Positions 1 to 64,000 of a stretch of 64,000 bases of DNA are shown piece by piece. Source of the DNA: Chrysomallon squamiferum (taxonomy: Eukaryota; Animalia; Mollusca); the NCBI GenBank assembly GCA_012295275.1, contig CM022665.1, positions 17,732,001-17,796,000 of the forward strand, written 5' to 3'. The notes beneath the pieces are model-generated. The model saw nothing but the letters and a program-made list of their open reading frames with translations. It did not search any database and had not been told where the DNA came from. Numbering within the stretch: the first letter of the stretch is position 1; each line of letters begins with the position of its first letter. The position numbers and the translations under genes are program-made.

Positions 1-1348
1 CAAGGTAGATACATATACAAAACAACACAACCACACAGATATTAATTGCCCATAGGTAAAAGCATAGATAAACTTACAGTAGAGTACAATGATAATACAT
101 TAATAAGCTCCTAACAATAAAAATGATTTAAATATGTACCTCATGGGCAAACCTCTGAAAATGTTCATTTTCAATATACATGATGTCAGGGGAGACCTGT
201 CAGTTGTATTATTCTGTATAGAAGTACTTCAATTTAGAATACAAAATTTATTAACATGTTTTTAATCCATAAAAATAGTTCAAGCATGAATGAGATGGGC
301 CAGATTTCCTTAAACATTTTCATAAATCTTGATGTATATTTAATAATTTGTGAATAGACAGTTATAATAAGATATAATATTTATTAACGTGTTCCTGTTC
401 TTGAAAAATAGTTCAAGCATGAATGAGGTGGGCAAAACATCCCACAAGTGTGTAACATCATTGTAACACATGATGCATATTTAACAGCATAGGAGTACAT
501 TTGATTCTCTGTCAACACAATCAACCAAGTTTGTTGTAAAACATCAGCCCTTGTTTGCAGTGAGTGAGTTACCTGGTCTATTAATCTCACCTGAAAAACC
601 AGGTAAACATTACCTCTTCTCCTAACAATGTTATATCTGTCAAGAACAGTGATGTCCAAGGCTATAAATTTGCAGGTCAAACATACAGGTTTGATGTAAT
701 CAAATAAAATCATAAATGGAATATATCCAGTGTTAGTAACACAGAACAAATATGTGATGAGTTGAAAAATATACCTGTAGTTAATGTAATTCTGAAATAA
801 TTATTGTTTTTGTTAAAATAATTAAAACAATACATTTATAAGTTGTTGTTTTTTTTTTTTTATTATTTACTTGTTTATAATAATGTTGATAATGATGATG
901 GTGATGATAATAATAATAATAATGATAATGATAAAAATAGTAATGATGATGATGATGATAATAATAATAATGACAGTCATAATAATAATAATAATTATTA
1001 TTATTATTATTATTATTATAATAGTAGTAGTGGTACTAACAACAATGATAATAATAGTGATAAAAAACAATAGTAATAATGATAATAATGATAGTAATAA
1101 TAATAATAATAGCAGTAGTAATAATAAGAAAATAATAACAATAGTAATAAATTTGAATTCAAAAATAAATAAATCGAATTTAAAAAAAAAAAAATATATA
1201 AACCATATAAAAAACAAAAACAAAACAAAACAAAAACAAAACAAAACAAAAACAAACAAAAAAAAATAAAAAAGTTACAAAAACACATTCAAAAGCCCAC
1301 AAAGAAACACAACAAAGGAAAACAATAAAGCTTGAAGCCAAAATATGT

Positions 1349-1386
<38 letters not shown>

Positions 1387-1689
1387 TAAATAAAATTAAA
1401 AATTACAGGTGACATAGATAAACTTTTCAACTATGTCAAGTTATTTACCCTCTTTATCCCTACATCATGACTGAGGTGGTGATCAACACAAGAAAGTGGG
1501 AGTAGTGTAGATGATGTTTGCTTGGTTTATAGAATAATACGAAATCTGTGCTTGCTGATGAAATGTCTGTGGAAAATTTCACTTGTTTCTTTTCTAGTGT
1601 TTGGCTTTCATCTCGTAGTCACGCGAGATATTCTTTTGATCTGTGCTTTATATTGCTCTTTTTGTAAAACTTGGCCTAGAATCAACTGG

Positions 1690-2165
1690 CTTTTCCTGTG
1701 AATCAACCACAGAATTGTATAAAGATGTAATATTTAATGTATGTGTTCTGTGAATCAACCACAGAATTGTGTACAGATGTAATATCTGGTATATGTGTTC
1801 TGTGAATTAACTACACCACTATATGATACAATGACATAACATCTACTATGTATTTTACAAATTACTAAATATGAAACTGTCATAGAATTGTATAGTGTTT
1901 TAATATCTAGTAGCCTACATGTGTTCACTGAATTTATCATTGGACAACATAATACTGACTTAATAGCTACTGTATATTTTATAAATGACTAAATGGCTAG
2001 TATATATAATATATTGATTTAATGTTTACATATGTTCTGTGAATTACAAACAAAATTATTGTATGTACTGACATAATATCTAACATATGTTGTTGATAAA
2101 CTAAAAGACTCTGTATTCAAGTAATATCTAATGTAATATGTTTTATGAATTAGCTACAAACCTAT
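1690..2165. repeat. Degenerate minisatellite, about 53-60 bp unit
   Basis: Recurring ttctgtgaat(c/t)aac...gtaatatct. Confidence 0.7.
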
Positions 2166-2175
2166 TTAAAATATA

Positions 2176-2217
<42 letters not shown>

Positions 2218-4143
2218 TATTTACACACACACACACACACATACATACATACTAAATCACATACATACATATACTGTTAATAAACCATAGAATTTTATAT
2301 GTCAAGACAGTATTTAGTGCTTTCATAGTATAAACAGGTATATTTTATGTTTTTAAATTCTTTTTTTCTTTAATTTGCTGTAAATTATTAACAGCAGTTC
2401 TCTGTTACATGAGTTGATATGCATCTTATATTTATAATATTATTAGTGAATATTGTTTAACCTAGAAATAATGAACAAATTGTCATTTATCAAATTGACT
2501 TTAATGCATATAAGATAAATACATGTATGTGTGTGTGTATCTAACTATCTATATATGTGCGTGTGCGTGTGTGTGTGTGTATACACACACACACACACAC
2601 ACACATACACACACACACATACATAAACACATATATAATTATACATATTTACATAACTGATAATTCTAACACAAATACAGGTAAAGTCTACATGTTCACA
2701 CACAAATACACACACACAAATATTCCAGTAGTGACATTCCTAATGTTGAAGAAAATATTTTAAAAATTTACTCTATTCTTATAAATCAGCAGTTACCCAT
2801 CCCACTGTTAAACATTGGCTTCTTCTCTAAAGCTGTCTGTGAAATAAATTCATGCTTTTTATAAACACTTTCATTCTTCTCAGTGAAAAATACATAACTG
2901 TTTGATTTTTACTATGTGGAGCAGTGTAAACATTTTGTCACACTTTGTTACACTTTGTTACACATTGTTACAGTATTGCACATTGTCACACAGTGTTGTA
3001 CTCGGACATGAAAGAGATTCTGTCACAGCTCACTTTGTAGACAGGTTTGTTTAAGGTGTACCTGTGATCTTGTGAACAAACAGTCTCAATACTTCCATGT
3101 CAGCATATTTTGTGAAAACCACCCTTTGCTAATAATAAAGTTCAAGATATTGTAGTTTTCGTTTCTTTGATCATGTCTTACACACACACACAGACACACA
3201 CACACAAACACACATATATATGTCTGTGTCTGTGTATATATGTGTATACATGTAAGTGTCTGTGCATTTGTCTATATGTGTGCATCTGTGTGTATGAATG
3301 TGTGTGTGTGTGTGTGTTTGAGTGTCTATGCATGTATTATATGTGTGTATATGTAAAAACTTTCTAATTCATGACAGAAATAAACATGCATGAATGAGCA
3401 CATTTTTCATAGACATGATACCATATACCACAGATTTTTATGCACCAGTTGTGAGTCAGAAACTTATGTCTTTCTCTCAATCTGTGCATGTCTCAGCATT
3501 TACATTAAAAAACCATACATCTCCCAGAACATCTGCTGTGTGATACATAACATATGTCACACAGTGAAAAACTACATCATTGTACTTGTTTCACCTCATA
3601 CATTAATTATTAATATTCACCTGATTGGACCTAGTTGGTCATGCAACAATTAATTTCACAGAAAAGAAAAAATCATTTCTTCTTTTACAATTAGAGATAA
3701 AAATAGTTGAGCTGTGTGGCCAGAGAATTGTTTTACATTTGATACAGTGTTGAAAACATGAAAAGAAAACATTTAAAAAAAAAATATATATATATATAGA
3801 AAGATTTTTGGGTAAGTCTGCTGACACATTTTTCAACCTAACTAGTTCTAAACAACAATGAATTTCAGAAAAAAAAAGAGAAAAAAAATTTCACTACCTT
3901 GTTTGTTCATTTCACTTTTTCCCATTCAACCCAAGGCTCCATATTTAGTTTATCAAAGAGAATGTGGTTTCCTGTCTGTGTGTATATATGTTCATAAACA
4001 TACACACACACATACACAGACATATAAATATATATACATATATGCATCTATATGTATATATAATATGCTTGTATGGATATGTGTGTGTGTGTCTGTGTGT
4101 GTGTGTTATATGCTTGTGTGTATATATATATGTATTATATGGT

Positions 4144-4203
<60 letters not shown>

Positions 4204-5539
4204 TGTATGTATGTATGTATGTATGTATGTATGTATGCATGCATGAATGTATGCATGTGTGTCTGTTTGATATCAGATACCTGCCTAAGCCAAAATATGC
4301 TGAGCTATCTGTAAGGAAACTTTCAAACATCGTAACACAGTAGTGTGGTGACTAATAAACAAATATGTTAGCTAAAACAAAAAAAGACACTTCGACAATT
4401 TCTAGTATTTGACTTGTTTTTCATCTCCACCCTGACCCAGGGCAGGGATTAGATACACTGGTAATTTTACTCTCAGACTGCAGCCACTCAGTGAAACATC
4501 ATCTCTGCTAATCACATATTACAGGGCAAGAGTCACATTCTGCCGTGACTCTGCATGTCAAAGTAGTCACCTGTTATTTTTGTTGTTTTACAGTAGCATA
4601 TCAGTTTTATTGCATGGTCACTTAATAGCTGTGTGTATCTGGTGTAGAAAGATAGATAGTTTGTATGTATGCATGTGCTTACTTACATAGATGCATAGCT
4701 CCCCCATCACACATGCATATATACATAAATACAAACACACATATGTACATGCATACATACATACTGAAAGAGACATATATACATATAACTACATATCTAC
4801 AGATATGAAAAAAATGTATGTATGCATGTGCGTGTGAATGTCTTTTTATCTTTTTCTGAAGATATATATGTATATATATATATATTTTTTAATTCAGGTT
4901 TAAAAAATGATTTTTAAAATATATGTGCTAATTAATTAATACATTAAATATTAAAACTGAAAAAAAGAGGAAATAAACAGACATATTTTAACACATTGTC
5001 AGATACTAGTTTCATTGTATATCAGATATATGTTAAAAACATGGTCAGTTAATACATAAATAAATATCAGTTTTATTATATATCAGATATATTTTACATG
5101 AACATGAACAGTTATTATATAGATAAATATTGATTTTATCATGCAGTCATACAGTACATGAAACAGATATCAGTTTTATTGTAAATCGGTCAAATCACAT
5201 TATCATTCATCTCTTTAGTCCATGTGAGTTTTCTAAACAAGCTGTTTACCATAAATTTTTTGTCAGTCACAGGTAACATAAAGAACTATTATTCACAGGA
5301 GAAAGTTATTTGAATATTTTTTATTCCCTGCAGGAAATAGAATAATAAATATATGTGTTAGTGGGTTTATATCTGCTTAAATCAAATGCTGATAAATGGT
5401 GATTCATTTTTAAAAAGTTCTACTTTGTTTTATTTTGGTTCATTGTATTGTATTGTACAATATTATATTATACTGCATTTTCCTACAGGTTTTAGATTTA
5501 ATGTCAAACTTAAGATTACTGATAGTTAGAGATACCATT

Positions 5540-5605
<66 letters not shown>

Positions 5606-6211
5606 GTTTCTATTAATTTAAAACTATTTTTTAAAAAGAATTAAACATTAAAAGATATGCAGTTATACCGCAACCACTAATTTTTCAAACCAATTCTTTA
5701 TGGTACAGGGTGGGGGAAATATCTGCATTTATTTCGCATTTATTCTGCTGGCAGGAAAATCACTATAATTAAATTTGCAGCTTTCCTACCAAAGTCACTT
5801 TAACTTGCTACGTTCCATGGTGTAGCTCTGTAACAATGCAGGATTAACCTGGATTATGGTTTCTGCTTTCTCTGCAGGGAATGTGTGGCATGCTGTATTC
5901 TTACTGTGGTTGGCAAATCTACTGAAATGTCACAATAGTAATTACCTTTTATTGTTTCGTTTGTCATGGTGGCTTTAACACTGTTTATGCTTGACTGGTT
6001 TCATATGACTGCATATAATATCTTACCTTGATGGATTTGTATCCAGAAAAATATCAACATTTTCTGTCTCTGTGCCTGAGGTTGAAAATATTTTTAAAAA
6101 TTTTTTAAAAAAGAAAGAAAAGAATTTTATGATTAATCTGTTTAAATATGAAGTCAGATAATAATAATAATGATTATGATAATGATAATAGTGAAAATAA
6201 TAATAATAAAA

Positions 6212-6250
<39 letters not shown>

Positions 6251-7650
6251 GTAACAATAATAATAATAGCAATAATAATAATAACAACAACAACAACAAT
6301 AATAATAAAAATAAAATGCAAAGCCTTTCTGAAGAAAAAAAAAATATATATATATATATAATTCAAATTAATAGCAATTTAACAAAAATCCCTAAAGAAA
6401 TAAAAATAAAAATAATTTATAATAAAAAAAATAAAATAAAATAAAATAAAATATAAAAAATAAAACCAAACTAAGAAACAAATGCCCCCAAAACCCAACA
6501 AATATAATCAGTTTTTTTTCTCTCAAACATACTGAAATGTTTAAAAAAAGTGAATATGAAACCAAAATTTTAAAAATTATTTTTCCTTGTCAATATTGAA
6601 CATCTGTGCAGACTTTAATTCTGATTTTATTAAAAAACACAAAAAAACAATAATAAATGAATTTATAAAGCAAAACTGATTACTATGTAAATGGTGTTTA
6701 CAAGTTTATCTCCACTGCTGTTCTGTCTTTACAATAGTCTGTCTGTCTGTCTGCCTGTATGTATTTACCAATCCATCTGTCCATCCATCCATTTATTAAT
6801 CAGTTCATTAGTACTTTCATTCATCAGTATTTCATTCATTCTTTCTTTTATTGTTCCATCCATTCATCCATTCATTACTTTATTCTTCCAACTGTTCATC
6901 CATTCATTCATTCCTCTTTTCATTCAGTCTTTCATTCATCCATGCATCCCTGTATCCATCCATTCATTCATGCTTCTTCTATACACCATCCATATATCCA
7001 TCACTTCATTCATCCATCCTTCCCATTTCAGGGTTTTTTTTTTTTTTTTTTTTCCATTTTATCATCAGGTCTTTGTTAGTCATTGACAATGAAACAAAGA
7101 AAAATTATTTATTTGTCTCCATGCAAGTCTGCATAGTGATAATAAATAAATTATTATTCTAGCATGTGTGACATACAACATTTATTTAACTCATTAATAA
7201 TTACTTGTTCTTGCAATGTGAGAACACATTTTTTTTTTCTTCGTCATTCCGAATAAAGCAAATATTTTCTTTCAAAATATATGATGAAAGTGTATTGGTG
7301 GTTGATATTTTAACAGTACCATTTAAAAATAAAATAAAAATTATGTTATATAAAAATTAAATGTTTCCACTACATATTAATAGGAAACGATAATTATCAT
7401 ATACACTGTGCATTTTAATTGTGCAGTTTAAATTATTTCTGCATATATGAATATTTTATGTATTATGAATGGATGAATGTTTTATATATGTATTTATGTA
7501 TGTGCATGTGTGTGTTTATGTATGTAGTTTAGTCAGAGACTGTTAACAACAGGTAACCACTTGACTTATTTACCATTCCAAATAGTGCTCATTCTTTATT
7601 ACATCAGTAATTACAATATCTGTTCATGGGGAAAAAATGTTTTATTTATT

Positions 7651-7682
<32 letters not shown>

Positions 7683-10237
7683 TTTAATTTAATTTTTAAT
7701 TTTATTTTTATTTTTATTTTTATTTTATTTATTAATTTAATTTAATTTAATTTAATTTAATTATTTTATTTTATTTTATTTTATTTTATATTATTTTATT
7801 TTATTTTATTTATTTATTATTATATGTTTTAAAAAGATTAATTCATGGAAATATAACAGTGGACTGGGATGGGAAAAAAATCTGTTTGATAAATGAAGTT
7901 GACAATTTCTTACCGTATTTCCTCAATAAATTGCTCCTGAGAATTTTATTTCATTTTTTTTTTTTTTAAACAATAGCTTATATAAATTATAATTAGCTAC
8001 TTCCATTAATTCCTTACAACAATACCTAATTTAAATCTCTGTCCTCACATTTTCTAGAAGGAGGAAAATAGTTTTAAAAATATTAATTCTTTCCCTCAGT
8101 TAATTATTCATGGAGAACAAGGAAATACGGTAAATGATTTGTTCAAATACAGTCTGCATGAGTCACTGATCACTTAGTCATTTATAAACAAACAAAAAAA
8201 ATAAAGAAATAAAAAATAAAAAATCCTCAGGGTGTGTGTATGTTTGGATTGAGTATGTTTCTACATAACCTGTTTGTATTTATAAGTGCTAATGTTTTTT
8301 GTGTGTGTTTTTCAATACCTTTGTTTCTCTATATAATCTCTGCATGTATAATTTGTATCATAGTTATGTTATAGTGATAATACTGTGTATTTCTGACTAT
8401 ACGTGCATGTATCTGTATGTGTATATATATATGTATGTTTGTTTATGTATATGTTTGTGTATGTATATATATGTTTATATGTATATATGTGTCTGTTCAT
8501 ATGTATGTATGTATTTCAGGATTTTAATATATATGTATGTCTGTGTATAATTATGTCTATATGTGTACATGTAAAATTTAATGTATATTTGTAAATATAG
8601 TTATATTAATTACAGCAAAAACATGAGTTCATACTGTACATAAAAGTATATGCATGCATATGTGTGGGTGTATATAAAGTATGCATGTATACATGTGTGT
8701 GTGTGTGTGTGAAATCATGCATGTGCATATTTACATATCTGCAGGTTTATTATATATTCACATATGAATTAAATATGTTAATAGGTACAGACATTTCTGA
8801 TAATGTAAGAATATGACAGTTTGTTTTAAAATTATTATATATTCATATATGAATTAAATGTTTAGGTACAGTCATTACAAATTGTTTTACAATTTAAAAC
8901 TATGTATCACAGTATCTGATATTTAAAAAAAACAAAAAAACTTTCGTCTTTGAACTTCTACAGTATCGTGACAACTAGATTTTACTCAGTATATCTGATA
9001 ATCACACTGAGGTGAGATCATCAGATTTTGAGATAGAAACACTTCCTTTTTGTCATGTCAGCCTGATAACAGTCTTATTATCCAGATTCGCAACTTCGCA
9101 TGTCCATGTATATTACACACATTAAAAGTGCTGGTAGACTACTCTTTAGCTATTAAGCTTTCATGGTATTGTAACGTATAGTTTTTAAAATTATCATGGT
9201 ACAGCTCTGTGTGAAAATGTTGTAAAATACTGTTGACAAAGTACTGCTTATTAAAACACTGCTTGTACTTTGACACTGAATTATTAATTACCTGTGTTGC
9301 AGTGGCTCATAGGTTACACCCAGTGGTAGAGTATTTTCTGTTATTGAACACCAGCAGTTCAGTGTAAGTTAGTTAATACAAGTTGGTAGTGTTTTTCTGC
9401 TGATAGGCAGAGGAGATATGCTATTGTTTGGCTAATACACACCATTCTGGTGTAGTATTATCAAGTTATTACATACTGTTGGTGTGCAGTATTGTTTACT
9501 GTTGTGGGTTTGGAGCATTAACCAGATATTGCACATTGATGATGTGAAGAATCAACTAATTATTATACAGTGTTCATGTGGACTATCAGCATTACGTTTC
9601 ATGTTGAGCATTACACACTGTTGATGTGAATTCTTACACACTGTTGATATACAGTATCAATTACAAAACAGCAGGGCTATACTAAGTAACAGTACAGCCT
9701 GGTTGTGATGTGATATACAAGAGAAGACACCTGTGTAGATAACAGAGATATTTGTTAATGGGGAGATTAATTGCAAGACACTCTGTGTTTCTCCTGTTTC
9801 CACTGTAGCTGAATATGAGAAGCAAGGTTAAAAACAGAAACATGAAATGGTAGGTATATATATATTTTTTTTTTTTCTGCAGCTAGTATTTGGTTACAGG
9901 TGGTGTGATGTTCTGAGGATTTCATCATGTATTTTTTAGCTTTATTTAAATGAAGAAAACTGGTTGCAGGCAATGACGTCAAATACATACATGCATGAAC
10001 ACATACAAACAAACATACATGCATAATATATATACACATACATACATCCATACATGTATATATACATACATAGATAATGTTCCACATCAACACCTACAAA
10101 TACATACACACAACATGCATGCACACATACATTCATTTACATATTCATTCTCACCCGCATACACTGACATAAACACATGCACTTACATACATAGTCAGAT
10201 CCTGACATGCATGCACACACACACAGAGATACCATTA

Positions 10238-10301
<64 letters not shown>

Positions 10302-11008
10302 CAATTACACAGACTGTACCCACATTTAAACACAAAATATTTGTTGCTGAGTGTTCAGGTGTGACAGATCCCTAAGTGAAACTTTACACTGAACTGGCCA
10401 CTCCCTCCACTCTGACACATACCTCTAACATACACAAATCACAAGTGAGTGAGCTCTGGCAATATTGAGAAAATAATCATACTGGAACTAAATAAATTAA
10501 GTGGACTGATCTCCAGGTACCAGACCAATTATCCAGCATCCTGAAATCCAGAAAGACCACAAAACTGAAAGTTTTTTCCTCAATGCTATTTTCAAACATT
10601 GCATGTGCAGGGGTGTTGTCCTCACCAGACTGGAACTACTCTTTCAAGCCACATGGCGTTCATTCACTTGCCACATTGTTTATGTGTCAAGTCGCCACAG
10701 TTGTGTATCATCAATTTTCTTTATGTTTTTAATTTTAAATTGTTTATGCCTAATTATCTACATATTTAGATGCCTTGGTACCAGAAAACTGGAAAGCCTC
10801 AGGTCCCAAGGAGTCCAGATAATTTGTCCCGTACCTGTATATATCATTTTGAACTTTATTGGAAGACAAATGAAAAAGAAAGAAACCAAAACACAAATCT
10901 GCCAAACATTTTTTTTTAGCGCCTACAGACATAATTTCCCATTCCAGACAGTCTATAGTATATTCTTCATTGTTTAGGAAAGTGGTATTCATGAAAATAT
11001 ATAAATAT

Positions 11009-11045
<37 letters not shown>

Positions 11046-11319
11046 TGTGTAGAGGTAGTTGTGTACATTGAATATAAAATGATTATGTGTACGTATACAC
11101 GTACATACACACACACATGTTTGATATTAATATGTCTTTGTATATATATGTATATATACATATGTGTGTGAATGTGTATGCAGATGTAGTTGTGTACATT
11201 GAATATAAAATGGTTATGTATTTGTATACACACATGCACACACACGTTTGATATTTGTATGTCTTTGTATATGTGTTTGTGTGTGTGTGTGTATATATAT
11301 ATGTATGTATTTATACATA

Positions 11320-11361
<42 letters not shown>

Positions 11362-12393
11362 CATTATAGGTATTTATTATCTACATATATTTTGAGAGCT
11401 TGCTGGTGAAAAATCACACTTAACACACAGATATTATTTATTGACACAGGCTGGGAGTGGTAGAACACCAGTGATTTATAATGTGTGACAAGCTGCTGCT
11501 GTAATCTGATAGCTCCTTGTTTTTAGTCTGAACTTTAGAGAAGAAAAACAGCAACACATTATTAATGTTGATTAATTGTATAAGGAAGGTGTTAGAGATG
11601 AATGTATTTGTGTTTAATTATAAATTAAAAAAACCCCACATTATGTTGTTTTGAAGAATTGTCTAAAAAATGTAAAATATTGTTTTTTAATGTTGTGATG
11701 AAGAAAAGTTTACTGTTTGGTACTTGTTTACTTGTTTTATTTACTTATATGTCTCTCTCTCACTCTCTCTCTCTCTCTTTATTTTGCTCTGTACCTCCAT
11801 CCCTTCTCACTCCCTGCTCTTCTCATTCTTTCCATATCTTTTTACACCCTTCTCTCTGTCTGTTTCTCACTCACTCTGTTTTTATTTCTCTCTCTCTGAC
11901 TATTCCTTGCTGTCTGTATCTCTCTCACTCTCTCTCTTTCTGTAGGCCTATGTATCTCTCTCCCTGCCTTTCCTTTCCAGCTTTCTTTCTCCTTCTCCTT
12001 AACTCTCTCTCTCTCCTTTTCTATATCTCATATTTACTTCTCCATTATCAATTCCAAAAACTGTCTGTTATTCTGATTTTCTCAATATCCAAGTTGAATA
12101 TACTCACATTGTACATATGTATATCAGCATACAAAATATTGAGACAAAATTTTGTTTTGCAGTACGAAGGTTTTTAAAAAGAAATAGAGGACATGTTTCT
12201 TAGAGTAATATTCTTGTTACAAAATAAATTATTCAACAATATTTTATTATTCACTGTAATAACATGTAAATAATCATGCATTTATGTATTTATCTATGTG
12301 TATGTGTGAGTAGTGTCTGTGTATGTATATATTTATATAGGTATGTATGTATGTCAAATACATCTTATAACTATTTCCATTTTCTGTTTACAG

Positions 12394-12467
12394 TGAATAT
12401 GCACCAAGAACAGTGATACTACAGAAAGGATCTGAAGGATTTGGTTTTGTCCTGCGAGGTGCAAAAT
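12394..12467 (+). CDS. SHANK: Shank/ProSAP exon, start of PDZ domain (EYAPRTVILQKGSEGFGFVLRGAK); upstream ANK/SH3 exons not found in the window
   Basis: Acceptor tttctgtttacag, donor GTAAGT at 12468. GFGFVLRGAK is the Shank-type PDZ carboxylate-binding loop. Phase-1 end joins in frame to the exon at 23260. Confidence 0.93.
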
Positions 12468-12594
12468 GTAAGTTTTAACATTTTTATTTTTTTACTTCTT
12501 ACAGCTAAAGCTTCCTACTCACCTTTCAGATGTCATGAAAAATCAGCAATCATGATTTTTGTGTTGTTGGTTTTCAGCAAACTAACAATATTAA

Positions 12595-12862
12595 ATAACT
12601 TATCTGGTTACTACCTGTAACTAATATCTCATTGTTATCTGATTATTACCTGTAATTTACCTGATTATTGCATCTCACTGATACCTGTAATTTACCAATA
12701 ACATCTCACTGTCATTTGTGATTTACCTATTTCACATTTCACTGTTACTTAGTTGTTGCCTGTGACTTACTTATTACAACTCATTGCTATCTAGTTATTA
12801 CCTTTGATTTACCTGACTATTACATCTAATTGTTACCTGGTTATTACCTGTGATTTACTTGT
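12595..12862. repeat. Degenerate minisatellite (ttacctgtgatttac / catctcact units)
   Basis: The motif recurs roughly every 35-45 nt. Confidence 0.7.
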
Positions 12863-13538
12863 GATACACACACACACACACACACATACACATTAAGGAG
12901 CATATATACATACTTACTTACATTACCTATACATACATAATGCATATAAGTAGGCATTCATACCTTAAAGTATAAATTATCTTCATATACACAAACAGCA
13001 ATGTCACAAGCAATATATCATTGAAAAGAATGAAATAAGTGGTCTTTTCATTTCATTCAAAGTGGCCTCAGTGGTATTTGAAAGGTAGATATCATCAGAA
13101 CTTTGTCACTATTTGATTCTGTCCTGATATACTTTTACAGTAGCCTTTATATCAGTACAGATAAAATATTTATTTCCTCACTCAGTTGTACATTATATTT
13201 GGAATACCTGAATGAAACAAAATTAGACCCCCAGTGCTGTTTGAGTTTTGTTGAGGACAGTTGGCAAAGATATGATATTAGTTATGAGAAAATGTAAATG
13301 TTAAAAAGCTAATTGTGTAGAAGTGTATGGAAAATTACTGTGTCAGTGTCTCAGAGAGAAAAAAATGTAAGGGACGACACACATAATGAGAGGAACAGTG
13401 AAGCAGAAATACTGAGAGAGAGAAACATATAAGAGACAATGAAACAGAAAGAAGAAAATTCATAAATAGAAAAATTGAGACAAAGAGTAAATTGTGATGT
13501 AAATACAGACTCATGGAGATGTAGATAGAGTTAGAAAA

Positions 13539-13582
<44 letters not shown>

Positions 13583-14214
13583 TGTGGGGAGAAAAAGATT
13601 TTTCAAAATGATTGTTTTTTTTCAAGACCATCATATAATTCTAGACACATTTCTGTTGAATCCAAGCTGAAAACTTCAACAATTTCTCACACTTCAATGT
13701 TTACAGTCCTTACATGTACATTACATGAACTGCATTAGGCACATAATTAACACCTGGATACAGCTATTCAACATCTAAAGCTGCAGCATATGACCATAGA
13801 GACAGCAACTTTGAAACAACACCTTTTACTCCCTGTTGCTTTAGTATGCTGTAATAAATTCTTACAGACCTCATATTTCAAAACAGACAACAATATCAGG
13901 TACAGCTGATTGTGGTGCAAAAATGGCACATTTTTTCCAGTGACTGGTTTATCACTAACAACAATAGCAAGGATATAGGAAAAAAAAGTACAAGACTTTG
14001 AATAAGTGAATAAGATAATGGTTTGACAATAGGTTAATAAATTTGATATTGCTAGAGATTAGGAATCAAACATTTAAATATTTTGATAGTAATGGCTATT
14101 GAAAAATCTTTGTTATGATGATATGAGTTATTCCCTTCAAAATAGAAGTAAAGCAAGTTTTGTTTGCATTTTCCCTTAAACATGAAAACATATTTTATGT
14201 CATCAATTCATAAG

Positions 14215-14620
14215 TTGCTTCTATGAATTAGCAACAAGGAGTCTTTTATATAAACTCCCCACGGAGTGGTCTACTTTATGATTTTGCAGCAATAAGACTT
14301 ATATATATATATATGTATGTATATATAAACATACTGATATGAAAAAATATATATTCTCTGCTATCATACAGATACTCTTTTCACTTTGCATCAGGTATTT
14401 TGTATATGCACACTGATGGAAGCAAAAAAATATATTCTCTGCTATGATTTTGTGAAGATACTCTTTTCAGTCTGCAGCAAAAGATCTTTTATGTATACAT
14501 ACTGACTGACATAAAAAAATTATATGTTTTCTGCCATCAGTTCATCAAATACTCATTTCAAGTTGCAGAAAGAAATCTGTTATATACACCTTATTATTGA
14601 CAGGAAATACATCCTATAGT
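14215..14620. repeat. Decayed tandemised copies of a dispersed repeat (tactctt..ttagcagcaag..tcttttatat); a related copy at about 18770-18850
   Basis: Four to five degenerate units of about 75 nt, and a homologous single segment 4.5 kb downstream. Confidence 0.55.
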
Positions 14621-15045
14621 AAAAAAAAAAAAAAAAAAAAGAAATACAAAAATATAAATACACAAGTAATGTAGTTTGAATGAACACACCCAGTGCAATA
14701 TCAAACAGAACAAGGTGTCAGAAATGTGGCCAATTTGTTTGACATTCCATCAGAGATTTGTTTGTGTTGCTTCATCACCAGTGTTGACATCATCAACATG
14801 AACAGTGATGGTTTGCAGAAATCTTCAACAAAATGTTTTTATTATGTAACAAGAGAAAACAATTTTTTTTTTTTTTTTTTTTTTTAAATAACAATAAAAA
14901 AAAAACGAACAACCTTGAAAACAAACAAAAAACAATGATATAATTTCTCCTCCTCATTACAAAAACATTGTGGGTTTTTTTTTCTTAAATTCTTTCTAAT
15001 ACTTTATGAATAAAAACTGATGATAATAATAAAAATAAAAATAAA

Positions 15046-15076
<31 letters not shown>

Positions 15077-16736
15077 TAATAAAAATTAATAAATAAATAT
15101 TTGATTGGAACAAACATTTGTAGTATTTAGACAATTTATAAGTCTATATACAAATATCTAGATATTGTCTTTGAATTTACTTTGAAAATGTTATGAACTT
15201 TTGTCCCACTATTTTCCCTGAAGTTTCTCGAATATATAAAACTACTCTGATATATCTACCAACTTTCTTTGTCAATGTTTTGATAACATATCATATTGGT
15301 CTCTGAAATTTCCATTATTTTATTTTCTTTCCTTCAATATCTAACACAAATTTTCTGTTCACTGAGCAGAGTAAGCATAGTTTGTTTTTAATTCCTCCAT
15401 ATTTTTAAAATAACTTTATTGTTTTCTTAATTTTTTTTTCATTACTCTTATTATTTTCTTTACTTTTCTATTGTTTCTTAATGTTTTTCATTATTTTTTT
15501 AAATTTCCTTATTGTTTTCATTATTTTTTCACTGTTTTCTTTATTGTTATTTTTTGTTTTATTATTTTTTAATTTTAACTATTGTTTTCATTATTTTTTT
15601 TACTGTTTTCTTTATTGTTATTTTTTGTTTTATAATTTTTTAATTTTAACTATTGTTTTCATTATTTTTCCATTGTTTTGTTTTTTACTTTCCATTTGTA
15701 TTCTTAATTTTTTCTATTGTATTCCTTGTTACTCCATTGTTTTCCCATCAGAAATGATTTACCTTTTTTCCTCATCATGTGATCTCTGTAAACAAAACTA
15801 CCTAGTAAAAACCCATTGTGTGCTGGAATCCTCTTGAAACTTAATTACCTTTTGTTTGTAATTGACTGCTGGTTTTTGTGACCTGAATAATTGTAACAAT
15901 TTAGTCTGAAGTAAAATATAAAAACCTATATTTCTGTCTCAAACACTTTTTTTTTTTTTAATATGTTTGTTTGAAATGTTATTTATTAGAGTTGAATGAA
16001 TGAAAATACAAATAAAAGAATAAATGAATGAATGAATAATTAACAACACCACAGTATGAAAAACAACATGAAAGTGGTCTGTGGAATAATAGCAGTTAGT
16101 TTCTTCATCAGTATTCAGTGTTTAAAAAATGTGTAAAATTATTAAATACTTATGGTTATAGATTTCTTCATTAAAACATTCATAGATTTCTTCATTTCAT
16201 CTGACACAAATGTCTTGGTTCGTTAAATATAGTTTGTTTATTTTTTTTACATATATATTTTTTAAATCTCTTGTGTGTATAATCATTGCAAGATACAACT
16301 AACTTAGCTTTTGAAAATCATTGATGTGTAGATGACAGTTACAAAATATTACTTACTTTGCTATTGAAAATCACTGACATGTAAAACTAATATTAAAACA
16401 GCTAATAACCGATGTCATGAACTTGCATACAAACCTTGCTGTGATAACATACATTAAGATGAATGGGTGGTAAGTATTTTATAGGATGAAGAATACTTAA
16501 GATGAATATACATTACAAGCCTGTGGCTGTGGGTGGATGAGTCAGTATTTATTGAGATAGAAATAAAAAAAACTGTTTGTGGTTGAATGGAGGCACTGTG
16601 TCTGTTTATGAATGGAAATTAGATGGGAGATGATTTAAGAATGTTAAATGGTGTTTGAAAAATGCTTCAAGGGTTTCTCATGTTTCATGCAACAGTTTGT
16701 AGTTTATCATGGAGAAGGAGTGACAAAAGGAGAAGA

Positions 16737-16802
<66 letters not shown>

Positions 16803-17479
16803 AGGGTTAAGGGAGTGGAAGGGGAGGTGAGAGCAAGAAGATGAGGGTGAGAGAATAGAGAAAAAAGAAGGTGTGTGTAAGACAGATGGAGAATGATGGA
16901 AAAAAAAAAAGAGAAAAAGACAAGTAAAGGAAAACAGATAAACGATAGAAAAGTTTAAGGAGATAGACAGATGGTGTGTGAAATAATGAAAGAAGAAGTA
17001 AGGAAAAGAAATAGAGAGAACTGATGTACAGAATAAAAAGACAGAAAGGTAGAAGGTAAGAGAACAAAAAAAAAAGTATGAGAAACAGAGAAATACAGAT
17101 AAATTCACAGAGAAATAGATAGTTAAATATAAAATAAAAACATTTAAAAACACCTGAGGCTTTATTTTTGGATGAATAAAAAGATAATATAACATAAAAT
17201 AAAATAAAACTTTTTGTAATAATATTTGTGAAAAAAAAAGCTTCCAGTTACACTTTCTATAACAGAGCAGTTTTTAAAAATTATATTTTCCTCTGAAAAG
17301 TTTTATTGCCTGATTAACATATTTTAAATAATGTGAGAAAAAAATTGTTAAATATTATGTTTCTGTTTTTATTCTTTTTAAACATATCTATGAATTTTAT
17401 ATTTTTGAAAGCAAAAAATTAAAAAATATAAAAAATTACTATTAGCGATTTTTTCATTATATTATGTATTCAGTTTTAT

Positions 17480-17890
17480 ATTTTATATTAACCCTTTATG
17501 TTTTAAATTAACCATTTATATTTTATGTCATGTCTTAAATTTTCCCTGTAAGTTTCACAATAACCATTTATATATGCATTAGCCTTTTATATTCTAAATT
17601 AACCCTTTACATATTTACATTAATCCTATATATTCTACATTAACTCTTTTTCGTTTATGTAACATCCCTTTATTATTCTACATTAACATTTTCTGTTTTA
17701 CATTAGTTCTTTTTGTTCTGCATTAACCCTTTATATTCTAAACTTATCCATTATATTTTATGTAATCCTTTCATAGTTTTCATAAACCATTTATACTGTG
17801 TTACCCATTTATATTATTTATTAACCTTTTATATTTTATATTATGTTATCCTTTTATACTGTACATTATTTACCCTTTATATTCTAAGAT
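17480..17890. repeat. Minisatellite, about 20-bp unit (attaaccctttatattttac)
   Basis: Visible periodicity. Confidence 0.75.
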
Positions 17891-18403
17891 ACATACTAGT
17901 ATATTATATTTCAAAGAACATGATGTATTGAGATAATAAAATAAACATCAAATAGACATGCCCACATTCTAAACATCTTTTCCTGTTCACAGACAGCATC
18001 AATATGAAGCTGTCTGTTAGGTGAAAGATGGCAGACATTTTGCCAAAATGGCTTCTCTTTGTTACATTGGTTATTTTACCAGACAAGTGAATTTATAAAA
18101 CAAACAGAAAGAAAACCTCCCCATTCTTTGTTATATCTTGTAACAATATGTCACACTTTTCATGTATGATTGTTTTTAACTTGTCAAATATTTGAAATAA
18201 TATGTTTTGTGTGTATGAAAGTTGAAGGTGTTTGGTTAGAAAAAAGATGAGGAGAAATAACTCTGTCTTGGACATTCAGTCCAGGAAAATGTATTGTGTG
18301 TGGATGAAACAGAATTAGTGTGTTCATATATTAGTTCTGGAGTATCTGTGTGTACATGTATGTACATACATATATATATATCAATACATACATACATATA
18401 AAC

Positions 18404-18448
<45 letters not shown>

Positions 18449-20372
18449 TTTGATTTTTGTCACTTTGCTTCAAGTTATAATAATATGTAATTATTAAAAT
18501 ATAAAAGGTTAATTTAATCAGTTGGTACATTTGTGATGTTTTTTCTTTCTTTCTTCTTGTTGTTTTATTTTAATTTGTTTCAAAGGTTCACATTTTTTAT
18601 TTAATTTTTTTTAATTGGGTGTGATTAATGAGATTTTTAATGTTTGTAAATTTTATAATCATTTTCGGCTTATTTTCAATGAATGTTTATTTAGAGACAC
18701 CTGGACATTTTTTAAAGATGAATTATTAAAAATATTTTATAATTATGATTTAAGAGATAAAACTACTTCTACTGGTTACTCTTACCAGTTAGCAGGAAGA
18801 GGTATTTTATATACACCTTCTCGCAAACCGTGAAACTCATACCATGGTTGGAATGGTTAAGGAACTTTGATAAGATTTATTAATATTTTTTCGGCCATTT
18901 TATGATTCTGTCTTTTTTCTGTTTGTCAGATAAATATTTTAATTATGAAACAAAACAAAACAAAAAAAAAAGATTTCTATGTATGTTTGACAATATTAAA
19001 TTTTCACAGGTGAAATAAAATAAAACTGTGATAAGTATATATAACAGTGTTCTGAAAAGAGACATGTTTCTTAATAATAATTATTTGTCATAGTTGACTT
19101 AACAAGTAAGAATTAAAAATTTTATTTCTCCAGTCTCTGTGTTAGTTTCTTTTATGTTATAATGAAACCTGATGGTTTTTCATTAACTTCAACTTTTATG
19201 ATCATATAAAATGTTACAACCATCAGTTAATGGTTAAAACTGCTGATGGTATAGGCCAACTTGGAATCAGTAATGACTACTTCATGTTGTTGTCTATCTA
19301 CACTAATTTCATCAGAGATTTACTTACTTATAAATATGAGATAATTAATAAATAATAATAATAATAATAAAAACTGTTGGATTAACATGTGTAGAAATAT
19401 CAGATGCAGTAATTATATTTGCAAATGATAACAGAACTTAAGACATATTTTACTTTTATTTTTATAAAGTACAGATTAGATTAGAAAACATATTTATATA
19501 TAGGGCATATGTAGGTTATAATTTTTTTGAGCAAAGTTACATTGGAGATTGTATTTTCTTACAATTAGCTTGCTGTACTGTGATGCTCATTTAACATTGT
19601 AAAATTTTACAACAACAATTAAGATTTAACCCTTTACCTTTTCAGATTACTTAATAGCTGATGTATTCATAGTGTTAACATTTCATTAAGTGTTCTTTGT
19701 TTCTTCCATTCACTAGATAGGCACTGACTAGGTATTTTCTAAAGATTATTTTTTTAAAACAATTACTGGTGATTATCAAATGCTTGTTTTTTAAGGACAT
19801 ATTAATAGAACTGAATATGATGACTGGGTAAATTGATGTATTAACAGAACTGACAGAAATGAAAATGATTACTGGGTTCATTTGGAATTAGTATTTGTTT
19901 GGAGTATTAACAGAAATGAAAAGATTAATTAGTTAAGATTGTATTTTGTTGACTGAGAATTAAAGATTCAAGTCTTGAACTAACTGGTCAGTTTACTGAT
20001 GTTTGAAACCAGGTGGCAACCATCAGTTTGCTAATATCTGACCCAACATAACAACTGGTTATATTGTTTTGTTGTTTCAGTTCCTTTGATTGAAAACCCA
20101 TTATTATTTTTAAAGAAGAACTTACCAAAGTATAACATCATACAGTTCTTTGTATTAATTCATGACCAGTCAGTTAGTGTATCAATAAATTTACTATATT
20201 TTGTCAGCAGAGGGTGAGTTTGAAAATATTTTCATAACATATTATTTTTGAAAACTGTAATCATGCTTAAATCTGTTTTTACCATTTTATAAGGTAGTTT
20301 AGAATTTTACAGAGTAACCTTCAGAGATTTAAATAGGTATCAGCTGAAGCAGAGTCCAGAATCTAGAAATTA

Positions 20373-20447
<75 letters not shown>

Positions 20448-21772
20448 GGTGCTGAAAATCAGCTGAACACACAAGTAATTCAGACATCTTGAATTAAATA
20501 TTTTAATATCTAAATGTTTAAAATTTTTGTCATAGAAACAAAACTCTAAAACATTTATTGTTTTATTTTTTTTTAACAATTTTTGAACAATAAAACAACA
20601 CTTAATATTTTAATATTAAACTTTTTTCAGCTTTAAAATTTCCATCATTGTAACAGAATAAATATAATATTTCAGATGACATTCTTATGATGACAATGCA
20701 CAGAAAACAAACTATATATACCAATAATAATTATAACTTTCTGTGTAATTATTGTATTGTCTAGGCAACAAACTATATAGAACAATAAAAATGATAAATT
20801 ATCTTATTTTCTTAATAACTGTAAACTAAACAACAAACCATATACATACACACACAATAAAAGTTATAAATATTTTAACTTTCTTAATAATTGTATTTTC
20901 TGTACAACAGATTATATATACAATACAAATTATTTAACTTGTTTTTGAAAATTGTATTTTCTAGAGAAAAACTATACACACATAGATACAATAAAAATTA
21001 TCAGCAGTTATTTAACTTTTTAATTATTGTGTTAGAACAAACAAGAGGCAATATTTTAATTTTTAAGTGTCTGTTCACCGATTTTTAATGGCTGAATCAA
21101 CATAAAAAAGCAAAGAGCACTTAGCAGCATTTTTCACTGACGTTTAGCAATGCAAAACATTTTTTTCTTCTCTTTGGGTTAGCATGTGTACACACATATC
21201 TGCCTTAATTTTAAGCAGACGTAAAACTCAAAAATAGACTGGTTGCCGTGACATTATGAACTAAACCTTTTCATGTCATCTTCTGCTCATTTCATCTACA
21301 ATGATAAAAGGTTTTACACAAAGTCATGTTGTTGTCTGTTTCAAAATCTCTGGTGGTGGCATCTAAACGTCATGACAGCATCCACAGAAACAAACTCTGA
21401 GGAAAGTAGTAACTGAAAAGTTATGGAGGAGTTGAAATTTTCATGGACTTTGGGAATTTTTTCTTTCTGTTTTTGATGATTTCCAGAAAATATTTTATTT
21501 CTTTTTATCTTGGAATTTATTTTTTGACATTTTTCTTCAAGTAATGAAATATCAACAACTTTATTTATGATATTTTCAGTTTAAAATTTAGATTCAAATA
21601 AACTGAAGGATATTTAAAATATTTATTTTTGTTTGATTTTAATCTGAAATTGAAATATTTTGGATTTTTGAACTTTGTTTTATTCATACACACATATGGA
21701 TCTTTGTACAATCTTTTAAAGATAAATTTGGATTGTAAATGATTTTGGTTTTTGAAATTACCAAAACTAGAT

Positions 21773-21890
21773 ATGGGAAATGTAAAAAGTAGGAAGTGTC
21801 ATACATTTCAAGGTTCACTGACGATTGAGAATTCTCAAAATGTGGAATCTAAAAAGCTGGATAAAAGTTTGTGTGAAAAACAAACCAAGT
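21773..21890 (+). CDS. SHANK: Candidate alternative first coding exon of Shank (MGNVKSRKCHTFQGSLTIENSQNVESKKLDKSLCEKQTK)
   Basis: ATG-initiated, stop-free 39 codons + 1 nt, ending at donor GTAAGT (21891). Phase 1 matches the 23260 acceptor. N-terminus fits the MGxxxS myristoylation consensus. Confidence 0.55.
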
Positions 21891-23259
21891 GTAAGTGTAT
21901 TGATTTGACATATACAAAGTTTTAAATTATAAATACTAGTTTGGTTTAAAACATATGTAAATTTATATCTTTAATAAAAGTATATTAGTTTAAAACAGAT
22001 CTGAATATTTAACAAAAGTACAACTTTTGGTACAGAGTCCTAAACAATTATAAGATTTTTACAAAAGCATGACATGTCATGATAATATGTGTGAAAAAGT
22101 CAGAGTCATCCTGTCAGACATGTATTTCAATCACAATCCTTTATTATTAGTAAAGATGAGGTACTATAAGAAAACTATCAGAATCATAAAATCATAATGT
22201 ATCACTAAAGGATTGCTTTAACTGTTAAACAACATTCTAAAACTGATGTATTTTTCTTTTTGTTTCTTTTTATCATTTATCAGTTGTTCTTCTTATAATA
22301 TTACTTTATTTTTTAATACTATCTTGACAATTTATACTTTTTAATAATTTCTAGTGATTAATAATCTTGGCAATAAACTCATTTTTAGACCAGTATCTGG
22401 GTGGGTCGTTATTCCTATACCCCTTTTTTCATTGACTGGTGCTTTTAATTTATTATGAAACTCCCTTCACATTGAACATTATGTTTCTTTGTCAGTTGTC
22501 TACTTTTATAAGAACAATGATATCACTGTGTTGTAATTCTGAGATTCTGGATTTAGTCTTATAGCTGAGATGACCGGTGCCCTGTCAAATTGAAGATTGT
22601 TTCTGCTACAAACTGACACTTACTGGCTCCCAGATTTTGCTAATTTATATTTCTGTCATAACTAGTAAATGTAATGTACTCATTGTTAAACAAATGCATT
22701 GTCCCTTCTGAAAGGAAATACATCATTTCAGTTATATTGAAATAGATCACATTGTACTAGAGTGTTCATTTACTGGGGTGTTATGGGTCACAAGATCAGT
22801 TTCCCATTCCAGGCAGTACCTAATGAAGTATGTATTAGTGTGCATAATTTGTACTTAAATAAACGATCCCTTGTAGAAATGAGTAAGAGTAGCCCATAGT
22901 ACTGAAATGAGTAGGAATAACCCACACAGTGAGGAAACTAGTAAAAATAGCCCTTAATGTAGAAATGAGTGAGAATAGTCCATAATGTTGAAGTATGTTT
23001 CTTTTCTCATATTATGACTTACAAAAACAACATAAAAGAAAAACTGTAAAGATTTTTTCATTTTTCTCAAATCATCATTATACTATTGAAGTGATTGTTT
23101 TTTGTACAGAATATTAAAAATACTTATATTATCTTCATCAGTAAAAAAATGGCTGAAAATCAAATCTGGTAATATTCATAGTGAAGAAGAAGAAAAAAAA
23201 AAATTATTGACTATAATGTTAGCAAGATTTATAATAAATATTTTTTTTATATTTTTCAG

Positions 23260-23390
23260 CTCAAACAAGGGCAGCTAACTTGGACTTTCAGCCCACCCCA
23301 GAATTCCCTGCACTACAGTATCTGGACAGTGTGGACATTGGAAGTCAGGCTGATAGGGTAGGGCTAAAGTCTGGGGACTTTCTACTGGAG
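23260..23390 (+). CDS. SHANK: Shank PDZ exon (SQTRAANLDFQPTPEFPALQYLDSVDIGSQADRVGLKSGDFLLE)
   Basis: Acceptor atttttcag, donor GTGAGT. FxPTPxFPALQYL and GLxxGDFLxE are characteristic Shank PDZ motifs. Confidence 0.95.
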
Positions 23391-23426
23391 GTGAGTTATC
23401 TTTCTTTGTTTAAAATAATAAAAAAA

Positions 23427-23462
<36 letters not shown>

Positions 23463-24630
23463 TAAAAAAAAATAATGAATTATAAATAACAACAGCTAAA
23501 GTGCAACAACCAAAATTAAAGCTAAAAATATAAGTAAAAACCCCAACAAAAACAACTTTAATAATAATTATAATAATAATAATGCTAAGTAAATAAATAA
23601 ATTTAAAATCCATTCTTAAGATTTATTTCATTTATTTCACATGTACTTTTTTCTTTCCTTTTCACTCTTTTCTTTGTTGTTCTTGTACTTTTTTTCTTTT
23701 GTTTTCTAAATTAATTTTGTTGCAGGAAAAGGTGAAGAAGTAAAATTTATCATTATTTTCTAAACCTGTGTCAAAAAGGCACACAAACACACACAAAAAA
23801 TAATGACTGTTTATGAAGGGAAGTAACTCTACTGTAAAGAAATTCAGTAATTTGAAACAACAAAGCTAAGCGCTTAAATTTGACACTTACTGTTCGTGCT
23901 ATTGGTAAAATATATCTTTCGAAGATTAAACTTTTTGTTTTGTTCCTCAAAATATTTATCAGAGATATCAGCTCCACTGTAATTGAAGTGCATTGTTTCA
24001 TTTGTTAATAATACAAAAGAATAAAAAAAAAAAAAAGGAAATAAAAGAAGCATAGAAGATATTTTATTACCAGAAGTGTATAATACCTGCATTATCTCAA
24101 AGGAATATTTTAAAAAAAATTTAAATTTTATTCATTGTTTGAACGTAGCAATTACATTTCTGAAATTGTTTTGTCTTATTTTTGGAATTTATTGTGTGTT
24201 CTGTTTTTTCTTTTCTACTTGTTTTGTTTTGTTTTGTTTCTTTTTTTACATCTTAAGCAAAACTCTAAAATCTAGGCATTTAGAATTATTAACATATACT
24301 GTTTTACCTCTTACAAAATTATTTAACATCTTAGCATAACACATATTTTCACCTTAGTATATAATTTGTTTTTGACAGCAAAACAGTTTTGAATTATAAT
24401 TTATTTGTTTAAATTTGACATTTGCATACAGATAAACAGAATTCATTAATTCTCATTGTTTAATACCTTTATTTCAATCCAAAAAACCCCCCAAAAACAA
24501 CAACCATTACTCAATAATTAAGTGAAATATACAGAACAAAAACAAATAAAAAAGATACTACTACTATTACTACCACCACTACTACTACAAATAATAGTGT
24601 AATAAATTAATAATAACAATCACAATAATT

Positions 24631-24663
<33 letters not shown>

Positions 24664-26154
24664 TAAAATAAAAAATGATATAAAATATAATAAAATAATA
24701 AACTGCACTATACTGTACTATACAAAACTAAAATAAAATAAAATAAAATAAAATAAAATATATGATATGATATAAATAAATATCAATTGGTTTTCAATTC
24801 AAATTCAAAGTCATATTTACCTAACAACAAATATTTTAATTAGGACATTGGATTTTAAAATTTCATAAACTAGAATTATCTGCTCTTGTTTCTCTGCCAT
24901 TTTCTTAAAGTACATGGATATTTGTTGATTTTTCTCACTGTAAAAACAAACATTATTTATCACAACCATACAAACTGAGAACAATCATTTTAGTATGGAT
25001 GTCAGAGACATTTTGAGGATAAAAACAAACAAAAAAGTTAATAACTTTACAAATCAATATCTCCTCACATCTAAGTCCTAATTCGTGAATCAATGTTTGC
25101 TGTTGACTGATAATTGTGTTGTTTTGGGTTAAAGTGGGGATGGAAACTGTTAAAAATGTGCTGGTATGGCTCAGTTTGTTGTTGTTTCAAGCATTCTCTC
25201 AGTCAAATCCAGCTGAAGAGAGCTGCTAAATTCTTTATCCTCTTTCAAGGGAAATTGTCTGATTGATTAGCACAGATCTGTGATGAAAAGCCTTGTCTGA
25301 CAAATGACGGAAACAAATATGAAAATGTCATTGTTGTGGTAGTCGCATCTCTGGTGATGGATTTTGTTGTTGTTGTGAAGTAATGTTATGCAGGTTGGAA
25401 ATGTGTTGTGTAATGTTAAAGAAGGCCTGAGGTGCTGCAGACAAATATATGTGCTTATAAATGACCATTATGTGGTAATAAAACTTTAATGATAATAAAG
25501 TATGTTAAATAATGTAAAAAAAATTTGAAACACTCTTGTTTTACATTTTTCTTGTGTAACTAGAATATTATGTCTTAAAAAAGTGAACAGATAAATAAAT
25601 AAACACAAAACAACAACCAAAAACCCACCACCCCTTTATTTATACTCCTTGTTTACTCTCATCATCAGTGTGAGAAAAATCATTGACAAACTTTCTGAGA
25701 AAAATGTTAGCAATTTAGTTTCCATCATTTTATCTCAACTTTTCTTTCATTTAACTTTTTAATATTTCTTTTTAAGATGTAACATCTTCACACACAAGAA
25801 AACAAAATGGCTGTCTCCAAAATTTACATCAGAATTGAAATATTTGAAATGTTTGAAAATCAGAATACAAAAAACCCCACAATAATAATAATAATAATAA
25901 ATAAATAAAACAAAACAAAAAAAGGAGGTAATATAATAAAAATAAGAAAGGAAACAAGAGAAGAGCAACAAATAAAGCATTCATCATTGTCAGAGCAGAA
26001 AAGCACACAAAGCCAAAAAAATATTTTTAAAAAAATGAAAATATCTGAATGAATTTTTTGTCTGTTTAGGTTTTTTAAAATTAAAAATGTTGATTACTGC
26101 TTTCAAAATAAAATATGTAATGATTGTTATTATCATTACTACTTTTATTTTTAC

Positions 26155-26342
26155 ATTTCTTTCTCTTCATTGTGTTGACTCAAAATCTATATTTCTACAC
26201 TTCCTTTCTCTTTATTGCATTGATCAAAACATTTTTCTCTTTCTTTTCTCTTCATTGTGTTGACTCAAAATCTATATTTCTACAAAGCTTTCAAAACATA
26301 TTTTCTACATTTCTTTTCTCTTCATTGTGTTGACTCAAAATT
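26155..26342. repeat. Three tandem copies of ttttctcttcattgtgttgactcaaaat
   Basis: Near-exact copies at about 26160, 26244 and 26314. Confidence 0.85.
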
Positions 26343-27918
26343 TCTAAATGATTCTTTCATTATTCATTTTGTATTTTTTTTTAAACAAACTTTTCTCCCA
26401 TTTTTGCTGTATAATGAGAAAGGAAACTGTACAAACAGTAAATATAGGTGTCTGTTGTCCAGTTTGTGGTCAATATTTAGATACAGGGTTGTCCATGTGA
26501 GATGCAATTATCAAACATCTGTTCCTTATTGTACTGCACTGTGGAAGACAACTGTTTGTGAGATGAAGATGTTTCTATGGAGGAGTTTTGCTAATTGGTT
26601 TTATTAGTGGTGAAGAGTTTCTTTTCATGTGCTAGGAGTATGTGATTTGTTTTTGAAAAAGGTTTTTTTTTTTTTTGATGGGATATACAGAGAAAATATT
26701 TCAATTGATAAATGCGGAAAACATATGAAAATTATTGATAGATATGGACAGAAAATATTTTTGGTGTGGTAAATGTAAAATATATAGGTAAACAATTTCA
26801 TTTGGTATATTTATAATATATGGGGAAAAATATTTTATTTAATAAATTTAGAATACATAGGGTAAATAGTTCATTTGATAAATTTAGATTAAAAAGGAAA
26901 AATATATATATTTTTTTAATTAAATTTGGAATACACAGAAAAAACATTTTTGTTTTGTAAATTTGAAATATTTATTTTTTGGAAATGGGTCACATTTAAT
27001 CTGAAATATAACATTTCTATTTGTTCATATCTTTTTTTGGTTGCATATAATCTACAGTATAACATTTCTATCTCTACATCTTTGAAAACTGGAAACTAGT
27101 CACAGACAAAAAGGTGAGGTGTTGAAAGGTGTTCAGGTAATCTGAGGACTACCTGACCTAAACGAGTTTTTAACGAACCTTTCAAGTTCTAGAGATGTTG
27201 TGTGTTGTTTGATGTGGTCAGAAGTATGTCTGATTAAACAAGAAGAAGTGGACATCAAAAGTAGTGCTTAATTTGAACACTGCTCTTCACTTTTATCTTG
27301 TGTAACAAATTCTTACAATTTTACTGATTTTGTTTGTTGCTTGTACCAGAGTGAGATGTTATTTTTAAAGTAAAGCTGACATCTTTTTTTGTGAGTGTGT
27401 ACAACAAGATAGTTGAAGTGAAATGAAAGAAAACTATAAAATAAAATTATAAATAAAATGATAAAATAAAAAAATTGAAATATTGAAATAAAATTAAATT
27501 ATCAAAAAAAATATAATTTAAAAAACAAGAAAGAAAAAAAATAAAACAAAATAATGTAAAATGAAATTAAATAAAATAATTAAAAATGTAATAAATGAAA
27601 TTAAAGTAGAACGAAATAAATAAAATAAAAATAATAATTAAATCAAATTAAAAAATAGAAATAACTATTGAAAAGAATAATAATAAAAAATAATAATAGA
27701 AATTAAAAAGAATACATTAAAATTTAAAAAAAAAAACGTAATAAAAGTAAAATAGAATTAAATAAAATGAAATAAAATCATAAAAAGGAAAGGAAATAAT
27801 TTTAAACTTAAAACAGTGAAACATAAATAAAATAATAAATAGAGTAATTTAATATTAGATATACATTCCACTTAATTACTTGTCTGTTATTTTTATTCCT
27901 GACTCTGTTTACTTGAAG

Positions 27919-28093
27919 ATTAATGATGAAAATGTTGTACGTGCATCTCACGAACGAGTTGTACAACTTATACGATCATCACGAGACCGTCTGAAGATGA
28001 AAGTTGTCACTGTCCGACCCACGGAGAAAGAAAATGATTGGTTTATTCATCAAGATGGGGCAATGACCCTCCCCAACAGAATCAAAAGATCAG
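27919..28093 (+). CDS. SHANK: Shank exon, end of PDZ (INDENVVRASHERVVQLIRSSRDRLKMKVVTV...NRIKRS)
   Basis: Phase 0 in, phase 1 out (donor GTAAAA at 28094). H-x-x-VV-x-LIR alphaB helix of a class I PDZ domain. Confidence 0.93.
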
Positions 28094-28435
28094 GTAAAAA
28101 AAAAAAAAAATTAGTATATAATGAAATTAATTTATTCTCTGAAAAATTAGAAATAATATAAAATAAAATAAATCAGAAAAATTTAAAAAGAAATTTAATT
28201 GCAAATATATTAACAACAACAATAATTATAATTATAATAATACCAATAACAACAATAATAAAAAAGCAATAAGCACAAAAACCTAAAGATAAAAAAAAAA
28301 AAAAAAAAAAAAAAAGTGTCCACAAAGGTAATATGGAGGAATTTAAATAGACAGAAACTGAGCTAGTTAAACAAATAGTTAAGACTGAGTCTGCTGTTGA
28401 CTTGTTTTCTAACATGTTTTTGTCTGTGTTTGTAG

Positions 28436-28525
28436 CTCCCACCCCACCAAAGAGAGATCCACAGACTTCCCTCTCATACAGTAAAGGAACATCACGATCA
28501 ATGGCAGAAGGAATGGAGGAAATTG
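28436..28525 (+). CDS. SHANK: Shank post-PDZ exon (APTPPKRDPQTSLSYSKGTSRSMAEGMEEI)
   Basis: Acceptor gtttgtag, donor GTAAGT, 90 nt, phase 1-1. Resembles the APPPPKR..T.L...S.SM..ELEEL segment that follows the PDZ in vertebrate Shanks. Confidence 0.9.
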
Positions 28526-28848
28526 GTAAGTTGATTTTATTACTTTTATTGTCAGTATTTGTATTTACTCATTAATGTGCATGTTTATTTATTTTATGTT
28601 TAAATTAATTAATTATTCATTTATTTATTAAAGACTTTTTAAAATAAAAATTTAATTAATTTATGTGTTTGTTCATTTCTGTCTTTCTTTGTTTTGTTTT
28701 ATTTGCTTGTTCATTTATTTATTTATTTACTATTATCATTGCCAATGCTTTTGTTTTGTTTTGTTTATTTATTTATTATTATTATTATTATTTTTTTAAA
28801 TTAAATATTTCATTAAAAAATTAATTTTACTCTCTCCTTTAATTTCAG

Positions 28849-31800
28849 CCAAACTGGATCAGATCGTGGCTGAGTTTGAAGGTCAGACAATTGCACAGGG
28901 ACCACCGGTTTTAAACAACCAATCAGGAGAGCCTAAAATTGCCTCTGTGAGGGCCTCCCATGCTGCAAAGCGAATGTCTGTGGTTGATCTGGACAATATC
29001 ATGACAAAAGACTCAGAAAGAAACTCTAGGAATAAAGACTACAAAAGTCCCTCAGAACTTAGGATTCAGAAGTACCATAAGAAACAGAATGGAACAATGG
29101 AGAGGGCAAAGAGCACCCCTGACCTTGTTGCTGATACCCAGGGTGCACCACAACAAGGGGATGTAATCTATGCAAAAGCCAATATCCAGACTGGAAATGG
29201 AACTCAGTGGAATGGGTCTCCAACAACTGGTCACAGAGATGGATCTCCTAGGAGCTCTACAGCAGTGAGCTATATAGGAACTATTCAGAAACCTCCTGTA
29301 TATATGGATCCCTCAGTTCTTCATGCTGGTGTCTACAGTGGCAGTTATACTAAAGTTTATGAAGAACCAAAATATACGATTCCAACAATTCCTGGTAGAA
29401 ATCCCATACCTAAACGACCAGCACCACCACCCCCAACAAAAACAGAAGTTGTTTCTATCACCACTACTGCAAGTTCAAATGGAATATATGCTAATGTTTC
29501 TGAAGAGGTACAGATGAGAAAAAAAGAGGAGTCACCATATGAATCTAGTTTTAGACCAGGAACTTTAGCCAGGCTTAGCAAACATCCTCAAGTGTTGACA
29601 GACTCACTGGAACAAGCCAAGCTCAAGTCTCACCACAGAAGTGCCAGCATGGGCAATATAGAAGTCCCTACTGATGATGAGGGCAAGCCTTCAGTTTCAT
29701 TTGCTGAGGACAAAGTGTTTCAGAATGCTGCATCATTTATCCAGAAACACCCAAATGCAACTCTGCTGGTCACTGCAGATGTGTACAAGGGACAGAACAA
29801 AGGTGAGAAGTATTATGAGCCAGAGCCAGATTATGATGACATCAGTGATGAAGAGAAAAAGTTTCAGTCTCATACAAAAGGAAGGGTTCAGGACTCCAAT
29901 AATTCCTCACCAAGGTCAACAGGATCAATAACTGGCAGGAAAATGTCTCGTGATGCTACACAAGATTTACAGAAGGTCACAGTAATATCAATTAATGGGG
30001 ACCAGATAATGAAAAATTCACAACGTTCAAACAAGTGCTACACTGTCCACACAGACATTCCATCCAGCACCCCTGCTGCTGCACATCAGTCAGAAGGATC
30101 TAAGATAGTTATACCTCCTCGTCCAAATGAACCTGCTCCTTTGCCTCCTTCAGTGCCTTCCAGCCACGACAGTTCAAGACGTTCATCTCTTCAGTCAAAT
30201 TTCAGTGGAGACAGAGACAGTTCTTCAGAAAAAATTCAAACACTGGCCTCAGCTTTTTATAATCACAATTCAAACAGTAAGAATACCTTCAAGTCTGCCA
30301 CCAATGCTGAAAAAAGCTACAACAGCAGCATTTCATCAACAAAGTCGTCACCTTCTGTTGTTCACAAACCTCCCCCTGAAAGTGCACCACCTCCTCCACC
30401 ACCTCCTCCGCCTCCTCCACCTCCTCCACCTGCACCCCCAACTGCCCCTCCACCACCACCTCTTCCAAAAACGGAACCACCACAGCTGATTAACCAGAAT
30501 GCCAAAACTCACATGATGGTACCACCAGTGAGCTCCTCTGACATCATGGCGGCTGTGGCTAAGCGACAAATCAGGCTGGAAACACAGGGGCCAAGAATGA
30601 CAGAGGAAAAACCTGCTCCGCCTAAAGATCCAGTCATGGAAAAGTTGACAATGAATCAAGAAGCTCTGAAAGCAGCGGTGGAAAGACGTAAAAACATTCT
30701 TAATCAAAATGCTGAGACTGCCGTGGTGGAGTCTATTGAAGCCAGACTTCAGAAAACTAAGAAATTACAAGCAGCAAAGTATTTCTTTTCTAGTGATACT
30801 ATGAAGCGAGGCGCCACAAACCATGACAACAAAGATTCAGAAAGCAAAAAGGAAACTATAAAAGAAGTGAAAAAAGAAGAAAATGATAATAAAAAAGACT
30901 CTCGAGCCAAATCTGTATTTGATTCCAATACATTAAAGAGTGCAAATAAGTCAAACAGTGGAAATTCTCTGCCTAAGTCTTCAAAAAGTGTGCCAGCACC
31001 TGTTTCTGTAAAAGCAACAACAGCAGCGGCAACAACAACAGCTACAACAATAGCACAAAAGTCACCCTCCAAGTTAGTTACAAAATCAGAAAATGTTTCC
31101 TCAGAGCCAGTTAGTCCAGAACTGAATAAAACAAAGTCTGATACTGAAGCCAGTGACTTTCTTGCACTGGCTGAGAAAAGAAGACAGGAATATCTGAAGA
31201 GGAAGTCCAGTAAGGAAGCTGGTTCTATGAGTACTCTTCCCAGAACAGGAAAATCATCCCTCTCAAAAGATCAGGGCAAGAAAATTGAAGTGCTACCAGC
31301 AAGGAAGACTAGCAATAGTGATGATTTAAAACAAAGCAGTGACAGTGGTGATGATAAAAAAGTCTCTATCAAGGACAGGATAGCAAAACTAGAAAAAAGG
31401 AAAACGAATGGGGCCAAGAAAGACAATGTGGAATTGACTGGTGTAACTGAGGACCATTCCCACACTGAGGGTAGAACCACCCTGCCTAGGAAAACTAATG
31501 GGCACAGTGTTGTTGCACCTCCTCCAGGATTTGATGATGTTGGTCAGTCACCTAAGGCAGGTGTTGTCCAGATAGATATCATACCTCCACCTGCTCACTT
31601 TGCTAATGAGAATAATGAAGCTGTGCAGTCAAGACAACAAGGTAATTCTTCAGCTTTTGGTCATGATGATGCTGCCAGTCAGGTTTCGTCACTGTCCACC
31701 ATTAGCACACTGTCAAGTGATCCAGGAGACAATGGCTCAAAGACAAACAGGTCATATGAGATTGCAGCACCACCACCTCCTGGTTTTGATGATTCTAATG

Positions 31801-32147
31801 ACCCTAACTATGAGAATAATCAAAATACTGGATTTATCCCTCCACCTCTAGAATTTGGGAGTGGCTCACAAGATACTTCAAACAAAGGCAAACCTGTCAG
31901 GCCCTTCCAGACTAAACCAGTGGATTCCTGGCTCTGCACTGATGTCATGGATTGGCTGGACAGTCTGAACATGTCACAGTACAAGTCCAGTTTTGCAAAG
32001 AACTGTATTGATGGTCCCAAGCTGCAGGGTCTTGGCAGAAATGATTACATTGAACTTGGTGTAGTACAGGTAGGACACAGAATGAACCTTGAAAGATCCA
32101 TCAAAAAAGTGGCCATGGGAAAATTTACTGAAAGTTTACGACTGTGA
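28849..32147 (+). CDS. SHANK: Shank last coding exon: low-complexity/Pro-rich region, PPxxF motifs, C-terminal SAM domain
   Basis: Acceptor aatttcag at 28848, then about 1100 open codons with a poly-Pro tract near 30370-30465. Ends in SAM (PFQTKPVDSWLCTDVMDWLDSLNMSQYKSSFAKNCIDGPKL...ELGVVQVGHRMNLERSIK). TGA at 32145-32147. Confidence 0.96.
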
Positions 32148-34420
32148 AAAACAAGACTTTGAATTTCATAAAAGTGTAGATTATGTTTAGAATGTGAATG
32201 CAATAATATGCAATGAACTGTTTTCAGGAATAAATTTAGAATGTTTGCAAAAAAGAAATGTGTGATTTCAGATGACAAACTCTTGTGCAAGTTTATCACA
32301 GTAAAATAAACATTCAGGTAAATTACTGTCAATAGTCAGTTGGTGTCTGACTTCGTGTCTAATCCTGGATCGTTTATGTTAGCAATTTGAACAAGATATA
32401 TCGTGGACTTTCTATGATTGTTGCTTATTAAGGATTATATTTTAGAGGCTGGTTAACACTAACTTGGTTACACTAACTAATTAGCATGGGATGTTTTATA
32501 GGACTTTGTTAAAACAGACTGTTGCAGAAGCTAATTGATACAACTCTTATAGGAGTTATTTTCCATGGTCTATGTTACTGTTAGAGAGTTGATTGTCAAA
32601 GAATGCTAGTATGCTGACTCAAGGGGAGTGTTTCTTTTTATGTTTTTTGTTTTTTTACATGGACTTTCTTGTTTATTTTTTTAAAATGAATCAGGATCAT
32701 CTTTGTCAGCTTCTGAAAATGGATTACATGGAATGAAAGAACTGATCAGCTTTTCCTGAATCTGTAAGATTTTTTCTGAAATCATCTACTCTACTTCACA
32801 CACTGAAGAAATACTCATGAGATTACATTCTGGAAATTACATTTAAAATATCTTCAGTTTAAAGAAAAACTATTTTTAAAAATTATTTCAACATCAGTCT
32901 TTAACATTTGAAAAATGGTTAAAAAAACCAGTATTTTCTTACAATTTTTTAAATGTAAATGCAAAAAACATTCAAGAAAATGTATGCAAGAAAAAAATCA
33001 AATTTTCTCTGTACACTTCTCATATATTTTTTATTGTGAAAGAGCTAAGAATGTTTTAGAAGTTTAAAAAATATCACTACAGAAATAAAAGTAAAAGTAA
33101 AACTGAACAATAGATATTGTGGTTATAAAATCACTAAGAAATTATACAGAGAAGCCAAATGTTAACAGAAAATAATCTTGCATTTCTGAGAAAAAAATTC
33201 TGAGGTCAAAAGTTATATTTTTAGCTCATGTCTACATCAGATTGTACTGAGAGTAAACTGGTTCTGATTTTCTTAAAGACATTCACACTGGATTTAACAA
33301 ATGGTCACATCAAAATTTTACCTTTAATGGTTATCACCATCATTTTCAGTTTTGTTTTTCACAAGACATGTAAAAAGCATTAGGCCTATATTGCCTGCAC
33401 ACTGTCAGAGCTGGCTTAATGGTTTCAATCACAATATACATATTATATTTTCTGTAAGCAACTTAAGTGATTATTTTTTTTGTTATTTTATGCAGTTTGT
33501 TGATACCCTCTTGATGTTGGTAATCTAGATAAGCATAGAAATGTATGTAATTCTGCTGGCTATGAAATCAATTTTATTGTCAGATTTTAACATCATTCTT
33601 GGAAATGGTTTAGTCAATGGAACTGAATGGACAACTGAGTTAGTTTATTTTATACATTTTAAAAATAATTTATTAACTCTTTTATAGTTTAACCTATGAA
33701 GTTTTGTTTTTAGAACAATTTTCAAATTATTAATATATATATTTTTTAAATTCTTATTATTAGAAATATTTTACATATTTATGTTTTATTATTTTGTCAA
33801 CTTTCACATTCCTACGGTTTGCATTTCCAGCTTGTACAAAATAACAATTAAATCTATATTATTGTTAATATGAGCTAATTGTTAACAAATTGTATATACA
33901 GCTATATTTTATATCATCTGTACATAGTGTATGATTTACTAGTCAGAGAATTGTGGGGAAAAAACAATTAAATTTGAATCTTTTTGTCTGAAACTTAAAA
34001 TGATAATAATTATATTGGCAATATGATGTAATGTAATTTAGACTATTACATTTAACAAAATGATAATTTTTATTTTATTTTTATTTTTTTAATATTTATT
34101 ACTGATTGTATATGAAGAATTGATCTACTAATGGTGTCTGTTTCTCCTTACAATTTTCAGTGAGAATTTTTATCATCAAAAATAGCAAATACAACATAAA
34201 GAAAACAGAATTACATAAAAATAAAGGTAAAGAAATACAGGTGATAAGTTTTTTAAATGAGATTTAGATTAATGTAAACAGTAAAATGATTTGAACATAT
34301 TCAAAACATAAACATTTTTTATTTCTTTATATATATATGTGTGGACTCAACATGGCAAAAATAATACAGTAATCTTTCTTGTTCATTTAAATAAATAAAA
34401 TTTACATTTTAAAAAATAAT

Positions 34421-34603
34421 TAATTTACAAAATAATCTAAGTACTTATATTTTCTGTAAAACATTTAACATACAAAATATCTGTAATTAATAATAAAAAT
34501 ATACTAACTGAATAATTTACAAAATAATCTAAGTACTTATATTTTCTGTAAGACATTTAACACAGAAAATATCTGTAATTAATAATAAAAATATACTAAC
34601 TGA
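34421..34603. repeat. 92-bp tandem duplication (x2)
   Basis: taatttacaaaataatctaagtacttatattttctgtaa... starts at 34421 and at 34513. Confidence 0.9.
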
Positions 34604-35440
34604 TTAATTTATGTATATTGCTATTTCAGTACAACACATCAGCTTTAGGTAACTGTTTTAATAAATGCTAAAATTTTAAATTTTATACAATGTACATAAC
34701 TCGGACAAAATATATTATTTTATTAAAACATTTACATGAATGATCAGATTATGATGTAAAAACATTTTTCTTCAATTGTCATATTTGATCATATAAAAAC
34801 TAGACTACATTTTCTAAGATACCTGTCATTTTTTTCATTTTTAAAGTATTTTCTGCTGATTCCTCAAACACACACATTTAAAAAAAAAATATATATATTA
34901 AAAAAGAAAAAATTGGCAACTAAATTAGTGTTTTTAAATTTTATTTAAATGAAAAATTACAAAATATACATGTAAATTTGTGATTCTTATCCATTCCACA
35001 TTGTTCATTAATACAGTCTTCTACAATTTATTTATCATTTTCTAATGGTAACGTGTTAGCTGTACATAATATATATCTAACTATATATTCTTGAAAAGAG
35101 AAATCTTCAGTTTTTACTTTAAATATTTTTATCTGTGATTGTTATTACATTCCAAAATGTTTATTATTCCAATGAGATTACTGGAAATTTTTATGCTAAA
35201 TAACTGAGATTATTATATTTAAAAACCTACACTGAAAACAAATTCTTCTGTTAACAAATTCATGTATGATAATTCATTTAATAATAATAATAGTAGTAAT
35301 AACCTTTTCAAAAATTCAGTTTATTAGTGATATATATTTAATTTAAAATTAAATTATTCTGATTGTTTTTTTTTTTTTTTCTAATTCTTTAATCAACAGA
35401 TCAAAATTATGATTATAACCAATGTTCATTTACCTTCTTA

Positions 35441-35473
<33 letters not shown>

Positions 35474-35547
35474 GATTTTGCATCATAAATTAGTTTAAGA
35501 TGTTTTTAGTTTGTGTTTTTTTTTTTTTTAAAGGTAAAAGAAAATAA

Positions 35548-37640
35548 ACAAACTTACAGATACCTTTAAAAAAAATCAAACAGTCTGTTTTAGATTTGCG
35601 TTCAAGTAAATCTTACAGTCATAAAAATTTGCATAAATTAAAATGATTCAATTATGAACATGTACATATCCTTTGAATTTTGAAATTTTTTATTTCAGTG
35701 TTGAGAAAATCTCTGAGAGTGTGATTTACAATAAATCATATTAATTTAATCATTATATTTGTTCTCAAAGGATACGTATATATAATATACATGGAGGTCA
35801 AGGACATATCTGAAGGTAGTAGGAAATGGAAATTAACTGTATAACCTTGACCTTGATATTTATTTTCCTATCTGTATTTACTACTAGACAATTAACACTC
35901 GATTATAATTTTTTTTTTTTTTTTTTTTTTTAGAGTTTGAGCATTAGACTTCTTAGATAATTTGAGTGACCCGACAGATTGAGCATTTATGTTTTGTTAT
36001 TTTTTTTTTTAATATTATATTTTAATTCTTTAACCTCTTTATTTGCATTGAGGTGCCATTAAATTTCAAAGTTAAATCATAAAATAAAAACATATGTTTA
36101 ATAATTTGTTTTTGACATTTGTAATATACATATTAAGCTGCTTTTTAAATTGATTTATTTACTGATATTTATGGAATGTTTGTATATAAAAAAGGTGAAT
36201 AAAATCTTTTAAACTTTATTGAAGAACATCAAAATCAAACTGTTAATGGAAAGTATATGGAATATGTAATGAGAAAATTACACACAAAAAACATATTTTT
36301 ATAATAAAATAATATTGAGTTAATTAAACAAAAATTTAAAATAGTGTGATTTAAATTTCAGTTTCTGTAAGGAACAGCCTTGGCTTCAAATTATTTTATT
36401 TTTTCATTTATTTATTTTTTTATGTTTATTTTTACACAAAGAACAACGACATTTTCAACCTGATTAATTCAGTTCGCAGAATGTTATTAAAATACAGAAA
36501 GTAAGATTCTGTATACAGAACTGTAAAACTTGTATTTTCTGTTTGGGATCAACAATGCTTGAATACAATGATTTTCAGATTAATTATTCACATATCAGTG
36601 CTTTCTGTTACAATTCAATCAATCTGCCATTGTTATTATTCTGTGATAAATCCCTCCACAGGAAAAAAATCAATGAGATTGAATGCCATTCTTGTAGTCA
36701 GCTTATCTTAGGTTTGGAGATAAAACACACACACACACACACACCTTCAAACACTTTCATATATACAAAAAGATATGTGTGTCGTAGATAAAACTATTAT
36801 AATATTTCAAGTATTAACCATTTTAGACATATTTAGATAATGAAGTACATACATTTCTGGTTATACACATTTGTAAAATGCAAACAATGCTGGTAGTTAC
36901 AAAATTGTAAATAGCTATGATTTATTTGATATTGAGCTAAAGAGTAAACTAGTCAAATTTATTATACCACTAATCAAATTGTACTATTTTTCTTTTTACT
37001 TTTAGAAAGTTTGTTTTGAATTAGCATTAAAAATATAAATTGAATACATTTTCTTTTATGAAAATTAATTTTTCTTTTATATCAGTTTATCAGTTTTATA
37101 ATATACATTTCAGGAAATCTAAAAATGTTCTAAAATTCGTCATCATCGTTTGTTGAACTGTAGACTTAATCAAAATTATAATGTCCTGTTTTATTTGCTT
37201 TTCAATTTTATTTAACAATAAATAAATAAAATAACGAACTAACTCAATAAAAATAAAGTAAAATAAAGCAAAACAAACTCACAGATACCTTTAAAATAAT
37301 TTGGATAGTCTGTTTTAGATTTGCGTTCAAGTAAATCTTACAGTCATAAAAATTTGCATAAATTAAAATAATTCAATTATTAACATATACGTATCCTTTG
37401 AATGTTGAAATATTTATTTCAGGGTTGAGAAAATCTCTGAGAGTGTGGTTTACAATAAATCATATTAATTCAATCATTATATTTGTTCTCAAAGGATACG
37501 TATACGTGGAGGTCAAGGACATATCTGAAGGTTGTTAGGAAATGGAAATTAACTGTATGACCTTGACCTTGACATTTATTTTCATATCTGTATTTACTAC
37601 AATTATTTATACTAGACAATTAACACTAGATTATTATTAA
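35548..37640. repeat. About 360-bp direct repeat (35548-35910 and 37272-37640)
   Basis: Long shared blocks, e.g. gtctgttttagatttgcgttcaagtaaatcttacagtcataaaaatttgcataaattaaaa and ggaggtcaaggacatatctgaagg. Confidence 0.92.
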
Positions 37641-38683
37641 TTTTTTTGTATTAATACGCTGTAAACAAAAATACTTCCAGTAATGGCTGTTTAACACTGT
37701 ATGTAAAAATATATATTTATGTAATCTTTTGTGTCATGTTGGATTATTTTCTTACAGAGATGGTAATATTTGTGGAAGTGATCAAGTTTGAAAATAAATT
37801 CTTCCATTATGAAATATTTTGTTTGTGTTTTTGTAGAAACATAAAAAGACAATTGCCTCCAGAAAACAATTTTAAAATAAAACAACTAATAATAAAAATA
37901 AAATAAACTAAACTCTTCTGAAAAACTGCGTTTTTTTCCACATTTAAGAATTAGCAAAGAGATATTTGCATGTTATAGACACTGATACTTATCACAATAT
38001 ATAAAACACTTAAGTGCTAATATATAAACACACCCAAAAATTGTATTTTATTGTCTAATTAGCAGTTAGCTACAAACTATCATTCTTTGGCATTTCCCAA
38101 CAGAGAACCATACATACCACTTCATTTGTTATATGTGTCTAAGTACAACTGAACCCGATCAGTACATCAAAGAGGACTGAACCTCTATCTCATTATTTCC
38201 CAGAGCATTTCACTAGTGCTGTCCTCTTGACTTTATTTAATAATAATAATAATGATAATAATAATAAATACAGTATTCATCTTACTATGCTTCATAAACA
38301 CACACAAGTAACTGAAAAATCCTTTATCCAAAAGGCTTTGGACTCTAAATATTTTAGATATCAGAATGTTTTGAATTCTGGACTATAAGGAGATAGCCTG
38401 AAAATAGGATGTAGGTCTAAATACAAATTCTGTTTATATTTCATATACTTCTTACAGATTTTTCATATAGCATTTTTAGTAATAGTAATAATACAGGATA
38501 AAATAAAATAAAGGAATATGTATTTGTTTATTTGTTCATTTATTACCATTGTAATCTTTGTCATCATTGTTGTTGTTGTTGTTAGTGCTGCTGTTGTGAT
38601 TGTTATTAATATTTTCATTTAAAGTATATTAAATTAATAATGATAACAATAATAATAATGAATTAATATTGTACTAGTAGTAT

Positions 38684-38747
38684 TGTTGTCTAATGGTTAG
38701 GATATCTGGTTTACCCAGGTTAACTGGGTTCAAATCACAGCATCAGA
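38684..38747 (+). pseudogene. Decayed tRNA-Glu-like copy
   Basis: tgttgtctaatggttaggatatctggtttacccagg...gggttcaaatcacagcatcaga aligns by eye to the tRNA at 42499-42570. Anticodon loop is shortened. Confidence 0.6.
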
Positions 38748-39691
38748 TCTGGATTATTCTTCCTTTCGTTTTATTTCTCTCTTTCTTTTTCTGTTCAGCC
38801 TTTTCTTTCTCTAAACAGTAAAGCAGATACCAGCTCTTTTTTCAAAAGACATAATTGGGAGAGGATCTCATGAGCACAGGGATGGGGACTGTTAGGTAGG
38901 ACAAAAGGATAAATGAATGAATGAATGAATGGATGAAGGAATAAATAAATTCATGAGATAATGAATGAAAAACAAATGATAGTGACAAAAACAGAAAGAA
39001 ATTAAGAATCAATAATGAAAAGAATTCGATGTCTTGTTATAATAATAAAGAAATGTAAAATAGTTTTTGAAGTTATAATCTGGAATTTCTTTATCCACTT
39101 TTGAAATTGGTGACTTGAAATTTGTACAACAATAATAACAATTAAATTTTAAAAACCTTAAAACAGTTAAATATTAGTATTAACATTTCTGTATTAACAC
39201 TGAAATATTGATTCAAGCATAAACAAATAAAACAAAGAAATAAATATTTGTCCAGCAACACATACCAAATAGTTTTATCCAGATTTAAATTTCTAGTTAA
39301 ATGACAGTGGTTGTAACTGGCAACTTTTCTGTTAAAAATAAAAATAAAAATATTTTACAAATCAGTTGACAAAGATCTTAATTAGTTATATTTTTATGTC
39401 GCCCTCTGATTCATTTATTTTATAGATAACTCAAGAATCAGTTATATAAATAATCATTGACTTATTAGTATTATCTCTGATAAAAAGTAATTCATCAATC
39501 AGTTGTTTTTGTAATAAATAACAACAACAACAACAAATATTAATAACAACAAAAATAACAGGAGTAGTAATAGTAACAGTAATAACAACAACAACAACAA
39601 CAGTTAAAATAAAAGAAAAAGAAGAAGAAAACAATGTTATTCATATTTCCCTACTGATTTGGTTGTTTATGGTCACCCTTACTACACTAAG

Positions 39692-39898
39692 AATTCAAGT
39701 AATAAGTTGATAATTCCCACATATCTGTCCCGTATCCCATGTAACTGTTTTTATTTATTTATTTATTTTTTTTTTTTTTCGTAACTGCCCTTACCGTCCA
39801 GATTGAGTAGTTCTCTCAAATCCTGTACGTCTCTCTCGTTCATACCAGACTGTGTTAACTCGGATGAATCTAAAATTCTGTCAGTGTTCAAATCCACA
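39692..39898 (-). pseudogene. Relic of the EF-hand exon plus following intron of the secreted-peptide paralogue (DLNTDRILDSSELTQSGMNERDVQDLRELLNLDG)
   Basis: Near-identical reverse complement of about 48942-49160, including the donor GTAAGG and about 100 nt of intron. No counterpart of the last coding exon was seen. Confidence 0.9.
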
Positions 39899-40068
39899 CT
39901 ACGAATGAATGAAGGTAAGAAATATTTAGTGTAACAAGAGTGGGACCATGAATTGTGAAAGGGAGGAGTCATCATTATTACTGTTGTATAACCTCGAAAA
40001 TGAAATTTTAAAATTTATTTATTTATTTATTTTTTTCAACATTTTTTTTTTTCTATATTAATTATTAA

Positions 40069-40117
<49 letters not shown>

Positions 40118-40204
40118 AGTTCCCAATTATTTACAATATTTATTCATTTATTTACAATATTCATTCATTCATACATTAATTTATTGATTTATTGAAGATA
40201 GACA

Positions 40205-40315
40205 CTTAGGATAGTGAATGATAATAATTACGTGATGTCAACATTGAAAAATCCAGGCATAGCTGGTTGCCAGGGTCATCAACACCAACAGCAGCAGCAA
40301 AAGATCTTTATTCAT
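40205..40315 (-). pseudogene. Pseudogenised signal-peptide exon of the paralogue: MNKDLLLLLLVLMTLATSYA-WIFQC*HHVIIIIHYPK
   Basis: Acceptor ttttgcag directly before ATG AAT AAA, as in the intact gene at 48332. 20-aa signal peptide followed by Trp. Premature TGA at 40238-40240. Confidence 0.85.
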
Positions 40316-41001
40316 CTGCAAAATAGATAAATAAATTCTAATGATGATGATGGTGTCGACAATGATAAATAATTCATTTCATAAATACACCAGCACTACT
40401 ATTACTAGAACTACTACAACAACAACAATAACTACTATTTTTTAACATTACTAAAACAACAACAAAACAAAAATAAAAAATAAAACATATAAAAATACTA
40501 CTACTACTACTACTACTATTAATAATAATAACAATATCATCATCATCATCATCATTATTGTTATTGTTCTACCATCATTGGAGAAATGCTAAGGCAGATA
40601 CAACAAATAATAAATATAGTATACTACTACTACTAATAATAATAATAATAATTCCTCCCAAAAATGCAATAAATTTTTTAAAATGTTGCTGTCTGCTTTA
40701 CTGTTTATGAGAGGGTGATTTTAATAAATTCCTTATTGCTAAAAGATAGTTTTCTTCTGACAAAAGAAAATGTTGTGTAATTATTTCATTCATCACACAA
40801 ATACATCCACGTGTTTGATTCATAAGTCACCTAACAGTGAAAACATAACACAAGAAGTCACTTTTCAAAGATTTATATTTTTCAGGAAAATAAAATTGTA
40901 TAAATATTGTTTTGTATATGGCTGCTAATAAAAGTAACAATGAAAAAAAAATAATAATAATAGTAATAATAATTTAGCAAAAATAAAAATGTGATAAGAA
41001 A

Positions 41002-41072
41002 TTTCTATGCTGGGAATTGAACCCGGCCAACTAGGTGAAAGCCAAGGATCCAAACCACTAGAGCACATCAGA
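41002..41072 (-). pseudogene. tRNA-Glu(TTC) pseudogene
   Basis: Near full-length, multiply substituted copy of 42499-42570 with broken acceptor and D stems. Confidence 0.8.
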
Positions 41073-41355
41073 TGTTACAATTATGTGAATAAGACCAACC
41101 ACCACTTCTTCTGCAAACTGTAACTGCATATAGTGTTATCTACTTTATTCTTTAAAAAATCATTTTATATATAAATTTTTTTTTTCTTCAGATGTGCACA
41201 GGGTAAATTATCTGTATAATAAAATGAACAAAACAAAGTTTTAATAGGAATATTATGAAACTTACCTTGCGTAATGGTTATTGCATGTCATGTAAATCTC
41301 CAGACAGCATGAAACGTACAATGCACAACACAGATGTTTAATTAATTTGGTGTTT

Positions 41356-41395
<40 letters not shown>

Positions 41396-42498
41396 AAAAA
41401 AAAAAAACAAAAAAAAACCAGAAAATAATATGTAGAAACAAGAGTATGATGACACAAGATGGCATTTCTTAATTTATTAGGATAAAATGAAAAATAAACA
41501 CACACACACACACACACACACATTCACAATATAAATCTGTCTATCTGTCTAAATGTAGGATATAATTTAAAAATTCTTGGGCCTAAAACACATTTTTATG
41601 TATAATTTGTATCCAAAAGTGTGCACCATAACAAGAAAAAAACCCAAAATCAAATAAATTAGAAAGAGAAAAAAAGGAAAAAAGAAAAGACAAATATGAC
41701 GCATTAAATTTTTTTAATTCTTATTAAATTATTATTATTACTGTTGTTGTTGTTGTTGTTGTTGTTGTTCTTCTTCTTCTTCTTCTTACTGTTTTTAATG
41801 TTCTTAATGATGCTTTAAAATTATATTTTGGACATCTTCTGTGTGTTTAACCACTAAATTTTTAGTTACTACTACAATTGTTATTATGACTGTCAGTGTA
41901 AACTGTAAATAATTTCATTATATAAACACACATATACATACATGTGTGTGTGTGTGTGTGTGTAATAATAATACATACATATATCTATAATCATGTACAT
42001 ATGTAGATACATGTAAAATTTAAAAAAAAAAAAAAAATTAAAAGAAAATGCCAGATTTTCTCCACAAAAACTCTTATCTTTAACAAAATAAATACTATAA
42101 GAAATATGAGGAAAATATTATCACAGTAAATTTTTTGTCAGCTGTCTTGGTAACGTAAATCTTTGATAATCCAACACAAATAATTACTAATCCAAATTGC
42201 TTGTTTCATTTTAGATATGTTTATTTATATATTCCTGGGGGGAGGGGAATAATAATAATAAATAAAATAGTTGTACTTGTCGTTGTTGATGAGTGTGGTG
42301 ATGATGATACATTTAAAACTTAATATAGATCTTTAGTCATTTTACTAGCTAACAATGTTTGCTAATAATAAAGAATGACAATTAAAGACACTACCATTAT
42401 ATAAAACACTGAACAAAGATGTTTTTATTTTATAAGTGTAGTTTGAGATATATTGTAAAAAAAATTAAAACAACAATATTAATAAAAAGAAAAGTATA

Positions 42499-42570
42499 TT
42501 CCGATGCCGGGAATTGAACCCGGGCCACCTGGGTGAAAACCAGGGATCCTAACCACTAGACCACGTCGGA
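42499..42570 (-). tRNA. tRNA-Glu(TTC): tRNA-Glu, anticodon TTC
   Basis: Minus strand reads TCCGACGTGGTCTAGTGGTTAGGATCCCTGGTTTTCACCCAGGTGGCCCGGGTTCAATTCCCGGCATCGGAA (72 nt). Cloverleaf, A/B boxes and a downstream T-run terminator are present. One C-A mismatch in the acceptor stem, so it may be a young pseudogene. Confidence 0.88.
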
Positions 42571-43489
42571 TTTAACTCAAAATTGCAGGAAAAAATCATT
42601 CAGAGAGTGGGTAGTAACAGAGCACAGTAAACTGTTTTCAGCGAAATTTTATTCTGGTGCAGTCTGCTCACAATTGTCATTTTTAAGGTCTTATTCTGAA
42701 GTGAGATTGTTTCTCACAAAGATTATTTCATACGGTGTCAAAATATGTGCTGCAAACATGCAATTTATTTTATATTTTGTTTTACTTTGATAATTATGTA
42801 AAGCCCAAGTTGGTAAAATTATTAATTTGCCTGAAATTTTCAGAGATTTTATATAATTCCAAAAGGAATTAGATTTTATGCCTAACACCTGAATATGTGT
42901 ATATCTGTATCTTCGTGTGTATTTATGTATGTTCAGAGTTCGAAATAAGTAGCTAAATTGCTCAGTAACTTTAGGTACCGGCATCAAAAATTTGATCTTG
43001 AACAATAACTCTCAAAAGACTGAGTTCACCTGCAGGACACGATAGAGAACACCTCACCAACCTCTTCTGACAGAGCACTGTGCTTATAAAACTAAGTATT
43101 TTTCAGTTCTTATTTCTCATTGGAATTGTTAAGTTCTTGACTTATCCAGTTTCCTCATGCAGCCATTTTAAGTTAACAACATTCAACACGTGTCTATTTA
43201 TAGGTTCTCTTTATATTCATTTCTTTCAACTGTTTTATTTTATTTTTTTTCGTCTCAAGAAAAGCTTTTATTAAAAGATATGCAAGTATTCACCCGAATA
43301 AACTGAAATATAGGCCAAAAACAAATTAATGTTAAGGTCAAACAAAAACTGATTAAAACCAGCCAAACAGCGATCACAAATTACCTCCCTTGAAATAGCT
43401 AATATGAACTTCCTTGGACAAAATAAAAATAAAAATTATCATCTGGAACTGAGAACAACAACAACAACAAAATAATAATAATAAAACTA

Positions 43490-43525
<36 letters not shown>

Positions 43526-45270
43526 AATAAAATTAATAAATAAATAAATAAACATTAAAATTAAATAAATAAATAAAACTAAAAAATATAAATGGAAAAA
43601 AAGAAAAAAAAAAAAGTTTTATCATTCCCTTTGCTATTCATGTATCAGTTTATTCTTTTATTTTCAGAATTCACAACCCATCCCCTATCCACTTGCTTTG
43701 TGAGAACATATATCGATGTCGAAGTTCATGCCTGACTAATGAGTGGTCACCGTTTAACGTGTCTCGCGAATTTGGCATGATGTCATCAGAAAAATCTCCG
43801 TGTCATATAAAGCGCAGAAATTGCTCTTTTCAAACATTACACAGGACAAACTGCTCTAACTTGAATATTCAAATATAAGAGAGTTAGTCTACACTTTCAA
43901 GTGAGCGAAAATTTATAAACTGTAATAAAGGTTCCTCATATTACTATACAAACCAATGTCTGCTGAATTCACAAGACACCACCTAAAAACTAAAATCTTA
44001 ATACGCCATCTATTAGCTTGTTTAAATTTATAAACCGTGTAATTTAAGATTTCGCAACATTCAGTGACGTAGAAAGGTGTGTTTGTTACAGTTACTTCCC
44101 TTTATCACACAGCCAATTGACAGATCATTTTAAAGGCTGTCTTGCCACGTCTTACTCCATCCAGGGTGTCAAACCAAGACGAAGTACTATAAATCTGAAA
44201 TTTTGATGCTCTTTTCATTTCGCATCTACATTCAAATAACTTTAAAGGCTTTCTTAGACAGAGGATTGACTGAATTGTTATTACAAAATAATTGAGAATA
44301 TATATCATCATGATCATCATGTTTATTATTATTATTATTATTTTATTTTATTTTCTTCTAATTCGCTGATATAACAAATACAATGTAGTCGTACATACCG
44401 GTGCTACAAGAAGAAGTCCAAGTTCTGATGACGATGGTGATAATGGTGGTATTCATGATGATGATGATGATAATGATTATTATTATTATTATTATTATAT
44501 TAAAATAAATGATTAAGATTGAAAATAAGTAAGTAATAAAGTAATTAAGTAAGTAAGTAAATAAATCAATAAATAATTACATTTTCTTCGTTCTTCCCTG
44601 CATTTTTGTAGTTGTTATTATTTAAGCAGTTTGTTTCTTCAAATGTAAGAATCAAAAGCTACAGAGGGGTCATTTTCGAAGTTTAATTTTTTTTAAAATG
44701 AGATTATGACATATCTTTATTTACCAAATGGTAAACTATGAAACCGTGTAACAATATATATCTGAAAGCTGTGGGTAATTTATATATGACTGAGCATAGG
44801 AAAATCCTAATTTTTAACATATATGAAACAAAAAAATTGAAATATTATTTAACTAAATGAAGAGAAAGAAGATGAACAACAACAGAAAGAAAATCAACAA
44901 ACATTTGAGTCATTTCTTCATTGATCATCCTCGTTTCTGATACATGAGCATTAACGTTGAGTAACGGCTTTTATTAACTGCAGATAAAGATTGAGAATGT
45001 TCATCTTGCTTGTATTTGGTGTCAAAATACTCAGCATGACTTAGAGATGTGAACTAATTTTTAACTACATTATTCTAATAAAAACAGTGGAAGCAGATTA
45101 GATGCATTTTATGTTCGACCTTCATTCCAGGCGAGCGTAAAACAATAATAATACGTTTCAGACCATCAGATGTTTAACGTTTTAACGTCAGTGAACGTAT
45201 TACTTAATTTCGTAGATTTAAAAATAAACTGAAAGTTATTTGAGATTAAAAAAAAGAAAGAAAGAAAGAA

Positions 45271-45330
<60 letters not shown>

Positions 45331-46720
45331 AATAAAAATAAATATAAATGAAAATTTATAAAAAAGCCCTGATCCAGGGATTAAATTAAGAGTTCTCTTT
45401 GCAGACAGACAAATACACATACTGACAGAAACACAATACACACACACAAACACAAATATGTACAAACAGAGAAAAACACATCATAAAAATAATAATAATG
45501 ACAATACTGTTACTACTACTACTACTACTACTGCTACTACTACTATTACTACTGGAACTACTGCTATTGCAACTGCAACTGCAACTACTACTACTACAAC
45601 TACTGCAACTACTACTAATAAATAAATGAAATGAACAATCGATGTCATAGTGGAGGAAGAACACTCAGAGATACACATACAGATACACATCATAATAAAT
45701 AAATAAAATTTGAAATGAGCAGTCGATGTCATAGCCTCGCTCAGTATCATACACATGAAAATAATGAATGTCCTGAACTAACAATTAAATTTATTAAAAA
45801 TGAATCAAGTATAATCTAGTCTTAAACCATTATTAATAACCTGTAACTTTATCCACTGATTTCTTCTATTATCATCACAAATCATTCTGCGCCATCGTAC
45901 TCCAAATCAGGATTTGACGCCTTTTGCAAATTACATTTCACAACACTGAGCTAAACATCCTGGATATTGCTCCCGTACGTCCGTCCGTCTGTGTCTGTGA
46001 GGCACAGCTGTATTTTGATATGAATAAGTAGATGTCTGTTCATTTAACACGGTTTAATATTATCTTATTAATTCTTGTTAGTGAGTGAACATAACGTGCT
46101 AATCAGAGCAAGCTGTTGTGAAGCACACTTAATTCTAGTCATTCGATACCCATTTTTATATTAACAGTTTGTTAATGTTAGTCAACGTGAAAGTAATGGC
46201 GGTGTTAGAAAAGACACTTCCGGTCACAGCCGAGGTCTGCCCTGACCACCTGAGTGTTTGTGTTCGTATATTTTGTTAGACAGTTCTTATAACACGTTTA
46301 TAAGACGAATAATTTTACTTCAGATCTTAATGAGTATCTTCTTAATGAAATTACCTCCAGTACACACGAGAGTTTGTTTGCTAACAATAATTATATCAGT
46401 AACGATAAACTCTCCTCCGGCAATTACTCGTGTGTTGAAAGTTCAAAATAGTATTTGACGTACCTTTAATTTATTATTATTGTTATTATTATTATTATTA
46501 TCATTGTTGTTATTATTATTATTTTATTATAAGTATAAATAATAGTTCATATACACATACATAAACACATCTCACTGAAATGCATGGTTGATTCTGAAAT
46601 ATACATCATTGGTTGGAACGGGAATTTGTACGTGGAGTGTGCAGAAAGAATTATTTTACAGTATCTTTAAAGTAAATCATAACAAACATGTCAGCATAAC
46701 TCACATAAACGTACTGAAAC

Positions 46721-46752
<32 letters not shown>

Positions 46753-47165
46753 TTAAATTTACCTTAGGAGGAACTGGATAGTCTGTCATTATGTTTGTAT
46801 CAGTGCTCAAGCACGCCCAGCAAGGGCACTAAATCTACGTATTCTTGTAATTTATGAAATATATAAATATCTAGTTCTAAGTCTGTCTGTCTGTCTGGTC
46901 GGCTAAATAAATCCATTCTGGTTTCACTCCATAGTCTTCCAAACTTTCTGAATCTGCCCTCACTACTTCTTAAATTCAGAACCCCATATTTGTCATAGAA
47001 CTCACCCCCCCCCCAATCTGACTAGCCCACCCTCACTAAAGCAAAAGATTTATTCATTCAACAGCTGCGTTTGTTATTATTGAAAGGTGCACATAATTAC
47101 GAGATAGCGATCTCCTGTAAAAATTACCAGTAACACAAACGTGTATGTCCTGGTTACCAGGAGAA

Positions 47166-47228
47166 TATATATAGAACTGATATTAATGTAAACTGTTATA
47201 GAATCAGTACAGTGCACTATCGTACAAG
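47166..47228 (+). promoter_or_regulatory. Putative core promoter and non-coding exon 1 of the secreted-peptide gene
   Basis: TATATATAG at 47166, TCAGT initiator-like motif at 47204, consensus donor AAG|GTAAGT at 47229. The ATG at 48332 directly follows a splice acceptor, which implies an upstream UTR exon. Confidence 0.6.
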
Positions 47229-47467
47229 GTAAGTTTGTCTGTTTGTTCTTCCGTCCGTATGTATGTATGTACACTTGTATGCGTAATTTGAATATTATTT
47301 ATCCTTTCGTCTTCTTTCAAGACGTGGTTTAGGTGATAGTAGTAATAGTAGTTGTAGTAGAAGTAGTATTTGTAGTAGTAGTAGTAGTAGTAGTAGTAAT
47401 AGCTGGTATAGACATAATGGTTGAATATTGTATGCACGTACTGAATGATTTATCTGGCAAGCATGGA

Positions 47468-47490
47468 TTCCAATGTCGGGAATTGAACTC
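47468..47490 (-). pseudogene. tRNA-Glu 3' fragment
   Basis: ttccaatgtcgggaattgaactc matches the acceptor/T-arm end of 42499-42521. Confidence 0.5.
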
Positions 47491-47837
47491 ATCATAGTCC
47501 TTCTCGTCGTCGTCATCATCATCATCATCATTATTATTACTATTATCATGTTGTTGTTGCTGTTGGCGATAATAATATATTTCAATCTTAATGTGCAGCT
47601 TTGAGGACTGAAAAACGGGAGAAACATACTGTGAAAGATTCATTGCTATTGCTTTAACAACGACACTAGCTATCAATGTTTGTTAATAATAAAGTATGGC
47701 AATAAAATATACTATGATGAAATCTAACAATGAGTAAAGATTTTTAGAGATTGCGTGAATAGATTAGATATATCTTCAGAAAAACAACAACCAGAATTTT
47801 AATGACGTAATGATAAAAATATAAATAATTAAATTAA

Positions 47838-47909
47838 TTGCTATGCCGAGAATTGAACACGAGCCACCTGCGTGAAATTCAAGGATCCTAACCACAAAAC
47901 CACATCAGA
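47838..47909 (-). pseudogene. tRNA-Glu pseudogene in intron 1 of the peptide gene
   Basis: 72-nt colinear degenerate copy of 42499-42570; shares the flank gtttg(c/t)taataataaag. Confidence 0.8.
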
Positions 47910-48170
47910 TAAAACACAATACTTTTAACAGTACTGGTAGAACATTAATTCATATTACTTCATCGCAGTATTGTCATTATTATTCTTGTTACTGTAATGT
48001 TGTCGTTGTTCATGATGAAGATATATTTAAAGTTTAATGTGAATGATTCACTGTTATTTTTAATTTTGTTACTAGTTATAAGTGTTTGCTAATAATAAAG
48101 TACAATTTTAAAATAATTTTATACTATCAAGAAATAAAATAAAATTCAAAAATAAATAAAAATTACCTAA

Positions 48171-48226
48171 TTCCGATGTCAGGTGAAAGCGAAAGCCAAG
48201 TATCCGAACCACCTGACCACATCGGA
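48171..48226 (-). pseudogene. Internally deleted tRNA-Glu pseudogene
   Basis: ttccgatg...gaaagcc...accacatcgga retains both acceptor-stem halves but lacks the T arm. Confidence 0.7.
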
Positions 48227-48331
48227 TGGTGAATATAAAATGAAATAAAGTGAACTAGTGGATATATATATGCGTGTGTGTGTGTGTGTGTTGTTATCTG
48301 AAAAGTGACTTTATGGTTTTGATTTTCATAG

Positions 48332-48512
48332 ATGAATAAAGCAGGAATTTTGTTGCTGTTGGTGTTGGTGTCAATGACGGCGAGTGACGCATGGCTAATA
48401 CGCCGCGTCAAGCGGTTCATCAAGAGAACTCTGAATCCGTTTCGTTCCCGACGTCGAGTGATCATAGTTCCTCCTTACTATCATCCTTACTATTATTCCC
48501 CGGGGAAACGTG
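48332..48512 (+). CDS. Secreted cationic peptide precursor, coding exon 1: signal MNKAGILLLLVLVSMTASDA + WLIRRVKRFIKRTLNPFRSRRRVIIVPPYYHPYYYSP-GKR
   Basis: Acceptor ttttcatag|ATG, hydrophobic core with an S-D-A cleavage site, 10 K/R and no D/E in the 37-mer, G-K-R processing signal, donor G|GTAAGT (phase 1). Confidence 0.88.
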
Positions 48513-48927
48513 GTAAGTATTTCATTTGTTTATTTATTTATTTTATCTTTAAAAAAAAAAATATATATATATATAAAGAAGATTTTAAAACGAATCCCGA
48601 ACTTTTCAAAATTTATTGTACAATTGCAAGAATAAGTTAAACTGAAAAAATATTTCCAAATTTCTGGTTTTCGATAACGATAAAATACGAGGATAAAATA
48701 AGAAATGAAGGTTTCTTTATTGACGTCACTTTGTACATAGAACAGAGAATAAAACACGCCAATTTACCATATCTAACCCAATCTTTAAAATAAAATAAAA
48801 ATCTAAGAAAGGAAACAAAACAAAAAAAACAAAAATACAAGAAGAAAGGCAATTCCTTGCAACTATATACAATACATTCAGGTTATTTGTTAGTGCGCAT
48901 AATTATTTTAATATTTGTTTTGGACAG

Positions 48928-49041
48928 AGGTTTCAGAGATTGATTTGAACGAGGACGGAATTTTAGACTCATCCGAGTTAACACAGTCTGGTATGAACGA
49001 GAGAGACGTACAGGATTTGAGAGAACTTCTCAATCTGGACG
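48928..49041 (+). CDS. Peptide precursor coding exon 2: acidic EF-hand propiece EVSEIDLNEDGILDSSELTQSGMNERDVQDLRELLNLD
   Basis: Acceptor ggacag (in-frame alternative tttcag at 48936), donor GTAAGG, 114 nt, phase 1-1. DLNEDGILDSSE fits the 12-residue EF-hand loop D-x-N-x-D-G-x-L-D-x-x-E. Confidence 0.88.
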
Positions 49042-49494
49042 GTAAGGGCAGTTACGAAAAAAAAATAAAAAAAATAAATAAATAAATAAACAAATAAATA
49101 AAAACAGTTACATGGGATACGGGACGGATATGTGGGAATTATCCACTTATTACTTGAATTATTACATTTCACAAAGATAAATAACAATTTTATGTTGGTC
49201 ATAAATCTTACATAAATCTCATTTCTAGATCCGATCCTTTATATAATTAATTTAAAATATATTTTAGGAAATTAATGGCCTGCTAACACATTATTTTTAC
49301 ATGATTTATATCCCCACTTCTCAAAATGTTGGACCATCACTGATGTGTAATAATATGTACGTATTAGCTCTTGTATTTTTACAACACATAAACAATTATG
49401 CTGGTCTCCAAACATCTATACAGATTGCTAATCATTACTTTGAAGACTTCTATTATTTTAGGTAGTTTTAATTATGTGGTTTGTTTTGTTACAG

Positions 49495-49550
49495 GTAAAT
49501 CCGACATCAAGGTGAATGACGTGAAGAGAGCACTGGAGATGTTAGATTAA
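49495..49550 (+). CDS. Peptide precursor coding exon 3 (GKSDIKVNDVKRALEMLD*)
   Basis: Acceptor ttttgttacag, in frame, TAA at 49548-49550. The three exons sum to 351 nt = 116 aa + stop. Confidence 0.82.
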
Positions 49551-49799
49551 TAATCCAGTAAAAACTCTGAGGTACGTGCTGTCTGTTATCCAATAAAACA
49601 TATAAATACACTGTTATTAATATTAATATCACATAACCACTCTCAGTGGCTTTAGACTAATAAGTAACGGGATCAGTTATCAGAACAGGAACTCACAGAT
49701 AATCAGTGAGGAATATAAAACCACACCGTCTTCTCTGCAACTGATCTTCTAACATACTGGCAATGGTAGTTGATCCAGGTTCAACGACAACTACACGCT

Positions 49800-50190
49800 C
49801 TTCTCTTTTACTAATCCTTTAACAGTTTCACTAATTCTTATATGCTTTAACCTTTCTCTTTAGTCCCTAACTAATCCTTTAATACTGTTTTTTTTTTTTT
49901 TTTTTCGGGGGGGTTGTTGTTGTTTTTACTGATCCTTTGACATACTTTTTATTAATCAGTTAGCACTTTTTAACTAATTTTTTTAATATTCTTTAGTTAA
50001 TCGTTTAACAATATTAAAATAATCTTTTAACACTTTTTATTAACCCTGTAATACAGTTGAACTAATTCTTTTCACTAATCCTTTGTGACATTTTAATTAA
50101 TTCTCTAATAGTTTAACTAATCCGTTTACATTCATTCAATAATCCACTATCAAATTTTAAGTAATCATCTACCTCTTTAACTAACACATC
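49800..50190. repeat. About 21-bp minisatellite (ttactaatcctttaac) in the 3'-UTR intron of the peptide gene
   Basis: Visible periodicity. Confidence 0.7.
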
Positions 50191-50330
50191 TTAAATATTC
50201 ATATATATTTCGGTCGTCCACGAACAATAATTGTTTTGTATTTTCTTTCAGTCTTTTTTTCTTTTATTATTTATTATTTTTATTGCTGTTATTTCTTCTA
50301 ATATACAAATATTTAAAAAATTATTTTCAG

Positions 50331-50400
50331 GTTATTGTATTCACAAAAGACTTCAAAGAAGTAAATGAAGATGAAATAAATAAAAGTTATATAAAAAGTT
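50331..50400 (+). other. Probable terminal non-coding exon of the peptide gene with polyadenylation signal
   Basis: Donor GAG|GTACGT at 49572 (21 nt after the stop), acceptor ttattttcag at 50330, AATAAA at 50375. Confidence 0.55.
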
Positions 50401-50782
50401 CTCTGGTTTATATCTGTTTATTTTAGATATCTCCTCTCCCAATTACTAAGGTCTGATTTCAATTTTGTATGGTAATTCTAAACGCAGTTAACTTTAATAT
50501 TTTCAGTTATTTAATAGCCATTATTTAGTTTTAAGTGTGCGGCCATTTTCAAGATATGACCAATATTATGATGTAGAGGTTAGGATTAAAAAAAAAATAA
50601 AAAAAAAAAAAAAATCCCCCGAAACAAACAATCCTTTCTTTCGACTTATTTTATTATTTTATTTATTTTTTAATTTATTACTTAAGATAATTAAGAAAAC
50701 TAAAATATAATGAAATAAAAATTCTAGAATCCAATTATTTACAGGCTACAGTGTACAGTTGTTTAATTAATTTGGTGTTTTG

Positions 50783-50848
<66 letters not shown>

Positions 50849-51686
50849 AAGAACAAATTAAAAAAAATTAATAATAAATGGGTTTGAGAATAATATACAG
50901 AAACAACAGTATGATAACATAAGATGGAGTTTCTGAATTTGAATTTGATTTTGAATTTATTATTATAAAATGAACAACAGTCATATTACAAAGTTTATTT
51001 ATAGATATAAAAAATAATAGTCATTTAGTAAAGGATTAAAAAACTGTTGGTGAAGATCTAGAAATGTTTAGGTGGGGGTGTTTACCTATTTGAAAAAAAA
51101 AAAAAAATAATAATATATATACGAGAGACCATACTCTTTCACGATTTCCACCTGTACGTTTCAGTTTTCCTGTAATTGTTCAGTGAACTACATATATTAA
51201 TTAAATTAATTTTGCACATTTTACGGTATAAAATCTAGACTCATCAAGTGTCATCATATTTAATTAATGTCCGCGATATTAAGTTCCGGTTATGGCGGCC
51301 TGAGAACGGAAGTGAGAAAGTGTTATATATATGTGAAGAGATGCGTTATCGTTAGTGATTGTATCTCACTTATAACGTTATTCATTTCGCCAAACTATAA
51401 ATGAAAAGTACAAATAAGGCCACGTAAACAAACGTTTTGTTTGTCATAGATGTTGTCGATGAATTGTAAATAATTTAATTATCTATTTTAAAAAACGAAA
51501 CAAACAATGATAATTTTTTTTTATAATTTTTCTCCAAAAGGGTGCATCACTACAAAGAAAAAATAAATTAAAAATAATTTTTATTATCATCATCATCATC
51601 ATTATTATTGTTGTTATTACTTTGAAATTAGATTATGGACATGACATGATTTTTGATATCAATGCAAAGGAGAAAAAAACCCACAC

Positions 51687-51717
<31 letters not shown>

Positions 51718-52011
51718 TAAAAATAAAAATAAAAATAAAAATAAAAATAAAAATAAATAAATAAAATAAAATAAAAATAAAAGATCAAAATAATATAAAT
51801 CAATCAATCAATCAATAAATAGTTTAATATTATTTTCTCCAAGACGAAATTAAAATATCCAAGATTTGATTATGAGTTGAATCCATCGACAGTACCGGTA
51901 CCGGACCAATTAGAGTTTATTACACAAAAAAAAAATTCACGTCAAAAGATGATTTGATCCAAGCAGTCCAAATCAGTTTTTCAAGTTTACCATGTCTCCT
52001 ACTAATCTTTA

Positions 52012-52042
<31 letters not shown>

Positions 52043-52839
52043 TTTTTATTATTTATTTTAAATAAAGATTTAGTTCAAAATGATATTATAATAACACGGA
52101 AATGATTAATATTCTCTATTTTTTTGTGTGGAAATATATATTATATCTATTTCTTACGTGACAATAAACCAGTAAATGTTTAGTAATTTTTTGTAATTTT
52201 AAATTACAGTGAGTTTTTGATATTTTACTACTACTGTTACTACTGTTATTGATTTTGTTGTTACTATCATCACCATTACTACTACTACTTCTAGTACAGT
52301 AATTGTTCCAATCTGTTATTTATAAACTGTCAGTAATTTCATTGTGTATACACGTATGCATACAAAACTGAAAAAAAAAAAAAAAAAAAAGAAAAATGAA
52401 GAAGCAACATTTCTTTTCAAAAACGTGCACTTTTAACAAAATAAGACAATTTCGAAATAAATGTTTTAGTATGACATAATGCAATCACTGAGCATTAAAA
52501 CAAAACTAAATTATTGTTCATTCACAGATACCTGCACCAGTCACAGTCTTAACACTATATTTAAAACAAACAAAAAACAATACATTTTACAATAAACAGT
52601 AACAGTAGCGAGGAAAATAGTTACTTTACGTCAGTGACATTCTTTAATAATCCTGCCCTAATATATATTGGATAATTAACATCTATTGTCATCCGATAAA
52701 TACTGTGTTTACTTTTCAATTCAGTATTAACAGAAACACACAGACAAAATAATTACTAAATACAAAAAATACAACAAACAAACAAACAAACAAACAAATA
52801 TATGAATAAAAGCAAAATTAAAATATTAAAGTAAACATT

Positions 52840-53109
52840 AATCAAAATTCGATTTACTCAAATTCATTGCAAAAATGTTTATATTTTCCTGTTATTGTTA
52901 TTATTTATTTACTTATTCAGTTAGTTATTTAGTTTTGTTGTAATAGTTATTGTTGTTGTTGTTATTATTATTATTATTATTATTATGATTTCAAATCACT
53001 TTCATAATTTCTGCAAAATTTATATCAACTAGGATCATGGTAAAAAGTTTTCTCAGCTCCATCTTCACAATTTTATATTTCAAACTGTTGATCCCGTCTT
53101 GATGAAAAC
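52840..53109 (-). pseudogene. Truncated duplicate of the last two exons of the GalNAc-transferase gene (FHQDGINSLKYKIVKMELRKLFTMILVDINFAEIMK | ENINIFAM...)
   Basis: 53040-53109 is identical by eye to 55960-56029; the rest is diverged. The exon 5' end and acceptor are missing. Confidence 0.85.
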
Positions 53110-53280
53110 ACGTTTGATTCACATGTCACCGAACAGTCAAAATAAAAATTTAGTTAAAATATAATAAAATTATATAAATATTGTTTTGTTTATAGCCACT
53201 AATAAAAGTAATTTTATTGAAGAAAAAGAAGAAGAATGACTAAATAATAATATTAATGGACAGAAAGAAACAGAAACAAA

Positions 53281-53311
53281 TTCAGATGCTGGGAACTGAA
53301 CCCGGGCCACT
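53281..53311 (-). pseudogene. tRNA-Glu 3' fragment
   Basis: ttcagatgctgggaactgaacccgggccac matches 42499-42528; same local context as the 41002 copy. Confidence 0.65.
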
Positions 53312-53463
53312 TTCGTGGAATAGGAAGTTAATAAGAATATTATGAAACTTACTTTGCATAATAGTTAATGCATGTTACGTAGATATGTTTAAAGTGTAAA
53401 CTGCTATGTGCAGACAGCACGAAACGTACAGTACACAACATAGATGTTCAATTACTTTGTTAT

Positions 53464-53513
<50 letters not shown>

Positions 53514-53798
53514 AAAAAAAAAAAAAGAAAAAGAAATGGGTTTGGGAATAATATATAAAAACACAAGTATGGTGACATAAGATAGAATTTCTGAATTTGA
53601 ATTAGAATTTATTATTATAAAATGAAAATAAAATTTATAAAAAATATATACACATAAATCTATCTATCTATCTCTCTATCTCTATACCGTTTTAGGCAGG
53701 GGTTTATGAACATAGTTAAAATTTGAAATGAAATAGGGGATGAAGGGTTTGTAGAAATGAAAAGTTCAGAAAAAATAATTTGAATAAATGCGTAAGTA

Positions 53799-53857
<59 letters not shown>

Positions 53858-54307
53858 ATACTTAATGTAAGCAATATAAAGTTCCTCTTATGGCGTTTTG
53901 AAAACGGAAATGTGGAAATAATATGAATGTGTAAAGAGATAGAGTTATCGTTACTGAGTGCATCTCGCCGATAACAACGTTATACAGTTCACCAGTTTTA
54001 AACATAAAATACAAAGGCGACGTAAGCAAACGTTTTGTTTATCATCCCATCCGTGATTAATGTTGCCTAATGAATTGTAAATAATTTGATTATAATTTTT
54101 TTTTTTTTTTTTTAAATAAGAAACAAACAATTATAATTTTAAAAATGGAAGAAAACATAAAAAAGAAAGAAAGAAGAGACTAATACAGCGCATTAGAAAA
54201 ATATATTATTAAATTATTGTTGTTGTTACTTTAAAATTCGATTATGGATATGACTAAATCCCTTCCGATTTTTATATGAACACCCGGGGGGGGGGAAATA
54301 ATAATAA

Positions 54308-54346
<39 letters not shown>

Positions 54347-55451
54347 AATAAATAAATAGCATAAATTTATTTTCTTCGAGGCTACGAAAGAAAAAGATCA
54401 AAGCTTTCATCATCAGCTGAATCTATCAACAGTATGGCCAATGTAAATAACCGAAATGTGCTGTATTACACACAAAAAAAGTGGTTTTAAATGAACCAAT
54501 CCAATTCCGTCTTTCAAGTTTATCATGTTTACTGTGATTTATAATAATCTTTTTATTTGTTATTTTATTTTATTATTTTATTTATTTTTTTAAAATATTT
54601 TTTCCTCCTTAATTTACATTTAATAACACGGAAATTATTCTTTTTCTTTTTTTATTGCAGGTAAAAAAAATAAAAAAAAATAGAAAAGACTCCATGTTCT
54701 GTGCATATTTAGTAATTCCTTTTATTTTTAAATTAGAGTGTGTTGTTATTTTACTATTACAACTACTGCAAAAGTTTTTATAACTACTATTATCTCTATT
54801 GTTATTAGTTACTGTAATTATTATTGATATTATTTTATTGTCATTGTTATTATCATTATTATTGTTGTTGCTATTAATAACATTATCATCATTATTATCA
54901 TCATGAATATTGTTATTACTACTAAAACTACTGCTACTGCTACAGTAATTTTTCCAATCAGTTATTTATAAATTATCAATAATTAATTTTCATTATGTAT
55001 GTATGTAAAAGTAAAAAAATTAAAAATTAAAAAAAAGGTACACCTTTAACAAAATAAGACAAAGTCTAAACATTAGAAATAAATGTTTTGATCTGATATA
55101 TTATAATCACAGAGCATTAACTACACTTCATTATTATTCATTGAAAATTAGCACGCACACTGGTACTTACAACTGTTTTAAGCCTATTGCCAACCCCCTT
55201 AAAAAAATGTATTTACAACAAATATTAACAGTAATGAGGAAAATATATTTACAGCCATTTTGTCATTTGTAAACATACATATTTGATAATCCTGCCACAA
55301 TAATTACTTGATAATTAACATTTTCTGTGATCTGATAAATATTAAACTCAGGAAAAGGTTGACTTTTTTTCTGTATTGTAACACTAAGACACACAGACAT
55401 AAACAATTACTAAATCCAAATTACTTTATTGACAAGAATGTTTCTGCAGTT

Positions 55452-55481
55452 TCATCTTAGAGGTGTGGTATTTATATCTTC
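55452..55481 (-). CDS. bre-4: beta-1,4-GalNAc-transferase probable terminal exon (EDINTTPLR*)
   Basis: Strong acceptor tttttttcag, phase 0, AATAAA at 55425-55430 (minus). Without this splice the protein would end IMKVI* at 55911. Confidence 0.55.
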   Translation of the reverse strand, partial: EDINTTPLR

Positions 55482-55919
55482 CTGAAAAAAAAAAACATTA
55501 AAAAAAATTATAATAATAAAAAAGTAAATGATGATGATGATGATAATAATAATAATAACATTAAAATGCTTTATATTAAATTAAACATGAATCACAATTT
55601 AATTCATATAAATATATTTCTATGTTTGTATTATTATTATTATTATTTTTATTCTCACTTTTTTTTTATTAATATTCTTTTTTATCATTTTCATCATAAT
55701 TATCATCATCATCTTACTGTTCTGATCATTATTATCATCATTATATTATCATTCTCATCATATAATTATAATCATTAATTCATTAGCATTATCATTAATT
55801 ATCATCTTATTATCATTAAATTATTAATAGAAATATTAATAAATTATTATTATTATTATTATTAAACTATCATCATCATCATTATTATTATTACTATTAT
55901 TATCATTATTTCAAATTAC

Positions 55920-56058
55920 TTTCATAATATCAGCAGGATTTATATCAACTAGGATCCAAGTAAAAAGTTTTCTCAGCTCCATCTTCACAATTTTATATTT
56001 CAAACTGTTGATCCCGTCTTGATGAAAACGTTTTGGTGCTTCCTTTAGCAATTTAATT
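55920..56058 (-). CDS. bre-4: beta-1,4-GalNAc-transferase exon (IKLLKEAPKRFHQDGINSLKYKIVKMELRKLFTWILVDINPADIMK)
   Basis: Acceptor ttgcag; DGxNSLxY...LxTxIxVDI is the GT7 C-terminal motif. Confidence 0.92.
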
Positions 56059-56560
56059 CTGCAAGTTAAAACAAGGAACAGTATTTCTCTTTGCTAATGA
56101 TCAAAAAGGTTTGTATTTTGCTATGTAGTACACCTTAAAAATATTTCCATTAATTCATAAAACTTTTTCATGCAATAGGTAGTGTAAAAAATAAAATAAA
56201 ATAAAAATAAAATATAATGAAATAAAAACGTACAATAAATAATAATCTTTTCTACATAGTCCATAAAAATTGCTTACACTGATTTCAAAGGGGAATAACT
56301 TTAACATAAAATATATCTCTGATTTGTCCAAGGTAGATAATTCAACATAAATTATCTGAAAACAATCATCATTATTTTTTAAAAGAAATTTAATTTGATT
56401 TAAATTAAAAAGTAACTATGAAAGCATAGCCACTTATTTACTTTACTTTTTTAAAATTTAATTTAATTTAATTTAATTATATTTTATTTTATTTAATTTT
56501 TTTATTATTTTTAAATATTCACATAAAATGTCATAAATTTAAATTTTTAAAAACCTTTAC

Positions 56561-56656
56561 CTCTTTGGATTTGGAATATTCTTGGCATGAGCTAGCATCT
56601 TGTATCTTGCTATGTCAGATGAGTAGCGAACAACAGAAAAATTGTGACTCTGAATT
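56561..56656 (-). CDS. bre-4: beta-1,4-GalNAc-transferase exon (IQSHNFSVVRYSSDIARYKMLAHAKNIPNPKR)
   Basis: ARYKMxxH metal-binding motif and PNPxR; 96 nt, phase 2-2; donor GTAAAG; atypical purine-rich acceptor. Confidence 0.9.
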
Positions 56657-57283
56657 CTTCATGTTCATTTCAGAGAATAAAAACAATAATAATAATAATA
56701 ATAGTAGCAGTAGTAGTAGAAACAAGTTAATGATGATTATGTTGATAATAATAGCAATAATAATAAAATATTGATGATATTATAATAATGAATAATGATG
56801 ATAATTACAATAATGATTAATGATGATAATTACAATAATGAATAATGATGATGATAATGTTGGTAATAATAATTATTATAAATTAATAACAACAGTAATA
56901 GATTAAAAATGATATTATTATTAATAATAATTATAGCTAGAATAAGATAAAATTTATACACTGTAATTTATATCAAACTGAATTGATTTTTCTTGTATGT
57001 AAATTTTATATATGTCATGCATATTAATACATAATCTGAAATGACATTAATTAATTTTATAGTAAAGGCAAGTATCTCTAATTTATACTAATTCTCCAAT
57101 ATAGAGATTATAAACAAAGTATTATCAAACCTTAGCATTTTCATCTATAAAGAAATAAAATAAAAAAAAGAGAAAAAAAAAAAAAAAAGAGAGAGATATT
57201 CTAAATTGTAAAAAGTAAAGTTTTAAAGACACATAACTCTAGAACCAAATAATTCTCTAATATGAAAGTTACAAAGTTTTCAC

Positions 57284-57406
57284 CTTCTAAACATATCATC
57301 ATCCTCACCACCCCAGCCAAAGTATTTATTAGAAAAACCATTTATTTTAGTGAAGTGGTCTCTAGTCAATGCACTAACCCCTCCAAATATTGTGGAATAT
57401 GGTAAC
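57284..57406 (-). CDS. bre-4: beta-1,4-GalNAc-transferase catalytic exon ([40 protein letters not shown])
   Basis: FGGVSAL, INGFSN and GWGGEDDD are GT7 signatures; canonical splice sites. Confidence 0.96.
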
Positions 57407-58012
57407 CTAGAAATAAATAAATAATGTTTGAATTAGAGTAAAAATGTAATATTTAACATGAAAATAGATAATACTTATATAGATTAATAAATAAATTTCA
57501 ACAACAATAATAATAAATTAATGAATTTATTTGTTCATTAAAAACCAACAACTAAAAATACAGTGAAAAAATTAATAAATAGTTAAATAAGTACATATAT
57601 TTAACAACAACAGAAGAATAATATTTAATAAAATTTTAAGAATTAAAAAGTAAAGTAGTTAAGTAAATAAAGTTCAGATTTAATACAAAAATAATAATAA
57701 TGTAAACTGTAAAAAAAAATTATAAATAAATATATAAATATATATATGACAAATTCAATACAAAACATATATAGGTAATTAATAAATTTTAAATAAATTT
57801 TAAATATTGATAAATGAAATGAAATAAAGTATATGAAATAAAATAAAATAAAATAAAATAAAATAAAATAAAATAAAATAAAATAAAATTAAATTAAATT
57901 AAATTAAAATTAGATGAAATATAATAAAAATAAAATTAAAAGAAAGAAAAAATAAAATAAAACGTAAAAATAAAAATAAAACTGAAAGAATAATAAATTA
58001 ACTTATCTGTAA

Positions 58013-58056
<44 letters not shown>

Positions 58057-58061
58057 CTTAC

Positions 58062-58249
58062 CTGTAATTATATTTGTCAATGGCAACAGACAGGTGTTGT
58101 GGGTCTGTGTTACAGATGTACAGGTTTCTGTCGTTTTCAGGAATGAGGTCAACATCATGGAAAATGAAACAGGAAAAGTTGTGATGTTTTACAGACTCAA
58201 CAAAACCAATGTTAAACAGCATTGCTCTGTTAAAAGGAACTTCAGGAAC
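58062..58249 (-). CDS. bre-4: beta-1,4-GalNAc-transferase exon with DxD motif (PFNRAMLFNIGF...CFIFHDVDLIPENDRNLY...HLSVAIDKYNY)
   Basis: FNRAxLxNxGF and FHDVDLxP GT7 motifs; 188 nt, phase 0-2. Confidence 0.96.
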
Positions 58250-58722
58250 CTAAAAAAGAAAAAAAATGTTTGGGGTGGTTTAAATATGAATATTTTTTCA
58301 GTTTCAGAACAGTCAATAATTTCATTTTACATGTATAAACTTTAATATGTTGTTGTTACTGTAGTTATTATTATTCTTATGATTATTATAGCTACTGTTA
58401 TTGTTTCTGTTATTGTTACTATTATTGTTGTTGCTGTAGTCACTTTTATTATCAGTTATTGTTCTTATAATTATTATTATTATTATAGTTATTATTATTA
58501 ATATTATTATTACTATTATTATAATTAAAATTATTAATATTTTTGTTATGATTATTATCAATATTAATTTGTTATTATTAGGTTATGGCTTATACTGGAC
58601 TATTTATGCAATTTATTTATATTACTTAAAAATAATTAGTTAGCAATGAGGAATTTTGAACCAATAATCCTGGGCACCTCTAATTTTTGTGGCTTATTCT
58701 AAACAAATACATGGATACTGAC

Positions 58723-58955
58723 CAATTCTATGACATAAATCCCATAATTCAATTGCTGTTTCTGCAAAAATGGATGAATGTTTCTTAGAAAAATCTTCAG
58801 ATGTGATCTTCTGTCTCGATATGCAACTACAACAGCAATGTGATGTTGTGATTCACAGGTAGATGGTGACCAATGTCCCCCAGGTTGCAGGTTTTGATTC
58901 ATATATTCTAACTGTTGAAAACTCAGAGCTTTCTTGTGTACCTTGATAGGGCCTT
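58723..58955 (-). CDS. bre-4: beta-1,4-GalNAc-transferase exon (GPIKV...PGGHWSPSTCESQHHIAVVVAYRDRRSHLKIFLRNIHPFLQKQQLNYGIYVIEL)
   Basis: GGxxxPxxC, YRDRxxHL and HPFLQxQQLxYxIYVIE GT7 motifs; phase 1-0. Confidence 0.96.
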
Positions 58956-59510
58956 CTGAAGAAACAACAAAACTCAAAGGAATAAGATTTTACTTAACTG
59001 CATGAAGTATTGAAAGAAGAAAATTTCATTTTTGAAAGAATATCCAAATGAATATATATACCTTGATAGGGCCTTTTGATGAAAGGCAAATCACAAGGCA
59101 ATATGCATTTACTCAAATTGATAAAGTGTTGAAAAAAGAAATGATTAAAAGAATATGTTAATGAATATTTGTTGTCCAAACACTAAATTGTTCTAATCCT
59201 TGATAAAGGAAGAAACTAATGTCGAAAACAGAAGTTAAGTTTACTAATCTAGAATGGAAAACAGATGTCAAGTTTATTTTTTATCACTTTATTTTTATAA
59301 TGATTTTTAATTTTATAATCACACACAGACATACCCACAAAAACATACACAGATATATAGACATACAAACACACACAGACACACAATAGTAATACTTGGC
59401 TTCATAAAGTAACTACTATAAAGAAAGAAAATATACAGTTAATAGCATGCTGTTATAACTGGAAAATAATTCAAGGCTGATCAAATGAAATCTGTGAAAA
59501 ATGTTTTTAC

Positions 59511-59769
59511 CTAAATGTGGTGGTATTGAAGGACAAGGTGGTTTAAGGTTCACATTTAGAGTTGTCTCCCTTCCATTATGGTGGTGCCCTAATGTTGGCC
59601 TTGACCAGTGCTGTGGTAAAACAGCCTGGATTATGACAGAAATACCAGCAGCAATGTTGTAGTGAATGATGAAGTTGAAAACAAATTCGAGAAGAACAAG
59701 TAGGGTTAACAGGAGACAACAAAACTTGAAATACTGGCCTGGTTTCAGGATAACAACAGTGGTTGCCAT
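59511..59769 (-). CDS. bre-4: beta-1,4-GalNAc-transferase first coding exon: cytosolic tail, type II TM helix, stem (CPSIPPHL)
   Basis: ATG in ccATGG context, hydrophobic FCCLLLTLLVLLEFVFNFII, conserved CPxxPPxL, donor GTAAAA. The exon probably starts at the acceptor at 59950. Confidence 0.92.
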
Positions 59770-60058
59770 GGTGATATACTAATATGGTATTACAAATTGA
59801 TGACGATGATTTGTCTTCAGTGAAATGAAGTCTTCATCTTAATGATGAGGTAGAATCAACTAGGTTTATCATTGAGGATGATGTTGAAAAATAAACATTA
59901 TTTGATCACCAGAATGCTTTGTTCATCTTCAAAGAAACAGATTTTCCTTCCTAGGAAGTAAAAATTAAAAATTAAAATATATTACACTGCAGAAATCAGT
60001 CTTCACTGGATTTAGAATTTTTATGTGTCTATGTTTCTTTGTGTGTATATGCCTGCAT

Positions 60059-60090
<32 letters not shown>

Positions 60091-60791
60091 TACACATATA
60101 TGCAGATAGACAGAATGATATACAGATATATCTTTTATATATGTCTTACTACATTGTATTTGAGACAGCTGTATTTCTATTTATATTTATATATTAATGT
60201 ACGGATATCTATTTATGTGCATAAATTCTGTGTCTATTCTGTCTGTATATTATATATATATCACTGTATGTGTTTAAAGTGTACAGTGTATAGTATGTGT
60301 GTTGGTATGTGATGTTTGTGTGTGTATGTGGCACAGAATATAATTTAACTGATGGTTATTCACAAAAAACTGAATCATTAATTTTGATGGTAATTCATAC
60401 AACAATAACAAAATGTACAAATAATCATTATTAGGCCTACATTTTTGTTTTCATGCTATTTTTAAATATATTTTTATTATTTCTTTTTTCATTATAAAAG
60501 ATATTATTAAAAATTACATTTTTATTTTCTGTTGAAATACATACAAACACTTTTAATAAAAATTAGAACGAGACGGAAGCAAGTCTAGCGCCGGTTCCAT
60601 CCGTTTTTCCTTTTCTTCTCAAAATTTTAACATTTCTACCTAGCTTTATAATCGCAGATTCTAAACTTCGCAGCCCTGTATAAAATATTAAACTATATTT
60701 ACATAAAGAGAAAAAAAAAAAAAAATAATAATAATAATAATAATAAAATAATAATAATAATAACATATTTAAAGCTGAAATCTCTACTTAC

Positions 60792-61025
60792 TTTCTCATG
60801 CTCGACAGTAACGTTCCTCGGCAAACTTTCATGAGTTTACCGATGCCACGTGAGGTCAAAGGACGAATCCAGAACGAGGTTAGAGCTTCTCAGAGCTAGG
60901 TGCCGACAAATCCATTTGTAAAAGCTCGGGTTAAGATTCAAAGGAAAACGTTTGTCGTTGGAGATCGGGAGGAGTCATACGATCGATCCGCCTCGGAGCA
61001 TCATTTGGGCTATTTCCCGTTCAAG
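60792..61025 (-). promoter_or_regulatory. CpG-rich promoter / probable non-coding first exon of the GalNAc-transferase gene
   Basis: Local CpG enrichment over 60570-61025; minus-strand donor AAA|GTAAGT at 60791. Confidence 0.55.
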
Positions 61026-61272
61026 GCATTGTATTAATTTGTGAAAATGTTTTACTGAAAATGTATATACTCCCCCCCAAAAACAACATTCTTTGCTGTT
61101 CATAAAAAGAAAATGGGGGGGGAATAAAATAAAATTAAAGATTTACTTAATATTAAAACACGTTAGGCACATAAGATAACCAAATTTTCACCGATTTATT
61201 CATTGGTAAATCTTTGTTGAGAAGTATAAGGATACTTCGATAAAATTGTTACACACTGCTGGAGAAAAAAAT

Positions 61273-62101
<829 letters not shown>

Positions 62102-62556
62102 TCGTTCAGTATTATACAAGTAGTATGTCAATTTTATGTGGGTTTATTTAATGTCACACTTCATTACATTGGTTTGTAACTATTAATGAGAGGTTAGAAG
62201 AGTGGTTCTCAAAGGGTGATGTATTACAGTTTTACGTAACATATTTTGTCTTTGTAATAATAAGTGTCAGTAAATAAATAAGTAAACATAATAAATAAAT
62301 AAATGAGGTAAAAAATAAATATGTAAACAAATAATTAATTAATGATTAATAATTATGATAATAATAATAATAATGATGATGATGATGATGATGATGATGA
62401 TAATATGTTTAATCGTCAAGCATGGCTATTCAACTAATTCAACAAATACGGCTACGGATTATCCTACAACAATTAAAAACGCCGAAGACAGTACACTACG
62501 ATCGAAACAGCAGTGACCTACTTTCCACTCCTTGCGTGTCTTTACCTGTCAAGCTG

Positions 62557-62564
62557 TGACGTCA
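62557..62564. promoter_or_regulatory. Perfect CRE palindrome TGACGTCA
   Basis: Ends 15 nt upstream of the ATG at 62580, within a CpG-rich patch. Confidence 0.55.
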
Positions 62565-62579
62565 TGCAGGTAAACCAAG

Positions 62580-62640
62580 ATGGAGGCACCAGTCAGAATC
62601 GCGTTGTTTATACTACATATTTTGTTTGCTACCGTAAAAG
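62580..62640 (+). CDS. First coding exon of an unidentified secreted or membrane protein (MEAPVRIALFILHILFATVK-G); the gene continues beyond the window
   Basis: caagATGG context, 20 codons + 1 nt with a hydrophobic core, donor AAG|GTAAAA; a typical phase-1 signal-peptide exon. Confidence 0.65.
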
Positions 62641-63749
62641 GTAAAACTAATTTACATCAGTGCTTGATACGTTTTAACTGCTGTAATTTCCTATTTACAA
62701 ATAGATACAGTGTGTCATGAATTACTGGACACGAATGCGGAATACATTTGTTACTTTTGTAACACTTTGTTTTGAATCTACGATACATTATTCTGTGTCA
62801 TATGATATTGTCAGTCGTTATTCAACTTAAGTTATTACTTATCTTAAGTTGTGGTATTTCTAATCATATCTAATATATATAGTTATTTAATTTATGAAGG
62901 ACGAAGACGAACACAACTATCTTGCTGTTCCATAATTGATAATAATTTTATCGAGACAGTTTCAGTTTGCTGATAACTCAAGGAAGTAATTATTTGAAGA
63001 TAGCCATTTCAGTGATTGCTGACATGTTTTCCTGTAGATATAGATATTTAAACATAATTAAATATAAAACTTGATTTGGCTGACTGTGCAGATTAATGCT
63101 CCTTTCTGTATAACTAAAACAATACAATATATTATATACTCAGACTCTCAGAGTGAATGCTTTATACAATAAGGTTAAATTTATACATGTTGATTTCCCT
63201 TCATAATCCATTGAACAATTTCCCATTCCAGCTTATTCTTCACATGTAGTCAAAGATATTCATACTTTGGAAAATTATATGAAAAAATATAATTTGCTGC
63301 TAAAAGAAAAACCTTATGATCTTCCTCTAAATCATTTTGTAATTTTATTAAATGTTTATTAGCTGGTGACAGAAAATTAGGTGCAACTTTGGCATGTGAT
63401 CTACAACAAAAAATATATCTTGGATATTTCTTAAGATAAAAGCATGTGTAATAGGCAGGTAAAATAATGGCCTTGGAGATGATGAAGAAAATGTTGCACC
63501 ATTTCATTGTTGTGGTGGAGAAATGAAGGAAGCTTGAAGAAAAGTGAAAAATGGTGAAATCCTACCAACTTCAATTGTGTATACTTTTTAGCCTTTGTTC
63601 CTACAAATTATAAATATATAATAAAAGGAATATTTGTTTCATTTATGCCATGAAAAGCAATAATAAAAAACCAAGAATAAACAAAATAACTGCAGATCAA
63701 ACACCAAATTAATATGCTTATTCTGATGTTGTCATATAAAAATACAGAC

Positions 63750-64000
63750 AGTAAATTGTGTCATTAATTCAAAATTATAATGCATCATTAATTTAAACTG
63801 ATAGTGTGTCTTTAATACAAAATGATATAACACCATTAATTCAAAATGAGGGTGTACATTTAATTCAAATAGTGTGTCATTAATCCAAAGTGGGTCTTTA
63901 ATTCAAAATGCTAGTGCTCCATTAATTCAAATTATAGTGTGTCTGTAATTCAAAATGAAAGTGTATCTTTAATTTGATTTGATAGTGTGTCTTAATTTCT
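63750..64000. repeat. About 28-30 bp minisatellite (attaattcaaaat..atagtgtgtc)
   Basis: Visible periodicity running to the window end. Confidence 0.75.

What the first reader, a model, noticed from the sequence alone, without database searches (positions are those of the whole stretch)
47166..50400. Candidate new host-defence peptide precursor: amidated +10 linear peptide with a charge-matched (-10) EF-hand propiece
Seen: three spliced exons give 116 aa = 20-aa signal | WLIRRVKRFIKRTLNPFRSRRRVIIVPPYYHPYYYSP (37 aa, 10 K/R, no D/E, no Cys; amphipathic basic N-half, Pro/Tyr-rich C-half) | G-K-R | 56-aa tail. The tail has 16 D/E and 6 K/R (net -10), one canonical EF-hand loop (DLNEDGILDSSE) and a degenerate second loop (NLDGKSDIKVND). 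Known: G-K-R is a convertase cleavage plus PAM amidation signal; mussel myticalins are linear Pro/Arg peptides released at dibasic sites; mussel mytimycin carries a C-terminal EF-hand extension. Inference: a linear cationic peptide held neutral by an anionic EF-hand module, with Ca2+ binding on secretion possibly triggering release. I do not recognise this combination as a named family. Alternatives: furin cleavage at RSRR releasing VIIVPPYYHPYYYSP-amide as a signalling peptide, or a Tyr/DOPA matrix or mucus protein.
Basis: partly seen in the sequence, partly recalled or inferred. Interest (0 to 1): 0.85.

Follow-up and report, generated by a model that had tools for sequence, protein, structure and literature searches.

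The report
Snail defence-peptide precursor with calcium-loop tail
A snail gene, shown here to be spliced and expressed, encodes a small predicted secreted protein in which a strongly positive 37-residue peptide would be cut from an acidic tail bearing a calcium-binding-type loop, so it is likely a new antibacterial peptide precursor that combines the layouts of two known mussel families, although its cutting, calcium binding and activity are untested.

Summary
The gene is real. The host is a gastropod. No true homologue was found. The precursor and the 5' half of the gene follow the mussel myticalin layout (UTR-only exon 1, ATG at the start of exon 2, signal + cargo + KR in one exon, phase-1 intron); the EF-hand tail follows mytimycin; it is a member of neither. 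New here: a spliced but broken inverted paralogue 8 kb upstream, and six amino-acid-changing variants all inside the cationic core (weak statistics). Best reading: host-defence peptide precursor (0.55). Earlier scan notes report similar cargo + EF-hand layouts in an oyster and an acorn worm (unchecked). New variant of a known kind.

The parts
47166..47173 (+). TATA-like box upstream of exon 1 (predicted promoter element)
   Evidence: sequence; start of transcription not mapped
47210..47228 (+). 3' end of exon 1, 5'-UTR only; GT donor at 47229; 5' end unknown
   Evidence: 15-17-nt loose ends of X1 and X2 RNA contigs equal this stretch; short overlap
48332..48391 (+). exon 2, first 20 codons: predicted signal peptide; ATG is the first base after the AG acceptor
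   Evidence: hydrophobic scan; 12 of 21 residues shared with the paralogue including Ala20-Trp21; SignalP not available
48392..48502 (+). exon 2: 37-aa cationic core (pI 11.6; Arg 21.6%, Pro 13.5%, Tyr 13.5%); amphipathic N-half (hydrophobic moment up to 1.13), Pro/Tyr-rich C-half; internal RVKR (25-28) and RSRR (38-41)
   Evidence: six amino-acid-changing variants in public runs
48503..48512 (+). Gly-Lys-Arg (predicted convertase cut and amidation signal) and phase-1 donor
   Evidence: unchanged in all haplotypes read
48928..49041 (+). exon 3: acidic tail part 1 with canonical EF-hand loop 1 (48942-48977, residues 66-77), two predicted helices, start of degenerate loop 2
   Evidence: EF-hand_5 E 0.0086, below curated cut-off; atlas 0.93 to EF-hand clusters; helices at model residues 15-20 and 25-37, pLDDT 69.7
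49495..49571 (+). exon 4: rest of degenerate loop 2 (residues 96-107; Lys at positions 5 and 9), last helix-like stretch, stop at 49548-49550, start of 3'-UTR; GT donor at 49572
   Evidence: (X2, X3)
40232..40315 (-). broken paralogue, exon A: AG-ATG, related signal peptide, Trp at +1, then a stop codon after five core residues
39688..39898 (-). broken paralogue, exon B (39898-39795): 94 of 100 nt identical to exon 3 over the shared part, 5' end lost, out of frame with exon A, EF loop altered; similarity runs on into intron 3 to 39688
   Evidence: one X1 RNA contig (depth 2.5) carries the exon A/B junction, X5 carries the unspliced form

Best explanation
This spliced, expressed snail gene likely encodes a host-defence prepropeptide: the predicted signal peptide would route it to secretion, a proprotein convertase would cut after Gly-Lys-Arg, and carboxypeptidase plus PAM would leave an amidated, strongly cationic peptide that likely kills or restrains bacteria at a body surface by permeabilising membranes. 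Shown: gene structure, splicing, composition, one canonical EF-hand loop, a broken paralogue, variation concentrated in the core. Inferred: the acidic tail masks the peptide's charge and aids folding or sorting inside the Ca2+-rich secretory pathway, its loop 1 is probably Ca2+-loaded there from the start, and the switch is the cut at KR rather than calcium. The amphipathic N-half (residues 21-37) is the likely lytic part and might be trimmed at the internal furin-type sites.
For: Tripartite precursor with pI 11.6 core, 21.6% Arg, 37 aa, G-K-R and anionic tail meets the myticalin description (pI >11, >10% Arg, 23-42 aa; subfamily A >10% each Arg, Pro, Tyr; PMC5577615 passages). Gene layout equals that of myticalins up to intron 2 (UTR-only exon 1, intron right before ATG, signal + mature + dibasic site in exon 2, phase-1 intron). 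EF-hand in an anionic extension after a dibasic site is described for the AMP mytimycin (PMC8004829). Hydrophobic moment 1.0-1.13 over residues 22-34. Six of seven variant sites in exons 2-3 fall in the core (binomial P 0.013), all six change the amino acid and none removes a K/R or the GKR. A spliced broken paralogue and further partial copies match the pseudogene-rich pattern reported for myticalins (PMC12294457). No relative found in large databases, as expected for a fast-evolving lineage-restricted effector and not for a conserved neuropeptide.
Against: No activity, tissue, induction or peptidomic data. Two furin-type sites and five dibasic pairs lie inside the core, so an intact 37-mer is not assured. 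The variant signal is weak: 6 of 10 over the whole CDS (P 0.063), six of six non-synonymous has P 0.15, tests are post hoc, and alleles cannot be told from paralogues in contigs. Only one intact copy lies in this window, not an array. The shared gene layout is simple and may be convergent (inference). The same signal-peptide-GKR-EF-hand layout occurs in allatotropin precursors (PMC9387463), and small secreted EF-hand proteins are known shell-matrix components in abalone and pearl oyster (PMC10741955, PMC3120837). EF-hand support is sub-threshold in Pfam (16 bits against 25.9). No exact NF-kB consensus site in the window (0 found, 0.47 expected), which is uninformative.
Confidence: 0.55

Rival explanations
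1. Matrix, cuticle or mucus protein: the basic, Tyr-rich part (whole or cut) would be cross-linked through tyrosine/DOPA into shell, periostracum, operculum or mucus, with the acidic EF-hand tail serving calcium handling or solubility.
For: Five Tyr in the last nine core residues. Secreted EF-hand proteins of about this size are described from mollusc mantle and shell (Hdh-SMP5, 134 aa, PMC10741955; PFMG1-like genes, PMC3120837). Basic Tyr-rich shell proteins such as KRMPs are known (recalled; name seen).
Against: SMP5 is acidic throughout with three EF-hands and no cationic cargo. A precise G-K-R at the exon end points to processing and amidation. No Gly-rich or repetitive framework region. 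In the vent-snail hard-part proteome tables the short Pfam EF-hand rows seen belong to other proteins, a weak negative because the species is not established, the file is cut and the tables carry no sequences.
Confidence: 0.2
2. Neuropeptide or hormone precursor: convertases would cut at RVKR, RSRR and GKR, releasing the 15-residue Pro/Tyr-rich amide as a receptor ligand, with an EF-hand tail like those of allatotropin and pleurin/HCS2 precursors.
For: Internal furin-type sites; G-K-R; an allatotropin precursor is annotated with the same EF-hand pattern IPR018247 (PMC9387463 table row) and carries a conserved C-terminal 'cryptic peptide' (PMC10987541 passages); a snail gene with neuropeptides plus EF-hand is in print (Bogdanov 1998, title only). 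An earlier scan note reads a similar acorn-worm layout as neuropeptide (e1-10616348, unchecked).
Against: The amide ends in -YYYSP, unlike -TARGF-amide (allatotropin) or PRX-amide (pleurin). Two of the six variants (V46L, P47H) lie within this 15-mer. The spacer region is +10 rather than acidic or neutral. No relative among annotated mollusc proteins, whereas mollusc neuropeptide families are broadly conserved (PMC6425005 passages).
Confidence: 0.15
3. Other secreted effector, for example an egg-coat, sperm or salivary cationic peptide, or an uncleaved auto-inhibited protein in which the basic helix docks on its own EF-hand lobe as a calmodulin target does.
For: Trp-led basic amphipathic helix resembles calmodulin-target helices (recalled); loop 1 lacks its entering helix (five residues after KR), which the core helix could supply; reproductive proteins also evolve fast (recalled).
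Against: No tissue data; GKR is intact in all haplotypes read, which favours cleavage.
Confidence: 0.1

Closest known systems
Myticalins / modiocalins (Mytilida; PMC5577615 passages, PMC12294457 passages and section 3.3 part 1)
   Same: Signal + linear Cys-free cationic core (pI >11, Arg-rich; Arg/Pro/Tyr each >10% as in subfamily A; 37 aa) + Gly-dibasic site + anionic extension; UTR-only exon 1, intron just before ATG, exon 2 holding signal, core and dibasic site, phase-1 second intron; pseudogene copies nearby.
   Different: Gastropod, not mytilid; tail is an EF-hand-type module split by a further phase-1 intron, not low-complexity; at least five exons instead of three; no PRX repeats; signal peptide does not fit the published consensus; no sequence match found.
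Mytimycins (Mytilida; PMC8004829 passages)
   Same: Cationic mature peptide, dibasic site, anionic C-terminal extension with an EF-hand; non-coding exon 1. The role of the EF-hand is stated there to be unknown.
   Different: Mytimycin cores are Cys-rich (12 Cys in the prototype) and about 54 aa; here no Cys, 37 aa, amidation signal; tail 56 aa against 75; homology of the tails not shown.
Allatotropin precursors and Helix HCS2/pleurin precursor (PMC9387463 table rows; PMC10987541, PMC8398477, PMC7749107 passages; Bogdanov 1998 title only)
   Same: Signal + amidated peptide released at a dibasic site + a tail with an EF-hand pattern.
   Different: Their peptides are short conserved receptor ligands (-TARGF-amide, PRX-amide); neither motif is present here, and the cargo is +10 and polymorphic.
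Secreted EF-hand shell proteins (Hdh-SMP5, PFMG1-like; PMC10741955, PMC3120837 passages)
   Same: Small, secreted, acidic EF-hand region, in molluscs including a vetigastropod.
   Different: SMP5 has three EF-hands and is acidic overall; no cationic cargo or amidation site is described in the passages read.

Membership tests
Myticalin | Tripartite precursor: signal, cationic Cys-free core, dibasic site, anionic extension | tested here: met
   against PMC5577615
Myticalin | Core 23-42 aa, pI >11, >10% Arg | tested here: met
   37 aa, pI 11.57, Arg 21.6%
Myticalin | UTR-only exon 1, intron just before ATG, exon 2 = signal + core + dibasic site, phase-1 intron 2 | tested here: met
   exon 1/2 junction rests on 15-17-nt overlaps
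Myticalin | Three exons and two introns | tested here: not met
   tail split by a third intron and a fourth donor at 49572
Myticalin | Conserved signal-peptide consensus and low-complexity extension | tested here: not met
   compared by eye with the consensus printed: only the Leu run is shared; tail carries an EF-hand pattern
Myticalin | PRX repeats (subfamily A) | tested here: not met
   no Pro-Arg pair in the core (criterion)
Myticalin | Restricted to Mytilida | tested here: not met
   neighbouring SHANK exon groups with Haliotis within gastropods
Myticalin | Detectable sequence homology to members | tested here: inconclusive
   no hit at E<=1 with exon 2 (37 candidates) or exon 3 (19 candidates); word-seeded, weak; no myticalin sequence was on hand for a direct alignment
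Myticalin | Antibacterial activity, gill expression | not testable with these tools
   no tissue labels, contigs only
Mytimycin | Cys-rich disulfide-bonded mature peptide | tested here: not met
   0 Cys
Mytimycin | Anionic extension with EF-hand after a dibasic site | tested here: met
   against PMC8004829; Pfam score is below the curated cut-off
Mytimycin | Homology of the EF-hand extension | tested here: inconclusive
   20 hits at E<=0.001 among 1.84 billion representatives are all 169-3722 aa with 4-14 matched stretches; 9 of 20 were read and are multi-repeat proteins
Allatotropin precursor | Mature peptide ending -TARGF-amide or like motif before GKR | tested here: not met
   core ends -YYYSP against the peptide printed (one insect example; mollusc forms not seen)
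Allatotropin precursor | EF-hand pattern in the C-terminal region | tested here: met
   homology to the 'cryptic peptide' not tested
Pleurin / HCS2 precursor | One or more PRX-amide peptides | tested here: not met
   none in the frame (criterion)
SMP5-type shell EF-hand protein | Three EF-hands directly after the signal, acidic overall | tested here: not met
   one canonical loop, after a +10 core
EF-hand superfamily | Helix-loop-helix fold and Ca2+ binding | tested here: inconclusive
   canonical 12-residue loop 1; exit helix predicted, entering helix missing; only the exon-3 part could be modelled (pLDDT 69.7); binding not testable

The most novel reading that the evidence does not exclude
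The gene is one instance of an old, unrecognised secretion cassette (UTR exon / signal + swappable cargo + KR exon / phase-1 EF-hand exons) from which mussel mytimycins, myticalins (tail decayed to low complexity) and this gastropod peptide all derive, perhaps borrowed from EF-hand-tailed neuropeptide precursors; the Ca2+-loaded tail grips the cargo's basic helix as a built-in calmodulin-like safety catch, and in a symbiont-bearing vent snail the released peptide polices bacteria on or in the animal.
Probability: 0.15. Interest if true: 0.8.

Novelty: new variant of a known kind. Interest (0 to 1): 0.5.

Why it matters
Cys-free molluscan AMPs are few (abstract of PMC12294457) and myticalins are described as restricted to Mytilida (PMC5577615); the gastropod AMP section of a 2025 review (PMC11767717, passages) lists no such precursor. 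A gastropod gene with the myticalin layout and the mytimycin-type EF-hand tail offers a short, Cys-free, easily synthesised test case for the stated open question of what the EF-hand extension of AMP precursors does, and a search handle (signal + KR + EF exons) for hidden peptide families. If the peptide is inactive it is an orphan secreted protein of modest interest.

Tried and rejected
No whole genome is held, so paralogues outside the window could not be counted. Homologue searches with exon 2 (proteins 106-2000 aa) and exon 3 (71-2000 aa) found nothing at E<=1; the spliced 116-aa protein itself could not be used as a query in the remote tools, which lowers sensitivity. HMMER over 1.84 billion representatives gave only generic multi-EF proteins. 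Atlas: exon 2 best score 0.81, a lead only. Metagenome scan: 1 locus of 514 candidate stretches, L001, 32% identity, lying antisense to a bacterial ORF: rejected as chance. PDB sequence search: best E 0.22, EF-hand proteins. Fold searches with the 40-residue exon-3 model: no Foldseek match at E<=0.001, best VIA Z 3.1, uninformative. Core-tail complex prediction with Ca: 'no answer' (score 0.16, mark 0.34), neither for nor against binding. The fold job for the core never finished. Pfam on the core and the paralogue pieces: 0 families; LST1 hit on exon 2 (E 0.084) rejected as a hydrophobic-stretch match. Motif search of the scleritome paper's supplements found nothing, but the tables seen carry identifiers, not sequences; 30 of 120 EF-hand rows and all PF13202/PF00036/PF13405 rows were seen, the one similar-looking row is calumenin; one supplement was too large, one unreadable and the main table cut. 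NF-kB consensus: 0 in the window. Considered and rejected: chance ORF (splicing shown), mytilid origin (tree), membership of allatotropin or pleurin (motifs absent). Depth of contigs was not used to rank expression.
Full report
Observation. Five public runs hold part of the stretch; all five were laid, four per call. Single RNA contigs run straight from exon 2 into exon 3 in X1, X2, X3 and X4 (4 of 4 RNA-type runs; three share one study, X4 is only guessed to be RNA) and from exon 3 into exon 4 in X2 and X3. X1 and X2 extend 15-17 nt upstream with the end of exon 1, a short overlap. X5, which covers the introns, shows none of these joints. These are contigs: they show splicing, not level or tissue.

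Host. The last exon of the neighbouring SHANK-like gene (SAM and PDZ) is closest to an unnamed protein (69%) and then to Haliotis (51%), Lottia (47%) and Mytilus (36%) among 94 hits. A quick tree of 21 rows (20 chosen from those hits; the careful search did not finish, and five rows filled under half the columns) places it with the unnamed row as sister to Haliotis (SH-aLRT 93) inside a gastropod group (94). So the animal is a gastropod. Earlier scan notes call it a vent snail; I did not establish the species.

Anatomy. The core has pI 11.6; Arg 21.6%, Pro 13.5%, Tyr 13.5%. Residues 22-34 have hydrophobic moments of 1.0-1.13 in 11-residue windows, the C-half under 0.45. It also holds two R-X-K/R-R sites, RVKR (25-28, followed by Phe) and RSRR (38-41), which the intact-37-mer model must survive. 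Loop 1 of the tail (66-77) has Asp, Asn, Asp, Gly, Leu, Asp, Glu at positions 1, 3, 5, 6, 8, 9, 12; the recalled PROSITE pattern occurs in 1025 of 200,000 shuffled tails and a stricter one in 11. Pfam gives EF-hand_5 at E 0.0086, below its cut-off; the atlas returns EF-hand clusters at 0.93; a single-sequence model of exon 3 shows the loop followed by two helices at pLDDT 69.7. Loop 2 (96-107) has Lys at positions 5 and 9 and probably does not bind calcium (inference). Only five residues separate KR from loop 1, so the entering helix is missing. The uncut pro-form is near neutral (+1.6), core +9.6, tail -10.3.

Locus dynamics. An inverted paralogue lies 8 kb upstream: a signal exon at 40315-40232 (12 of 21 residues identical, same Ala-Trp junction, stop after five core residues) and an exon-3 copy at 39898-39795 (94 of 100 nt identical over the shared part, out of frame). 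One low-depth X1 contig carries exactly this spliced junction while X5 carries the unspliced form, so it is a transcribed pseudogene; the contrast between an old signal exon and a young exon-3 copy suggests a chimeric or converted origin (inference). X5 depth of about 88 over intron 3 and exon 4, against about 40-50 on exon 2, and a variant exon 4 with other upstream sequence in X1 and X2 point to a further partial copy outside the window. Six variant sites in exon 2 (I23L, I30F, K31R, F37Y, V46L, P47H) all lie in the core and all change the residue; none removes a basic residue or GKR. Location: 6 of 7 sites in exons 2-3 (P 0.013), 6 of 10 in the whole CDS (P 0.063); six of six non-synonymous P 0.15; Poisson P 0.026 against 19 differences in 1902 non-coding nt from 7 of the 8 X5 contigs listed (the multi-copy one left out). 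These tests are post hoc, two differences in those contigs were not listed by the tool, and alleles cannot be told from paralogues: suggestive only.

Relatives. None found: exon 2 and exon 3 word-seeded searches, HMMER over 1.84 billion representatives (20 generic multi-EF hits, 9 read), metagenome scan (one chance locus), earlier scan notes by sequence. All used single exons of 40-60 aa, so the absence is weak.

Comparison with print. PMC5577615 (passages) describes myticalins: signal, cationic core of 23-42 aa with pI >11 and >10% Arg, frequent amidation, anionic extension; UTR-only exon 1, intron just before ATG, exon 2 with signal, core and dibasic site, phase-1 intron 2; gill expression; four of seven synthetic peptides with MIC <=2 uM against at least one strain, none active on Vibrio anguillarum in salt medium. 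This gene matches that layout to intron 2 but has more exons, another signal, no PRX repeats and another host class. PMC12294457 (passages and section 3.3 part 1) notes that myticalin cleavage and amidation are themselves not yet validated, and that pseudogenes are common. PMC8004829 (passages) describes the mytimycin anionic extension with an EF-hand of unknown role after a dibasic site, but a Cys-rich core. EF-hand-tailed precursors are also neuropeptides: an allatotropin is annotated IPR018247 (PMC9387463 table row), its conserved tail is discussed in PMC10987541 (passages), and Helix HCS2/pleurin is known from the title of Bogdanov 1998 and passages of PMC8398477 and PMC7749107; their peptide motifs are absent here. 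Secreted EF-hand shell proteins exist (PMC10741955, PMC3120837; passages). Also read in passages without bearing further: PMC11359391, PMC7653742, PMC3039611, PMC6425005, PMC11767717, PMC11871041 with supplement look-ups. Ten full-text searches listed no paper describing a Cys-free cationic peptide with an EF-hand extension or this gene; the library lacks most subscription journals, and only listings were seen for most hits.

Mechanism. Most likely (0.55) a host-defence prepropeptide: secretion, cut at KR, trimming and amidation, then membrane attack by the amphipathic basic half. The tail would mask charge and aid folding or sorting. Because the secretory lumen is already calcium-rich (recalled), loop 1 is probably loaded before release, and proteolysis rather than calcium is the likely switch; a low-affinity loop responding to seawater calcium is not excluded. 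The tail might also shield the internal furin-type sites (untested). Rivals: matrix or mucus protein (0.2), neuropeptide precursor (0.15), other secreted effector (0.1).

Verdict. A real orphan gene whose parts each have precedent; the combination in a gastropod was not found in the literature searched. Two earlier scan notes (oyster, acorn worm; unchecked) suggest that the cargo + EF-hand layout recurs, which lowers uniqueness but raises the case for a wider cassette. New variant of a known kind; interest 0.5.

Noticed in passing
window 39688-40315 (-): Transcribed, spliced pseudogene paralogue: old signal exon joined to a 94%-identical recent copy of exon 3 through a new acceptor; head-to-head with the intact gene.
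   Followed up: yes
window 49147-49640 and 50324-50421: Runs X1, X2 and X5 carry a variant copy of intron 3/exon 4 (N106T, V108M) at about double depth, an opposite-strand joint 49147/50324 present in DNA too, and RNA contigs in which this exon 4 follows unknown upstream sequence: at least one more rearranged copy not in the window.
   Followed up: partly
window 49571: X3 transcript continues from the exon-4 donor into sequence absent from the window; last exon may be missing from this assembly or differ between individuals.
   Followed up: partly
window 23238-32147 (+): SHANK-like gene: PDZ exons (about 23238-23465, 27859-28161) and a 1,100-codon last exon ending in a SAM domain.
   Followed up: partly
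window 58058-59833 (-): Exons of a glycosyltransferase family 7 (B4GALT-like) gene; further small exon-like ORFs at 52962-53109 and 55882-56029 are 93% identical to each other.
   Followed up: no
window 50804-53109 and 53467-56029: Old tandem duplication of about 2.7 kb (65% identity in most parts, 93% in one 148-nt piece).
   Followed up: no
window 35531-35919 and 37255-37647: Direct repeat of about 390 nt at 87% identity, downstream of the SHANK-like gene.
   Followed up: no
window 40982-41073, 42481-42580, 47840-47919, 48163-48230, 53280-53311: Short tRNA-like dispersed repeat (probable SINE), with very high depth in run X5 near 48010-48160.
   Followed up: no
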